Source of the DNA: an uncultured delta proteobacterium | GTDB taxonomy: Bacteria; Desulfobacterota; Binatia; UBA9968 | Assembly: GCA_963816145.1 (NCBI GenBank) | Contig: CAWFJP010000004.1 | Location: 160,001 to 224,000 of the forward strand | Direction: 5' to 3' | DNA length: 64,000 nucleotides | In this document: positions 1 through 64,000 of the stretch, piece after piece | Numbering within the stretch: position 1 is the stretch's first letter | Layout of the letters: every line of letters begins with the position of its first letter | The notes under the pieces: generated by a model | Databases searched by the model: none | Seen by the model: the letters and a program-made list of their open reading frames with translations, nothing else | Told to the model about the DNA's origin: nothing | Made by a program: the position numbers and the translations under genes

Positions 1-1872
1 GGTCTCGGTCTTCGGGCCGGTGCCGACGCCTCGGGCGACAAAGAAGCCGGCGCTGAGCAAGGCGACGCGCACGGCGGTGGATGCCGAATAAGTGTAGAGT
101 TCGGCGGGCTTGGCCAAGCATCGGCGAAAGATTCGCGCAAAAATGTCACTGGTCCAAAGTGCCGCGTCGGTTTTGTACGAGAATGGATCATAAAAAATCA
201 GGTCGGGGAGCGCTGCCGCTTCGATGCAGTCGCGAAAGTCTCCTTTCAGAAGTTGCCATTGCAGCTGTTCCGAGAGGTGTCGCCAGCTGCCGTGGGAGAG
301 AATTTTGGACGGCGCGCTGTGGTGCAGGTGCGGGAAGCAGGCGGAATGTTTGGCGGCCAGGATGAGCGGATCGAGATCATGCTCGAAACTAATCAGCCGC
401 AGAGGTCGCAGCCTCGTGTCGTGGCTCTCGGCGAAGCATCGCTCGAAGCAGTAGAGCGCTGCCATGGCATTGGTGGCGGCGCCGAGGCCGACATCCCAGA
501 TCACCAACTCGACCGCGTTGTTGCCGGCTTCGATTAAGCGCGCGGCGAGGGCTGACTGCTCGATGTAAAGTTTGTTGGCTTCCTCGCTCGGTGCGCTCAC
601 CGAATGCATGATTTCACCGGAGCTGATTTGGCGAATGCTGTAGAACCCCTGCACCGAGCGGTGCAGTTCGTAATCGCCCAGGCGGGACGGCTGGGTTGTT
701 TTGTTTTTCTTGGGCGGACGAGTCGGATTTTCTTCATCGGCGCGTTTCAGTTCACCGCGCATTTGTTGGTAATAGGAGGCGAAGTCGCCGTCCAGGATTT
801 GCATGCGCATTTCCCGCATCAGGCGATGGTAAAACGCCAGGTTGTGTATGCCTAAGAGGTGCCAGCCGAGCACCTCATCCGATTTGATCAAATGGTGCAT
901 GTAGGCGCGCGAGTACTCTCGGCAGCATCGGCAATCGCAGCGAGCGTCTACCGGCTCTTCGACAAATTTATGCACGGTGCGGTGCAACTGTAGTCTGCCG
1001 TGGGAAGTAAAGGCGATGCCGCGTTGCGCCAGTTGCGTCGGGATTATGCAATCGAACATATCGACGCCGCGATGCACCGATTCGAGCAGATCGATGGGCG
1101 TGCCGACGCCCATCAGATAACGCGGCAGGTTGGCGGGCAGGTGCTCGGTGACCCATTCGGTGAGGTCGTAACGCTCGGCGTGGGTTTCACCGACTGCTAA
1201 GCCGCCGATGGCCAAGCCGTTGAAGGGCAGTAGGCGTAAAAACTCTGCGCTGGCTTTGCGCAAATCGTGCTGACAACCACCCTGGACGATACCGAACAGC
1301 GCCGCCGGCGCATCGCCATGAGCGCTGAGCGCGCGCACGGCCCAACGGTGCGTAAGTTCCATGGCCGCCTGGGCTTGGGCGTGAGCGGCGGTGGCAGGGA
1401 TGCATTGATCGAGCACCATCATGATATCGCTGCCGATGGTTTGCTGCATGGCGATGCTCGACTCGGGGGATAGGAGAAATGTTTTACCGTCGATGTAGCT
1501 TTTGAAGCTTGCTCCGGCTTCATTCATTTCTCTTGAATGGCGCAGCGAGAATATTTGAAATCCGCCTGAGTCGGTGAGAATCGGGCCCTCCCAGTTCATG
1601 AAACGATGAATGCCGCCAAATTTTTTGAAGACCTCGGCGCCCGGGCGCAGCAGCAAGTGATAGGTATTGGCGAGGAGCAGCCGCGCGCCGGTTTCTTTGA
1701 GGCTTTCCACCGTTTGCGCTTTGACCGTCGCTTGAGTGCCCACCGGCATGAAGATCGGCGTTTGGACCGCACCATGGAGTGTCTGAAAAGTTGCAGCGCG
1801 TGCTCGTGATCCGGGCGACTCGGCATCCAAGGTGAACGGCAATCGGTTATTACCGCGCGGTGAAATTGCCAT
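1..1872 (-). CDS. tgt: tRNA-guanine transglycosylase fused to C-terminal MnmD/MnmC-like SAM-dependent methyltransferase (3' end outside window)
   Basis: Manual translation from ATG at 1872 stays open to the window edge (624 codons), so it is absent from the ORF track. TGT motifs: TPIFMPVGT, LANTYHL, ILTDSGGFQ, GIVQGG, IGGLAVGE, PRYLMGVG, DMFDC, CDCRCC..H Zn site. After a linker (ENPTRPPKKNK) come MnmD-like motifs: EIMHS, WDVGLGAATN, LISFE, IFYDPFS..WT, LYTYSAS..VR.ALLSAGF.V..G.G.GPK. Confidence 0.9.
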   Translation of the reverse strand, partial: MAISPRGNNRLPFTLDAESPGSRARAATFQTLHGAVQTPIFMPVGTQATVKAQTVESLKETGARLLLANTYHLLLRPGAEVFKKFGGIHRFMNWEGPILTDSGGFQIFSLRHSREMNEAGASFKSYIDGKTFLLSPESSIAMQQTIGSDIMMVLDQCIPATAAHAQAQAAMELTHRWAVRALSAHGDAPAALFGIVQGGCQHDLRKASAEFLRLLPFNGLAIGGLAVGETHAERYDLTEWVTEHLPANLPRYLMGVGTPIDLLESVHRGVDMFDCIIPTQLAQRGIAFTSHGRLQLHRTVHKFVEEPVDARCDCRCCREYSRAYMHHLIKSDEVLGWHLLGIHNLAFYHRLMREMRMQILDGDFASYYQQMRGELKRADEENPTRPPKKNKTTQPSRLGDYELHRSVQGFYSIRQISSGEIMHSVSAPSEEANKLYIEQSALAARLIEAGNNAVELVIWDVGLGAATNAMAALYCFERCFAESHDTRLRPLRLISFEHDLDPLILAAKHSACFPHLHHSAPSKILSHGSWRHLSEQLQWQLLKGDFRDCIEAAALPDLIFYDPFSYKTDAALWTSDIFARIFRRCLAKPAELYTYSASTAVRVALLSAGFFVARGVGTGPKTET

Positions 1873-1885
1873 GACTCGGATTATC

Positions 1886-1991
1886 TCTCGCAAAGGCGCT
1901 AAGGCGTCAAGTTCGAAAAGGATGGATAATAAATATTTTGACTGGTTTTAATCTTCTTCTCCGGACTTAGCGTCCTTGCGCCTTTGCAAGA
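1886..1991. repeat. ~105-bp imperfect palindromic intergenic element (MITE/REP-like)
   Basis: Left arm tctcgcaaaggcgctaaggcgtcaagttcgaaaag pairs with the reverse complement of the right arm (tcttgcaaaggcgcaaggacgctaagtccggagaag) around an AT-rich loop. Confidence 0.6.
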
Positions 1992-2120
1992 AAAAATCCG
2001 AATCCGATTTATGTTCGAATTCCATCGTATCACCGGTTGGCGCATTAGCGCGAGGGCGACCTTGTGTCAACCGTACCGCCTAGGGTATAAATTTTATTCA
2101 AATCTAGGAGAAGTTTTGCA

Positions 2121-3371
2121 ATGGCAAACGCGGAAATCGTTGCGATCGGTTCTGAATTACTGCTCGGTCAAATCGTCGATACCAACTCGGCGTGGATGGC
2201 GCAGCGGCTCACGGCGCTGGGCGTGAACCTCTATTTCAAATCGGTGGTGGGCGACAATCCGGCACGGATGAAAGAGGTCATCGGGCGCGCCGTGGAACGC
2301 GCTGATATCGTTATCACCAGCGGCGGCATCGGTCCGACCCAGGACGATCTGACCCGCGAGATCGTCGCCGAGGTGACCGGACGTAAATTGATCCAGGACG
2401 CCGGCATGCTCGAACAGGTCGAAGAACACTTTCGCAGGCGCGGCCGGCCCATGACGCCCAATAACTTGCGCCAGTCGTATCTGCCCGAGGGAGCGATCCC
2501 GGTGAAAAATCCCAACGGCACGGCGCCGTCATTTGTCGTTGAAGATCCACGGGCGGTGGTTTTCTCTCTACCGGGCGTGCCAGTGGAGATGAAGTGGCTT
2601 TTCGAAAACGAAGTCGAACCTTATCTCCGAAAGAAGTTCAATCTCGCCGAGGTGATTCACTACCGCGTGCTCAAGATCGTCGGCATCGGCGAAAGCGCGG
2701 TGGACGACAAGGTCGGCCATCTGATTGCCAATTCGAGCAATCCGACGGTCGGGGTGCTCGCCTTGCCCGGACAAGTCGACGTGCGCATCGCCGCCAAGGC
2801 GGGCGATCGCGCTGAAGCGATGAAGATGATTGCGCCGGTGGAAGCCGAGGTGCGCCAATTGCTCGGCAACGCGATCTTCGCCGCCGACGAAGAAACCATG
2901 GAGTTTGTCACCGGCAAATTGTTGCGCGACAAAAATCAAACCGTGGCGGCCTGCGAAGACCTGACCTGCGGCCAGTTGGCGGAGCGCTTGCAGACCGCCG
3001 GCAGTGAAAACTTCGGCGCCGGCTTTATCTGCAATAATGAAAACGCGCTGCGCTCACTGCTGAAAAACGCCCGCAGCGGCATCGATCTGGATGCCACTCT
3101 GAAAGATCCAAGCGCGCTTACCGACGAGATGGCCTGGGCGGCGCGCCAGCAGTCGGGCTGCGATTTCGGTTTGGCGCTTCACGCCATCGCCGATCCTGAC
3201 AGCAAGATTCAAAACCTCGCGCGCGGCCAAACCTACGTTTCGCTCACCGACGGCAAGAGATTTCTGCGCCGTGAAAGCACTAGCGCCGGCCGCGGCGCCT
3301 ACGACCGCTCGCGTATGACACTCAATGCCATTGATTTACTCCGGACCGCGCTGTTGGAAGGGATGAGCTGA
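2121..3371 (+). CDS. cinA: CinA-family protein (MoCF/COG1058 domain plus degenerate PncC-like domain)
   Basis: N-terminal AEIVAIGSELLLGQIVDTN, VGDN, GGIGPTQDDLT, NPNGTAP, LPGVP.EM; RBS aggag upstream. Confidence 0.9.
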   Translation: MANAEIVAIGSELLLGQIVDTNSAWMAQRLTALGVNLYFKSVVGDNPARMKEVIGRAVERADIVITSGGIGPTQDDLTREIVAEVTGRKLIQDAGMLEQVEEHFRRRGRPMTPNNLRQSYLPEGAIPVKNPNGTAPSFVVEDPRAVVFSLPGVPVEMKWLFENEVEPYLRKKFNLAEVIHYRVLKIVGIGESAVDDKVGHLIANSSNPTVGVLALPGQVDVRIAAKAGDRAEAMKMIAPVEAEVRQLLGNAIFAADEETMEFVTGKLLRDKNQTVAACEDLTCGQLAERLQTAGSENFGAGFICNNENALRSLLKNARSGIDLDATLKDPSALTDEMAWAARQQSGCDFGLALHAIADPDSKIQNLARGQTYVSLTDGKRFLRRESTSAGRGAYDRSRMTLNAIDLLRTALLEGMS

Positions 3372-3391
3372 AAGTTGCTTTGAGTTTCGGG

Positions 3392-5197
3392 TTACGAGTG
3401 TCGAGTCATGACTTTGGGCAAGAGTCTCTGCAGTTGGCCGAGCGGTTCTTCCAAGCTGCGAATCGCTTCGGTCCAGAAATCCGCTTCCTCGATATTTCGA
3501 CCGACGGTTTGGCGCACGACATTCTCCGCGCTCTCGCCGCCGGCGCGGCGGAGAAATTCTTCATACTTCGGGAGAAATGCATTGCCTTCGGCTTTGAACA
3601 TGGCGTAGAGGCCGCGGCTGAGCAGATAGCCGAAGGTGTAGGGAAAATTATAAAAGGTAATGCCGGTGATGTAGAAGTGCAGCTTGGAAGCCCAGAAGTA
3701 GGGATCTTCCCCGCCGGGCTCGAGTACCTCGCCGATGATCCGACGCTGGGTTGCCACCATCAATTCTTTCAAACGCGACACGCTGAGCGGACCATTGGCC
3801 CGCTCTTCGTAAAAGGACTTCTCGAATTCATAGCGTACCGGGATGTCCAACAAGTAGACCGCCCCATGGCCGACTTCGATGTCGAGGATGCGCGCTTTTT
3901 CACTGTCGCCGGCCGTATGATCGTCGAGAATGCCATTCATCAAGACATTTTCGCCAAAAGTCGACGCCGTTTCGGCCAGTGTCATTGGATATCCACGTGC
4001 GTAAGGGCGGACATCGCGCATCATGGCGCCGTGGTAGGCGTGACCGGATTCGTGCGCCAGCGTGAGCATATCGCCGAGGGATTCGTTGAAGGTCATGAAG
4101 ATGCGCGATTCCTTGCTCAGCATAGAGCTGGTGCAAAAGCCGCCGGGCCGTTTGCCCATGCGCGGCTCCCAATCGACCCATTTTTTGCCGATGATTTGGT
4201 CGTTGAAGAATTTCCCAAGCGCGGGATAGGCGCGAGAGAACGATGCCGCGACCGTCGATTGGGCTTTGTCCCAGGAAAGCTTGTTCGTATCCGGCAAGTC
4301 GAGGGGCGCGCCGAGATCGAACCAGGCGACGCTTTGGCGCGCCATGGATTGGGCTTTCAATCGAAGGATGCGCCGGGGTATCTCCAGGTTCGCCAGCAAA
4401 GCTTCAAACATGGCGTCGAGTGTCTTTCGGTTGATAGCGGCCTGGAACAGAGCGATGTCGAGAAAGTGATCGACGCCGCGGTGGCGGTTGAGCGTCAGCC
4501 GAGTGCCCGCGATGGCGTTCAAGGCAGCCGCGGCGGTGTCTTCAACGGTTTGCCAGGCGGCGTTGCCGCTGTCAAAGGCGGCTTGGCGCACATGCCGGTC
4601 GGGATGATCCATCAAAGAGCGGCGCTGCGACATGGGTAGGCGCGCGTGCCGGCCCTCGGGATAGACCATGTCGAATTCAAGTTTCGCCGAGATGGTGTCG
4701 TACAGCCTGCCCCAGCCTTGGATGCCGTCAACACCCAAGTCGGTGGCGAGGATTTCTTTTTCCGAGGTCATGGCGCGGCGCGCCTCTTCGCGCAAACGTG
4801 TCAGATAGTTCTGCGCCCCTGCTAATGTTGGTCGATTACAAAATTCCGCGAATATTTCGTCATCGCTAACTTTGAAGGCGCGCAACAGCTCGATGCGCAC
4901 TTTGGCGAGCTCGGCGCGAGTGCGGGTAAGTTCGGCCTCTTCTTTCTGAAAACTCTCGTTGCGCGCGTCCGAGGCCGCCAGGCAGCCGATGTATGAGCCG
5001 ATGTGCGACATGCGGCGTAAAAGATCTTCGTTTCGTAGCAGGATGCTTTCCCACGCTGCTACCGATTCGGAATTTAGAGACGGTAAATTGGCGGCGTTTG
5101 TTTGCAGCGCAGCGACATCGGCGCGAATGGCTTCTTTGAATTGAAGCATATCGGTGCCGTTAAATTGAAGAAAATAACTCGTCAGATCCCAGGTCAT
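3392..5197 (-). CDS. pepF: M3B oligoendopeptidase F
   Basis: MTWDL start, GKRPGGFC, TLAHESGHAYH zinc motif, AETASTF.E, FYNFPYTFGYL. Confidence 0.88.
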   Translation of the reverse strand: MTWDLTSYFLQFNGTDMLQFKEAIRADVAALQTNAANLPSLNSESVAAWESILLRNEDLLRRMSHIGSYIGCLAASDARNESFQKEEAELTRTRAELAKVRIELLRAFKVSDDEIFAEFCNRPTLAGAQNYLTRLREEARRAMTSEKEILATDLGVDGIQGWGRLYDTISAKLEFDMVYPEGRHARLPMSQRRSLMDHPDRHVRQAAFDSGNAAWQTVEDTAAAALNAIAGTRLTLNRHRGVDHFLDIALFQAAINRKTLDAMFEALLANLEIPRRILRLKAQSMARQSVAWFDLGAPLDLPDTNKLSWDKAQSTVAASFSRAYPALGKFFNDQIIGKKWVDWEPRMGKRPGGFCTSSMLSKESRIFMTFNESLGDMLTLAHESGHAYHGAMMRDVRPYARGYPMTLAETASTFGENVLMNGILDDHTAGDSEKARILDIEVGHGAVYLLDIPVRYEFEKSFYEERANGPLSVSRLKELMVATQRRIIGEVLEPGGEDPYFWASKLHFYITGITFYNFPYTFGYLLSRGLYAMFKAEGNAFLPKYEEFLRRAGGESAENVVRQTVGRNIEEADFWTEAIRSLEEPLGQLQRLLPKVMTRHS

Positions 5198-5272
5198 CGC
5201 GCCTCCGCGCAGTTTTGGGTTCCGAGTTGATGCGAAACCCGAAACCGATAACTCGAAACTTTAGTACACCGG

Positions 5273-6250
5273 TTAAATATCTACATTCGTGCCGACGTTC
5301 TGTTCGAGGGCCTTGCGATAGACCAGTTGCGCTGTCGCGACATCTTGAATGGCGATGCCGACGGATTTGTAGAGGGTGATCTCGCCGGGGCTGCTTCGGC
5401 CGGTTTTGCCGCCGGCGAGGACTTCGCCGATCTCGCCGTAGATGTCGGCTTCGCTGATCGACTTTTCATTGAGCGCGAGCAAGATATCACCGCACTCAGC
5501 CATGATCGCTTCGCGCGAGTCGACGACGACTTTGGCGCGTTTGAGTGTTGCGCCGTCGATCTCGCGCAGATCGGGACGGTGCGAGCCGACGGCGTTGATA
5601 TGGGCGCCGGGCTTGAGCCACTCCGGTTTGACGATCGGTTCTTTGGCGGTGGTCACCGTCACCAGCAGATCGCTGTCAGACACCGCGTCTTGCGGCGAAT
5701 TCACAACTTCGATGGGCACGCCGCACGGCTTTTCCAGTTCTTGTTTGATACGCAGCGCGCTTTTGCCGGATGGACTGTAGAGCTTGATGCGGCTGAGCTG
5801 GCGCACGCGCGTAAGCGCGAGAATATGGGCGCGCGCTTGCACGCCGGCGCCGAGAATTCCCAACACCGGCGCGTCGGGATTGGCCATTGTCCTGGTCGCC
5901 AGCGCCGAGGCGCAGGCGGTTCTGATCGCCGTGATATAACCGCCGTCCATGGCGGCGATTATCTTGCCGGTCTCGGCGCTGAATAACATGACCGTGGCGA
6001 GGATCGCCGGCAAATTCTGTTTGGGATTGTCTTGAAAATAAGTAACGACTTTCATGCCGAGGGCTTTGTCCTCGCTCAAATATCCCGGCATGCTGGTGAT
6101 CCGCCCTTGGATCTGCGGCAGTGGCACGACCAAGCGCACCGGCATCACCGCCTTGCCGGTGGAGTATTGGATATGCGCCTGTTCGAGGGCGGCGATCAGT
6201 TCGTCGAGGTCGATGAGACTCTGTACCTGCGACTCGGATAAGACCAGCAT
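5273..6250 (-). CDS. Ornithine cyclodeaminase/mu-crystallin family (possible AlaDH/ketimine reductase)
   Basis: MPGY..KVVT, ITAIRTA, GILGAGVQA, HINAVGS, LYKSVGIAIQD. Confidence 0.88.
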   Translation of the reverse strand: MLVLSESQVQSLIDLDELIAALEQAHIQYSTGKAVMPVRLVVPLPQIQGRITSMPGYLSEDKALGMKVVTYFQDNPKQNLPAILATVMLFSAETGKIIAAMDGGYITAIRTACASALATRTMANPDAPVLGILGAGVQARAHILALTRVRQLSRIKLYSPSGKSALRIKQELEKPCGVPIEVVNSPQDAVSDSDLLVTVTTAKEPIVKPEWLKPGAHINAVGSHRPDLREIDGATLKRAKVVVDSREAIMAECGDILLALNEKSISEADIYGEIGEVLAGGKTGRSSPGEITLYKSVGIAIQDVATAQLVYRKALEQNVGTNVDI

Positions 6251-6359
6251 GATTCAGTTTGATAGCATAAAGTGCGCCGCGATGGGTAGGGTAGTTGACG
6301 TGTTGCGCATGACTAACTTCGAGGGCCTCGAAGCGCCTAACACCGAGAAATAACTCGGC

Positions 6360-6578
6360 CTATTTGATGTCTTTATTAGCTTCTTCGAGCGCAGCCTTTT
6401 GTTTGTCCTCGCTTTGCTTGAGCGAGTCCTTGGCGCTGTCTATCTGGTTGAACGGTTGGGTGACGACTTCTTTTACCGCCTCGCGGCCTTTCTCGACGGT
6501 AGGTTTTTTCGCGTCGCAGCCGCCGATAAGGCAGAGTGTCAGCACCGCTAGCGCTATCTTACGAGTTTTAAGTTTCAT
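6360..6578 (-). CDS. Small putative lipoprotein
   Basis: Basic N-terminus, hydrophobic stretch and LIGGC lipobox-like site; overlaps the tsaC stop codon (coupled). Confidence 0.6.
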   Translation of the reverse strand: MKLKTRKIALAVLTLCLIGGCDAKKPTVEKGREAVKEVVTQPFNQIDSAKDSLKQSEDKQKAALEEANKDIK

Positions 6579-7201
6579 CTTTCGATCACTCCTTTGCCGA
6601 CTGCATCTTCCAGCGCTTCTCGGCTGATCTCGCCGGCGCGAATGATTCTCAGCTTGTCTTTTTCAATTGCGGCGACGGTGGAGCCGGTTGGTGACTGTAG
6701 CTCGCCGCCATCGATATAGATAGAGATCTTTTCAGCGAAATACTTTTTCGCTTCACCGACCGTATGCGCGCCGGGTTGGCCGGACGGATTGGCACTGGTT
6801 GCCGTCAGCGGATGTTCCAGTAACCGAACCATTTCCGTGGCAATCGGCTGGCTCGACAAGCGCACACCGATGCCGCCGCAGCGATTGACCAACGGGCGCG
6901 GAATGTCGGCGCGCGCTGGCAGCACCAGGGTTAGTGGGCCGGGCCAGAAGCGCTTTATCAATAATTCCGCGAGCGGGGATATTGCTGCGACCAGGGAGTC
7001 GAGCATCGCCCGGTCGGCGACTAAGACGGGAAACGGATTGTCGGGATCGCGGCCCTTGAGTTGAAAGACTTTTTCAACGGCGGTGAAATTCAACGCATCG
7101 GCACCTAGGCCGTAGAGAGTCTCGGTGGGGAAGACGATCACCTCGCCGCGTTTGAGGGCGGTGAGAGCTGCTGTTAAATCTGCTACTTCGTTGGTTTGCA
7201 C
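6575..7201 (-). CDS. tsaC: L-threonylcarbamoyladenylate synthase (TsaC/YrdC)
   Basis: FPTETLYGLG, KGRDP.NP, FWPGPLTLVL, TATSANPSG. Confidence 0.92.
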   Translation of the reverse strand: MQTNEVADLTAALTALKRGEVIVFPTETLYGLGADALNFTAVEKVFQLKGRDPDNPFPVLVADRAMLDSLVAAISPLAELLIKRFWPGPLTLVLPARADIPRPLVNRCGGIGVRLSSQPIATEMVRLLEHPLTATSANPSGQPGAHTVGEAKKYFAEKISIYIDGGELQSPTGSTVAAIEKDKLRIIRAGEISREALEDAVGKGVIER

Positions 7202-7233
7202 TTTTCGTCTGGGTAGCGTGACCGCTTTGGAAC

Positions 7234-7260
7234 CTGGATTCCCGCTGGCGCGGGAATGAC
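7234..7260. repeat. dRS3-like/REP palindrome (GTCATTCCCGC..GCGGGAATCCAG on minus strand)
   Basis: ctggattcccgctggcgcgggaatgac contains ATTCCC-N8-GGGAAT. Confidence 0.65.
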
Positions 7261-7307
7261 GGTCGTTGGAAAAATTAGCCCTCTGCTATTTAGCGCGGCC
7301 TGATAGG

Positions 7308-8589
7308 TCAATCGCGGTCGGTCGTCAACGCCCGTCGCGCGATATCTTTGCGATAGCGCATTCCCGACCAGGAGATTTCGCCGACGGCCCGATAGACTTC
7401 TTTGACCGCCTCGGCCACTGATTTGCCGCGGGCGGTGACGCCCAAGACCCGGCCGCCGGTGGTGAGCCAGCGGTTGTTATCTTTCGCAGTGCCGGCGTGA
7501 AATACGAAGCCCTGTTGCCAACCCACGAGTTTTTCCAGTCCGTGAATTTCTTTGCCCTTGTCGTAGACGCCGGGATAACCGTTGGCGGTGAGGACGACAC
7601 AGACGGCGGGGTCTTCATGCCACTCGGCCTTTACCTGATCGAGTTTGCCGTCGATGGTTGCTTCGAGCAGCGGCAACAAATCGCTTTTGAGCCGCATCAT
7701 GATCGGCTGGCATTCGGGATCGCCGAAGCGGGCGTTGAATTCGATGACCTTCGGCCCACCCTTGGTAATCATCAAGCCGGCATAAATCAGGCCGCGATAG
7801 CGGATGCTTTGCCGCTTCAGACCGTTGAGCAGCGGCAGCAGTATTTCGCGAAGAATCCGGGCATGGACCTCGGCGGTGACGATCGGGGCGGGCGAGTAGG
7901 CGCCCATGCCGCCGGTGTTGGGCCCTTGGTCGTTGTCGAAGGCCCGCTTGTGATCCTGCGACGTAGCCAGCGGCAGCAAATGTTCGCTGTCGGTCAGCGC
8001 CATGAACGAAGCCTCTTCGCCGGCGAGAAATTCTTCGATGACGACTTTGTTGCCGGCGGCGCCGAAACTTTTGCGCACGAGAATTTCATCGATGGCGGTT
8101 TCCGCTTCGGTCAGAGTGGCGCAGATCGACACGCCCTTTGCCGGCGGCGAGGCCGTCGGCTTTGACGACGTAGGGCGATTTTTGTCGCGCCAAATATTGC
8201 TTGGCCGCTGCCGCGTCGGTGAATGTCGCAAAGGCGGCGGTTGGAATTCTGTTGGCGTGAAGGATTTCCTTAGTGAAGGCTTTGCTGCCTTCGAGTTGGG
8301 CGGCGGCTTTGTTTGGCCCGAAAATTCTCAGACCGCGCGATTCAAAAAGATCGACAATGCCGAGTGTCAGCGGCAACTCCGGGCCAACGACGGTGAGGTC
8401 GATCCGTTCTCTTTCTGCGAACTCGGCGAGACGATCCAGATGCTCTGGGTTGATCGCTACGCATTCGGCTAACTCGCCGATGGCGGCACTGCCCGGTGCG
8501 CAGAATATTTTCGTCACGCGCGGGCTTTGGCTGAGCTTCCAGACCAGCGCGTGTTCGCGGCCGCCGCTGCCGATGACGAGGAGTTTCAT
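7308..8589 (-). CDS. purD: Phosphoribosylamine-glycine ligase, split by one frameshift near 8135
   Basis: MKLLVIGSGGREHAL ... KADGLAAGKG in ORF 8086-8589 continues as ..GPNTGGMGAYSP, EFNARFGDPE, GGRVL in ORF 7308-8231. Confidence 0.9.
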
Positions 8590-8597
8590 GGGTCGAC

Positions 8598-8675
8598 GTA
8601 GTCAGAAGTCAGAATTCAGAGAAAATTGTAGTCAGAATTGGCTCGAGTCGACATACTGGCTTCTGAATTCTGGAA
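8598..8675. repeat. Heptamer-repeat (AGTCAGA/TTCTGAA-type) hairpin element between purH and purD
   Basis: agtcagaagtcagaattcaga ... agtcagaatt ... tggcttctgaattctgg: tandem 7-mers on one arm, complementary 7-mers on the other. Confidence 0.5.
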
Positions 8676-8680
8676 CCTTC

Positions 8681-10256
8681 CTAATGCCGAAAATGCCTCA
8701 TGCCGGTGAAGATCATGGCGATGCCATGTTCGTTGGCGGCGGCGATGACTTCTTCATCTTTGATCGAGCCGCCGGGCTGGATGATCGATTTGGCGCCGCC
8801 TTTGGCGGCTTCGTCGAGACCGTCGCGAAATGGATAAAATGCGTCGGATGCCACCGCCGAGCCTTTGAGATCGAGTCCGTGGGTGGCGGCGCGCAGCACG
8901 GCGATCTTGGTCGAGTCGATGCGGCTCATCTGGCCGGCGCCGACGCCGAGCACCTGGTCGGGGCTCGCGAAAACTATCGTGTTCGATTTCACGTGACGGC
9001 AGACGCGCCAGGCGAAGTCGAGGGCGCGATACTCGTCGTCGGTGGGCTTTCGTTCGGTGACGACCTTGCAGGCGCGCACATCGATCTTGCCGGTGTCCCA
9101 ATCTTGGATCAGCATGCCGCCGCGCACGCGCCGCAGGTCGTAACCGCCAGTCTGCGGCTGGCTCATGTCACATTCGAGCAAGCGGATGTTCAGCAGCCGC
9201 TTCTGCGACGACAGCACGGCCTTGGCTTGCGGGGTAAAGCTCGGAGCGATGACGATTTCGAGAAAAATCTCTTTGAGCTCCAGCGCGGTCTCTTCGTCCA
9301 CCGGCCGATTGAAGGCCAAGACGCCGCCAAAGATCGAAACCGGATCGCAGGCCTTGGCTTTGCGAAACGAGTCGGCGAGGGATTTTGTCGACAGGGCGAC
9401 GCCGCAAGGGTTGTTGTGCTTGATCGCGACGGTGGCGATATCGGAGAATTCCAACACCGTGCTCAACGCCGCGTCGGCATCGAGGATGTTGTTGAAGGAG
9501 AGTTCCTTGCCTTGGAACTGTTTGGCCCGCGAGATCGATGGGCCGGCATCGCCAGTGGTGCCGTAGAAGGCCGCGCTCTGATGGGGATTCTCACCGTAGC
9601 GCATGTCCTGGAGCTTGCTCACTTGGATGTTGACCGTTTGGCCCCAGCGCTGCGGTTTCTTATCGTGGTCGAGTGAAGAAAAGTAGTTGGAAATGGCGCC
9701 ATCGTAGTGCGCGGTGTGCTGGAACGCCTTGCAGAAAAGCCGAAAGTGGGTTGCCGGTAGGAGCGCGCCGTTATTGGCCTTTAATTCGGCGAGAATCGAA
9801 TCATAGTCCGCCGGATCGACGACGACGCCGACATGCTGATGGTTTTTCGCTGCGGCGCGCACCATGCTCGGGCCGCCTATGTCGATGTTTTCAACGACTT
9901 CTTCGAAGGCCGCGCCACGAGCGACGGTGGCTTCGAAGGGATAGAGATTTACCACGACCAAATCGATGGGCTGGATGCCATGCTCTTTCATCTTGGCGAC
10001 ATGTTCGGGATTGTCGCGCAGCGCCAGGATGGCGCCATGAATTTTCGGATGCAGGGTTTTGACCCGGCCGTCCATCATTTCCGGGAAGCCGGTGAGCATC
10101 GGCAACATCCTTGACGGGGATTTTGTTATCGCGCAGCAGCGTCGCGGTGCCGCCAGTAGAGACCAATTCGACCCCCATGGCCGCGAGGGCGCGGGAAAAT
10201 TCGACAATGCCTTGTTTGTCGGAAACGCTGATAAGGGCTCTTTCAATCTTGCCCAC
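8681..10256 (-). CDS. purH: Bifunctional AICAR transformylase/IMP cyclohydrolase, one frameshift near 10100
   Basis: [16 protein letters not shown] (ORF 9891-10256) joins [53 protein letters not shown]. Confidence 0.92.
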
Positions 10257-10270
10257 TGCCGGTAGTCCTC

Positions 10271-11404
10271 CTAGATATTTTTGTGAATGCGGGGAACTCG
10301 AGCGCTGATGGAAGTGAAAATCTCGTAAGAGATCGTGTTTGCCCAGCCGGCGATCTCGTCTGCGCCAATTTCAGCGCTGCCATGATAGCCGAGGAGAACA
10401 ACCTCGTCTCCCTGCTGGACATTTCTAATATCGGTAACATCGATGGTAGTCAAATCCATGCTCACTCTACCGGCTACCGGCGCGCGTTTACCGCGCACCA
10501 AGACTTGCGCGCGGTTGGAAAAAAGCCGGCGGTAACCGTCGGCGTAGCCCACTGGTAAAGTAGCGATCAGGCTGTTTCGTTTCGCCACGAAGGTCCGGCC
10601 ATAGCCGATGCTGGTGCCGGCGGCAACGCGCTTCAATTGGATGATGCGGGTTTGCCAACTCAGCACCGGTTTGAGATCGATCTGCTTCTTGAGCGCAGGT
10701 GCCGGATACATGCCGTAAAGAATCAGCCCCGGCCGCACCATGGCAAAATGCGCATTCGGTTCGGTGATGAGCGCCGCGCTTTTGGACATGTGGCTGGTTC
10801 GATGCATGACGCTGGCTTGTGCGAAACGCTCTAAGACATGGTGGAAACGCGTGAGCTGTTTCTGGGTATATCGTTCGTTTGGGCTCTCGGCGTCGGCAAA
10901 ATGGGAAAACACTCCTTGGAGCTTGACCGCTTTGAGCTTGGCGAGCGCCGGCAACCAAGCGTCGATTCCCCCCGCCGGAAAACCAATGCGCCCCATGCCG
11001 GTATCGACTTCGATTTCGATCGGCAGCGTCGTTTTTAGCTTTAGTAGTCGACTGGCTAAAGCCTTTAAGGTCGCGACTTCATGGACCACCGGCGTTAGCT
11101 GGTATTGCAAAAACTGCGGCAGTTGTTCGAGGTAAACACCGGCGAGCACCAGGATCGGTTGCCTGATGCGCGCCCGCCTGAGTTCGATCCCTTCTTCGAC
11201 CGTGGCGACGCCGAAAGCGTCAGCGCCGGCCGCAGCAAGAGTTTTTGCCACGGCGACGGCGCCATGGCCGTAACCGTTGGCTTTCACCATGGCCAGGATT
11301 TTCACCCGCGCACCGACCAGCGTGCGAACTTGTTTCAAGTTCCAGCGCAAGGCGCGATGATCGATGACGCAGAAGGTGGGCCGCCCTGGCGGGGTGATGG
11401 TCAT
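10271..11404 (-). CDS. alr: Alanine racemase
   Basis: [14 protein letters not shown]-lysine motif, [33 protein letters not shown]. Confidence 0.95.
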
Positions 11405-11429
11405 GGAGGACGCGGTTTTCTCGATGGGC

Positions 11430-11774
11430 TTATTTTACTTTCGAACCGGCAAGCGCCGGTTTGTCCGGTGTCAAGACGATCACCTGGTCGCCGCTGGAGG
11501 CGGCGAGCAGCATGCCTTGGCTCTCCATGCCGCGCAGTTTGGCGGTGGCCAGGTTGGCGACGACGACAATCTGTTTGCCGACCAGTTGTTCCGGCGTATA
11601 GTGGCTTCTGATGCCGGCGCAGATTTGCCGCTGTTCGGTGCCGAGATCGATTTGCAGCACCAGCAGTTTATCGGCGTTGGGATGAGGCTCGGCGGCGGTA
11701 ATTGTCGCTACTTTCAGCTCGATCTTTTTGAAATCGTCGATGGCGATGGTGGCGGTCGGTTCCGGATTTTCCAT
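11430..11774 (-). CDS. Stand-alone tRNA-binding OB-fold protein (Trbp111/CsaA/MetRS C-terminal domain)
   Basis: IDDFKKIELKV, HPNADKLL, RQICAGIR..Y, VANL..AKLRG.ESQGMLLAA. Confidence 0.9.
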   Translation of the reverse strand: MENPEPTATIAIDDFKKIELKVATITAAEPHPNADKLLVLQIDLGTEQRQICAGIRSHYTPEQLVGKQIVVVANLATAKLRGMESQGMLLAASSGDQVIVLTPDKPALAGSKVK

Positions 11775-11822
11775 CAGCTGAAAATATCAGAGTCGAATCG
11801 CTAAAAAAAGTAACGAGCTTTC

Positions 11823-11875
11823 TTGACTTGCGATGATTCACTTCATAATAGTAATCATTATCAATTAACAGGAGG
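11823..11875 (+). promoter_or_regulatory. Sigma70-type promoter with overlapping Fur/Per box and RBS for rbr operon
   Basis: TTGACT at 11823; cataatagtaatcattatc (11844-11862) matches the Fur consensus GATAATGATAATCATTATC at 16/19; AGGAGG at 11870. Confidence 0.7.
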
Positions 11876-11882
11876 AAGCTTT

Positions 11883-12308
11883 ATGGCAAAAAGTTTAGCT
11901 GGCACCAAGTCTCACGAGAACCTGAAGGGCGCCTTTGCGGGTGAGTCTCAGGCCAATCGGCGTTACCTTTATTTCGCACGGGTGGCGGATATCGAAGGGT
12001 ACCCTGATGTCGGTGGTTTGTTCCGCGATACCTCGGAGGCGGAGACCGGTCACGCCTTTGGGCATCTCGACTTTCTCAAAGAAGTGGGCGATCCGTGCAC
12101 CGGCGTAGCAATCGGCACCACGGCGAAAAATCTGAAGTCGGCGGTGGAAGGCGAAACCTACGAATACACCGAAATGTATCCGGGCTTTGCCAAGACCGCG
12201 CGCGACGAGGGGTTGCCCGAATTGGCCGAATGGTTTGAAACTTTGGCCAAGGCGGAAAAGTCTCACGCCGGACGCTTCGCCAAGGGTCTCGATACTCTCG
12301 GCAGTTAG
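11883..12308 (+). CDS. rbr: Short rubrerythrin (erythrin, no rubredoxin domain)
   Basis: [39 protein letters not shown] di-iron motifs; ATG 11883 follows the RBS. Confidence 0.9.
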
Positions 12309-12386
12309 TACCCAGCTTAGTCAATGATGACGGCGGCGGGTAGCGCGAAGCCATTCAACTACCCGCCGCTGTTGCATTTGCCACTC

Positions 12387-12964
12387 ATGAAAAAAATTGC
12401 CCTTGACGATATATTGGGATTTGCCGCCTACGAAAATGTGCGCGAGCAGTTCCGCCGGGAGATCATCGAAAAGAAAAAGCTCCGCCGGGTAGCGGTGGGC
12501 CGGAATATTTCCCTGGTATTCGAAAACCGCGACACGGTGATCTTTCAGATCCAAGAGATGTTGCGCGCCGAACGGATCACCGACCTCGATAAAATTCGCG
12601 AAGAAATTTCCGTTTACAACGAGCTGATTCCCAACCCCGGCGAACTGAGCGCGACGCTATTCATCGAGATCGAAGATCAGACCCATCTGCGCGACGAGTT
12701 GCTGAAATTTCTCGGCATCGACGAAGCCTTGATGTTTCAAAGTTGGCGAACAGCGAATTCCTGGGCGGTTCGAAGAGGGGCGAAGCAAAGAGGATAAGAT
12801 CAGCGCGGTCCAATATGTGCGGTTTGTCGTTCAGCGCGCAGGCCCGACAAGCGTTTATCGCCGGGGCGCCGGCTGAGATTATTATCGACCATGCGAACTA
12901 CCGTGCCAGCGAAGTTCTGAGCGCTGCGGTGCAAGGGTCTTTGGCGCAGGATTTGGCGGATTAG
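12387..12964 (+). CDS. DUF3501 family protein (frameshifted near 12740 and 12825)
   Basis: K.RRVAVG..ISLVFENRDTV.FQIQEMLRAE, YNELIP.PGELSATLFIE; C-terminal IDHANY in another frame; typical rbr neighbour. Confidence 0.75.
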
Positions 12965-13359
12965 TGATGGCGTCAACCCAAAAGCCGGCGCGGAATACCA
13001 GGCAATTGGCGATGGTTTGGCAGGCCATCAAAGACGATAAGTCTCATCCTACCGCGGATCAAGTCTATGATCGCGTACGGCGCAAGTTGCCGAACATCAG
13101 CCTCGGAACGGTATATCGTAACTTACAAAAGCTGGTTGCCTTAAAAAGACTGCAAGTCTTGATGCTCGGCCGCTCCCAACATTTTGATCCGCTGGTGCAG
13201 CGCCATCAGCATTTCATCTGCGAAGTTTGCGAACGTGTCTTCGATGTGATCGTCGAAAGCCATCGGGATATCCGGCCGGCAAAGCTTCCCGAGGAGGGCT
13301 TCACCGTGACATCGCATCACTTGGCCTTCTACGGCACCTGCAAGGGCTGCTCTTCCTAA
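12964..13359 (+). CDS. Fur-family transcriptional repressor (PerR-like)
   Basis: HPTADQVY, ISLGTVYRNL, HQHFICEVC, CKGC. Confidence 0.88.
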   Translation: MMASTQKPARNTRQLAMVWQAIKDDKSHPTADQVYDRVRRKLPNISLGTVYRNLQKLVALKRLQVLMLGRSQHFDPLVQRHQHFICEVCERVFDVIVESHRDIRPAKLPEEGFTVTSHHLAFYGTCKGCSS

Positions 13360-13475
13360 GATTCGACTTTGTTGTAAACCGGCGGGTGCGGCGATAGAGT
13401 TCTCACGTCGCACCCATAATGTCTGGCGCAAGAACGTCAGCGGCGATGCCGTAGCGATGTCCATGAGGAGGAGAA

Positions 13476-14297
13476 ATGAAACGACGAAGTTTTATTGGCG
13501 CCCTCACGAGCTTTCTGCTCCTTCCTCTACGTGAAATTGTCGAAGCGGTGTGCAATCCGTCGGTGGTGCATTTCTTTCATCACGGACGCCAGCTGGTTCA
13601 GACCCGCGGCAATATCGGCAAAAGCCTGGTGCTCGGTTCTTATTTTCTCCAGTGGTATGGCCATTCGAGTTTTTTGATTCACTCCGGCAGCCAAACCAAA
13701 GTCGTCGCCGATCCCAATTTCAATGTGACGCCCGGAATTCAAGCCGACGCGGTGACTGTCAGCAACGATCACTTCACCCATAACAATACCGGCGCGGTGA
13801 CCGGCAATCCGCTGATTCTGCGCGGCATTACTTTCAAACAGACCTGGCAACCGATTCGCACCAGCGTGAAAGATATCACCATCGTCAATATTCCCAGCCA
13901 GCGTAGCGCCAATTGGGGTGCGATTGCCAACTCGATCTTCGTCTATGAGATGGGTAGCCTATGTCTCGCCCATCTGGGCAACATCGGCCACTTGCTCACC
14001 GACGAGCAGGTCAAGGTGCTGCAGCACATCGATGTCATGATGGTGCCGATCGATGCGATGACCAATCTCGGTTTTGAAGATGTCATAAAGGTGATCGACC
14101 AGGTGAAACCGCCGATCGTGATTCCGATGCATTACGATATCGCGCGCCAAGCCGAGCTGTTTGCCGCCTTCGCCAAAGAGCATTACCCGGTCAAGCGCTT
14201 AGCAGAGTCTCAGCTTACGTTAAATCGCTCCATGCTCCCGAAAGCGACCGAGGTCTACGTGCTAGCCCATCCGCGTTCCAATAGTTTCGGTGACTGA
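13476..14297 (+). CDS. Metallo-beta-lactamase-fold protein with twin-arginine-like signal and degenerate metal motif
   Basis: MKRRSFIG; WYGHSSFLI, DP, SNDHFTHN, HLGNIGH, IPMHY. Confidence 0.75.
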   Translation: MKRRSFIGALTSFLLLPLREIVEAVCNPSVVHFFHHGRQLVQTRGNIGKSLVLGSYFLQWYGHSSFLIHSGSQTKVVADPNFNVTPGIQADAVTVSNDHFTHNNTGAVTGNPLILRGITFKQTWQPIRTSVKDITIVNIPSQRSANWGAIANSIFVYEMGSLCLAHLGNIGHLLTDEQVKVLQHIDVMMVPIDAMTNLGFEDVIKVIDQVKPPIVIPMHYDIARQAELFAAFAKEHYPVKRLAESQLTLNRSMLPKATEVYVLAHPRSNSFGD

Positions 14298-14442
14298 TTT
14301 AGCCATTTTCTTCTCTTCAACTTTGCTGCCGCAGTTGGACTTGGCGCCCGGCGTGAGGTATCGACTGCCGATTTCGGGATCAAAAAAACTCGGTGAATCC
14401 AGGTTGATGTTTGGGCATTGTGCCTTATAATACCGGCTATTC

Positions 14443-14823
14443 GTGATAGGTGATTTTTTGAACACTAGAGACACGGCATATTTTCGCAAAATGTTGAGTG
14501 AGCGCATCGATGAGTTGCGCGCCGAAGCCGGCAAGACCGTCGGTACCATGGACGAGGAAGAAAATTTCCCCGATCCCACCGACCGGGCGTCGATGGAATC
14601 TAATCGCAATTCGATGCTGCGCATGCGCGACCGCGAGCGCAAACTCATATTCAAGATACAGGAAGCCTTGGAGCGGCTCGAAGCCGGCGCCTATGGCATC
14701 TGTGAAGAGTGCGGCGAAGAGATCGGCACCGCCCGGCTCAAAGCCCGCCCGGTGACGACGCTGTGCATTCAGTGTAAATCCGACCAGGAAGTCGAAGAGA
14801 GAAAGGCCAAGCGGGTCGTCTGA
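14443..14823 (+). CDS. dksA: RNA polymerase-binding protein DksA
   Basis: FPDPTDRASME, RDRERKL, YGICEECGEEI...RLKARP.TTLCIQCK; start codon uncertain. Confidence 0.92.
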   Translation: MIGDFLNTRDTAYFRKMLSERIDELRAEAGKTVGTMDEEENFPDPTDRASMESNRNSMLRMRDRERKLIFKIQEALERLEAGAYGICEECGEEIGTARLKARPVTTLCIQCKSDQEVEERKAKRVV

Positions 14824-14841
14824 CCGGCCATTTCAAACGCC

Positions 14842-15705
14842 ATGAAACTTCGCAAAGCGGTTATTCCCGTGGCTGGACTCGGCACGCGCTTCTTGCCGGC
14901 AACCAAAACTGTGCCCAAAGAGTTGCTGCCGATCGTCGATATTCCGTCGATCCAGTATGTCGTCCAGGAGGCGATGGAAGCGGGCATCGAAGAAATTATT
15001 TTCGTTACCGGACGCGGTAAAGACGGCATCGAAGATCACTTCGACGAAGCACCGGAATTGGAGCAGGTGCTCACCGAGCGCGGCAACCTTGAGATGGCCC
15101 AGACTCTCCGCAAGATCGCCGAGATGACCGAAGTGGTTTCGGTGCGGCAGAAAAAGCCCCTGGGCCTTGGTCACGCGGTGCTTTGCGCTCGCGATCTAGT
15201 CGGCGACGAGGCGTTTGCGGTGATGCTCGCCGACGACTTGATCGACGCCGAGGTGCCGGGTATCCGCCAGCTGCTCAAGATCTTCGAAGAGACTAACGAA
15301 TCCGTGGTTGCGCTGATGGAAGTGCCGCAAGCCGAGGTGCATCAATACGGCGTCATCAAGGGCCGGGAAATAAAAAAGCGGCTTTACCAGGTTGAAGGGA
15401 CAGTGGAAAAACCGCTGGCAAAGGATGCCCCGTCGCGCATGGCAATCATCGGCCGTTATGTGCTGCGCCCGGAGATCTTCAAGATATTACAAAATCTGCC
15501 GCCGGGGCGGGGCGGCGAGATACAGCTTACCGATGGCCTGGCGCAATTGGTCCGTGAACGGAAAATATTTGGCTGTGAGTTTGTCGGCGACCGTTACGAT
15601 ATCGGCGATAAATTCGGTTTTGTCCGGGCGACCGTGGCCTATGCGTTGAAAAGGCCAGACCTTAGAGATAAAGTGCTCGAGTACCTAAAAACCATCCCAA
15701 ACTAG
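14842..15705 (+). CDS. galU: UTP-glucose-1-phosphate uridylyltransferase
   Basis: KAVIPVAGLGTRFLPATK..PKE, LGLGHAV, VEKP, GEIQLTD. Confidence 0.95.
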   Translation: MKLRKAVIPVAGLGTRFLPATKTVPKELLPIVDIPSIQYVVQEAMEAGIEEIIFVTGRGKDGIEDHFDEAPELEQVLTERGNLEMAQTLRKIAEMTEVVSVRQKKPLGLGHAVLCARDLVGDEAFAVMLADDLIDAEVPGIRQLLKIFEETNESVVALMEVPQAEVHQYGVIKGREIKKRLYQVEGTVEKPLAKDAPSRMAIIGRYVLRPEIFKILQNLPPGRGGEIQLTDGLAQLVRERKIFGCEFVGDRYDIGDKFGFVRATVAYALKRPDLRDKVLEYLKTIPN

Positions 15706-15782
<77 letters not shown>

Positions 15783-16267
15783 AATAATTCTCTTAGCGGC
15801 AACTTTTCGAATACTATCTACCAATATTTCTAGTGGTTATAGCGCAATCTTTGTCACGGTAGTCTAAGTTTACAGCACACAAATTAATTTGCATTGAAGT
15901 GCAGCCGCGGCTGAAAGGTGATCTACCCTTGGCCGACAGTGCGGGAATTCTATTGACCGAGTTTTCATCGTCTTTCATGGATGAGCAGGCGGCGCTCACG
16001 AAAGCCAGCGAATTGGCACCGCGGTACATTAGTTTCGACGGATCCAAGCCAGTGCAAATTTCGAAGCCGCGCTCATGATCCACGTGATGCACGCCAGAAC
16101 TTTGGTGCACCACGGATTATTCGAGTTGATAAGCTCGCCGCCCACTTACTCGCCATGTTCAAGCAGGCCTACGCGAGACTCTAGATTTGCGTCATTCGCC
16201 ATGTCAGCTTTGTCATGTAATAAGCACCGACTAGCGGGCTTCTGTTAGCTGACCGAGGGCTAAAGAC

Positions 16268-16588
16268 ATGGCAATAAAACCGACAGGAATCATCCGGCAA
16301 ATGGGGTGGCGAAGTTTTTTCCAGCTGCTCACCCATCTGCCGAGCTTTGTGAAGCTGTTTTCCCGTTTGATCAAAGATCCGCGAGTCTCCGTCAGCCCCA
16401 AGCTGCTGTTGGCCGGGATCTTGGCCTATGTGATCTTACCCGGCGACCTCTTGCCGGACTTTCTTATCGGTTTCGGACAACTGGACGACCTGGCGGTGAT
16501 CCTCGGCGGCTTAAAGCTATTTCTTAATCTGTGTCCTCGTGAAGTGGTGCAAGAGCACCTGAAGGCGATCGCTGCGCGGACTCGATAA
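16268..16588 (+). CDS. YkvA/DUF1232 membrane protein
   Basis: DPRV...KLL....AYVILPGDLLPDF..GFGQLDD. Confidence 0.85.
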   Translation: MAIKPTGIIRQMGWRSFFQLLTHLPSFVKLFSRLIKDPRVSVSPKLLLAGILAYVILPGDLLPDFLIGFGQLDDLAVILGGLKLFLNLCPREVVQEHLKAIAARTR

Positions 16589-16601
16589 AGTTGCGGACCG
16601 C

Positions 16602-16814
16602 TTAGTGCTTGGCCGTGGCGGCTTTTTCTTCCTTGATGTTGTCGTGGATCAGGCGCGGCACGCCGCCACAGTTGAAGCAGCGGGGCGGCTCATGCTTGGT
16701 CTCGCCTTCGGGATAGCGCATGAAGCGTTTGTAGAAAGGCTTTTCGGTGCCGACAAAGTCATCGTAGTAAAAGGCCAGCTTGCCGCATTCGCTGCACTGT
16801 AGGTACTTCGCCAT
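16602..16814 (-). CDS. Small zinc-ribbon-like hypothetical protein
   Basis: CSECG near the N-terminus and CFNCG near the C-terminus; GAGG RBS upstream. Confidence 0.6.
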   Translation of the reverse strand: MAKYLQCSECGKLAFYYDDFVGTEKPFYKRFMRYPEGETKHEPPRCFNCGGVPRLIHDNIKEEKAATAKH

Positions 16815-17030
16815 CTTGTTCCTCGTGAAACCTTGCCCTCGCGGTTTGCAGAAGAATACTCACGAACTCCGCTAAGGTCAATAACAGCGGCCGGCACGGG
16901 GTTGAGAATTAAGCCGATTTGATGCATGGCTTACTATGCACGGGCGGCGCCGGCATATCTTCGGCACTTGCCGCATAGGCAAATTCAACGGTTTCTTGTA
17001 TAAACTAAATACCCAGGGAGGTTCGAAATC

Positions 17031-17633
17031 ATGGCGATCAAATTGTTTAATTCCCAAACTTCGATGTTTTGCGAAAAGGTCCGGGTGGTCTTCGCGCTGA
17101 AAAAGGTGCCCTACGAAGTCATCGATGTGCGCGCCGACGAGCGCAAGTCGCTGCTCGAATACACCAATCAGCGCAAAGTGCCGACGCTCAATTACAACGG
17201 CGAATGCGTCATCGACTCGACGGTGATCTCGGCGCGGTTGGAGAAGGATCATCCGCAGAACAGCATTTATCCGGAAGGCGCCAATAACAAGGGCCTATGC
17301 TTGGCGATCGAGGACTGGTCCGATGAAGTGTTGGTCCATGCCAACCACGCGATGCGCCGGGCTGACACTCCGGAAGCGAAACAAAAGGCCGAAGCGGAGT
17401 GGGGTACCCTTTTCAATTCCCTCGACCTGATGTATGCCGGCAAGAAATTCATCTTCGACAACAAGATGACCATCGCCGATATCTCGATCTTCTCGCAATT
17501 GCATTATCTCTACACTGCGGTGAAGTATGATGTGCCGGCGCAGTACAAGAACGTTCACGCCTTTCTTGAAAACATGCGTCAAACCTTGAAACTCAAGTCC
17601 TTGGCCGATAGCTTCGATGCCCCGTCGCTCTAG
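17031..17633 (+). CDS. Glutathione S-transferase family protein
   Basis: SMFCEKVR, KVPTL, DSTVI, TIADISIF; GGAGG RBS. Confidence 0.85.
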   Translation: MAIKLFNSQTSMFCEKVRVVFALKKVPYEVIDVRADERKSLLEYTNQRKVPTLNYNGECVIDSTVISARLEKDHPQNSIYPEGANNKGLCLAIEDWSDEVLVHANHAMRRADTPEAKQKAEAEWGTLFNSLDLMYAGKKFIFDNKMTIADISIFSQLHYLYTAVKYDVPAQYKNVHAFLENMRQTLKLKSLADSFDAPSL

Positions 17634-17641
17634 GATCGCCC

Positions 17642-17884
17642 GTGAAGACCGAAGTCATCGTGCCGCGCTTGGGATCGAGCGATGAGAGCGACGAGGTAAG
17701 AATCCTGCGCTGGATCAAAGCTTCCGGGTCGGCCGTCAAGAAGGGCGAAGCGCTGCTCGAAGTCGAGACCGATAAGGTCAACGTCGAGATCGAAGCTCCG
17801 GCGGATGGCACTCTCGCTGAGGTGAGTGCCAAAGAGGGGGACTTCGTCAAATTCGGCGCGGCGGTTGCCGTGATCGATCCGTAG
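17642..17884 (+). CDS. Stand-alone lipoyl-domain protein
   Basis: G..VKKGE.LLEVETDKV..EIEAP.DGTL lipoyl-lysine motif; 80 aa with its own stop codon. Confidence 0.85.
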   Translation: MKTEVIVPRLGSSDESDEVRILRWIKASGSAVKKGEALLEVETDKVNVEIEAPADGTLAEVSAKEGDFVKFGAAVAVIDP

Positions 17885-18085
17885 TTCGCGATAACTCAAC
17901 TGCGCGCGGTTGACGGCAGCCGCGCGCGGACAAACTTGATCCATTTCCGCTCCGGCGAAAATCGTAAATCTTTTGTTTGCCCCGCTCCTATTGGTGACTG
18001 CCGTTATTCTTCTCGACGCGAAGCCTGGTGGGTTGGCTCGCCTTGGGCCAGCGGAGGCCAGCCGCTGGAGCAGCAACGGAGTCTG

Positions 18086-19867
18086 ATGGGCGAGCGCTTC
18101 TCACAACTCTTGACGCGCACTTGCGCGGTCGGTTGTCTGCTCGGGGTGGCGGGGACGGTGTACTTGCTCGCCGGCTTGGCGGGTTTTGTTCACAGTGCGC
18201 TGCTCAATCTTGGTATCGCCGCGGTTCTTGCGGCGGCGTTGCTATTTTTTCTCGCTAACTTCTTTGCGTTGTTTACCCAGACCGGTTGGGTCGGCCGGAG
18301 CATCTGGTTCGGCATCTTGGTGATTCTGATCGGCGAAATTCTTCTCGGGGTTTTGCCGCCGACCAGCCGTGATGAGCTGACCCATCATCTGGCGATACCC
18401 AAGCTCTACGCCGATGCCGGGCGCATCGTCGAAGTGCCGGTGGCGCCCTACGCCTACTATCCGATGCTGGTCGACATGCTCTATACGCCTTGGATTTATT
18501 GGGGCTATGACTTCGTGCCCAAATGGATTCACGCGCTTTACGGCGCGCTCACGGGACTGCTTCTCTATGGGTATTTAGCGTGGCGGATGAACCCGGTTTA
18601 CGGCTTGCTCGGCGCCTTTTTCTTCCTCTCCACGCCGGTGATTTTGCGGCTCAGTCATTGGGGTTATATCGATCTCGGCATCACGTTTTACACCACGGCG
18701 GCGCTACTATTGCTCCTTCGCTGGCGGGAAGATCGCAACGCCCTCGGCGCCCTCGCGTTAGCCGGCTTGTCTTTGGGGTTCGCCGTAGCAACCAAGCCCA
18801 ATGGTTTGGTCGCGGCGCTTATAGTCACGATGTTGTTCGCCCTCGTCTTGGCCAGACCACCGCGGAAAAGTTTTTTTGCGTCGATTGGCGAAACCGCTCT
18901 ATTTGGCGTGCTCGCGTTCCTGCCGTTTTTCCCCTGGCTCGGCAAGAATTGGTGGCAAACCGGCAATCCTTTTTATCCGTTCTTCCCCGGTTGGTTCAGC
19001 GCGCAGCCGGGCGTGGGCGCGCAGGCGGCCAGCTATGCAGGCATCGGCATTTTCGCCAAGCGCGAACTCTTGTACGGCGAGGACGTCTGGCAGATTGTCA
19101 CGCTGCCGCTGCGGCTTTTCTTCTCCGGCCGGGACGACAATCCGCAGTTCTTCGACGGTGTGCTGACGCCGATTCTGATCTTGTTGCTGCCCTGGGCGTT
19201 TCGGGGAAAGTGGTCTGACGACAAGAAGTTGCTCGCCGGCTTTTCCCTGCTAACGCTTTTGTACGGGATATTCTTGGTCGATTTGCGGGTGCGCTATGTG
19301 TTGCCGATCGTCCCGCCGCTGGTCATTCTGATGGTTTACGGAGTGTTCAACATTTACACCCGGATCAAGCGACCGGCGATTTTGTTTACTGGGTTGTTGC
19401 TCTGCGCCGCGTGGCATGGCGCATTTCTGTGGAAATATGTCGCGGCGGCGGCACCCTGGCCTTATCTGGTTGGCGCGGAAAGCCGCGACGGCTATCTGAC
19501 GCGAACGCTCCCGGAGTATCCGGCGTTTCGCTACATTAACCGGGAAACACCGACGAATGCGAAAATTTATCTTCTCTTTGTCGGGCGGAGAGCGTATTAT
19601 TGTCAGAGAAACTATTTTCACGACGGCGGCGAGCTGCCGGGATTTCTTCTTGGCGCCATTCGCAACGCTAAAGGCATCGAACAGTTGGCACAGTCGCTCA
19701 GGCAAAAACAGATCACTCATCTGCTGATCCGTGAGGATCTCCTGACCGGATTTTTGAGCAACAACTTGACGGCGGAGCAAGCGCACCTGTGGAACGAATT
19801 CGTTGCCAGCCGGCTTCGGCTCAACTTTCGTGACCAGGGCCACGCAGTCTATCAACTGAATGGCTAA
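18086..19867 (+). CDS. Polytopic membrane glycosyltransferase (GT-C, ArnT/PMT-like)
   Basis: Many TM segments; RDELTHHLAIPK, YYP, YIDL, ATKPNG, KNWWQTGNPFYPF; probable ATG at 18086. Confidence 0.7.
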   Translation: MGERFSQLLTRTCAVGCLLGVAGTVYLLAGLAGFVHSALLNLGIAAVLAAALLFFLANFFALFTQTGWVGRSIWFGILVILIGEILLGVLPPTSRDELTHHLAIPKLYADAGRIVEVPVAPYAYYPMLVDMLYTPWIYWGYDFVPKWIHALYGALTGLLLYGYLAWRMNPVYGLLGAFFFLSTPVILRLSHWGYIDLGITFYTTAALLLLLRWREDRNALGALALAGLSLGFAVATKPNGLVAALIVTMLFALVLARPPRKSFFASIGETALFGVLAFLPFFPWLGKNWWQTGNPFYPFFPGWFSAQPGVGAQAASYAGIGIFAKRELLYGEDVWQIVTLPLRLFFSGRDDNPQFFDGVLTPILILLLPWAFRGKWSDDKKLLAGFSLLTLLYGIFLVDLRVRYVLPIVPPLVILMVYGVFNIYTRIKRPAILFTGLLLCAAWHGAFLWKYVAAAAPWPYLVGAESRDGYLTRTLPEYPAFRYINRETPTNAKIYLLFVGRRAYYCQRNYFHDGGELPGFLLGAIRNAKGIEQLAQSLRQKQITHLLIREDLLTGFLSNNLTAEQAHLWNEFVASRLRLNFRDQGHAVYQLNG

Positions 19868-20747
19868 CCCCGTCGAAACTTCAATCATCGTTCCCGTCTA
19901 CAACGAAGCGGAGAATCTGAAAAAATTAATTGGCCAGATTCATTCGCTCAGGATGCCCGACAGTGAAATCATCGTCGTCGACGATGGTTCCAACGACGGC
20001 AGCGCGGCGATCGCCATGGCGGCCGGCGCCAACGTCGTGCGCCATCCTTACAACATCGGCAATGGCGCGGCGGTGAAGAGCGGCATGCGCGCCGCCAAAG
20101 GCCGATTCATCGTCATGATGGACGGCGATGGCCAGCACAAACCGGAAGACATTCCCAAACTTTTGGCCGACGCGGACAGGTATCACATGGTCGTCGGCGC
20201 GCGCGCCAAAGGTTCCAAGCTGCGCATGCATCGCAACCTGGCCAACATGGTCTACAATCTGCTGGCGTCTTATGTGACGCGCTTCAAGGTCCAAGACCTG
20301 ACCTCGGGGTTTCGGGTGATTCGCCGGCGCGACGCCCTGCGCTTCATCGATCTGCTGCCCAATACCTTTTCCTACCCGACGACTTTGACGTTGGCCTGTC
20401 TGCGCTCTGGGCTGACCGTCCAGTATGTGCCGATCCAGACCCTCTACCGCGCCGGTCAGAGCAAGATCAGCTTGGTTACCGACGGCATTCGGTTCCTGCT
20501 GATCATCACCAAGATCGCGACTTTGTTTGCGCCGTTTCGGGTATTTTTACCGGTGAGTGTATTCTTCTTTCTCGGCGGGATTGGCAATTACATCTACACC
20601 TACTTGACCCAGAACCGTTTCACCAATATGTCGGTGTTCGCTTTGACCACCTCGGTGATCATTTTCATGTTGGGATTGATCTCGGAACAGATTGCGCTCT
20701 TGCGCATGGAACGCCAAGAGGCCGGTCGGCGGCATGATGACGGGTGA
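19860..20747 (+). CDS. GT2 polyprenol-phosphate glycosyltransferase (DPM1/GtrB-like)
   Basis: IIVPVYNE, VVDDGSNDGS, MDGDGQH, DLTSGFR, two C-terminal TM helices. Confidence 0.88.
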   Translation: MANPVETSIIVPVYNEAENLKKLIGQIHSLRMPDSEIIVVDDGSNDGSAAIAMAAGANVVRHPYNIGNGAAVKSGMRAAKGRFIVMMDGDGQHKPEDIPKLLADADRYHMVVGARAKGSKLRMHRNLANMVYNLLASYVTRFKVQDLTSGFRVIRRRDALRFIDLLPNTFSYPTTLTLACLRSGLTVQYVPIQTLYRAGQSKISLVTDGIRFLLIITKIATLFAPFRVFLPVSVFFFLGGIGNYIYTYLTQNRFTNMSVFALTTSVIIFMLGLISEQIALLRMERQEAGRRHDDG

Positions 20748-20775
20748 CCGGTGACGCGCCGGCCGCTATTTTTGG

Positions 20776-22023
20776 CTAGTTTTGATGACCGGTCGACGGT
20801 ATGAATTCGCGATAAAGTTTGTCGTACTCACCGGCAATGTGTTGCCAATCATAACGTTCCTTAACTTCGTCGTAGGCATTGGCGGCAAGGGCGGTTCGAA
20901 GCGCAGCGTTGCCCATCAGTTGCTCAATCGCCGCGGCGATCTCTTGCGGTTGGTTGGGTCGCACGAGGATGCCGCTGTGCCGGTCGCGCACGACCGCGTC
21001 GATGCCGCCGGATCGGGTCGCCAAGACGCATAGCCGGGCGGCGAATGCTTCCAAGAAAACTACGCCTTGACCTTCGCTATCGCCGGAGCGCGCCTCCATG
21101 GACGGGGCGACGAAGAGATCGGCGGCGGCATAGAAGTTCGGCAGGTCCTGATTGCGCACCATGCCCCAAAAGCGCACCTGCTTATCGATGGCCCATTCCA
21201 CCGCGGCCTTTTCCAGCGCCACTCGGCGTTCGCCGTCGCCAACGATCCAAAGCCGGGTGCGCGGCTTGAGATCGGCCGGCAATAATGCGAGCGCGCGCAG
21301 CAAATCATCAACGCCCTTTTTCTCTACGAGCCGGCCAACGAAGAGCAACAAAAATTCGTTCTCAGCCAGCAGCGGGCGCAGAGCGTTGCGGTCGCCATTG
21401 GCGAAACGGCCGATATCGACGCCCATCGGTATGACCCGGGTTGGGGATGTCGACATTGGGTCGCCGACGGCCGAGGAGGTCGCTACGGTGTTGGCCGTCC
21501 AAGCATCGCTCTTGGAGACCACCAGCCGTTTTATGAATGAATTGAGCCGGCCTTTGAACGCGAAGGCATCGGCGCCATGCGCCGTGGTCACCAGCGGGAT
21601 CGGGTGGATTGTTTTTGCCAGGATGCCAATCAAACCCTGGGGCAGAATCCAATGGGCGTGGAGTAAGTCGAATTTTTCCCGGCGGAGTAAGCGCAGTAGC
21701 GTCCACAGCATGGCTACTAGATAAAACGGAACTTGCAGCCAAAGCCACGGCGAGTGGCTGAGATTGGGCATGATGCCGGAGCCGTAGGCGAGCTTCTGCC
21801 AGCGCCGCGGAAAATATTGGAAGCGGTGCACCGTGATGGCGCCATCGATGGCGGTCGCACTCTTGCCGTCCGCCGGTGCCAGGACATGAACTTGGTCGCC
21901 TTGCGCGACCAACGATTCGGCAAAGTAACGGAGAAAAACCGCGGCCACGTCATGTTCGTCGCGTGGATAACTTGACGCAAGAAATAGCACCTTGATGGAA
22001 TCGCGCCGGCTCATGGTTGACAC
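20776..22023 (-). CDS. GT4 glycosyltransferase
   Basis: HAHW..PQG, TAHGAD, VIPMGVD, FVGRLVEKKG, EGQGVVFLEA. Confidence 0.88.
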   Translation of the reverse strand: MSTMSRRDSIKVLFLASSYPRDEHDVAAVFLRYFAESLVAQGDQVHVLAPADGKSATAIDGAITVHRFQYFPRRWQKLAYGSGIMPNLSHSPWLWLQVPFYLVAMLWTLLRLLRREKFDLLHAHWILPQGLIGILAKTIHPIPLVTTAHGADAFAFKGRLNSFIKRLVVSKSDAWTANTVATSSAVGDPMSTSPTRVIPMGVDIGRFANGDRNALRPLLAENEFLLLFVGRLVEKKGVDDLLRALALLPADLKPRTRLWIVGDGERRVALEKAAVEWAIDKQVRFWGMVRNQDLPNFYAAADLFVAPSMEARSGDSEGQGVVFLEAFAARLCVLATRSGGIDAVVRDRHSGILVRPNQPQEIAAAIEQLMGNAALRTALAANAYDEVKERYDWQHIAGEYDKLYREFIPSTGHQN

Positions 22024-22179
22024 TGCCGTGAATTTAGCCGCGCCAGGGTTGGCCTATTGTGGGTGTTCACCAAGCTTGGGACCGCCGGTTCGAACCTGAT
22101 TAGGTCCAATCATTTATATTGATCAACTATCTTGTAGCGAGTAGAATACATTTTTAGTCCATAAAATCTACAAAACCAC

Positions 22180-23043
22180 ATGAATCTACGGACAAACCCA
22201 CAACCGGTTTGCGAGTATACGCCAGCGTCGCAATTAGCCGATCCCACTCGTCTGTGCCGTACCATGATCCATGATATCGCAGTATCGCGCGAGTTGGCTT
22301 GGCGCTTGCTGGCGCGTAACCTCAGTTCGCGGTACCGGCATACAGCGCTCGGTTACGTCTGGGCATTCTTACCGCCGATTCTTTCGACTGCGGTGTTCGT
22401 GTTTCTGCGCCAGAGCGGATACTTCACAGTCGCTCAAACACCGGTGCCCTATGCGGTGTTTCTATTTGCCGGTTTGATTCTCTGGCAAGTTTTCTGCGAC
22501 GCCATCGCCATGCCGTTGCGCATGGTGCAGCAATCTCATGCCATTCTGACGAAAGTGAATTTCCCGCGGGAGGCGCTGGTGATCGCCGGCATCGGCGAGG
22601 TCTTGTTCGGTTTCGTCATTCGCTTCGCGCTGCTGTTCATCGGTTTATGGTGGTTCAAAGTCGGCATCTCGCCATCGATGCTTTGGGTTCCTTTCGGCGT
22701 CGCCGTTCTCATCGGTTTAGGCGTCGGTCTTGGTCTGCTGCTCACGCCCATCGGTATTCTCTATCATGACGTGGGGCACGGTTTGCCGTTTGTTCTCTAC
22801 CTTTGGATGTTTCTTTCGCCGGTGCTCTATCCGGCGCCGCAGTCCTGGGCGGCTTCGTCCGCTTGGGCCTTGAACCCGGTCGGTCCGATATTGGATACCA
22901 CGCGGGCTTGGTTGCTATCGGTGCCGCCGGAACATTTGGCCGGATTTCAAGCTGCTGCAGCCCTGGCGATTTTCACGTTACTCATCGGCTGGTTGCTCTA
23001 TCGTCTGGCCCTGCCCATCTTGATCGAGCGGATGAGCGCTTAG
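22180..23043 (+). CDS. wzm: Polysaccharide ABC exporter permease (Wzm)
   Basis: RYRHTALGYVWAFL.P, KVNFPRE, SPVLYP, NP; six TM segments. Confidence 0.85.
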   Translation: MNLRTNPQPVCEYTPASQLADPTRLCRTMIHDIAVSRELAWRLLARNLSSRYRHTALGYVWAFLPPILSTAVFVFLRQSGYFTVAQTPVPYAVFLFAGLILWQVFCDAIAMPLRMVQQSHAILTKVNFPREALVIAGIGEVLFGFVIRFALLFIGLWWFKVGISPSMLWVPFGVAVLIGLGVGLGLLLTPIGILYHDVGHGLPFVLYLWMFLSPVLYPAPQSWAASSAWALNPVGPILDTTRAWLLSVPPEHLAGFQAAAALAIFTLLIGWLLYRLALPILIERMSA

Positions 23044-23045
23044 CT

Positions 23046-24323
23046 ATGAGTGAAACTCCAGTCGTCACGGTCGAGCAAGTCTCGAAAAAATACTGCCGCC
23101 GCCTGAGTCATTCCCTGTGGTACGGCATGCTCGATCTCGCCACGGAATTGACGGCGCAGAGCGGCAACCGCGACTTGCGGCTGCGCCATGCGGAGTTTCT
23201 CGCCGTCGACGATGTGTCGTTTGAGCTACGTCCCGGCGAGTGCATCGGCCTGATCGGCCACAACGGCGCGGGCAAAAGTACGCTGCTGAAAATGCTCAAC
23301 GGTCTAGTCCGGCCCGACAAAGGCAAAATCACCATGCGCGGGCGCGTGGGAGCTTTGATCGAGCTTGGCGCTGGCTTTAGTCCGATCCTAACCGGCCGGG
23401 AAAATATTTATATCAACGGCGCAGTCCTGGGATTTACCAAGAGCGAGATTGACGCCAAGTTCGACGAGATCGTCGACTTCGCCGAGCTCGACGACGCCAT
23501 CGATGCGCCGGTGCAGACGTATAGCTCCGGTATGTACGTCCGCCTCGGATTCGCCGTGGCGGCGCAGCTCAATCCGGATATCTTTTTGATAGATGAATTG
23601 CTTGCTGTCGGTGATACGGCTTTTCGGATGAAATGCTTTCAGCACCTCCTCGACATGAAAAACGCCGGCAAGTCCATATTGGTCGTCTCGCATAACATGA
23701 TCGACATCAATCGCGTCTGCGATCGGGTTGTAGTGCTGGCGGGCGGCAAGAAGATTTTTGACGGCACGGCGCCGGCCGGCATCGCCACGTATGAAAGCCT
23801 GCTGGCCAAGCGGGGCAGCTTCAGGGAAAAACGGAATTTGGCGTCGCCCGCGTGGATTGAGCGTGTCGCGCTTTTCGATGCACTGGGATTCGAGAAAGAC
23901 GAATTTGAAACCGGTGAGGATCTGGTAGCCGAAGTAACCTTGTCAGCTGCGCAGAAAGTTCGCGATGCAAGGCTGGTTGTCAGTGTTATGACTCCTTCCT
24001 TGGGTACGTTAGGATCGTTTTCCACTCCCCACAATGGTTTTGCCTTCGATATCGTTCCGCCCAGAAACGTTCTACGTTTCTCGATACGATCAATGCCTCT
24101 GCTCATCGGGAGCTATAGCCTCGGTTTGCATCTGTACGGCCCGGCAATAAAAGATTTTCTTGATTCTAAAACTGACGCCGCATGCTTCAAGATTGTCGGT
24201 CCTGCCGTTGACGCCTTTGGCTTCGGTGTCTGTCACACCGTTTGCTTTCAGCATGATTGGGAAGTCATTGCCCGAGAATCCGGCCCGCTAAGTTCCCGGC
24301 CAGTGGTGCATTCGGCGAGGTAA
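23046..24323 (+). CDS. wzt: Polysaccharide ABC exporter ATPase with C-terminal carbohydrate-binding extension (Wzt)
   Basis: GHNGAGKST, YSSGM.VRLGFA, IDELLAVGD..F, C-terminal ~170-aa domain; ATG at 23046. Confidence 0.88.
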   Translation: MSETPVVTVEQVSKKYCRRLSHSLWYGMLDLATELTAQSGNRDLRLRHAEFLAVDDVSFELRPGECIGLIGHNGAGKSTLLKMLNGLVRPDKGKITMRGRVGALIELGAGFSPILTGRENIYINGAVLGFTKSEIDAKFDEIVDFAELDDAIDAPVQTYSSGMYVRLGFAVAAQLNPDIFLIDELLAVGDTAFRMKCFQHLLDMKNAGKSILVVSHNMIDINRVCDRVVVLAGGKKIFDGTAPAGIATYESLLAKRGSFREKRNLASPAWIERVALFDALGFEKDEFETGEDLVAEVTLSAAQKVRDARLVVSVMTPSLGTLGSFSTPHNGFAFDIVPPRNVLRFSIRSMPLLIGSYSLGLHLYGPAIKDFLDSKTDAACFKIVGPAVDAFGFGVCHTVCFQHDWEVIARESGPLSSRPVVHSAR

Positions 24324-24324
24324 G

Positions 24325-26127
24325 ATGAACGCGGTCCCTTTAACACGTAGCATCGAAGCTCTACGGACAAGTTACCGGGAAGCAACGAAAGTACCTATTG
24401 CGTGCCCGCTTTGTGGCGGGACAGAGAGTAACCATTGCACGAATGTTGACCGCCACGATCTCGGTCTTAACGTTGTCACTTGTCGGCGTTGTAGCTTGGC
24501 AATGATTTCGCCTCGCCCGGAAACCCAGTGGTTTGACTACTTCTACCAACAAAATTATTGGCCCGTCTACATCAGCTCCCGCTTTGAGGATCTCGATGAA
24601 ATGTTCACGGCGGATCGATGTGCTGAACGTGCCGAACAAATCTTTCACGCCATTGATGACAATTTTCCCCAAGCCCCCCAGAACTACCTAGACGTAGGGT
24701 GCGGCCAAGGAGCTATGATTGCGGAGTTTCGCAAGCGCTACCCAACTGCGCAATGCATCGGCGTAGAGCCCTCTGCTGATGCTGCCGATTTTTGCCGTCG
24801 TCGGCATGAAGTTACGGTTGAGGCGCTGCAATGGGATTCCTTGGATTCAGACACGCTACCCGGGCCGTTCGATGTCATCACCTTAATTCACGTTCTGGAG
24901 CATGTTGTTGACCCAGTCGATGTTCTCACCAAGGCCGTTGACCGATTGTCATCCAATGGCCGGATCTATGTTGAAGTCCCTGATCTTCTCTCGGATCGCT
25001 GGTCAGGCAAGGATTTTTTTCACATTGCCCACGTGTGGTACTTTCACGAACGCGCCCTACGTAATCTTTTCTTACGTTGCGGCTTGGATGTCACAGCGGT
25101 TACTCGTGGGGCCGCCGAAGTTTGGCCCTGGGCTATTGGTTTTGTCGGGAAGGCAAATATGAAAGGGCCTCAGCCCGCTGATGCGGTCCCTACGGTCCCT
25201 ATGAATTTCATTCATCGTCTTCAGGGCCATTTGGCCAGACGTGACGTTCCAGTTGCGGGGGTAATCCCCCGGCTACAACGTCAACTGAGAAAACCGCAAA
25301 AGAAGAATCTATCGGCCATCAATGCTTCCGGAAAGAAGCCGGTGCCAGACTGGATCAAAGTTCCAGTTCACGGGCTGCTACGAAAATATACGTCAGTGCG
25401 CATGGATGAAATTTCGGCATTGGAAAAACGACTTCGGGAAACTGAAAACCTCCTGGAATTTGTCGCAGCCGATGAGACACATCGCTGGCTGTACCAAAAT
25501 CGCCTTGAGCGCATGGATGCAACGCTGACTATTTTCGATGAAAGGCGTCGTCAGTTTCACCTTGATCGCTATCGCTATGCTTGCCGACAAGTTGCCGGGA
25601 AGCGCGTTTTAGACTGCGCCACCGGCACGGGCTATGGAGTGCGCTTGCTGCGCGAACTGGGTGGCGCCGTGCAGGCCTTCGGCGTCGATATCGAACGAAA
25701 AGCGATTGACTACGCGCGTAAGAATCACCAGGTTGAGGGGACGCAGTTTCTCTGTGCGTCGGCCGATTGTTTGCCGTTGCCCGACAGCTGCTTTGATGTT
25801 GTCGTCTCCTTCGAAACCATCGAACATGTGCCGGACGATCACGCTGTAATCGCTGAATTTCATCGGGTGCTGCGACCTACAGGCCGGCTAATCGTTTCCA
25901 CGCCCAATCAATGGCCGCTCGCGGACGCTCCGTTTCATGTTAGGGAATATGACCGGCGGTCTTTCGAGGCGGTGCTCGCCCCTGGTTTTGAATGCTTGGA
26001 AATCTATAATCAGAATTCCGGATCGGAAGCACCATTCAATCGAGGTCAGCCGCGAGCGATGGTTGCAACCAGTCCCGCCAATGAACAGCTCGCGGAATGT
26101 TTTATTGCGGTCTGCCGGCGCAAATGA
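24325..26127 (+). CDS. Tandem two-domain class I SAM-dependent methyltransferase
   Basis: CPLC..CRRC Zn motif, LDVGCGQG, HVLEHV; second domain VLDCATGTGYG, SFETIEHV, STPN..HVREY. Confidence 0.85.
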   Translation: MNAVPLTRSIEALRTSYREATKVPIACPLCGGTESNHCTNVDRHDLGLNVVTCRRCSLAMISPRPETQWFDYFYQQNYWPVYISSRFEDLDEMFTADRCAERAEQIFHAIDDNFPQAPQNYLDVGCGQGAMIAEFRKRYPTAQCIGVEPSADAADFCRRRHEVTVEALQWDSLDSDTLPGPFDVITLIHVLEHVVDPVDVLTKAVDRLSSNGRIYVEVPDLLSDRWSGKDFFHIAHVWYFHERALRNLFLRCGLDVTAVTRGAAEVWPWAIGFVGKANMKGPQPADAVPTVPMNFIHRLQGHLARRDVPVAGVIPRLQRQLRKPQKKNLSAINASGKKPVPDWIKVPVHGLLRKYTSVRMDEISALEKRLRETENLLEFVAADETHRWLYQNRLERMDATLTIFDERRRQFHLDRYRYACRQVAGKRVLDCATGTGYGVRLLRELGGAVQAFGVDIERKAIDYARKNHQVEGTQFLCASADCLPLPDSCFDVVVSFETIEHVPDDHAVIAEFHRVLRPTGRLIVSTPNQWPLADAPFHVREYDRRSFEAVLAPGFECLEIYNQNSGSEAPFNRGQPRAMVATSPANEQLAECFIAVCRRK

Positions 26128-26156
26128 GTCTATGAAAAGGGCAACATTCCAGTCGA

Positions 26157-29099
26157 CTAACCTTTCTGGATCTCGGCGTGCCTGAGGCCCCGCCCGACGC
26201 CGTAGATCGAGCCGATTCTGACCCCGGAGCCATTGGTGTTGCTGTTGTCGAGAATGTCGGTCGTCGAGAAAAACTTGTCCAGCAACAAGCGTAGCGACGT
26301 CTCGCTGAAGAAATGCAGGTGATCGGTGTTCTCGTATTCTTCCTTGCCGCAGGGCACTTCGATCAGGACCGATCCGTCCGGGCGGAGGATCTTGGCTATT
26401 TTAGCAAGGACCTGTTCCGGGTAGCGCATATGTTCGAGGGTGTGGAACGAAATCACCAGGTCGCAATGACGCTCCGGTAGTACCAGACTCTCAAACGGCT
26501 CGGTGCGGATATCGACGCCCAAATGTTTCATGCCCTCTGCCGCCATGGCGCGGTTCATCTCGCAACCAGCGACCGTCATGCCGCGCTTTCTTAAAGCGTG
26601 AAGCAGCATGCCTTCGGCGCAGCCGATTTCGAATACGGATTTATTTTTACCCGCTGTCGTCGCGACAAGGTCGAGACGCTCCAATATGCCGAGCCGAGCG
26701 TTCAAATAGACATCCGACTCTGCGCTTTGCTTCATCGTCGTGATGCCTTGGTGTATGCGGTCTTTTTCCCAGTAGCTGACGTCGCCATAAAGGCTACTCA
26801 GCACTTGGTCGTTGGGCAGCTGGACGGCATAAACATGGTTACAGTGACGACAGCGAAATAGCGGCGTTAGCTTATTCTCATACTCGAATTTCCCGGGCCC
26901 GCTGCAAATGGGGCAGTGTTTGACATGATGGCAGCGGTAGGCGCTGCTCCAAGGCAGGTAGCGGCGGAGCATCCTGAAAGTTCTTCGCGCAGCGAGAGTC
27001 TCGCTACTGAGCCGGCGATAGAAATGTCTGATGACGAAGATTGCAACCAACAAAGATGCCGCGGTGGTGTTGGCAAAACCCTTGGTTCCTGAGCGGATCA
27101 AGTTGCTTACCGACCAGGCTGCGATTAGAACAACCAGTTTGATTGGACCCAACAAGCTCCGAGGTGTTTTTGGCCAGTAGGGATCGAGTTTCTTCGCCGC
27201 GACCGGCGCTACGACCCTGCCAACGATGTCGCGCGGCCCGTTAGGCACCCGGGTGATGCTGTGTAGCTCTCGCAGTGCTTTGGTGATTTTCCCCAGCATC
27301 AAGCGAGCCTGTGCCAGCCGAAACCTGCTCCACAGATCATCCGGTTGAAATTCCAAAACCCGCAAGCACAGGCTTTCGGCTAAAAGAAAGTGCCTCCGAT
27401 CGTTGCACTGTTCGATCAACTGCCGCGCTTGGTCAAGTGCCCGGTTGCGTAGTTGGTCGTCGCCGGCTTTGTCGACTGGATGAGAATCGAGCAAAGCGAT
27501 GGCAGCGTCGAGGCAATGACTTGCGTTGGCCAGATCGCTGTTTGCGGCGCTGAGTTGCGCCGACTTTTCGATCAGCAGTTCCGGTACCACACCCACGAGC
27601 CCTCGCTCTTCCAGTTGGTGCAACATCGCTGCGGCCTCCTGTGGTCTGCCGCTTCGGCGCAGACTGTTCATGATTACGACGCGCATCGGGATTTCATGCC
27701 ACAGCGTATGGAACGGCGGATGTAGTTCCATCGCTTGCTCTGCGTGCTTTATCGCCCGGTCATAGTCTGCCGACGCTTGATAGCCATGGGCCAGTTCATA
27801 ATGCGGATAGTACCAATGCGGATCCAGTCCAATTACATCGTGCCAAGCCGAGATGGCATCCTGCCGGCGACCGCCGGCGTGGGACTCTAATGCCAAACGG
27901 ACGGTGTCTTGCCACGGCGTGCGAACGGCCAATTGCGTGCAAATTCTGAGCGCGTGGTCTTGTCTACCGACAAACAGCATACTCTTGATGAGCCAGTGCC
28001 AATTGTTTTCATTGGGCGGGCGTCGATTGGAAGCAAGTGAGGCGATCTCTTTGGCGATGTCTGCAGCCACGCCCCCGATGGGTAAATAAAAGTGCTTGGC
28101 TTTGACATTTGCCGGGTCGGTAGCGCCCTCACTATAGGTCTGCTCAATCGCCGCGCCGAGCTGGCTGATGTCCTCGACAACCCAAGCGCCGCCATCTTCG
28201 TGAAAGAGGGTTTTAAGACCGCAGGCGGCGACGACCGTTGGGACGCCGCGCAAGACCGCTTCCAAGCAGGTCTGGGAGTTGCCGCGGTTCACCAATACGC
28301 CAGTCGCGGCGAACAGCTCGTCCATAGCGACTTCGCGGCCAAGCACGATCGCGTCCGGGATAATGTTCTCGACATACTGGCGATTCGATTCAACATCTTC
28401 GTTGGGATGGAGTTTAACCACAACTCGACGTCCGATTTTCCGGCTTGCTTGGGCGATTTCCCGCAAAACGGCTTGGCGGAATTGGAGATCGTCCTTGTTG
28501 TGCAGTGACAACCGGCCGCGCAATGGCGAGGTGGTGTAAACGATCGGTTTGGTGGCCGCATCCAGACCAAGGTGCTTGAGCGTAGCGTTCGTGCCATTGC
28601 GATTTGCGCAAAACCGGTCGTTGGCTAGAAGGCCGCTGACGTGCAGCATCTCGGCGGGATATCCAAGCTTGAGGAAGCGCTGCTGTTCATCGGGCGAGGC
28701 GACGAACAGCCGATCGAAAGGGGCATCGTAGTTATTGATGTCGAATTGGTTGAGCCCAAGCTGCGCGACTTCTTCGATCGCGACAACCGGCACATTTCGT
28801 TGTTTGGCCCAATGGCATAGTAACAAGGCGAAGGGCTCGAATACCGCGCCTAAGATCAATGCCGCGACTTCGTTCGGTATGAGTTTTTCTATATCTGACC
28901 CGTCATCGAGGGTAATCGACGGAAGCCCTTCGCCTGCTATTGCAGCCGGGATACCTGGCGCGACCCGCGCCAGCGGTTCGTAAACGATGGCTTGGTATTT
29001 CCATCCCGGCATTTTGCTTATGACTTGGCACAGGTCGCGAACATGCACCGGGCTTGTCGGATAAAAGAGCAAGAACTGTGAACCGGTCGAGTCAGACAT
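26157..29099 (-). CDS. 980-aa fusion: GT-B/epimerase-like domain + TPR region + class I methyltransferase
   Basis: N-terminal VVKLHPNE, SQTCLEA...GVP; central helical repeats; C-terminal CPIC..CRHC, FEIGCAEG, FHTLEH, IEVP, HLHFF. Confidence 0.7.
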   Translation of the reverse strand: MSDSTGSQFLLFYPTSPVHVRDLCQVISKMPGWKYQAIVYEPLARVAPGIPAAIAGEGLPSITLDDGSDIEKLIPNEVAALILGAVFEPFALLLCHWAKQRNVPVVAIEEVAQLGLNQFDINNYDAPFDRLFVASPDEQQRFLKLGYPAEMLHVSGLLANDRFCANRNGTNATLKHLGLDAATKPIVYTTSPLRGRLSLHNKDDLQFRQAVLREIAQASRKIGRRVVVKLHPNEDVESNRQYVENIIPDAIVLGREVAMDELFAATGVLVNRGNSQTCLEAVLRGVPTVVAACGLKTLFHEDGGAWVVEDISQLGAAIEQTYSEGATDPANVKAKHFYLPIGGVAADIAKEIASLASNRRPPNENNWHWLIKSMLFVGRQDHALRICTQLAVRTPWQDTVRLALESHAGGRRQDAISAWHDVIGLDPHWYYPHYELAHGYQASADYDRAIKHAEQAMELHPPFHTLWHEIPMRVVIMNSLRRSGRPQEAAAMLHQLEERGLVGVVPELLIEKSAQLSAANSDLANASHCLDAAIALLDSHPVDKAGDDQLRNRALDQARQLIEQCNDRRHFLLAESLCLRVLEFQPDDLWSRFRLAQARLMLGKITKALRELHSITRVPNGPRDIVGRVVAPVAAKKLDPYWPKTPRSLLGPIKLVVLIAAWSVSNLIRSGTKGFANTTAASLLVAIFVIRHFYRRLSSETLAARRTFRMLRRYLPWSSAYRCHHVKHCPICSGPGKFEYENKLTPLFRCRHCNHVYAVQLPNDQVLSSLYGDVSYWEKDRIHQGITTMKQSAESDVYLNARLGILERLDLVATTAGKNKSVFEIGCAEGMLLHALRKRGMTVAGCEMNRAMAAEGMKHLGVDIRTEPFESLVLPERHCDLVISFHTLEHMRYPEQVLAKIAKILRPDGSVLIEVPCGKEEYENTDHLHFFSETSLRLLLDKFFSTTDILDNSNTNGSGVRIGSIYGVGRGLRHAEIQKG

Positions 29100-29422
29100 T
29101 GCTACTATCGGGGCGTCTCCCGCCAGACTACGGTGGCGTAACTTAGGATTTCGCTGATGCTAAAGGTTATCGGCACGAGCAACAAGCGGGCCGTAATGTC
29201 GCCTGAGTAAGTAATAGCGCCAAATATTCTTAGTGGTGCCAACGATTTGCTTGTTTCCAAAGAGGTATTTCGTCGAAAACCGCCACCCAGCGGGGCGAGA
29301 GCATGGAACGTTGGACATATAAACACGATTTAAGAAGTGCAAATTTGTCCCAAATCTGCCAATATTTGTCACTAAAGCTCGTCCTCTAGTTATAAACTGT
29401 TGTAAAATTAGGTTAAGTTCTC

Positions 29423-29438
29423 TGGCTTGCCTTTTGCT
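29423..29438 (+). promoter_or_regulatory. Putative sigma54 (-24/-12) promoter
   Basis: TGGCTTGCCTTTTGCT (GG-N10-GC), ~130 bp upstream of the radical SAM gene. Confidence 0.6.
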
Positions 29439-29566
29439 CGAGTAACGGCGACCGGTAGAATTAACACTTTAATAGCCCGATTCCCATGGTTTGGAGGTCT
29501 GAAGAGTGCCAATAAACGGCACCAGATTCTTTCGAATGGACCATGATTGATAGTGGAGGAGACTAA

Positions 29567-30914
29567 ATGGCCGCTAACGAGCTAGCCTTGAATCAAAACT
29601 CGACTGTGGATCCAACCGTGGAGTTCATTAAGACCACGACGCGAAATATCACCCGGCGCGGGGTCATGTGGTTGGGGCAGACCTGCAACATTCGCTGCCA
29701 CTTCTGTTATTTTCTCGACCGTATCAATTCCACAGACCACCCTGAACATCCGTTCATGAGCTTGGAAAAGGCCAAACAGATCTGTTCGACTCTGGTCGAA
29801 GTTTACGGCAATAACGCTATCGATATTCAAGGGGGCGAACCGACACTGTTCCGTCACATCAACGAGTTGGTTCGGCACTGCCGCGATATTGGTTTGATGC
29901 CGACCCTGATTACTAACGCGATTACGCTTGGCGATTTACGCCGTTGTGTGGCGTTGAAAGAAGCCGGTATTCGAGACCTCTTGGTGAGCGTGCAAGGGCT
30001 TGATGATACCTATGACTCTATTGTCGGTGTCAAAGGCGCTGCGCTAAAGCAGCGTAGCGGTCTCGAAAATATCATCGAGGCGGGGATTCCGGTTCGCTTC
30101 AATAGCGTCTTGTCCAAACCTGTGTTGCCGCAGTTGGAGGATATCGCCAAGCTTGCGGTGAGCAGTCCAGGCACGGGCGGTTAACTTTCTGGCATTCAAC
30201 CCATTTGAAGATCAACAGATCGCCGGTAAGCGCAGCGCGACCAACGTGCCGCGCTATAGCGAAGTCGCCTCGTCCTTAAATGCGGCGATGGATATTCTTG
30301 CCGACGGGGGCGTCGAATGTAACGTCCGCTATTTTCCGATCTGCATGGTCGAACCCCGACATCGCAAGTCAATGTACAATTTCCAGCAACTGCCCTACGA
30401 CCCGCATGAATGGGATTATGCCTCGTGGTCGTGGACAGGTTTGCAGCCCCAGCGGATGAAGTGGGGCGAGTGCTCGCCGGTAACCGATCTCGCAAAAGAA
30501 ACCTATACATCGGTGCAATATACCGGAGTGGCCAAACCGATCGCCGATGTCGCACGCCGTCTCGTCACCAAGTATCCGCGCCTGCGCGCGCCTGCGCGTC
30601 AGGTGCATGTCTCGGTCAGCAAACTCATGGCAGCCAAACCAGCTCACTCGTCGGAGCTCACGTCGAAAGAAAACTTGTACCGCGACAATGCCCGGCTGAG
30701 GAGCACGCAGCACTGCCGTTACGAATACGATCGAGCTTGCAACACTTGCGATATCAAAACAATTTGCGATGGCTTTCACGGCGACTATGCCGCCTTGTTT
30801 GGCACTGGCGAAGCCCGCGGGGTTGAGCTGGGGAAACCGGTCGATAATCCGAAGTTCTTTATTGCGGAGCAGGATAAGGTTATCGAGAAAGAGGATTTTG
30901 GATGGGCTCTCTAA
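29567..30914 (+). CDS. Radical SAM protein (frameshift near 30165) with Cys-rich C-terminus
   Basis: CNIRCHFC, QGGEPT, ITN; second part YFPICM and C....C..C.....CDG. Confidence 0.78.
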
Positions 30915-32023
30915 GGAGCTACATTGAGGCCTTCGACGGACGGTTGGGGCAGCTCAATACGGTCGCGCCGAAAGTTTCGATTATCATCACAAACTATAAC
31001 TACGTCGATTACATCGTCGATTGTTTGCAGTCGGTCAGTCAGCAGAGCTATCCGGAGATCGAATGCATCGTGGTCGACGATCACTCCAGTGACGGTTCAG
31101 CCGCCCAAATTCTCCGGTTTATCGAACGCGACAGGTCATCTATTTCCTTCAAACTCGTCTGTCATGAAATGACCCGAGGTCAGTACGCGGCGTTTCGCAC
31201 CGGTACGGCTCACGTTAGCGGCGCGTTCATTGTGTTCCTGGACGCTGATGATTTGTTGCTGCCAGATTTTGTCAGCGAGCATGTGCGCGTGCATCTAAGT
31301 ATGCCACCGGTGGCATTTACCAGCTCGAACCAATACCAAATCGACTCTTTAGGACAGGTGATTGGCGGCGTTCACCCGGATCTTCTGACCCAGGACCGAT
31401 TTCGCATGATCGGAACGGTTTCATTGCATAGACCGTTTTGGGTTTGGGCGACGACAAGCTCGATGATGTTTCGGCGTGCCGTGCTGGACTATGCGCTCGT
31501 GGATGCCGATGAGGCGTTTCGCAAATGCGCCGACAATTATGTAGCCCATTTTTGCAATCTTTTGGGAGGCTCGATCCTCATTCCGACAGTTTTAGGTTGT
31601 TACCGGCGCCACCAACGCAATACCTTCAGTAACAATCCGCTGATCGGTGGGCGTCTACCGACTGGTGACATGCGTCACCATCCAACGCATCGCCTGGTGT
31701 TAGACTCGATACGAACCCGTTTGGTCGAGTGCCACAAGGAGTTCATTTCATTGCTGGGCCCGGCGGGATTTGTTCATACGGTGGCCCGAGTGACCCCGGG
31801 TTCTGAATGGTGGCGTCAACGTCGTGACTGGAGCAAAGTCGTTGGCGTTGCCGGATTAACAACTTTCGTTCCAATGGTCGGATTGAATTTCCTGCGCACA
31901 ATCAACCGTCGGCTGAGAAATCGACCGCCAGCGTATACCGTTACTGACTTAGAGGGGAGTAAGCGTGCGGCAAAAATTGCCAGCTACGCCAACTATCAGC
32001 GTCATCGTAGCGACGCGAAATAG
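30902..32023 (+). CDS. GT2 glycosyltransferase
   Basis: VSIIITNYNY, VVDDHSSDGS, FLDADD, YRRH. Confidence 0.85.
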   Translation: MGSLRSYIEAFDGRLGQLNTVAPKVSIIITNYNYVDYIVDCLQSVSQQSYPEIECIVVDDHSSDGSAAQILRFIERDRSSISFKLVCHEMTRGQYAAFRTGTAHVSGAFIVFLDADDLLLPDFVSEHVRVHLSMPPVAFTSSNQYQIDSLGQVIGGVHPDLLTQDRFRMIGTVSLHRPFWVWATTSSMMFRRAVLDYALVDADEAFRKCADNYVAHFCNLLGGSILIPTVLGCYRRHQRNTFSNNPLIGGRLPTGDMRHHPTHRLVLDSIRTRLVECHKEFISLLGPAGFVHTVARVTPGSEWWRQRRDWSKVVGVAGLTTFVPMVGLNFLRTINRRLRNRPPAYTVTDLEGSKRAAKIASYANYQRHRSDAK

Positions 32024-32888
32024 ACGCGCGGCCCTCGATCAGTTTCTCAATCATATCCGTCGGCTACCCTCCACGCCCGGTTGGGAGCTTATCATTGTCG
32101 ATAATGGCAGCAGCGACGATACCTCGACACTACTCGCTTCGGCAGGCGATGCTTTGCCGCTTCTAGCGATTGAGGAGCCGCGCCAGGGAAAGAGCCGGGC
32201 CTTGAACAAAGCCCTCAGTTACGCGCGCGGTGACTTAATATTGTTTGCCGATGACGATATCGTGCCGGATCAGTTGTGGCTTTCCGCGCTTTCCGCGGCT
32301 GCTGTTGAATATCCCGATGCGAATGTGTTTGGCGGCCGGATCTTGGTGGATCGGCAGTCTATCCCACGTTGGATCGCTGATTCACAAAATTTGAAAACTA
32401 TTTTGACAACTGAACAAGATCTCGGTGATGTCCCGCAATGTTTTGCGCCGGACCAATATCCGGTCGGACCTAATATCGCCATACGGCGAAGCATTCTCGA
32501 TGGCGGTCGATACCAATGGCCTGTGAGTCTCGGTCCCGGGACACCGGTGCCGTTAGGCGATGAGCGGGTATTTCTCATGCAGCTCAGTGCGCCTCATTCG
32601 CCTGATCGCCTCTACGTTCCCGGCAGTGTCGTGTGGCATCGTGTTGTCGGGAGAGATCTCCGGGTCGGCAGTGCGGCTGGCCGCTGCTTCCTAGGAGGTT
32701 ACGCCGCGGGATTGATTGGCAAGCGGTATGGTGGCGCTGCGATAGCACGCAAGACCCGGATAACTAAACTTGCTTGGCAGCGCTACCGCCGCTCCGCCAG
32801 TAACGCGGAATTGTTCTGTAACTGCGCCCGTGCCTTGGGTGTGGCGGTGGGCTCGATCAGCCCCTTTCCACGGATTGGCGAAGATTAG
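31965..32888 (+). CDS. GT2 glycosyltransferase
   Basis: ISVIVATRNR, IVDNGSSDDT, FADDD, N.AIRR. Confidence 0.85.
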   Translation: MRQKLPATPTISVIVATRNRRAALDQFLNHIRRLPSTPGWELIIVDNGSSDDTSTLLASAGDALPLLAIEEPRQGKSRALNKALSYARGDLILFADDDIVPDQLWLSALSAAAVEYPDANVFGGRILVDRQSIPRWIADSQNLKTILTTEQDLGDVPQCFAPDQYPVGPNIAIRRSILDGGRYQWPVSLGPGTPVPLGDERVFLMQLSAPHSPDRLYVPGSVVWHRVVGRDLRVGSAAGRCFLGGYAAGLIGKRYGGAAIARKTRITKLAWQRYRRSASNAELFCNCARALGVAVGSISPFPRIGED

Positions 32889-32891
32889 TTT

Positions 32892-34055
32892 ATGCGCGTG
32901 CTGTTTATTACCAAGCAGCAGTACATGGCGAAAGATCTTCTAGCGGATCGATTCGGCCGATTCTATGAAATCCCGCGGGTGCTGGGGCAATTGCGTCACG
33001 ACCTGCACGGCGTTTGTCTTCGTTATTGGCCTAGCAAAACCGGTGTCATGACTTCTGGGTCTCACGATTTTGTCAAATGGACGTCCTTTCCTTTGGGCAG
33101 AGACTTGCCGTTGGGATTTGTGCGACACTATGTTCGGTTGGTTAGAATCGCCCGGCGGATTAAACCTGATATCGTAGTTGGTGCTTCCGATTGCTTCCAC
33201 ATCATCATGGCCGCTCGTTTGGGGACCAAGTTGAGCATACCGTACGCTGTTGATCTGTATGACAACTTCGAAGCCTATCGCGCGACGCAGATCCCCGGGC
33301 TGAGACATTGGTATCGCTCCGCCGTCAGCAAAGCTGCTGCGGTGTCGGTCGTCTCCGAAACACTCTTGGCGAAAGTCGAGACCGAGTATCGTCCGACCGG
33401 CATCGTTCGGACGGTTACCAATGCGGTGGCGCCGGAGTTTTTTCATGCCGGTGACAAAGCTATGGCAAGACGCAACCTCGGACTTCCCGAATCCAGACTC
33501 TTAGTAGGTAGCGCGGGCTCATTGACGCGTAGCCGCGATATTGCAATTCTTTGTCGTGCCATTGAGCGCATTAAGAATATTAATCCACGGGTTTGTTTAG
33601 TACTTGCTGGTCCGACGGATATGAGCATGACGCCGCAAGCGTGTGGCAAGATGATTTATCTCGGTCAATTGCCCCAGAAACGAGTCGGGGATCTGTTTCG
33701 CGCTTTAGACGTTGGCATCGTTTGCAACAGGGACGACCAGTTCGGCCGCTACTGTTTCCCGCAAAAGCTCTTCGAGATGTTGGCGTGCAACCTGCCTGTC
33801 GTGGCGGCCGATGTCGGTGCCACGCACAACTTGTTGCGCGAATCTAAAACATGTCTCTACCACCCGACCAGCGAGGATTCCTTGGTTAACGCGATCCTGG
33901 CGCAATTTGGCGGGGGTTGTTTGCCCGCACTGCCGATACCGACATGGCAAGACCGTGGCCTTGAGTTTGGCGCGTTGTTGGAAGAGGCGATCCCGGCTTC
34001 AACAAAATTGTTGACCAGCTTCGAGGCAGACAAATTGGCGGCTCAGAGATTGTAA
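32892..34055 (+). CDS. GT4 glycosyltransferase
   Basis: TNAV, FPQKLFEMLACNLPVVAADV. Confidence 0.8.
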   Translation: MRVLFITKQQYMAKDLLADRFGRFYEIPRVLGQLRHDLHGVCLRYWPSKTGVMTSGSHDFVKWTSFPLGRDLPLGFVRHYVRLVRIARRIKPDIVVGASDCFHIIMAARLGTKLSIPYAVDLYDNFEAYRATQIPGLRHWYRSAVSKAAAVSVVSETLLAKVETEYRPTGIVRTVTNAVAPEFFHAGDKAMARRNLGLPESRLLVGSAGSLTRSRDIAILCRAIERIKNINPRVCLVLAGPTDMSMTPQACGKMIYLGQLPQKRVGDLFRALDVGIVCNRDDQFGRYCFPQKLFEMLACNLPVVAADVGATHNLLRESKTCLYHPTSEDSLVNAILAQFGGGCLPALPIPTWQDRGLEFGALLEEAIPASTKLLTSFEADKLAAQRL

Positions 34056-34111
34056 ATGTCCTCGAAATCGATTCGTGAATATTAGGCAATCAAGTATCGC
34101 GAGCGTAGATT

Positions 34112-34900
34112 ATGATGCTTCTCATTTCCGTGTTTATCCTCGGCACCATCGTCGGTAGTTTCCTAAACGTCTGCATTGGCCGGATTCCCAATGAAGAGTC
34201 GGTAGTGTTTCCGCCTTCTCATTGCCCCAAGTGCAAGGCTGCCATCACGTTTTACGACAACTTCCCGTTGCTCAGTTATTTGTGGTTACGTGGGAAGTGT
34301 CGGGCCTGCCACGAGGCCATTTCGCCGCGCTATTTCCTTGTCGAGTTGCTCACGGGATTGGTGGCATTGGCGCTCTATTCCCGCTTCGGACTGAGTTACA
34401 CTTTTGTCGTCAGTTTTGTTTTTGCCGCGGCCTTGATCGTTATTTCGTTTATCGATCTCGATGTTCGCATCGTACCGGACGTGATCAGCCTGCCGGGGAT
34501 CATCGTCGGTTTAGTGTTTTCGGTCATTGGCTATTTTGTCTTTACCGATGCCTTCGAAATTATCCCGACCCCGCTAAGCTCGCTCATCGGGATCCTTGTC
34601 GGTGGCGGGTTTTTGCTGGCGACGGCCTGGATATACGAGAAAGTTACCGGTGTGGATGGCATGGGCGGTGGCGACATTAAGCTGTTGGCGATGATCGGTG
34701 CGTTTCTCGGTTGGCCTTCGATTCCCGTTACGCTTTTCATTGCGTCGGTGTTGGGTTCGGTGATCGGTGTCGGCTTGATGGTGGCCACCGGTGCCGGGCG
34801 CAGGCTGGCTTTGCCTTTCGCCCCGTTTCTATGCGCTGGTGCGCTGATTTATCTTTTCTACGGTGGCATTTTGATTCAATATTATTTGCCTAACTCTTAG
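34112..34900 (+). CDS. pilD: Prepilin peptidase/N-methyltransferase
   Basis: GSFLNVCI.RIP, SHCPKC, GKCRAC, FIDLD, GMGGGDIKL, PFAPFL. Confidence 0.93.
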   Translation: MMLLISVFILGTIVGSFLNVCIGRIPNEESVVFPPSHCPKCKAAITFYDNFPLLSYLWLRGKCRACHEAISPRYFLVELLTGLVALALYSRFGLSYTFVVSFVFAAALIVISFIDLDVRIVPDVISLPGIIVGLVFSVIGYFVFTDAFEIIPTPLSSLIGILVGGGFLLATAWIYEKVTGVDGMGGGDIKLLAMIGAFLGWPSIPVTLFIASVLGSVIGVGLMVATGAGRRLALPFAPFLCAGALIYLFYGGILIQYYLPNS

Positions 34901-35140
34901 TGCCGACTGTTTACTGGGGCCAAATCTCGTCATAAGTCCGATTTTTGGTAGGATATCGTGTCGCTCAATTTTCTAGGCTGGTCTAAATAGCTCCCCATTA
35001 ATCCCTCGATGTCACGGCTGCTCTCGATGTCAGCTCTTCGGGCCTTGGTATGCTTCTTGTTAGATAAAACTCGCAGCGGTTTATAAGTCTACAGGGGCTG
35101 AATTGGTGTCGATCTGGGGAGTGGAGACCGTTAGCTAGAC

Positions 35141-35623
35141 ATGAGACTAGAGCGCGCAGCGAAGAGGTTTTTCGTTCAATCCGGTTTTACACTATTGGAG
35201 CTGCTTGCCGGGTGCGCTCTATTCGGCATTCTTACAGCGATTGCGGTACCGAGCTTTACTGCGGTCCAACCCTCACTTCGTCTCAATGGTGCAGCGAGAC
35301 AGGCATATGGACGGTTGATGTGGGCACGGGCGCAAGCGGTTGATCAGAATAACCAGTTCATCGTTTCTTTGGCTGATAATCACACTTTATCCATTCTGGA
35401 TGATAACAATGGTAACGGCAGCGCAGATGTTGGGGAAACGGTGACCACAGTAGATATCCAACTTGCGTACCCAGATGTGACAATCACTAAAGGTTTGGCG
35501 GACCCTAACCCGACGTTCTTGGGAAGAGGCACGACTCTTGGGACTACGAGTTTCACCGTGTCTAACTCGGCTGGGTCGCGGACGATTACCGTCAATATTA
35601 CTGGCGTGATCAAAATTAACTAG
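35141..35623 (+). CDS. FimT/FimU-like minor pilin (set 1)
   Basis: GFTLLEL class III signal, AR.QAV, C-terminal TG.IK. Confidence 0.82.
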   Translation: MRLERAAKRFFVQSGFTLLELLAGCALFGILTAIAVPSFTAVQPSLRLNGAARQAYGRLMWARAQAVDQNNQFIVSLADNHTLSILDDNNGNGSADVGETVTTVDIQLAYPDVTITKGLADPNPTFLGRGTTLGTTSFTVSNSAGSRTITVNITGVIKIN

Positions 35624-35644
35624 CGGTTATAGATTTTATTAACG

Positions 35645-36016
35645 ATGAAGCGTTTGCGAGCGAATGTTGGATTTACCTTGATGGAGGTGTTGGTAGCCCT
35701 GCTGCTGCTAACGCTGGGGATGCTCGGCGTGGCGAATCTTACGATTGGAGTCATCAAGGGGAATTCCTATAGCAAGAATGTAACCACGGCGACTGTTGTG
35801 GCGCGGCAACAAATCGAGGAGGCTATTCGACTGGGATATTCCACTGCCGGTAATCTGGCCGGCACATCGACGATAGCGATGGGTGGCAAGAGCTTTACGC
35901 GAACGACCACCGTTGCCAACGCGACCCCCTCGGCAAATATGAAAACCGTTACCGTCGCAGTGGCGTGGAATCCGGGGAATTATTCTGTGAGTCTCAACAC
36001 TACGCTTTCGCAATAG
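35645..36016 (+). CDS. PilV-like minor pilin (set 1)
   Basis: GFTLMEVLVAL, KTVTVAVAW. Confidence 0.82.
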   Translation: MKRLRANVGFTLMEVLVALLLLTLGMLGVANLTIGVIKGNSYSKNVTTATVVARQQIEEAIRLGYSTAGNLAGTSTIAMGGKSFTRTTTVANATPSANMKTVTVAVAWNPGNYSVSLNTTLSQ

Positions 36017-36018
36017 CA

Positions 36019-36648
36019 ATGGTTTACATGGGATTTAAAAACAACCAATTCCAGGACGGGTTCTCCTTGATGGAATTGGTTATCGCGATCGCCATTGGGA
36101 TGGTGATCATGGGGGCGGTCGCGGGCACATTTATGACGCAGACACGGTTCTATAACGCCCAAGAGCAAGTAAATGAAATGCAACAAAATGCTAGAGCCGC
36201 GATCGATCTGATTTCTCGTGAGATTAAGATGGCCGGCTATAAACCAACTGGCGATGCGATTACAGGTGTGAGCTACAGCACTACTGAGCTTAGAATCAGA
36301 TCGAATAATAACGGGTATCTTGCGGTCGCGAACGGCGGCGATACGACCATCAACGACAGCTCGGACGAACATTTGGTGTACACGTTTGATGCGGCGAACA
36401 ACCAAATCAAACGAGCGTATGGCGTGGTGGGTGCAACCCCTCAAGTCGTCGCAAGCAATATTACAGCCTTTACGTTTAGCTACTTGGATTCGAGCGGAGC
36501 TGCAACAACCACGGCAGCAAACATTCGACAAATAAGCCTCAGCATAACCGCTCGAACGGCAAAGCCGGATCCAAATTTAAGCACCAATAACGGCTACCGA
36601 ACCTACACCGTATCGACAGTTATCACACCGCCGAATCTAGGACTCTGA
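36019..36648 (+). CDS. PilW-like minor pilin (set 1)
   Basis: GFSLMELVIA, MQQNARAA.D.ISREIKMAGY. Confidence 0.82.
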   Translation: MVYMGFKNNQFQDGFSLMELVIAIAIGMVIMGAVAGTFMTQTRFYNAQEQVNEMQQNARAAIDLISREIKMAGYKPTGDAITGVSYSTTELRIRSNNNGYLAVANGGDTTINDSSDEHLVYTFDAANNQIKRAYGVVGATPQVVASNITAFTFSYLDSSGAATTTAANIRQISLSITARTAKPDPNLSTNNGYRTYTVSTVITPPNLGL

Positions 36649-36665
36649 ATAAGGAGAAACATTCT

Positions 36666-37969
36666 ATGAGAGCTATGCGGATTAGTCGCTTTTGTCCCTG
36701 TGCGCGAGTGTTGTCGAGCCAGGACGGATTCCTGTTGGTGGCGGCATTGGTGTTATTGGCGACGTTGACAATGCTTGGGACTACTGCCTATTTGCTCTCG
36801 TCGACGGACATAAAAGTCGGTGGAAGTTTCAAGACCTCGCAAGAAAGTTTAGCCGTAGCCCAGGCTGGTGCGGAGAGAGGTCGGGAAGTGTTGCGACAAA
36901 TCAATGGAAACCAAACCATCGCCGCCGACCCAACCACCTTTAATTCAGAACTTGTCTACTACCAAAATGTAGCCTTAACGAGTGGAACGATTGGCAGTTA
37001 TAGTTATACGGTCATGCTGAGTAATGATTTGCGGGATGCAGAGCCTACAGCCGATAGTAACAACAAAGTTTTGCTGACTTCCACGGCAACGGGACCGAAT
37101 AATACAAAGGCGATGGTGGAAATAGGCGTGTCTTTACCGCCACCACCGAGTGGATCACCGATAAACTTTCCGACCAACCCCGGCGCGATTACTTTGCTTG
37201 GGAACAGCGCCAGTTTTATCGGTGGTAACAGTAATGCGAAAACATTGAATGGCGACGATCAGTGTGGGGCGTCGCCACCTCTTCCGGTGGTCGCCGTCAG
37301 TGCGGCTGGCAGTTTGGCCGGTGTCAAAACTTCGATCACCGGTACCAAGCCGGCTACTTACCATACCAAAGTCAACGGCGTTAGTGTCGATGCGACTACG
37401 AATATCAACGATATCGCCAAATCCATAACGGCTGGGCAAATGACCAGTGCCGGTTACGATCTGAGCAGCGCGACTTCACAAACAGTCTGGTCGGCGCAAT
37501 CCAGGCCTTGCCTCAGGCTACGACCGTTGCGGGAGGTTCGTCGAGTTCCGGTATTGCCGGCGGTATTGGAACGGCGGCAAGTCAGAAGATTGTCGTTGTC
37601 GACGGCGACCTCACCTTGAGTGGAGGGGCAAGCGGATTTGGGATTTTGGTCGTCAAGGGTACGCTGACTTTTAGCGGCAATATCAACTACACCGGAATTA
37701 TCATGGTTGTCGGCGACGGTGTGATGGTACGGAATGGTGGTGGCAATGGTACGATTAGCGGCGCAGTCTGGGTCGCCAACACATCGGGGCCCGATGGTAA
37801 TCCCGGTACGGCCGACGATGCGATGGGCGCCGCGGTATTGAACACGTCGGGCGGCGGCGCTTCAAACATCCAGTATTGTTCGTCAGCGATTGCTAATGCA
37901 CTTTCCTTGACGGCGACACCACCAACATATGACCCGTTGCTTGTAAAATCATACCGGCAGGTCATGTAA
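36666..37969 (+). CDS. PilX-like minor pilin with long Gly-rich C-terminal domain (frameshift near 37480)
   Basis: GFLLVAAL (no E5), AQAGAE; second part VDGDLTLSG..G.GILVV.G.L, YCS. Confidence 0.75.
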
Positions 37970-38034
37970 TCGAAAATGGCGCCTCTCCTACGGTGATTGT
38001 CATCGGACAGTGGGGATTGTCCACGAGAGTGGGT

Positions 38035-38649
38035 TTAAGGATAGGCTGCTTTTAAATAGCGATCGATCGCTTTCCGGAGCGTCGTTAACGCAGCCAGCTC
38101 TTCCTTGTGGGCATCGGCCTGATTCAACTTCTGAACCTTACTTATGAAGGATTCTATATCAGCGTCTAGTGCGTGCACTTCATGTTTTGGCAAATCATTG
38201 AGGCTGCCAAAGCGTTTTTGTAACTCACCGTATTCGTTTAGTATCTCTTCATTTTTGGGCAGAGGCTCGCTGGTGGCAGATTCGGTTTTCTGGGAAACCG
38301 TTTGTCCTGCTTGTTTTTGATCTGTTAGAAGTTTCGACTCAACGGATGCGACACCGGTCGGTGTCTGCTGTCCGGCTGTCTTGGTCCTTTCAGCCTCGGT
38401 CGTATGAGTTGGCAGTGGCAGTATTCGATCGGATTGCTCGATCTTGTCCACGAACGATCTGTCAATGCCGAAAATCCCCCCGTAAGTATCGAACAAAATT
38501 TGGGCGCCCGCTTGCCAGTAACGATTTGTTATGTACTCGTTGCCATTTTTTAATTTAATCACATAAGCGGCGTTGGCGTTTCTTATAAAGCCCATGCAGG
38601 CCATCATTAGAAATCCGATAGCTGTTTTCTTCATCTTCATGGGTTCCAA
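38035..38649 (-). CDS. Secreted hypothetical protein
   Basis: Signal peptide (MKKTAIG...ANA-A), IKLKNG..Y..W N-terminal domain, helical C-terminus. Confidence 0.65.
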   Translation of the reverse strand: MEPMKMKKTAIGFLMMACMGFIRNANAAYVIKLKNGNEYITNRYWQAGAQILFDTYGGIFGIDRSFVDKIEQSDRILPLPTHTTEAERTKTAGQQTPTGVASVESKLLTDQKQAGQTVSQKTESATSEPLPKNEEILNEYGELQKRFGSLNDLPKHEVHALDADIESFISKVQKLNQADAHKEELAALTTLRKAIDRYLKAAYP

Positions 38650-39054
38650 CTGGATTGTTTTTGATTATACCATTTCTTGGCGTCGGCGGTATATTTTTTC
38701 GGCTTTGGTTGTCGTGGAAGGCACACCTAGGCCGCCTCGTTCCTGGACCCTGCATGACCATTACATAGCGTGGCGTTGCGGAACTTCCATCAAGTTAAAA
38801 AGCAAAAAAGAACAAGTGGTTAGCAAGACTCAGGCAGCTGATCAGGCAATATATAAGCGCTGCTGACAGAGGTTGACATCCGCGATACTGTCGTAGCAAC
38901 ATCAATCTTCCATATTAACAGCAACGCGAATATGTCAGGGTCATGAGTTGGGGTGCCGGCGCGGTGTTGACGAAAGCATGTTGCGCAGCGACATGGGGAT
39001 GCAGGGAAGTTTGAGTTTGTAGGCAGTGTCAGCTTGATAAGAGCGAAGATGGAT

Positions 39055-39086
39055 GAACAGACCGATCCTCTTGGCTCGGTCTGTTC
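39055..39086 (-). terminator. Hairpin downstream of tadG-like gene
   Basis: gaacagaccga-N10-tcggtctgttc 11-bp stem about 40 bp after the stop codon. Confidence 0.5.
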
Positions 39087-39127
39087 CCGGCAATCAGATT
39101 TGCGTAGATCGAAGGCGAGTGTTGCGG

Positions 39128-40684
39128 CTAGAGTGTCAGTCGGAGTTTCAAGATAGCCGCAATTTCATTGAAGATAACTTGGAGTTGTGCTTGGACATCG
39201 CCATTAAGATCAACGGTATATAATTTTCCCTTCTGGTGATTCGAATTAAATGCGGGTTTCCCGGCGCCAGTGAGATCACTATGCGGATCCTGATCGGGAG
39301 TGGTATAAACGGCGTTACAACCCCCTGACTGCTGGTCAGTACTGACATCCTCGATCACATCTTGGTCGTTGGTAATCGCTGCCAAGAGGCATCGCGCGTT
39401 GGCGTCGAGCCTGGCAGTAGCGTCGGCATTAGTCCCTGGCCCTATTGCGATGGCAAAAATGATGGCGTTTCTTCCTCCTAGTTCTTTGATCTGACGCGCC
39501 TCTTCCCTGGCAGCATTGCGAGCCGCCTGCATCTGGTGCAGATAGAGTGAATTGGGAGTTCCCGAGCCTGACGTAGTCTTGCCGCATCCATCGCTATTAT
39601 CGATCGTTGACGCACCGAAGTGCTTTTCGCAATTCGTGTTTAGGTTAAAACGATCCAATCCGTCTGATACCGCCGCGCTTGTGGAGTTACCTCTTTTGAC
39701 AAAAAAACAACCGTTGCCATCGCTCCACGGGGGGTTGCCAAGCGGACTGCCGGTAAGAGGATCGGTTTGGCATGCCGCGATGCTGTCAAGTCGGAGAGCG
39801 GTGGGTTGCCCGTCTGTAACCAAAAGGACTACTTTGCGTGTTGCAGTTCGTGCAGGGTCATTGAAAGCATTGGCGATCTGCGTCTTTCCTGTCCGGAGAC
39901 CTTCCATCGTGTTGGTCGTACCGCTCAGTCCTAGGCCATTGACGGCGGCCACAATATTACTAATCGTGCTTCCCATGACCTTGTCAGGCACGCAGACATT
40001 GCCCGTGAATTCGTTTGAACCGCCCGTGCCACACCCTCGTTTACCAAAGGCAGTCATTCCGAGTCGATCGTCCGCGGTAAAGTTTTCACCTAAAAAACCG
40101 CTCCCGGTACATCCCTGGCCTGTCAGGGCGCATTTCAAAGCGTTTAACTTCGTTCTTCCCGCGCCATCGGTTTCACCCATAGAGCCGGATCGATCAAGCA
40201 CCAACATGAGGTCAACCGGCCGTTCAGGACCAGCCTCGGCGCGAGCGACGACATTGATAGTTGAATAGTCTCCCGGCACGATCCAGCCGAGAAAGCGTAA
40301 AAACGTGGTGGACACCGGCTCAGTCGCGGTCACTCTCACCCCCTTTACCGGCGGTCCGCCGGAGACGGGAAGATCGAAGAATTCGACCTCGGCAGTCATT
40401 GGCGCGCCATTGGTTGTCGTGCAAGCGTTGCCGCTCATGACCACAGGCGCGCCGTTCATCGTCATCGAATCACAGGCGGCGCGGACCGCGTCGTTTATCA
40501 ATGCCGCCTGGCCTTTGACGACCTTGGCAGCGGCGAGAGACGCGGCATCGACGAGCCGGTTAATCCGTGCTTTTTCCAGATAGGATCGACCAAAATCAAG
40601 GGCAAACCCGATAAAGGTACCGAGTAATGCGAAGGAAACCGTGAACCATACAATGAACGAACCCCTTTGATTTAACTTGCGCAT
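39128..40684 (-). CDS. TadG-like pseudopilin with von Willebrand A domain
   Basis: QRGSF signal, ALDFGR...DAASLAAA Tad domain; MIDAS DRSGSM, TNT..GL, LVTDGQP, FAIAIG; many paired Cys. Confidence 0.85.
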   Translation of the reverse strand: MRKLNQRGSFIVWFTVSFALLGTFIGFALDFGRSYLEKARINRLVDAASLAAAKVVKGQAALINDAVRAACDSMTMNGAPVVMSGNACTTTNGAPMTAEVEFFDLPVSGGPPVKGVRVTATEPVSTTFLRFLGWIVPGDYSTINVVARAEAGPERPVDLMLVLDRSGSMGETDGAGRTKLNALKCALTGQGCTGSGFLGENFTADDRLGMTAFGKRGCGTGGSNEFTGNVCVPDKVMGSTISNIVAAVNGLGLSGTTNTMEGLRTGKTQIANAFNDPARTATRKVVLLVTDGQPTALRLDSIAACQTDPLTGSPLGNPPWSDGNGCFFVKRGNSTSAAVSDGLDRFNLNTNCEKHFGASTIDNSDGCGKTTSGSGTPNSLYLHQMQAARNAAREEARQIKELGGRNAIIFAIAIGPGTNADATARLDANARCLLAAITNDQDVIEDVSTDQQSGGCNAVYTTPDQDPHSDLTGAGKPAFNSNHQKGKLYTVDLNGDVQAQLQVIFNEIAAILKLRLTL

Positions 40685-40701
40685 TTTAGGGTCTCCCGCG
40701 T

Positions 40702-41307
40702 TTAATTCGCGCTAACATTCGTAAAGATCGTTCGATCATATAAGTCTGTATTTATACCTTTGCCGACGAAGGTGATTATATTCGGAGCATAGTTGTAAAA
40801 AACCTCCAATACATGGAAAGTTTGGCCATCTTTCACATTCTGGATGCCTGGCAGGATACTCTGAGATATCGGAGTTCCGTTGGGTGGATTGGGTAGACCC
40901 AGTTTGCTCTGTTTATTGAGGTTTCCCCTGGTAACTTGACCACCCGCCTTAGTGTCCACGATATAATTGCAAGGGTCGGGTGGGCATGGAATATTGTTTC
41001 GAACCACTTTGGTGTAAATAACTCTCCACTGCGCCTGATTGGCCGTAGTAAGCGTTGGCGCCGCGGCTTTGATGATGGCGTCGAGTATATCGTTGTCGGG
41101 GCCGGTCTTATCGATAGGAAGCTTTCCACCCCGGGAGGCGAGGTTGGCGCCTTCTCGGGTCGTGTGAGTTAGAGTCAAATAGGTACTAATTACCGATCCA
41201 ACTTCAACAGCGCCATAGGTCAACATTACCAACAAAGGCGCGATTAGCGCGATCTCGATAAGCGCCTGCCCTTTATTCGAGCCTAGGATTGTGCGTAACG
41301 ATCTCAC
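40702..41307 (-). CDS. TadE/TadF-like pseudopilin
   Basis: KGQALIE.ALIAPLL, TREGA. Confidence 0.82.
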   Translation of the reverse strand: MRSLRTILGSNKGQALIEIALIAPLLVMLTYGAVEVGSVISTYLTLTHTTREGANLASRGGKLPIDKTGPDNDILDAIIKAAAPTLTTANQAQWRVIYTKVVRNNIPCPPDPCNYIVDTKAGGQVTRGNLNKQSKLGLPNPPNGTPISQSILPGIQNVKDGQTFHVLEVFYNYAPNIITFVGKGINTDLYDRTIFTNVSAN

Positions 41308-41318
41308 AATAAGAACTC

Positions 41319-41819
41319 CTAACTTGTCGGATAGGGTTCGTTTTTCCAGGTGGTGCTCAATTGCAACGGCACCCCACCCGAGGGGAAATATCGCGAAAAA
41401 AACGGCATGAGCGTCGGTTTTGATAACTTAACCGTGACCAGTACGGTTTGCTCCGATCCCCCGCCCGGCGCCGTACAAGTCCCATCAAGACAGGTAAACG
41501 TAAAATTGGGGCCGAGAGGGGGACACTGGACCCCGGCGGCGATCACATTGGCGCAGAATACGTCATGAATCACTTGATCACGGGGAAGCGGATCTCCTTG
41601 CTTGTTCATTTCGGTTCTACCCGTAATCATATATCGGCCCGCCGTGCGTAGCGCATGTTGCAAAGTGACCTTGGCATAGAGAAGATGAGAAAATTCCACG
41701 ATCGCCATGAAAAGAGCGAAAAATATCAAGAAGCTAAATGTGAATTCGACAAGCGCTTGGCCCGTTCGGCAATCCAGGGGTTTCATTAATCTGAATATCA
41801 GCGATCGAACTTCGGCCAT
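41319..41819 (-). CDS. TadE-like pseudopilin
   Basis: GQALVEF, HALRTAGRY, C-terminal KNEPY; GGAGG RBS before ATG 41819. Confidence 0.82.
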   Translation of the reverse strand: MAEVRSLIFRLMKPLDCRTGQALVEFTFSFLIFFALFMAIVEFSHLLYAKVTLQHALRTAGRYMITGRTEMNKQGDPLPRDQVIHDVFCANVIAAGVQCPPLGPNFTFTCLDGTCTAPGGGSEQTVLVTVKLSKPTLMPFFSRYFPSGGVPLQLSTTWKNEPYPTS

Positions 41820-41893
41820 CGATCCTCCACTAATTGGCATGCAAAAGGACATTGCGAAATCCAGAGTGTACAAAATCTAGACAATTTTTTATA

Positions 41894-41909
41894 TGCAATA
41901 TCCAAACCA
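41894..41909 (-). promoter_or_regulatory. Putative sigma54 promoter of tad cassette
   Basis: Minus strand TGGTTTGGATATTGCA (GG-N10-GC), ~75 bp upstream of tadE. Confidence 0.55.
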
Positions 41910-42145
41910 TTATAATGGTCGCCTTAGGCGTCCATCAAGTCCTTAATTATTGAAAAAACCCGCGCAAGCCAACGACATTGATGACGAGACTGACAAGGGC
42001 ATGGGACAAATATGTCAGCGGAAGTTTTATCAATCCGGGTGCTCAGTGGGCATCGTTCTCAGGCATTTCGCCGGAAATATTCCGCTTCGGATTGTCTCGT
42101 AACAGAATTCTCCACGAATATACATTTTTATCCGCGTCTTTCTGA

Positions 42146-42161
42146 TGGCCCGTTCCTTGCT
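42146..42161 (+). promoter_or_regulatory. Putative sigma54 promoter
   Basis: TGGCCCGTTCCTTGCT (GG-N10-GC), ~65 bp upstream of ATG 42228. Confidence 0.55.
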
Positions 42162-42227
42162 CACACGATTAGACAAGCGGGGCCAAAACTAACGGAGCGA
42201 AAACTTTTGGAAAGAAACGGAAAACTC

Positions 42228-42452
42228 ATGAATGGGTCCTCTTGTTGCGCAAAGTGGATTCTCGTCTTATTAGTTGTCAACACAATGGCGTTTGTTGAAG
42301 GCTTTTGCCTTGCGTCTCTAGGCCGCGGCATAGTGACTGTGGGGCTCACAATAACAAGCGTGTTAGCCGTCGTTGCGATGAGTCGCTTGGGGCTCTTAAA
42401 TACAACTAGCGGCGGCAAAAACGCCCTCGCGGGTGAAGAACCTCAGCATTAA
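42228..42452 (+). CDS. Small two-TM hypothetical protein
   Basis: 74 aa with two hydrophobic stretches, downstream of a sigma54-like site; no family recognised. Confidence 0.4.
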   Translation: MNGSSCCAKWILVLLVVNTMAFVEGFCLASLGRGIVTVGLTITSVLAVVAMSRLGLLNTTSGGKNALAGEEPQH

Positions 42453-42769
42453 CGGAAAATTTCCGATGATTTCAGCCCATGATCCGTCCGTCTCTGGGTT
42501 TATCGAAAGACGAGCGACATCGTTAGATCATCGTGTGCTCGGGAAATCACGATCTGAAATCGAATCTGTGTAATTCCCCCGTGTTACTGAGACCGGGGGG
42601 ATTACATTTAAAAGTCCGTGCGGGCCTAATTTTACCCACTCTGCATGATTAGAAGGAATATTTCGGCCAATAATCGGGCGGTGCAACTTTAAATATTACG
42701 TTTTTTCATTCACCGTCGATTTGCAGTGAGGGCTAAGTGCTCCTCCCAGTACCCCTATCTGGATATCCG

Positions 42770-43208
42770 CGGGAAGCCATCGACCTGGAGCATCATCCCC
42801 TCAGCGGTTCGTATTTCTCAGCGGCTTCGGTGTTTGATGCCGCGCTGCTTCTTGGGGGGGGATCTCGGCACGAAGAATACGGCGGACTTTCTCCAGACTG
42901 AGTGAGATCTGTTCTTGTTCTTTGAGCTGCTCGGTTAGATGGAGATCGTTGAAGCCTTGGTATTTACCTCGGGCTAATTCCAAGACCCGTTTAACCGTCC
43001 TTTTCTTGAGTTTTCGTTTACACGGTAGTCCGTGGTTACCGTGAACCACGCCCTTGGCTCCCGCCTTGTTCACCCGCGCTTTGATCCGGTAACACTCTCG
43101 TTCGCTTAGTCCCATCACCAGTGCGGCTTGTCCCACGGTCAGCTCACAGCGATAAACCCGTTGGATTACGTCTAGTCTTTTCTCCTCTTTCATCGTCAGG
43201 GTTGTCAT
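42770..43208 (-). pseudogene. Truncated ISNCY/IS1202-family transposase
   Basis: MKEEKRLDVI..LTVGQAA..GLSER..YRIK...GAKGVVHGN, Y.GFN..HLTE.L; frameshifted continuation GMMLQVDG (first catalytic D), after which homology stops. Confidence 0.85.
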
Positions 43209-43336
43209 CCTTCCACCCTGACATAATTACGTTGCATAAGACCCTGTCAGATTCACTTTGCTACAACAATTGACATCCGCGATACTTGACAGCCTTTCTG
43301 GTTCGGCAGTATGGTGCGCCAGTCTTGGAGGGGGTC

Positions 43337-43786
43337 ATGATTTTTGGCAATCATGAGGAAGGCTTCTCTGCGATTGAGCTGGCCGTTGTGCTAGTTCTCA
43401 CCGGTCTACTCGCGGCCATCGCTTTGCCGCGTTGGCGAGGGCTGGTTCAAAGTTTCGAACTCAACAACTCGGCTCGGCAAATCCAATCCGAACTGCACAA
43501 TCTCAAGTCCCGCGCCGCTGCTGAGAACGTCAGCTTCCAAATGGCTTATAGCCAGGGGGCGACCGGTTATACGATTCAGCGCGATAACGTTGCGGTGGCC
43601 ACCAAACCATTGGCAGAGGGTACAACCATAACCAAGGCGGGCCGGATCACTTTCTGGCCTAGAGGCACTGCGGTGGCTAATCGGGTGCGCTTGCTCGATG
43701 CCCAAGGGGTTTGTCGGCAGATTGTCGTGAGCCCGACGGGTCGAGTGCGCTGGTGCACACCAAGCAATTGCGCAGGAGATTGCTGA
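43337..43786 (+). CDS. FimT/FimU-like minor pilin (set 2)
   Basis: GFSAIEL, F.PRG, VSPTGRVR; GGAGG RBS; TTGACA-N18-TATGGT promoter at 43286-43315. Confidence 0.8.
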   Translation: MIFGNHEEGFSAIELAVVLVLTGLLAAIALPRWRGLVQSFELNNSARQIQSELHNLKSRAAAENVSFQMAYSQGATGYTIQRDNVAVATKPLAEGTTITKAGRITFWPRGTAVANRVRLLDAQGVCRQIVVSPTGRVRWCTPSNCAGDC

Positions 43787-43787
43787 G

Positions 43788-44201
43788 ATGCTCCGCTTAC
43801 GCAGTGGTCGCAAGTTTAATCAACGCGGTTACACCTTTAACGAACTCTTAGTCGCGATGGCTATTGGTGTGGCGTTCGTGATGAGTGCGGCGTTGAACAC
43901 GGCGTCGATGTTTCGCCAGCAGGCAGTAAATAGCAACGCGACGATCGCCTTGCAACTGGCTCAGGACAAACTTGAAGAGCTGCACGCGCGGCGTAAGCCC
44001 GCTGATGAGAACCGTTGCCCTGGTGGTGGTGATGTCGGGCTTTCTGCCAGTGGCGCTACGGGCGGTCGGTTCGACCGCTGTTGGCGGATCCAATCATCAC
44101 CCCTCGGCGCGAATCTCAAACAAGTCGACGTCACGGTGACTTGGCTCGATCTACAACCTAGTGAAGTGACGCTATCGGCGTTGATTTTCGTGGGGTCGTG
44201 A
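43788..44201 (+). CDS. PilV-like minor pilin (set 2)
   Basis: GYTFNELLVA, LAQDKLEEL, KQVDVTVTW. Confidence 0.8.
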   Translation: MLRLRSGRKFNQRGYTFNELLVAMAIGVAFVMSAALNTASMFRQQAVNSNATIALQLAQDKLEELHARRKPADENRCPGGGDVGLSASGATGGRFDRCWRIQSSPLGANLKQVDVTVTWLDLQPSEVTLSALIFVGS

Positions 44202-44845
44202 TGGCGAAATTGCTCGAAGCTCACGGCATGACCCTGATCGAACAGGTGATCGCCCTGGGATTGGGCGCGCTGATGATGACCGTACTGTTCGGCTACTTCC
44301 GTTCAGAAATTTTTCATTTGCGGTCGCTTGAAACTCGGACGACGACGATGGAAGACGCGCGTGGGGCGCTGGATATCATGATTCGTGATCTAAAGAACGC
44401 CGGCTCCTGGGGCACCGGGAGCGCGCCGGCGGAAACTGGTAGCATGGACGATCCTGACGGCGATGCCGATTCTCTTTGCAACCGGGTTTACTTGGCGACG
44501 GCAAACCGGCTTCATGTGCAAATGGACCTCAATGGAAATGGCAACTGCGCCGATCTCGATCCGAGAGAAAACATTCGCTACGAATTGACCGGTCCAACTG
44601 CCTCCTGCCCCGGCTCAACGATTATTCGGCGCAACGGTGATTGCCTGGTGGCAAACGTCGTCGCCGGGCCGGCGGTATTGTTTACTTATTACGACGGCGC
44701 GGGCAACGCTCTTGGCGCGACGCCGAACCTGTCCACTATTCGCCGCGTGCGCATCGCATTTTCCGTGCAGGTGAAAAATCCAGATTCTAGAGTCGGCGAT
44801 AACCTGACCACGTTGCTGTCGAGCAGTGTAGAATTTCGCAATTAG
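44198..44845 (+). CDS. PilW-like minor pilin (set 2)
   Basis: GMTLIEQ, ARGALDIMIRDLKNAG, C-terminal V.FRN. Confidence 0.8.
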   Translation: MMAKLLEAHGMTLIEQVIALGLGALMMTVLFGYFRSEIFHLRSLETRTTTMEDARGALDIMIRDLKNAGSWGTGSAPAETGSMDDPDGDADSLCNRVYLATANRLHVQMDLNGNGNCADLDPRENIRYELTGPTASCPGSTIIRRNGDCLVANVVAGPAVLFTYYDGAGNALGATPNLSTIRRVRIAFSVQVKNPDSRVGDNLTTLLSSSVEFRN

Positions 44846-44854
44846 CTAAGATCT

Positions 44855-46024
44855 ATGAAACGCTTGCGCAACCTGATTTTCGGCCAGAGCGGTATCGTGC
44901 TTGCTGGGTCTCTGATGATCCTCTGCGCGCTGGCCGTCGCCGGCTTGGCCGCACGGCTGATGCTGCAAAACGATCACCGTACCGCAGCAAATCTACGCCA
45001 TGGTTCGCAAGCGTTTTACCTGGCGGCTTCCGGCATCGAATGGGGTAAGAGCGAGTTACTATCTTTCACCGGGCTAACGCCGGCACCCGCTGACCGGTCT
45101 GTGAATTTCAGTAATGGAAGATTTTCGGTCTTCTTCGTATCGGCGTTGAGCGTTGGCCCGCTGTCAGCACAGTTTGTCGTGCGATCTTTGGGGGTCTTAA
45201 ACAGCGATTCGCATGTGCTCCAGTCGGGGTTAACCAAGAGTTACGATCTCAGCGATAGCGCACTCGGCCTGCGCGGCAATATCCAGGCGGTCAATTTTGG
45301 CGCCACGGTTGTTACCATTTCCGGGGTCGATCATGACCCTGTTAGCGGTCAGCCCACCGGTGTCACCACCGTACTTCCGGCAGTTTCGACGGATTCTCCG
45401 TCGATGTACGATCTGGTGCGTGCACAGACAGCGAGCTTGCCCGTGGGCAGTCTGCAAAGCGATTCGGGCGCTCCGGCGGTGGCGCCGAGCAGTCACCTTA
45501 CCTCGGCCACACTTAGTCAGCTCGCCGACCAACTTTGCGCCGCTCAGGGAGCCGTTACCCTTACCATACCAAGTTCTGGTACGCTCACTTTGGCAAGCCA
45601 GAGTTGGGGAACGCCGGCAACGCCGCAACTTCGCTGCATCGATGGACTGTCCGTTACGGGGGATGGCGTGACATTGTCCGGCGATTCCACCGGTGCCGGG
45701 ATCCTCATCGTCAGAAATGCAGATCTGCTCTTGAACGGGGTGTTTCGCTGGGAAGGTTTGATCATCGTCACTGGCAGTGATGTGGGTGTCAAAGCGGGAG
45801 CGTCGAGCAGTACGAATATATTCGGATCGATTATACTCAACGAGACCGGCAACCCGGCACTTGGAGCGGCTAACCTGGACCTTCAGGGCAGTTTTCGGTC
45901 AATCTTTAGTCGCTCGGCGCTAAACCGTGCCGCTGGCGTGATTCCTATCAGCGAGCTTGGTGCGGTTTACGCTAGCCTACCGGCTTCGATTAGGCAGGAT
46001 TATTGGCGATCGGTGAGTCCGTGA
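44855..46024 (+). CDS. PilX-like minor pilin (set 2)
   Basis: SGIVL (no E5), AFYLAASGIE, G.GILIV...L.....WEGLIIV.G. Confidence 0.78.
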   Translation: MKRLRNLIFGQSGIVLAGSLMILCALAVAGLAARLMLQNDHRTAANLRHGSQAFYLAASGIEWGKSELLSFTGLTPAPADRSVNFSNGRFSVFFVSALSVGPLSAQFVVRSLGVLNSDSHVLQSGLTKSYDLSDSALGLRGNIQAVNFGATVVTISGVDHDPVSGQPTGVTTVLPAVSTDSPSMYDLVRAQTASLPVGSLQSDSGAPAVAPSSHLTSATLSQLADQLCAAQGAVTLTIPSSGTLTLASQSWGTPATPQLRCIDGLSVTGDGVTLSGDSTGAGILIVRNADLLLNGVFRWEGLIIVTGSDVGVKAGASSSTNIFGSIILNETGNPALGAANLDLQGSFRSIFSRSALNRAAGVIPISELGAVYASLPASIRQDYWRSVSP

Positions 46025-46213
46025 AAGTCGCAATGAGTTTAATTTACATTACCGGCGTAAGGTGCTAAATTACCGTTCTATAAGGGTTTGAGTGCGATTC
46101 ATGGGTCAATGGATGGGCGCGTCGACGGGCCCAAAGATTTTTCTGAAATCCTCAGCCCAATCGTGTAAAATAACCGAATCGATTCTACGGTGGCGGTGTA
46201 ACAGGGAGAGCGC

Positions 46214-46606
46214 ATGGATACCAAAAAGACCATAATGGTGGTTGACGATAATCCGGATATCATCACAATCGTCAAAACCATTTTGGAAGGCAGGGGGTTT
46301 ACCGTTTTCAACGCCTCGAGCGGCCTCGAGTTGCTGAACATGCTGCCGAATCAAAAGCCCGATCTGATCATTCTCGACATCATGATGCCGGAGATGGACG
46401 GGCTTGAGGTGCTAACTCGGCTTAAGGGCAAGACCGAGACCTCGACGATTCCGGTAATACTCCTGACCGCCAAGGTGCAATACGAAGACGTTCTCGGCGG
46501 GTACAAGTTGGGGGCGGACTACTACATCACCAAGCCATTTACCAGCACTCAACTGGTCAATGGCATTAATTTGCTCCTCGGCGAAGGTAAAGCCGTCGCC
46601 AGCTAA
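46214..46606 (+). CDS. Single-domain response regulator
   Basis: VVDD, ILDIMMPEMDG, LLTAK, YITKPF. Confidence 0.92.
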   Translation: MDTKKTIMVVDDNPDIITIVKTILEGRGFTVFNASSGLELLNMLPNQKPDLIILDIMMPEMDGLEVLTRLKGKTETSTIPVILLTAKVQYEDVLGGYKLGADYYITKPFTSTQLVNGINLLLGEGKAVAS

Positions 46607-46638
46607 TTCATACTGCTAGTTATTTTTCGGTTCCCCGG

Positions 46639-46678
46639 CCCAGACAAGAGCGCGATTTGCATCTTGTCTGGGTTTTCT
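46639..46678 (+). terminator. Intrinsic terminator
   Basis: cccagacaaga...tcttgtctggg followed by ttttctt. Confidence 0.6.
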
Positions 46679-46693
46679 TCATTCTCCTAATGC

Positions 46694-47335
46694 ATGGTTC
46701 GTTTTTTGACCATCGAAGGCGGTGACGGCACCGGTAAAACCACCCAGATTCGAGCCCTCGAGGCCTATCTGATTTCTCGGGGTAAGGCTTGTTTAGTTAC
46801 CCGGGAGCCTGGCGGCACCGAACTTGGGGTGATGCTTCGTCGTGTACTTCTGGAAACCAGCGGGGCATCGATAGCACCAGCGAGTGAATTGTTTCTCTAC
46901 TTGGCCGACCGGGCGCAGCATGTCAGCGAAGTGATTCTCCCCGCGGTGGCTGCCGGTAAGATCGTCTTGTGCGACCGTTTTACCGATTCCACTCTGGCGT
47001 ATCAGGGATATGGGCGCAGTATGGATCTGGCTTTGTTGCGCCAGTTCAACAGGGTTGCTGACGGCGGCATGCGCCCCGATTTAACCTTGCTACTCGATTG
47101 TCCGGTTGACGTTGGTTTGGGCCGCACTGCTAGCCGGCTGGCGCAGTCTCAAGTCGACGCTCCAAAGGAGGATCGCTTCGAGCGCGAAAAGTTGGAGTTT
47201 CATGAGAAGGTTCGCGCCGGGTTTCTCGCGCTCGCTATGCAAGAGCCGGAGCGGTTTCGGGTCATCGATGCGGCGCGGCCGGCGGCGGATGTTTCGATTG
47301 CGATTCGCACGATTGTCGACGAGGCGCTGAAATAA
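46694..47335 (+). CDS. tmk: Thymidylate kinase
   Basis: EGGDGTGKTTQ, TREPGG, DRAQH, CDRFTDSTLAYQG. Confidence 0.95.
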   Translation: MVRFLTIEGGDGTGKTTQIRALEAYLISRGKACLVTREPGGTELGVMLRRVLLETSGASIAPASELFLYLADRAQHVSEVILPAVAAGKIVLCDRFTDSTLAYQGYGRSMDLALLRQFNRVADGGMRPDLTLLLDCPVDVGLGRTASRLAQSQVDAPKEDRFEREKLEFHEKVRAGFLALAMQEPERFRVIDAARPAADVSIAIRTIVDEALK

Positions 47336-48324
47336 TGGCATTGGGCGAAATCATCGGCCATCGCCGGCAACTGGAGATATTGCGCCTCGCTTTGAAGAGC
47401 GGGCGGCTGCACCATGCTTATCTGTTTGTCGGTCCGGAAGGGATCGGTAAGCGCACTCTGGCGATCGCGCTGGCGAAAGCCGTGCATTGCAGCGATAGTT
47501 CGGATGATTTTTGCGGCAGCTGCGTCAATTGCCGGCGCATCGCCGATGGCAACCATCCGGATGTGCGGATTATCGAACTGCTTGCCGGCAAGAAAGAAAT
47601 CTCGATCCAGCAGGTGCGCGAGTTTGAGCGCGAGCTCAATTATCGTTCATTCACGGGCAAGCGTAAAATTATGATCGTCGATCCGGCGACGTTGATGAAC
47701 TTGGCGTCGCAGAACGCGCTGCTCAAGACCCTCGAAGAGCCGCCGCAGGATTCGCTGATAATTCTCATCGCGCCGAGCGCCGGCGGGTTGCTACCGACGG
47801 TGCGCTCGCGTTGTCTGCGCATTTCCTTCGCCCCGTTGGCGCGCAGTGATGTGGTCCAATATCTGCGCACACAACAGGGGATGAGCGGCGACGAAGTCGA
47901 GTTTCTCGCGGCCTTGAGCATGGGCAGTATCGGCGCAGCCATGGGGCTCGTAAAAGATGTGTTGATCGAGAAGCGGCGAGTTTGGGCTGGCATCCTCGGG
48001 GCGTTGAAAGCCGGCGATTATCAAGCGGCGGTGGTTGCGGCGGAGGCATTGGCTGGCAACCGCGACGAAGCGCTCAAGTTTCTCGCTTGGGCGCAAAGCT
48101 GGTTCCGCGATCTGTTGCTGTATGGGGTCACCGGCGACAGCGGGGAACTGGTCAACTTGGATCTGCTTGAGCAAATCGCCGGACAAGCGGCGCCGGCAAA
48201 GAGTGAGCAGCGCATCGCGGCGCTGACCGCGAGCCAGCGAGCGGCGGCGGCGATCCAGCGTAATCTCAATCGCCGCCTGGTTTTGGAGAAATACTTGCTT
48301 GGGGTCGTAAAGGGACTGTCATGA
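47335..48324 (+). CDS. holB: DNA polymerase III delta-prime subunit
   Basis: HAYLFVGPEGIGK, CGSCVNC, HPD, NALLKTLEEPP, LPTVRSRC. Confidence 0.93.
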   Translation: MALGEIIGHRRQLEILRLALKSGRLHHAYLFVGPEGIGKRTLAIALAKAVHCSDSSDDFCGSCVNCRRIADGNHPDVRIIELLAGKKEISIQQVREFERELNYRSFTGKRKIMIVDPATLMNLASQNALLKTLEEPPQDSLIILIAPSAGGLLPTVRSRCLRISFAPLARSDVVQYLRTQQGMSGDEVEFLAALSMGSIGAAMGLVKDVLIEKRRVWAGILGALKAGDYQAAVVAAEALAGNRDEALKFLAWAQSWFRDLLLYGVTGDSGELVNLDLLEQIAGQAAPAKSEQRIAALTASQRAAAAIQRNLNRRLVLEKYLLGVVKGLS

Positions 48325-49853
48325 GCTCGGTTTATATCACAACACCATTGTTCTATGTGAATGCGGAACCTCATTTGGGCAGTACCTATACGATGGTGAT
48401 CACGGACACGTTGGCGCGGTACTACCGGGCTAAGGGCCATGAGACGTTTTATCTGACCGGTACCGACGAGCATGGTGACAAGATCGCTCAGGTCGCCGGG
48501 GAAGCCAAGGTCTCGGAAAAAGAGTTTACCGACCGGGTCAGCGCGGCGTTTCGCCGCATCTGGGACGATTGCGGCATTACCTACGATTACTTCATCCGCA
48601 CCACCGACGCCCATCATGTGCGCTTTGTGCAGGAAGTCTTGCAGCGGGTCTACGATGCCGGCGATATTTATTTCGACAAGTATGGCGGGCTTTATTGCGT
48701 CGGTTGTGAGCGCTTCTACACCGAAAAAGAGCTGCGCGACGGCAAATGTCCGGACCATCTGACCGAACCCACGCTGATCGAGGAAGAGAATTATTTCTTC
48801 CGCATGAGCAAATATCAGGACCGGTTGCGCGAACATCTCGTAACCCATCCGGATTTCATCCGCCCCGAGGGCTACCGCAACGAAGTGCTCGGCATGCTGC
48901 GCGAGCCCATCGGCGATCTGTGCATCTCGCGGCCCAAGAGCCGGCTCGACTGGGGCATTGGCATTCCGTTCGACGAGCGCTACGTCACTTACGTGTGGTT
49001 CGACGCGTTACTGAATTATGTCAGCGCTCTCAAGTGCCATGGCGAAGAGACTTTTCAAAAGTTCTGGCCGGCGGCCGAGCACTTCATCGGCAAAGACATC
49101 GTCAAACCGCACGGCGTATTCTGGCCGACCATGCTGATGGCGGCGGGAATTCCGCTCTACAAGCACCTCAACGTTCATGGATTTTGGACCGTCGAAGGTC
49201 AAAAGATGTCGAAGAGCTTGGGCAATACGGTGGCGCCGTTGGAAGTGAAAGCCGAGATCGGCATGGACGCCTTTCGCTATTTTCTTTTGCGCGAAAGCGT
49301 GTTCGGCCAGGACCCGGACTTCCGCCACGAGAGTTTGATCACGCGGTACAACACCGATCTCGCCAACAACCTCGGCAACTTCGTCAGCCGAGCGCTGGCC
49401 ATGCAGCAAAAATATTTTGCCGGCGTTGTTCAGCCGCTCGGTGAAGATTGGCCGACGGAGGATCGCGAGCTGCGCGATAAGTTCGCTCAAACCGAAAAGG
49501 ACATTGACGTCTACATGCGCGACTTGTTGTTCCATCGCGCCTTGGAGTCGGTGATGGCCGCCCTCGACCATGCCAACCGCTACATCGTGCAGATGGCGCC
49601 GTTTACCATGATCAAGGACCCCGCCAAGCAAGCGCGCGTCGGCGCAGTGCTGCATCATTTGCTCGAAGTGGTGCGCACGCTAGCGCGGCTGTTGGCGCCG
49701 TTCCTGCCGGACACGGCGCGCGAGCTGCGCGCGCTACTGGCGCTCGATGAGGCGGCTGTGAAGGCGCCTTGGGGGCAGGGATTTGCCGCGGGCCATAAAG
49801 TCAACGCGCCGAAAGTTTTGTTTCCGCGCATCGATACCGACGCCAAGAAATAG
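48321..49853 (+). CDS. metG: Methionyl-tRNA synthetase (short form without C-terminal OB domain)
   Basis: YVN..PHLG (HIGH-like), GTDEHG, YVWFDAL, KMSKS, LANNLGN. Confidence 0.95.
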   Translation: MSSVYITTPLFYVNAEPHLGSTYTMVITDTLARYYRAKGHETFYLTGTDEHGDKIAQVAGEAKVSEKEFTDRVSAAFRRIWDDCGITYDYFIRTTDAHHVRFVQEVLQRVYDAGDIYFDKYGGLYCVGCERFYTEKELRDGKCPDHLTEPTLIEEENYFFRMSKYQDRLREHLVTHPDFIRPEGYRNEVLGMLREPIGDLCISRPKSRLDWGIGIPFDERYVTYVWFDALLNYVSALKCHGEETFQKFWPAAEHFIGKDIVKPHGVFWPTMLMAAGIPLYKHLNVHGFWTVEGQKMSKSLGNTVAPLEVKAEIGMDAFRYFLLRESVFGQDPDFRHESLITRYNTDLANNLGNFVSRALAMQQKYFAGVVQPLGEDWPTEDRELRDKFAQTEKDIDVYMRDLLFHRALESVMAALDHANRYIVQMAPFTMIKDPAKQARVGAVLHHLLEVVRTLARLLAPFLPDTARELRALLALDEAAVKAPWGQGFAAGHKVNAPKVLFPRIDTDAKK

Positions 49854-49867
49854 CGGCTTTTCCAACC

Positions 49868-50639
49868 ATGTTGATCGACAGCCACGCCCATATCCAGGGG
49901 AAAGAATACGCCGGGGAAGCCGAGGCGGTGATCGCCCGTGCGCATGAGGCTGGCGTCGAGGTGATCGTCGCGGTGGGCGGCGCCGGCGATATGTCGAGCA
50001 ACTCGGGCGCGGTACGTTTGGCGAATTCCTTTCCTAACGTATATGCCACCGTCGGCATGCATCCGCATGACGCTAAAGATGTCGGCGTTGATGAGTTGGC
50101 AGTGCTAAAAAACTTGGCAGCGGATTCCAAAGTCGTTGCCATCGGCGAGACCGGTTTGGATTACTATTACAGTCATTCGCCCCATGACGTGCAGCGGCGC
50201 GTGTTCGGCCAATTCATCCACATGGCGCGCCAGACCCAGTTGCCAATCGTCGTCCACGAGCGCGACGCGGCACAGGATGCGGCCGAAATGTTGCGCGGCG
50301 AAGGGGCCGGCGAGCTGCGTGGTGTGATTCACTGTTTCACGGGGAATTACCAAGCCGCGTGCGCTTACCTTGATCTAGGTTTCTATCTCTCCTTCACCGG
50401 CATCATCACCTTCAAGAACGCTGACGCCCTGCGCGAGGTTGTCCGGGAAGTTCCGCTGGACCGCGTATTGGTTGAAACGGATTCTCCCTATCTCACCCCG
50501 GTGCCCCATCGCGGCAAACGCAACGAGCCCGCATATCGTTCGCTTCGTCGCCGAAACCATCGCCAAGGTTAAGGACATTGCGTTCAACGAGGTTGCTCAG
50601 CTCACGACTGCTAACGTTAAACAGCTGTTCCGCATTTGA
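49868..50639 (+). CDS. tatD: TatD family DNase (frameshift near 50535)
   Basis: DSHAH, GMHPH, IGETGLDY, HCF, ETDSPYL.P.P.RGKRNEP; C-terminus TTAN..LF in another frame. Confidence 0.9.
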
Positions 50640-50713
50640 CCCCCGGATTAGGCAGTCGTATGCTGCGCTTGCGGGCGGATCGCCACTACTAATGTTTCTT
50701 GAGGAGGACTAGT

Positions 50714-51191
50714 ATGAAAGGGAACGCAGAAGTCATTAAGGCGTTGAATGAAGTTTTGCGGAAAGAATTGACGGGAATCAATCAGTACTTCATTCATTCT
50801 AAGATGTGCAAGAATTGGGGCTATGCGGTGTTGGCCGGAGTGGCATGGAAAGAGTCTATCGAAGAAATGAAACATGCTGATCAGATTATCGAGAGAATTC
50901 TTTTTCTCGACGGCATTCCCAATCTTTCCGCTTACGATAAGATCAGCGTTGGTTCTACCGTGAAGCAGCAGTTGGAGAACGACCTGGGGCTGGAAGAGGG
51001 GGCCCTGGTGGTTTTAAAAGCCGGCATTAAAGACCTGCTTTGAGGCCAATGAGCACGCCAGCCGGGAACTGTTGGAGCATATTCTCGTCGATGAAGAAGA
51101 GCATGTCGACTGGATCGAATCGCAGCTGCATCAGATCAAAGAAGTGGGTTACGAGAATTATCTGGCGCAGCAGATGTTCAAAAAAAGCTAA
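50714..51191 (+). CDS. bfr: Bacterioferritin (one extra A near 51030)
   Basis: MKG...LN..L..EL..INQYF.H, ESIEEMKHAD (heme Met), ERILFLDG; shifted frame gives DEEEHVDW..QL..I..VG.ENYL. Confidence 0.9.
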
Positions 51192-51448
51192 TCGGACGAC
51201 AAAGACTTTTCTCCTTTGTCGGTGATGTGCCACAGTCGTGAAGCATGACTCGACGGGCAGGTTGGCTGGAGCGCGCAGTGTTGGCAGGGCTGGGTACAGC
51301 CGAGCACCGTGCGCTCGAGGTAGCCAAGCTGTTCCAACTGCTGGATCATCTGGCGTACACCATCGATGCTCACGCCGAGATCGCGCGCTAGAGCGGCGTT
51401 GTCGATCGTTGAGCGGTCGCGCGTAAGCCGTAAGAGTTTCCTAAGCAT
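51188..51448 (-). CDS. feoC: FeoC-like winged-helix protein
   Basis: LARDLGVS...V..MI.QL..LGY, CxxxCxxCxxxxxC; follows feoB. Confidence 0.7.
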   Translation of the reverse strand: MLRKLLRLTRDRSTIDNAALARDLGVSIDGVRQMIQQLEQLGYLERTVLGCTQPCQHCALQPTCPSSHASRLWHITDKGEKSLSSD

Positions 51449-53465
51449 GAATTACGTCTAAGCCAAAACCGCGGCCTGTCTGATAGGCGATTCCGGCGGC
51501 GAACAGTGCCACGAAAAGCATCAGACCTACGCTAACCAGGACCCAACGCCATTGGCCGGTTTCCTGGCGCATGACGGCGAGCGTCGCGGCACAGGGAACA
51601 AACAACATCGTTGCGGTCAGGAATGCGAGTCCCGCGGCCGGTGTCACATGCGTCGAAAGAATTTCCGCAAGTCCATCGCCCGCTACGCTGCTACCGTAGA
51701 GGATGCCGAGCGTGGCAAGCGCATTCTCCTTGGCGATGAAACTGCTGAGCAGCGCCACCAGCATGCGCCAGTCCATGCCGAGTAGTGCGCCCACGGGGCC
51801 AAGCAAATAGCCAAAACGGCCCAGGTAACTGCTCTCCAGGTCCGGCCCAGGGAAGTATCCCAGCGCCCAGATCAGCATCGACATCAATAAGATTATAGTT
51901 CCGGCTTTGCTCAGAAATGCCCGCGTGTTGTGCCACAAGTAATGCGCTACGCTGCGGGCAGTCGGAGCATGATAGAGCGGCAACTCCATGATGAACGGTA
52001 TTTGCCGGCCTTTGAAGACGGTGTAATTCAAAACTACGCCGATGACGGCCAATACGACTAAGTTCAGCGTCGCAAGTCCGAGGGCGACCGCGAGCGCCCA
52101 AGGGCCGAAGAACGGTGGCGCCAAAAATGCGATCACAGCGAGCCGGGCGCTGCACGGCACGAACGGCGCGAGCAGGATAGTCAGCAGGCGCGCCGCCGGC
52201 GCTTCGATCACGCGCGCCCCGATGACTGCGGGCACGTTGCAGCCGAAGCCGAGAAATAGCGGTAGAAAACTCTTGCCGTGCAAACCCATGACGTGCATGA
52301 AACGGTCCATGACGTACGCCGCGCGGGCAAGGTAGCCGGTGTCCTCGAACAATGCCAGAACCGTGAAAAACACCATGAGGACCGGTAAGAACGTCAAAAC
52401 CGTTCCTGCGCCGCCCGCGACTCCGTCGGCCAAGAAAGCTGCAAGCCACCGTGGAACCATCGGCAGTCCGGTGCGAATCCACGCGCGTACCGCCGAGACC
52501 AGGCGTTCATCCAGCCACTCCTGAATCGGCGTAGCGAGTTGAAAAGTCAGACCGAAAATCACCGTGAATACAGCCAGAAGTATTGCCATGCCCCAAATGG
52601 GATGCACGGCGTAGCGATCGAGCCGATCGGTGATGCTAACCTGACCGAGGCGCGGCTGCTTGACTGCGGCCCGAACCATGCGGCCGATCCATTCGTAGCG
52701 CCCGCTGGCGATATCCAAGCCGGCATCTTCATGGGCGTGGAGCAGCACGCTGATCTGCCGCCAAGCAGTGTCCGAAATCCACGAGCGGGCGAGCTCGGTG
52801 ATTTCCTGATCGCCTTCGAGAACCTTCAGCGCTACCCACTCGACGGGATAGGGTCGTGGTACGGCGGTTCCCAATAACGCGCGCAAATTCGCGAGCACAT
52901 CACGATGGGTTGCGCCGATCTCTGGTCGGGTCGGCCTGAAGCCCGCCGGGTTTAAGGCCAAGCGCACGGCTGCAGTCATGAGCGCCGGCACTCCTTCCGT
53001 GCGGCTCGCCACCATCGGCACGACCGGCAAACCAAGAGCGGCTGACAAGACATGGGCTTCGATCTCAATGCCCTCGGCAGCGGCGACATCCATCATGTTG
53101 ATTCCCAGGACAATCGGCGCTGGAAGGCATAGGAGTTCGGCAAGCAGATAAAGATTGCGTTCTATGGCCGCCGCGTCCGCGATCATCACGATGACATCTG
53201 GACGTTCTTGGAGAATAAAGTCCCGGGCAATCTTTTCTTCGAGCGAATTGGCGGTGAGACTGTAGGTTCCGGGTAAATCGACCAGACGGAGTGTAATGCC
53301 TTCCTGAACGCAGGTCCCTTCGCGACGCTCGACCGTCTTGCCCGGCCAATTGCCGACATGCTGGCTCAGGCCCGTAAGCAAGTTAAAGACGGTGGATTTG
53401 CCGACATTGGGCTGGCCGGCCAAACCGACCATCAGCCCTACAGGCCTGCTTCGATCGGAATTCAT
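51441..53465 (-). CDS. feoB: Ferrous iron transporter FeoB
   Basis: GQPNVGKST, GNWPGKTVE, DLPGTYSL, NMMD, GFGCNVPA, PCSARL, FIMELP.Y. Confidence 0.95.
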   Translation of the reverse strand: MNSDRSRPVGLMVGLAGQPNVGKSTVFNLLTGLSQHVGNWPGKTVERREGTCVQEGITLRLVDLPGTYSLTANSLEEKIARDFILQERPDVIVMIADAAAIERNLYLLAELLCLPAPIVLGINMMDVAAAEGIEIEAHVLSAALGLPVVPMVASRTEGVPALMTAAVRLALNPAGFRPTRPEIGATHRDVLANLRALLGTAVPRPYPVEWVALKVLEGDQEITELARSWISDTAWRQISVLLHAHEDAGLDIASGRYEWIGRMVRAAVKQPRLGQVSITDRLDRYAVHPIWGMAILLAVFTVIFGLTFQLATPIQEWLDERLVSAVRAWIRTGLPMVPRWLAAFLADGVAGGAGTVLTFLPVLMVFFTVLALFEDTGYLARAAYVMDRFMHVMGLHGKSFLPLFLGFGCNVPAVIGARVIEAPAARLLTILLAPFVPCSARLAVIAFLAPPFFGPWALAVALGLATLNLVVLAVIGVVLNYTVFKGRQIPFIMELPLYHAPTARSVAHYLWHNTRAFLSKAGTIILLMSMLIWALGYFPGPDLESSYLGRFGYLLGPVGALLGMDWRMLVALLSSFIAKENALATLGILYGSSVAGDGLAEILSTHVTPAAGLAFLTATMLFVPCAATLAVMRQETGQWRWVLVSVGLMLFVALFAAGIAYQTGRGFGLDVIHA

Positions 53466-53713
53466 TGGTCGATTTCCTCGACCAGGACTTTCATCGCTTC
53501 ATCGTGACCTAGAGCCACTCGGGTGTTGTGCACGCGCACCAACACAGGGCCGCGACCTGAGTTCTGCAACACCTCGAGCTGGGCTCCGTCGAGGAGCCCT
53601 AAAGCAGCGAGACGGCTTGACAGAGTGCGACCTGCGTTCACGCCGCGAAAAAACACGCGCGCGCCTGTGTCCATTTCGGCTAGAACTAGGCGGCGTGGGT
53701 TTTTGCTAGTCAT
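53462..53713 (-). CDS. feoA: Ferrous iron transport protein FeoA
   Basis: RLAALGL..G..L.V, GPV.V.V...RVALG..EA..V.V. Confidence 0.88.
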   Translation of the reverse strand: MTSKNPRRLVLAEMDTGARVFFRGVNAGRTLSSRLAALGLLDGAQLEVLQNSGRGPVLVRVHNTRVALGHDEAMKVLVEEIDQ

Positions 53714-53987
53714 GAAGTGAGACCATCAATTATAAGAAGTTTGCCTCGATGATGGTAGACAGTCGGTCTTCATACAACTCCGGGTCGAAGTGGAGCTAGC
53801 GCTCCGGTCGTGCGAAGTACCGACGGAGTTCACCATCACCGCCGCCGTCATCGTCAGTGAGACACCAGCACACGCCAAGGTTAAGACCGGACACTCGCTG
53901 CAACGCCGCCCGCAGCAAGCCCTACTTCCGATAGTCGTTAACGTCACCGAAGTGTTGGTTCTTAATCGCCGGTTGTCTCAACCAGCG

Positions 53988-54049
53988 GCCTAACCGACAA
54001 GGTTCAGCGGCGGCGCAACGAGCGCCGGCCGCTGAACCCATTATTAGCT
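53988..54049. repeat. attC-like 62-bp imperfect palindrome
   Basis: GCCTAAC ... GGTTCAGCGGCGGCGC-aacga-GCGCCGGCCGCTGAACC ... ATTAGCT; the minus strand ends in a perfect GTTAGGC (GTTRRRY); one extrahelical base in the stem. Confidence 0.55.
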
Positions 54050-54077
54050 GACGGCTTTTTCGCCGTTTCTGCTACGA

Positions 54078-56285
<2,208 letters not shown>

Positions 56286-56419
56286 TTACTGCGTTGCTTT
56301 AGTTACTTATCTTGCGTTGGTTCCTTTTTTTTCTCTGCCATAAACGATTCCTCCTCCTATTTGAGTGTACGTCAAAACAATATTTTAAAAAATTAAAAGT
56401 GCTAGCCGTGATTGCAACG

Positions 56420-56914
56420 CTACTTCTTGATCATTAGTTCGAGATCTTCGGAGAGCGACTGAAGATCCTCCTCGTGCGCGACTTCGTCTTGGAGGATCTG
56501 CAGGACGATGTTGTACGTGACCGGGTCCTTGCCCTGAGTCGCTTCCAGAACTTTCTTGTAAAAGCCAATGGCGCAGCGCTCGCCCTTGATGTTTTGGTTG
56601 AGAATCGTCTCGACGAACGGGTCATCGGGCGCGTCGTAGCCGCAACTAGTTACCTCGTACCACTTTTTCGGTTCGGTCACCGGTGTGCCACCGAGCTGAA
56701 TGATGCGGCCCGCGATCATACCGGCGTGGCGCAGCTCGTCGGTGGCATGTTGCAAGAGCTCAGCGATCACCGCTTCCTTCATCGGACCCTTCACGACCTT
56801 GGAGCCAAGCCAGTACTGGTAATAGGCGAGCCACTCATCGGCGAAAGCCATGTTAAGCAGCTTCAACAGTTGGTCGACATCCATGCCGACGATTTCTCTT
56901 CCTTTTGTGCCCAT
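56420..56914 (-). CDS. Ferritin-like DpsL/bacterioferritin-related protein
   Basis: AFADEWLAYYQYW, DELRHA, RIIQLGG.P, GERCAI, KDPVT, DEVAHEEDL. Confidence 0.85.
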   Translation of the reverse strand: MGTKGREIVGMDVDQLLKLLNMAFADEWLAYYQYWLGSKVVKGPMKEAVIAELLQHATDELRHAGMIAGRIIQLGGTPVTEPKKWYEVTSCGYDAPDDPFVETILNQNIKGERCAIGFYKKVLEATQGKDPVTYNIVLQILQDEVAHEEDLQSLSEDLELMIKK

Positions 56915-57080
56915 ATTTTCTCCTCCTCTAAACTTAAATTTTCAGATGCACGATCGCCATTTAATTCCCTTGAGCGCTGGCGACTCATCGCCATAAGCGA
57001 CAAGAGCCCGCGCTTCGCCGCAAAAGCGAAACGACGGGCTCTGGGTTCGTGACCGCTGGCCTCTTGATTCTGGGTGATAA

Positions 57081-57096
57081 AGCACTTCGCGTGCCA
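57081..57096 (-). promoter_or_regulatory. Putative sigma54 promoter of dpsL-katG
   Basis: Minus strand TGGCACGCGAAGTGCT, near-consensus TGGCACG-N4-TTGCW. Confidence 0.65.
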
Positions 57097-57270
57097 CGGT
57101 CAATGACGTGGATTTTCGACGCCGCACCGGAGTCAAATTGTCACTTTTGAAAAATTGCGCAGCGAAACAATCCAATTATGAGAAGTGGCGGTGTCGTTAG
57201 ATTGCTGAGAGTCGGGGCGATCGTTATCTTTGTTCTTTGCCTGAGCGCATGTTTGGATGAACGCTCGGAA

Positions 57271-57327
57271 GTTAAAAAAGTCGGTTACGAGAACTACCTG
57301 ACGCGGCAGATATTTAACAAAAGCTGA
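57271..57327 (+). pseudogene. Diverged duplicate of bfr 3' end
   Basis: Encodes VKKVGYENYLTRQIFNKS* versus bfr IKEVGYENYLAQQMFKKS* (51135-51191); 45/57 nt identical, no gaps. Confidence 0.8.
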
Positions 57328-57444
57328 ACTTTGGCAACAAGCGACAGACGGTTAGAAGGTTTCAGCACCGCGTGTTCGCACATGCCGTTTGGCCAATGTC
57401 CCGGACGCTTCGATCATCGCTTTTTGTCGTTTTGAACCAGTCGA

Positions 57445-58122
57445 TCATTTTGACTGCCAAGTTATCCCTTCGGCTTGCTCGAAAGAGAGCGACGAGATAT
57501 GGCGGGTTCGGTTGAATTTTTCTTCGCCGCTGCCGCCTGCTTTGTCGTCGAAGTGAGTCACCTCCAGCACATACCGACCTGCCCAGGGCATCGGCAAAGT
57601 AACCCGGCCCTGTTCGTTTGTGGTGAGAGGTTTTTCCCATTTCGATGGGCCGATAATCGTGAGTTCGGCTTTCGGAAGCGGCGATCCGAGAAAAATCAGC
57701 ACAAAGGTACTGCCGTTGGCTTCTGCGGGCACTAACTCCAAGTCGAGGTTCGCACTAGTTTCCGAACGCCCATGCTTGGCGTGATAGATTGTCTTGGTTG
57801 TGCCGCCTTTTTCGTTGTCCTCGCGCGGCGGCACGCTGCTGTCCACAAAGCGCACGTCGCCAATACCCTGGGTGGCAAATTCGAGGTTGTTGTCATTGCG
57901 TTTAACCTGAAGCGGTTGGTTATTCGCGCCGACAGTTACGCGCGGCGCTTTGAATCGATCGAGCAGGCCGCCGGTTTTTTCGCGGATATCGTCGATCCAT
58001 TCGCCGAAATAGGCGCGGGTAGCGCCGTCGCCTTGGCGTTCGAGCCAGAGGAAATGAGCATGAGCGGAAGGAATTAGCGCCAGCGTCGCAAACATCGTGA
58101 AGAGGGAGATCAACTTGGCCAT
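57445..58122 (-). CDS. DUF4198-like periplasmic protein
   Basis: Signal peptide ending AHA-HFLWLE, YFGE, LELVP, T...G.V...PWAGRYVL; ATG 58122 with AGGAG RBS. Confidence 0.75.
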   Translation of the reverse strand: MAKLISLFTMFATLALIPSAHAHFLWLERQGDGATRAYFGEWIDDIREKTGGLLDRFKAPRVTVGANNQPLQVKRNDNNLEFATQGIGDVRFVDSSVPPREDNEKGGTTKTIYHAKHGRSETSANLDLELVPAEANGSTFVLIFLGSPLPKAELTIIGPSKWEKPLTTNEQGRVTLPMPWAGRYVLEVTHFDDKAGGSGEEKFNRTRHISSLSFEQAEGITWQSK

Positions 58123-59965
58123 GAGGGTTCTCCTTTGGTTTCTGCCGAGAGAGCCGTTCGTTGATCTTTTTCGAACTGCGCTAGAACGCCGTCGAACCAA
58201 CGCTTGGCCGGTTCGTCGTAATCGACATCGCAATCGACGCGGGGATAGATACGCGCGGCGCCATGCCGTTCCAGGGCGGCGTCGAAATCGCGGCCGCACT
58301 TGCAGAAGTGGTCGTAGGTCGTGTTGCCGAGCGCGAGCACGGAAAATTTGATGCCGCTCAGGTCGAGGCCGTTGCCGTGCACCAATGCTTGCCAGAAAGG
58401 CGTGGCGTCGTCGGGTGGTTCGCCGTCGCCATAGGTGCTGACCACCATCAGCACGCAGTTTGCCTGCTTCAGTAGGTTTGTCTCACAGCGCGCCATGTCG
58501 CACATTTGTGCCGTGATATTGGCGCGCCGAAGCGCTGTTGCGAGCTTTTTCGCGAGCATTTCGGCGTTGCCGGTGACGGTACCGTAAAGAATGAGCACCG
58601 AATCGTTATTGCCCGGTGCCCCGGTCAGTTCGGCGCTGGCATGGTCGTGACCGTTGTGGGAATGGCCATTGTTGCTGAAATTAGAGTTCGTTTCTTCCAT
58701 CGGGATACTCGCGAGCTCCTCTGCTATTTTATTGTTTTGCGGCAGGGTTTGTATGACTGTTGGAGCGGCTTCCACCGGCGCGATTTGATATTCCACGGTG
58801 CTGGCAACTTCGGCATCGCGTTTACGATAGCGGAAGCGCCGCCAGGCCATGGCGAAGCCGGTCCAAACCAGAAAGCAGCCGCCGAGCGAAGCCAGGCCGG
58901 CGACGGTTTGGCCGGCAAAACCGAGAGCTTCACCGGTGTGGAGGCCGCGCACCCAGGTTCTCAGCTTTCGTCCCGGGCTCGCGGCGCCGTAGGGTTCCCA
59001 TTTGACGACTGCGGCGCTGGCGCGATTGAGCACCAGTTGCGATCGCGCGAAGATATGCGGCGCGGTGGGTTCCTGGATCAAAAGTGTGACCGGGCCATCG
59101 CCGCGCGGCGGCAGGCGCATCGTCATCATGATCCAGCCAGGCGCCTGTTGCTCGGCGCGCGCCAGAAAGGCGTCGAAGCTCGCCAGCGGCTTGCGCGAGC
59201 GCGGCTCTGCGCCGGCGCCGCGCCGCTGCTGGGTTTGCGCCATCGGACCGGAGGGCTGGGCTCGCGGCGGCGGCTCGCTGCCGGTCAAGGTAAAAAGCAG
59301 ATCGTTGGCCCATGGGTACGACATCACCGCGGCGGTGAGCGTAAGCACCACCAGCACACTGGACGACCAGAAACCGATGACGTTATGCCAGTTCCAATCG
59401 CGGGCTTTACCGCGCAGGTGAAGATTGAAAAGGAGGCTGGACTTCAATCCCCGCCAGTGCCAGCTGCGCGGCCACCAGAGATAGACTCCGGTGACGGCAA
59501 GCCAGAAAAAGGCCAGATTGCAGGCGCCGGTGATGGCTCGGGCGGTGGCTCGGCCTTCGCCTTCCGTGCCGAGCCAGCGGTGCCACTCGATGACCTCGTG
59601 AAACCAGTCGTGCAGTTTTGATTCCTCGCCGAGAACCGCACCGGTATAAGGGTTGACATAATTCGCGCCTTCGCGGCCGAAGTCGACGGCCACGGCGGCG
59701 GTCGGTTCGTTGCGCAAGACAATCGCCGGTGACTTGGGCCTTGGGGTTTTGTTCGCGCACGTTGGCTTATCAGTTCATCCAGACTCAGATCGTTGCGCGC
59801 CGGCGCCCGGCGCGCGACCTGTCGCACGTCGCGTTCGGCGTATTCGACCAGCTGGCGCTCGTACATCACCACAAAGCCGGTGGCGGACATGATGAAAATG
59901 ACCACGCCGCCGATGGTGCCGGCGAGCAAATGGGACCAGAAAATAATTTTGTGCATTAACTTCAT
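58110..59965 (-). CDS. PepSY-associated TM protein (PiuB-like) fused to flavodoxin domain; frameshifted near 59720-59810
   Basis: FWSHL.AG...G, YVNPYTG, HRWL, TGVYLWWPR, NWHNVIG, LHTGE; C-terminal LYGTVTGNAE, STYGDGEPPD, LGNTTYDHFC. Confidence 0.8.
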
Positions 59966-59980
59966 GGGTCTTCTCACGTC

Positions 59981-60529
59981 CTAGTTTGTGTTGCCGATCT
60001 TGAGAGACGCAAACTCGGCACGCAGCCAGTCACGCAAGAGATCTTTCTCGTAACGCAGGTAGTCATCGGGGGGATAGACGACGCGCATCTGATAATCGAT
60101 ATCGGTAAGGTCGCGTTTGCCTTCCGCGACCGCCTGCCCGGCCGCATCGACAGCGCGAAACTCGAGCGCGATGCGCGGCGGATAGATGCCTTTGATCACC
60201 CGCACTTGATCGCGCACCGGGCCGCGAAAGAGCTCGAAGTCTCCGGCCAAGTCGACATCGGTGATCCTGATTTCAAGCCGCAGCGGTTCCGGCAGCGCGT
60301 CTGCGCCGGTCTCGACGATGTAGCGTTGCAGCTGCAGCAGTATCGCCGGCGAGTAGCGTTCCGCTTGCGAATAGCGCATGTCGGTAAATTTCTCCGGATC
60401 GACGAAAACAACGGAGACGCGCGCGGTCGCATCGGCGGCAGCAGAGTTCGGAACCTGGGCAGGCAAGCTGCCGAGGAGAATCGTTGCCGCCAAGACGTGG
60501 GTAGAAAATGGGATCTTCATCGTTCTCAC
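59981..60529 (-). CDS. DUF3016 family protein
   Basis: [32 protein letters not shown]. Confidence 0.8.
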
Positions 60530-61206
60530 ACCTCGGCGAAACGGCGCAGCAAGTTGTGATAGCAGTTGGTCAACTCCACCACCGCGCCGTGGTTCGGCAA
60601 CGCCTGGTTCACTTTGTTGATCGCCATGTCGAGATCGAAAAGCAGGGTTCGAGCGGCCTCGTCGCGCACCATGCTCTGGACCCAGAAAAACGACGCGAGG
60701 CGCACGCCGCGGGTCACCGGGTTGACATGGTGCAGGCTGCTCGCCGGGTAGACCACCATGTCGCCGGCGTTGAGTTTTACCGCATGGGCGCCGTAGACGT
60801 CTTCGATGACCAGCTCGCCGCCGTCGTAGTCTTCGGGCGCGCTGAGAAAAAGCGTTGCCGATATGTCGGTGCGAATGCGATAGGGCGTGCCGGGGATTTG
60901 CCGAATCGAATTATCGAGATGAGCGCCGAAGCTTTCGCCGCCTTCGTAGCGGTTGAACAGCGGCGGGAAGACCCGCAGCGGCAACGCCGCGGTGATAAAC
61001 AGCGGGCTGCGCTCCAGCGCCGCCACGACCAGATCGCCAAGCTCCCGCGCCTCCGGACTATTTTCCGGCAATTGACGGTTGTCTTTTACCACGGCTGACT
61101 GATGTCCCGCAGTCACCCGGCCGTCGATCCAGGTCGCGCGATTCATCGATTCGCGGCAGCGCGCGATCTGTTCGGGGTTCAGGACATTGGGAACTTGGAC
61201 GATCAT
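60526..61206 (-). CDS. piuC: PKHD-type Fe(II)/2OG dioxygenase (PiuC/YbiX)
   Basis: [61 protein letters not shown]. Confidence 0.92.
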
Positions 61207-61221
61207 TCTTATGCCGACTCC

Positions 61222-63381
61222 TTAGAACTTGAAATTGGCGCTGCCGAGGAACGTCCGTCCGGCAGCCGGGATCGCTTTCGAACCGGAGATGCTATCGAAA
61301 TAAAGCTGGTTGGACAGATTGAGCGCGTTAACCCGGAACTGAATGTTCTTGGTGATCTGGTACGCGACGGTCGAATCCCATCGAATGTAACCCGGGATGC
61401 GATTGGTGTTGGCGTTATTGGAGTATCGGCTGTCGACATAGGAGGGGCCACCGCCGATCTGCCATTTTTCCAGAAAGTCGTAGGTGATCCAAACGTTGGC
61501 GCTGTTCTTCGGCGCGTTTTGGATTTCGTTACCAACAATACTCGGAATGGTATTATCTTTAAGTATCTCGGTATCGAGAAAGGTGTAACCGCTGAAAATG
61601 TTCAAGCCCGGAAGCAGGCGGCCGGTCACCCCGATCTCGAAGCCCTGTGAACGCTGTTTACCGGTCACGACGTTGGGCAGAAGGGGATCGATCGGATTCG
61701 GCGTGCGCGCGTTCTTTTTGTCGATGCGAAAGATTGCGCCCTGGACACTCAAGGCGCCGCCGAAGAAATTCAGTTTGGCGCCGACTTCGAAGATCTCGTT
61801 TTGTTCCGGCGGAGTATTGTTGGTGGCTGGGCTGAGGGCGACGCCTTCGGCGGATGGATTGAACGAGGTGCCGTAAGAAAAATAATAACTTTGCCAATCC
61901 GTCGGGTGAAATACCAAGCCGCCGCGATAACTCCACTCTCTGTCGATTTGTTTTCGCTTGTCGTTAAGGAAATAGTCCTTGACTTGGCTGTCGAAGTAGT
62001 CCCAACGGACACCGCCGACGAGATCGAAATACTCGTTTAGCTTGATTTGATCAGCCGCGTAAATGCCAAAGCTGAACGCGTTGGTATCGGATTCCGCAGC
62101 GCGGGTTCTCGGGTTCGGAGGCTGGTTGTTGTTGGGATTGTTGATGGTTGTGTTGGGACCGGCGCTGGCCCAGCGTATCAAGTCGAAAGTCTCGCGCGCC
62201 AGTTCAATCCCGGTGGTGACCGTGTGTTTGAAACTGTAGGTATAAAACTTCGCCGTGAGGTCCGATTGGTTGCTCAAGATGCTTTCCTGGGTGTCGCGCT
62301 GCGGGCGGCTTCGGTTCAGTGTATTCGGTCTAGGTATTACTGGTATGATGGGATTGGTAACTGCTGATTCTCGGTCAACGTAGCTGTAGCGCAGCGTATT
62401 GCGCAAGTTGAATATGTCGTTGAAGGTGTGATCGAGTTTCAGTGTGCCGATATTCACCGTCGTTTCTTCACGATCATCGTGAGTTAAGCCATACCAGTTG
62501 CTGCGGTCGGTGCGTAACGGCTTGCCGTCCTTGTATGGGAATCCGTAATCAGGAATATTGTCTTCATGTTGCAGCAGGTAGCTCAACGTCACCTGCGTCG
62601 GTGTGCCCAGGCCGAAGGCAATCGACGGCGCTAGACCCAGCCGCTTGACTTCGATCTTGTCCCGCTCCACGACGTCGTCCCTATGTGCCATGAGGTTGAT
62701 ACGGAAGGCGGCGTTGGGAAGCAGTTGAGGGATCGGTTGATTGACATCGATGGTGCCGCGCAGATACATGTTGCCGCCGGCGGTAAAAATGCCGTCGTAG
62801 CTCGGGTCGAGGCGGGGAGTCTTGCTGACCTGATTGATCACACCGCCGGTGGAGCCGCGCCCGAAATAGGTCGAAGACGGTCCCTTCAACACCTCGACGG
62901 AGTCGAAATTGAATGAATCGCGAAAATAAGAGCCGGCGTCGCGCACGCCATCGATATACATATCGTTGCGCGCATTGAACCCGCGTAGCGTAAAAACATC
63001 GCCCTGGGCGCCGCCGCCTTCGCCGGCTGTGGCGGTGATGCCAGGCACGTTGCGCAGGGCATCGCGCAATGTCGTACCGGCCTGTTCCTCGAGGAGTTTT
63101 TCCGGCACGATGGTAATCGATTGCGGGATGTCGATCAGCGGCTCGGGAAACTTCGAGAGCGAGGACTGCGGCACAATGTAGGGACTGCTTTGGTCTTGCA
63201 CCACCACCGGTGGCATGGCGATCGGTTCGTCTGGTTTGGGCTCGGCGGCCGCCGCATGGCTCGCCAGCGCAAAGCTGAAGGCCACTGCCTTGCCCACGCC
63301 TTCGCCGGCGGCGAGACAGATTTTTTGAAATGCCGTCTTATTGGATTTTCTTTCGATCGCGCGTTTTTGTTGTCGAGTCAT
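61222..63381 (-). CDS. TonB-dependent siderophore receptor (Fiu/PiuA-like)
   Basis: DIPQSITIV, LRNVPGIT..AGEGG, RGF, DGVRD, EVLKGPSS..GRGSTGG.IN.VSK; C-terminal Phe. Confidence 0.92.
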   Translation of the reverse strand: MTRQQKRAIERKSNKTAFQKICLAAGEGVGKAVAFSFALASHAAAAEPKPDEPIAMPPVVVQDQSSPYIVPQSSLSKFPEPLIDIPQSITIVPEKLLEEQAGTTLRDALRNVPGITATAGEGGGAQGDVFTLRGFNARNDMYIDGVRDAGSYFRDSFNFDSVEVLKGPSSTYFGRGSTGGVINQVSKTPRLDPSYDGIFTAGGNMYLRGTIDVNQPIPQLLPNAAFRINLMAHRDDVVERDKIEVKRLGLAPSIAFGLGTPTQVTLSYLLQHEDNIPDYGFPYKDGKPLRTDRSNWYGLTHDDREETTVNIGTLKLDHTFNDIFNLRNTLRYSYVDRESAVTNPIIPVIPRPNTLNRSRPQRDTQESILSNQSDLTAKFYTYSFKHTVTTGIELARETFDLIRWASAGPNTTINNPNNNQPPNPRTRAAESDTNAFSFGIYAADQIKLNEYFDLVGGVRWDYFDSQVKDYFLNDKRKQIDREWSYRGGLVFHPTDWQSYYFSYGTSFNPSAEGVALSPATNNTPPEQNEIFEVGAKLNFFGGALSVQGAIFRIDKKNARTPNPIDPLLPNVVTGKQRSQGFEIGVTGRLLPGLNIFSGYTFLDTEILKDNTIPSIVGNEIQNAPKNSANVWITYDFLEKWQIGGGPSYVDSRYSNNANTNRIPGYIRWDSTVAYQITKNIQFRVNALNLSNQLYFDSISGSKAIPAAGRTFLGSANFKF

Positions 63382-63465
63382 CCTATCCTCCGTGAGTTCA
63401 GATTGCTTGATCGGCTGGCTTTCCCTGTCCGGAGAACTGGATGGATGGCTGGCTGGATCGTAAGG

Positions 63466-63657
63466 TTACTTGGTCAATATTAGCTTGCCGTTTTTGGTGA
63501 TGCGCAGGTTGTACTCCTCCTTTTGATGCACGATGACGATCTCGTTGTTGCCTTGAAATAGGTGGGCGCTTTCAACGCGCGGTTTTTTCGCTGCCGGAGC
63601 GAGGATCGACGGCTCGGCTGTCGGTTTGGCGGCGCAATGGACAAGTATTTCTGCCAC
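63466..63657 (-). CDS. hemP: Hemin uptake protein HemP/HmuP
   Basis: S..LF.G..E..I.H..E.Y.LRITKNGKLILTK. Confidence 0.9.
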   Translation of the reverse strand: MAEILVHCAAKPTAEPSILAPAAKKPRVESAHLFQGNNEIVIVHQKEEYNLRITKNGKLILTK

Positions 63658-63665
63658 GGCGTTTC

Positions 63666-64000
63666 CTAGTGCAACTCAAATTTGACCGGTAATAAGACCC
63701 ATACCGAAACCGCTTCTTTGCCCCGGCGTGCCGGTTCGAAGAGCCATTTTTTGACCGCGTCCATAGCGGCGATATCGAGATCGCGAAAACCAGCGGATTG
63801 CTCGACCAAAACTTCGCTCACGCGGCCGGTTTCCAGCACCCGAACCTTTAAAGTCGTCACGCCTTGAGCGCCGGCTCTTTTGGCGGAGTCGGGATAACGC
63901 GGCTTAACTTGGTAGCCGCCGAGGGGTCTGGCCAGACCGGAGAGCGCTTCTCCTGAGCCTGTGCCGCCGCCGGTGCCGTCGCCCTTGGCGCCCCGGCCGA
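63666..64000 (-). CDS. tonB: TonB energy transducer, C-terminal part (5' end outside window)
   Basis: KPRYPDSAKRAGAQG.T.L.V.V...G.V..V....S.G...LD.AA..AV..W.FEPA. Confidence 0.88.
   Translation of the reverse strand, partial: GRGAKGDGTGGGTGSGEALSGLARPLGGYQVKPRYPDSAKRAGAQGVTTLKVRVLETGRVSEVLVEQSAGFRDLDIAAMDAVKKWLFEPARRGKEAVSVWVLLPVKFELH

Follow-up and report, generated by a model that had tools for sequence, protein, structure and literature searches.

A gene at the left edge of the window (the whole stretch of 64,000 nucleotides of DNA that was analysed) joins a TGT, a tRNA-guanine transglycosylase, and an MnmC2-like methyltransferase in a single protein. The question raised by this locus is whether the two halves act in turn on the same base, preQ1 (7-aminomethyl-7-deazaguanine), or serve two separate wobble pathways. 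The comparisons described below show that the fusion points to a possible new tRNA modification.

The minus strand carries a single fusion ORF, which occupies positions 1..1872 of the window when read from the ATG at 1872 and 1..1893 when read from an alternative TTG at 1893. The ORF is open at the left edge of the window and ends 186 nt past it. The full ORF, recovered from the same assembly (L001:1315-3393, minus strand), codes for 685 aa from ATG or 692 aa from TTG; its last 61 codons and the stop codon lie at L001:1315-1500, outside the window. The protein was 100% identical over 685 aa to a database cluster representative. The original prediction of one continuous frame of at least 624 codons leaving the window was borne out, as was its explanation for the gap in the ORF track: the ORF simply runs off the left edge. 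That prediction had the frame right and omitted the strand, which is the minus strand. The protein begins with a TGT of bacterial type that is complete, continues with a linker that is basic and rich in Pro, and ends in an MnmC2-like SAM methyltransferase whose C-terminal extension is conserved.

The TGT domain (754..1806, minus strand) is a bacterial, preQ1-type paralog. It matched Pfam PF01702 at E 2.8e-142 over aa 30-380 (474.5 bits vs the cut-off of 26.3) and the NCBIfam Tgt equivalog TIGR00430 with 441.2 bits, above the cut-off of 306.75. The Zymomonas mobilis TGT structures matched it over the full length (E ~1e-105), and its identity to the canonical Tgt of the same genome was 48%. All the motifs named in the original prediction of a complete TGT (TDSGG, DMFDC, the Zn site, DQC and GGLAVGE) were seen in the translation and in the alignment. 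The translation-checked DSGGF of the first motif (1558..1572, minus strand) contains the equivalent of Z. mobilis Asp102, which we take to be the second catalytic Asp, and has Phe in place of Tyr106. The DCII part of DMFDC (1042..1053, minus strand) contains, with its codon at 1051-1053, the equivalent of Asp280, presumably the catalytic nucleophile, and has Ile in place of Val282. The CxCxxC...H Zn site spans 844..939 on the same strand, with CDCRCC at 922-939 and the His at 844-846; the translation also places DQC and GGLAVGE in the protein.

We observed that the base pocket of the preQ1 type was kept (Asp156, Cys158, Gln203, Gly229-Glu235 and Met260 in Z. mobilis numbering), with Gln rather than Glu at residue 157 in 89% of the fused sequences. 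It is the tight pocket, with Cys158, Leu231, Val233 and Glu235 in place and no enlargement for a bulkier base. We infer from this conserved pocket that the inserted base would be preQ1. A pocket of this type also makes methylation of the base before insertion less likely.

Besides these shared residues, the fused TGTs carry a signature of their own, in which V282I, R286Q, R289Q and N290R are common. At positions 1021..1035 (minus strand) the translation reads QLAQR, where canonical enzymes have R-x-(A/G)-R-N (Arg286...Arg289-Asn290 of Z. mobilis). Among 74 fused sequences, R286Q was present in 97%, R289Q in 81% and N290R in 97%, while canonical enzymes kept Arg in 19 of 19 cases. None of 14 distant fused proteins had Arg at position 286 or 289; 15 of 16 unfused TGTs retained both. 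These two arginines presumably bind the tRNA backbone in the Z. mobilis TGT-RNA complex. In a tree of 26 of the 74 fused domains (every third one, together with L111, L112 and the sequence of the genome under study) and the full set of 23 canonical ones, the fused TGT domains all fell on the same side of a branch that had SH-aLRT 100 and a length of 1.34.

The linker ELKRADEENPTRPPKKNKTTQPSRLGDYELHRSV, basic and Pro-rich as predicted, lies at 652..753 (minus strand) rather than at ~690-750 as had been proposed. It follows the Pfam TGT match and comes ahead of the point where the A1 profile match begins (A1 is defined below).

The window holds a part of the methyltransferase domain (1..651, minus strand); the whole domain with the C-terminal extension is at L001:1318-2151. 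Its prediction as an MnmD/MnmC2-like SAM domain agreed with a match to Methyltransf_30 (PF05430; E 1.5e-14, aa 535-630, 54.4 bits vs the gathering score of 22) and with the nearest solved structure, Aquifex MnmC2 (3VYW, E 5.8e-26). In the alignment to Aquifex MnmC2, SAM motifs I-III and the D-x-F of motif IV were kept; Aquifex Asn200 and Glu202 were replaced by Asp and Ala. The putative N-methyltransferase catalytic Asp of motif IV (DPF, 181..189, minus strand) is the counterpart of Asp193 in Aquifex MnmC2 and of Asp178 in E. coli MnmC, with the motif roles taken from PMC3527978. The SAM-binding motif I reads DVGLGAATN (469..495, minus strand) where classical MnmC2/MnmD proteins have D-V-G-F-G-L-G-Y-N.

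The methyltransferase is a distinct MnmC2-like clade, which we named A1, apart from classical MnmC2/MnmD. On the MnmC2 domain model (NF033855, cut-off 136) the fusion scored 74.2 bits and a standalone A1 protein 71.4 bits, compared to 120-250 bits for classical MnmC2/MnmD proteins of the same genomes. Hallmarks of the classical proteins are altered in A1 (GFGLGYN to GLGAAxNA, GDAR to GDF), and A1 has a C-terminal extension of ~60 aa with the pattern W-L-x-R-W-x-R-S...H-P-Q-F. In the tree, 35 fused and 14 standalone A1 domains were split from 12 classical MnmD-like proteins and 3 MnmC domains with SH-aLRT 98 and a branch length of 0.64 (the fused rows were 20 of the 74 sequences, 14 distant database proteins and one from L154).

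Could the joining of the two domains be an error of assembly? The best 80 genome loci, of at least 589 that matched the fusion, included 71 with a single frame of at least 600 aa and the motifs of both domains; of the remaining nine, eight ran off the end of a contig and one was broken by a run of masked N (L029, the sole apparent split). Thus, an assembly or frameshift artefact was ruled out, and the stop or frameshift between the domains that the original prediction wanted looked for was not seen. Both PF01702 and PF05430 were present, among the matches listed, on every one of at least 120 database clusters. Neither domain shows decay, and purifying selection acts on both. In 46 fused proteins, whose identity falls as low as 45%, the TGT residues Asp102, Asp156, Cys158, Gln203, Met260 and Asp280 and the Zn ligands (Z. 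mobilis numbering) were invariant, as was the GGLA.GE segment, and Val233 was nearly so; in the numbering of the protein itself, the invariant TGT positions included D101/S102/G103/G104 and C312/C314/C317/H343. In the same 46 proteins the methyltransferase residues D460/G462/G464/N468 of motif I and D562 of DPF did not vary. Existing annotation calls all members of the family simply "queuine tRNA-ribosyltransferase" or "MnmC family methyltransferase".

Rather than being the housekeeping tgt, the fused TGT is a further paralog, marked by signature substitutions that are peculiar to it. The genome under study has its canonical tgt on another contig, in a queA-tgt-yajC-secD operon, and has queF as well. 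A further TGT match was detected in 67 of the 69 fusion genomes examined, that is, in 14 of 16 fusion genomes of the same class (the two exceptions were 89% complete), in all of 5 further genomes and in all of 48 from a sample of another phylum, many of these genomes being MAGs, for which some co-occurrences could be binning artefacts. In three of them (G448, G452 and G460) the canonical and the fused TGT were on one contig. Two full TGTs were found in only 1 of the 105 non-fusion genomes of the class (the 102 counted with a TGT match include the unpublished genome G233). A housekeeping tgt that picked up a domain was ruled out by the canonical tgt operon and by the second TGT of the fusion genomes. 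Thus, the check for a canonical tgt that had been called for gave a positive answer, and the genome also keeps queA; its product would compete for preQ1-tRNA. As a marker to tell fusion genomes from others, QueF, which stands for de novo preQ1 synthesis, was uninformative (44 of 48 fusion genomes vs 179 of 201 overall).

The A1 domain, on the other hand, was also found unfused. Standalone A1 occurred additionally in 16 of 48 fusion genomes, and in 12 of 17 genomes with standalone A1 there was a single TGT; all eight TGTs fetched were canonical. Since standalone A1 can sit beside a single canonical TGT, A1 does not need a dedicated TGT. Conversely, a fused-type TGT was never seen without A1, so the TGT paralog seems to need the methyltransferase. 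Ten A1 proteins of intermediate length turned out to be truncated TGT fusions or a full one (five), PF05430 only (four) and a protein with an AMIN domain (one). In one genome, G271, standalone A1 was not adjacent to tgt and had prs, pth and ychF beside it.

Full bifunctional MnmC was found together with the fusion in G448 and together with standalone A1 in G426 and G487. Since these three genomes have both A1 and a bona fide bifunctional MnmC, A1 is not simply the MnmD of the cell. In G581, G425 and G560 the fusion was accompanied by MnmD-like proteins of 120-130 bits. The original prediction had also asked about a separate mnmC, mnmD or mnmM in genomes with the fusion; the answer is mixed, with none of them in the genome under study and MnmC or MnmD-like proteins in G448, G581, G425 and G560. 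Profile searches of the former genome detected MnmG (910 bits) and no further PF05430 domain, no MnmC1 above the cut-off and no MnmM. Among the other 15 fusion genomes of the class and three Opitutales-like ones, there was no PF05430 match beyond A1-like or marginal ones. With MnmG in place and no other MnmC2-like protein, MnmC1 or MnmM, the fused domain could be the sole route to mnm5s2U in the genome under study.

The distribution of the fusion was patchy. It was present in 16 of 121 genomes of the same class and absent from one genome of the same genus, and it was found in 48 of 201 genomes sampled from another phylum, or about a quarter, as well as in Opitutaceae-like and Binatia/Desulfobacterota-like lineages. 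The fusion gene looks horizontally transferred, judging by how the branch lengths of fused TGTs contrast with those of canonical ones in the TGT tree; the NCBI organism labels of many MAG loci ("Akkermansia muciniphila", "Enterobacteriaceae") look unreliable and were not used for this argument.

No conserved neighbour and no preQ1 riboswitch ties the fusion gene to the queuosine regulon. The gene sits between surE and cinA, with an S4-domain protein and a peptidase as other neighbours. The cinA-like gene (2121..3371, plus strand; Pfam MoCF_biosynth, CinA_KH and CinA) is divergently transcribed, and its cluster was found in only 6 of 81 loci, so it is not a conserved partner. The search for a conserved operon partner gave none, as the best neighbour cluster reached 10 of 81 loci. 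An Rfam search of 12 loci (142 kb) detected no preQ1 or other riboswitch, the only match being a tRNA in L074. In G581, the fusion gene lies 22 nt downstream of truA.

What would such a protein do? The reading that we prefer, tentatively and with somewhat more doubt than assurance, is an insertion of preQ1 into RNA, with tRNA position 34 as the likeliest site, followed by N-methylation of its aminomethyl group. The protein would be a bifunctional RNA-modifying enzyme working beside the housekeeping queuosine pathway and not replacing it. Its N-terminal TGT paralog, presumably active and preQ1-specific, would swap guanine for preQ1. The target is expected at RNA position 34, with G34 of the GUN-anticodon tRNAs as the likeliest one, and recognition of the RNA backbone may be altered. 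The tethered, SAM-dependent A1 domain would then methylate the exocyclic aminomethyl nitrogen of the inserted base, the amine of preQ1 being the probable methyl acceptor and insertion probably coming ahead of methylation. The product would be N-methyl-preQ1 in RNA. MnmC2 methylates a C5-aminomethyl group on a wobble base, according to the accessible part of PMC3527978. At the same wobble position, preQ1 offers a C7-aminomethyl group. The nearby truA of G581 and the methyl-preQ1 of phage DNA also speak for this reading. Against it stand the queA of the genome under study, the want of a conserved neighbour and, in 12 loci, of a preQ1 riboswitch, the QueF counts, and the standalone A1 proteins that sit beside a single canonical TGT.

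A bolder version, which we consider possible and more doubtful still, is that the A1 clade as a whole defines N-methyl-preQ1 as a new 7-deazaguanine end product in RNA that blocks QueA. Either A1 would act in trans on what canonical Tgt has made, or a dedicated, horizontally mobile TGT paralog would provide the substrate in cis; that paralog lacks Arg286/Arg289 and is perhaps redirected to other RNAs. In that case the fusion would amount to a cassette, complete in itself and open to transfer, for recoding or protecting wobble positions.

Alternatively, the C-terminal domain may be an isofunctional MnmD that converts nm5(s2)U34 to mnm5(s2)U34 on Lys/Glu/Gln-type tRNAs, with the TGT domain making ordinary preQ1-34 on Asp/Asn/His/Tyr tRNAs and no new nucleoside formed. 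We regard this as unlikely, while recognizing what speaks for it and against the insertion and N-methylation of preQ1: the only characterised relatives of the domain (Aquifex MnmC2, also the closest solved one, and E. coli MnmC) methylate nm5(s2)U, the D-x-F and SAM motifs are retained with PF05430 above its cut-off, standalone A1 coexists with a single canonical TGT, and the genome under study has MnmG with no other MnmC2-like gene, MnmC1 above the cut-off or MnmM. However, an MnmD role leaves unexplained why the TGT half is constantly a second, diverged, signature-bearing paralog and why its type is absent where A1 is absent. It also fits poorly with the 71-74 bits of A1 on the MnmC2 model, with the complete MnmC alongside A1 in three genomes, with the standalone A1 of a third of the 48 fusion genomes, and with a patchy gene missing from a genome of the same genus, since a gene that looks horizontally transferred fits an accessory function better than a housekeeping one. 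The suggestion in the original prediction that two unrelated wobble enzymes are simply fused became less likely in the light of the comparative data, because the fused TGT is always an extra paralog and A1 co-occurs with bona fide MnmC.

It is improbable that one half is catalytically idle and does no more than bind tRNA or mediate dimerisation, for example in a heterodimer with canonical Tgt. This idea has precedents in bacterial TGT, which works as a homodimer with one subunit chiefly holding the tRNA, and in the eukaryotic enzyme, which includes a paralog without catalytic activity; on the other side stands the invariance, over the 46 sequences, of the catalytic, pocket and Zn residues of the TGT and of the SAM and DPF motifs of the methyltransferase. 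Its variant, a frame created by assembly or annotation, is contradicted by the recurrence of the frame in 71 of 80 independent assemblies. Less improbable, and still less likely than an MnmD role, is a 7-deazaguanine chemistry with another order or target: A1 could methylate free preQ1, or the amine of oQ/Q, with the TGT paralog handling that base, or the paralog lacking Arg286/Arg289 could act on RNA outside position 34 (another U-G-U loop, rRNA, mRNA) or on DNA. The gene does behave as a horizontally mobile accessory, and bacterial TGT modifies mRNA in vitro, and DNA when deoxyuracils replace thymines, as stated in the accessible part of PMC5699537. Against such schemes are the tight pocket, the lack of PADLOC or DpdA-type matches and of DNA-metabolism or defence neighbours, the adjoining truA in G581, and the action of MnmC2-type enzymes on tRNA, as far as the accessible part of PMC3527978 goes.

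The insertion of preQ1 followed by its N-methylation would matter beyond this family. To our knowledge, every fate described for preQ1 in RNA ends in queuosine or its derivatives, and our literature searches found no report of a TGT-MnmC2 fusion or of methyl-preQ1 in RNA. If the reading is true, N-methyl-preQ1 would add to the natural nucleosides known from RNA and create a fork in a much-studied tRNA modification pathway. The fusion also offers an idea about the unfused A1 proteins that can be tested, and the loss of two otherwise conserved arginines is a natural experiment on RNA recognition by TGT. Even if A1 acts as an MnmD, the annotation is corrected and an unusual coupling of two wobble pathways is shown.

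The phage DpdA2 and DpdM pair, as described in the accessible part of PMC10516641, has a transglycosylase that inserts preQ1 in DNA, followed by N-methylation to mdPreQ1; this is the only natural methyl-preQ1 known from that part of the source, and it agrees with the earlier statement that methylated preQ1 exists in phage DNA. The phage system differs from the fusion in its DNA substrate, its separate proteins and a DpdA that is a distant relative of TGT, and its DpdM is a DUF3109/YkgJ-like metal-binding protein with CxxxCxxCC, not a Rossmann MnmC2-like one, according to the same part of PMC10516641. Homology to DpdM was ruled out, with DpdM given there as DUF3109 and with only PF01702 and PF05430 detected by Pfam in the first 631 aa of the fusion. 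A DpdA-like DNA modification system was ruled out too, as no PADLOC family matched at E <= 0.01 and no dpd or DNA-metabolism genes were among the neighbours. Since DpdM is from an unrelated family, the phage precedent supports the chemistry and not homology.

Compared to bacterial Tgt of the Z. mobilis/E. coli type, the fused TGT shares the catalytic Asp pair, the preQ1 pocket and the Zn site. It differs in being a second paralog outside the queA-tgt-yajC operon, in having Ile282 and Arg290 and lacking Arg286/Arg289, and in its C-terminal methyltransferase. With MnmC2/MnmD (Aquifex aeolicus DUF752, PDB 3VYW; the N-terminal domain of E. coli MnmC, 3AWI), A1 shares the motifs of the class I SAM fold, i.e., motif I ending in Asn, Glu of motif II, Asp of motif III and D-x-F of motif IV. 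Those enzymes act on the exocyclic aminomethyl group of a wobble base, and by analogy A1 may do the same; A1 differs as a separate clade below the MnmC2 cut-off, with altered hallmarks and the added C-terminal extension. The MnmC2 domain of MnmC has the FAD oxidase MnmC1 as its partner, whereas A1 has a TGT. The closest architectural parallel is thus E. coli MnmC itself, in which, according to the accessible part of PMC3527978, two consecutive wobble-pathway enzymes are joined in one chain and act on the same nucleotide 34; in the fusion, a base-exchange enzyme takes the place of the oxidase, and the two activities would likewise act in sequence.

The original prediction had placed a continuous TGT-methyltransferase reading frame at the left edge of the window and had called for recovery of its 3' end and for HMM searches. 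Within the window the frame runs on the minus strand from 1893 (TTG) or 1872 (ATG) to the left edge. In the own assembly (genome G000, whose contig C4 holds the window at 160001-224000) we recovered the rest: 61 codons past the window and then a stop, giving a complete ORF at L001:1315-3393 (minus strand; L numbers denote fetched loci) and a product of 692 aa from the TTG or 685 aa from the ATG. The representative of its database cluster is 100% identical over 685 aa. Pfam matched both domains, TGT at E 2.8e-142 (aa 30-380) and Methyltransf_30 at E 1.5e-14 (aa 535-630), and translation gave the interdomain linker as ELKRADEENPTRPPKKNKTTQPSRLGDYELHRSV (window 652-753, minus strand). With NCBIfam models, the N-terminal half scored 441 bits, more than the 307 required for the Tgt equivalog, and the C-terminal half 74 bits, well under the 136 required for MnmC2. 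Structures of Z. mobilis TGT aligned with the TGT half at E about 1e-105; this alignment showed equivalents of Asp102 and Asp280, the zinc site CxCxxC...H and a complete preQ1 pocket (Asp156, Cys158, Gln203, GGLAVGE and Met260; Z. mobilis numbering). The roles of these Z. mobilis residues (Asp102, Asp280, pocket, zinc ligands) follow general background on this enzyme, save for the ones drawn from PMC5395182. All coordinates of the fusion were verified by translation; together with the domain and motif matches, this confirms the predicted frame.

The joined architecture was well conserved. The first protein search listed 120 clusters, at 68-100% identity and 631-745 aa in length, and every one had both Pfam domains. 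In a scan that took a single genome from each species, at least 589 loci encoded relatives of the C-terminal domain. In 71 of the 80 best loci, the motifs of both domains stood in a single frame 600 aa or longer; eight others were truncated at contig ends and one (L029) was interrupted by a masked run of N. We aligned 46 full-length fusions, the most distant at 45% identity. Their TGT halves showed no change in any catalytic, pocket or zinc residue apart from Val233, which was nearly invariant, and their methyltransferase halves none in motif I (D.G.G...N) or in the Asp of motif IV. Purifying selection therefore acts on both halves as enzymes. We also observed that, among loci L020-L099, several MAG records with near-identical fusions were labelled Akkermansia muciniphila, Enterobacteriaceae, Erysipelotrichia or Alphaproteobacteria; these NCBI organism labels are implausible and unfit for taxonomy.

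The TGT half is a specialised additional paralog. A canonical tgt beside the fusion and a phylogeny had also been proposed as checks: the own genome does carry a second, canonical tgt (373 aa) within a queA-tgt-yajC-secD operon, and trees of both halves put the fused TGTs in one clade and A1 (the methyltransferase clade of the fusion, which also exists as standalone proteins) apart from MnmD-like and MnmC domains. The two TGTs of the own genome, where queF is also present, share 48% identity across 350 aa without gaps. In a sample of 121 genomes of the own class, the fusion, called where a frame of 680-810 aa held PF05430 and PF01702 matches side by side, occurred in 16. A canonical-size TGT accompanied it in 14 of these, the two exceptions being 89% complete. 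The 105 genomes lacking the fusion had a TGT match in 102 cases (the unpublished genome G233 being counted among them) and two full copies in only one. In the phylum of genome G271, the fusion occurred in 48 of 201 genomes, as 47 frames of 664-798 aa and a copy truncated at a contig end in G271. At least two TGT matches were found in all 48, match counts of the genome scan not being equal to copy numbers; a separate TGT frame of 373-500 aa was among the matches listed for 25 of the 48, and in G448, G452 and G460 it shares a contig with the fusion. The genomes analysed were mostly MAGs.

Five further fusion genomes, found through loci, all had a second TGT, the copy in G270 being fragmented. 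This canonical-type tgt (G270:C14:24338-25380, contig C14; L141, L143, L144) lies in four pieces with in-frame TGA, TAG and TAA, and is either a pseudogene or the product of long-read assembly errors. Besides, many fusion-lacking genomes of the G271 phylum (G396, G400, G519, G441 and others) had two unfused TGTs. The second TGT of G396 (L171, G396:C5:152000-153800), with GGMSVGE and P-T-R-Y-A-R-S-A-T, looks like a putative third kind of TGT paralog.

Trees were built by a quick method from subsets of the sequences, with SH-aLRT support only. The fused TGT domains (26, with 23 canonical ones) formed one side of a branch of length 1.34 with SH-aLRT 100. Inside this clade, fused domains of genomes with far-apart canonical TGTs (branch 1.37) were joined by short branches, which points to horizontal transfer of the fusion. 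Its patchy distribution, including absence from the same-genus genome G157, agrees with such transfer. Compared to 19 canonical TGTs, the fused clade carried the substitutions G49A (100%), H127Y (100%), E157Q (89%), V282I (96%), R286Q (97%), R289Q (81%) and N290R (97%). None of 14 distant fused proteins had Arg at 286 or 289; another phylum supplied 16 unfused TGTs, including single TGTs from genomes with standalone A1 only, and of these 15 kept both Arg286 and Arg289 and the sixteenth had Lys286. In the inhibitor-induced twisted TGT dimer, Arg286 lines a cavity connecting the two pockets (available part of PMC5395182). The fused TGT thus keeps its base pocket unaltered and is remodelled close to the RNA-backbone pocket.

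The METHYLTRANSFERASE half of the fusion, its methyltransferase half, belongs by sequence comparison to the distinct clade A1. In the whole library, HMMER matched the last 278 aa of the fusion 1860 times at E <= 1e-3, and 237 of these matches reached E <= 1e-30. The matches included both fusions and true standalone proteins, the latter 271-300 aa long with a proper N-terminus. A database protein of 504 aa (P0212) had an N-terminal AMIN domain (PF11741) joined to an A1-type methyltransferase, which may be a gene-calling read-through. Among solved structures, Aquifex aeolicus MnmC2/DUF752 (3VYW) came closest, at a profile E of 5.8e-26, and the MnmC domain from E. coli was next. The catalytic D-x-F of MnmC2 is retained as DPF in the fusion, motif roles being taken from the accessible portion of PMC3527978. 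Unlike classical MnmD-like proteins, A1 has GLGAAxNA in place of GFGLGYN, GDF in place of GDAR, SGExMHS in place of DGSxT...YHS, and its own C-terminal extension (W-L-x-R-W-x-R-S...H-P-Q-F). The tree, with 35 fused and 14 standalone A1 sequences, separated A1 from 12 classical MnmD-like proteins and three MnmC domains with SH-aLRT 98. Within A1, fused and standalone proteins were interleaved, and the well-supported branches require at least four state changes.

Could the fusion simply have ordinary MnmD activity? Its PF05430 domain is the only one in the own genome, MnmG was found there, and a search of this genome for MnmC1 and MnmM found neither; taken alone, the own genome thus fits an MnmD role. 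A1 is, however, not simply the MnmD of the cell. In the G271 phylum, genome G448 encodes the fusion along with a bifunctional MnmC whose MnmC2 domain scores 192 bits (cut-off 136) and whose MnmC1 scores 214 bits (cut-off 174), G426 and G487 pair standalone A1 with bifunctional MnmC proteins that score 222 and 250 bits over the MnmC2 domain, and G581, G425 and G560 have the fusion with MnmD-like proteins at 120-130 bits; A1 proteins reach just 71-74 bits on the NCBIfam MnmC2 model. Standalone A1 also occurred in 16 of the 48 fusion genomes of the G271 phylum and in own-class genomes G195 and G213. A fused-type TGT without A1 was not seen in the genomes sampled; A1 alone with a single canonical TGT was seen in 12 of 17 standalone-A1-only genomes, and all eight TGTs fetched from such genomes had the canonical signature. 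We consider ordinary MnmD activity somewhat unlikely.

Our tentatively preferred reading is that the TGT paralog would insert preQ1 and the tethered A1 would then methylate its aminomethyl group. The intact and tight pocket suggests preQ1 as the inserted base; the A1 domain, on a linker tether of ~35 residues, would next methylate an exocyclic amine. The acceptor best accounting for a dedicated TGT would be the aminomethyl group of the freshly inserted base. Chemically this group is an analogue of nm5U, on which MnmC2 acts, and it would occupy the same wobble position. Insertion before methylation is suggested by a pocket that is not enlarged and by MnmC2 working on tRNA; 7-deazaguanine chemistry in another order or on another target is, in our judgement, unlikely. 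The loss of Arg286 and Arg289 suggests altered RNA handling, which might reflect a hand-over to the second domain or some other target. Set beside the conservation of both active sites, an idle half or an artefact appears very improbable.

The genomic context varied. No neighbour of the fusion was conserved: of 81 loci, the most frequent neighbour cluster was present in 10, and surE and cinA, the neighbours in the own genome, in only 6. In the window, the divergent neighbour is a CinA-like gene (2121-3371, plus strand), followed by genes for an M3 oligoendopeptidase F-like protein (3392-5197, minus) and an ornithine cyclodeaminase/mu-crystallin (5273-6250, minus); surE and an S4-domain (Hsp15-like) gene lie downstream of the fusion, beyond the window. 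No riboswitch was found near the fusion in 12 loci, the fusion had no PADLOC match, and QueF presence did not discriminate between fusion genomes and others. G+C in the window, ~0.57 elsewhere, is as low as 0.50-0.52 across a stretch of about 10 kb (34001-44000) and peaks at 0.645 in 54001-56000; these segments are possibly foreign.

In G581 (contig C1), truA, for tRNA pseudouridine synthase (L154:3148-3936, plus), ends 22 nt ahead of the fusion (L154:3958-5979, plus), a weak hint at tRNA. At 5 kb downstream of the fusion there is a standalone A1 paralog (L154:10972-11808, plus), whose sister is the A1 domain of the G581 fusion itself (SH-aLRT 99); six ORFs, five between the two genes and one after, had no Pfam matches. 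The standalone A1 of G271 adjoins prs, pth and ychF, not tgt. Three genes from it is a CxxCxxCC / YkgJ-type gene (L106:1174-1650, minus, G271:C61; PF03692, E 5.9e-07), which may be a coincidence; the phage dPreQ1 methylase DpdM has been assigned to DUF3109, with YkgJ as its E. coli homolog (PMC10516641, part available).

Current names of these proteins are 'queuine tRNA-ribosyltransferase', 'tRNA guanosine(34) transglycosylase Tgt' and 'MnmC family methyltransferase'. Both domain families are known already. New within the literature searched are the clade of TGT paralogs and its signature, the clade A1 and the obligatory pairing of these; we found there neither a TGT-MnmC2 fusion nor methyl-preQ1 in RNA. 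To our knowledge, natural methyl-preQ1 comes from phage DNA only. According to the same portion of PMC10516641, methyl-preQ1 in phage DNA is produced by DpdM, a DUF3109 protein unrelated to the MnmC2-like methyltransferase of the fusion.
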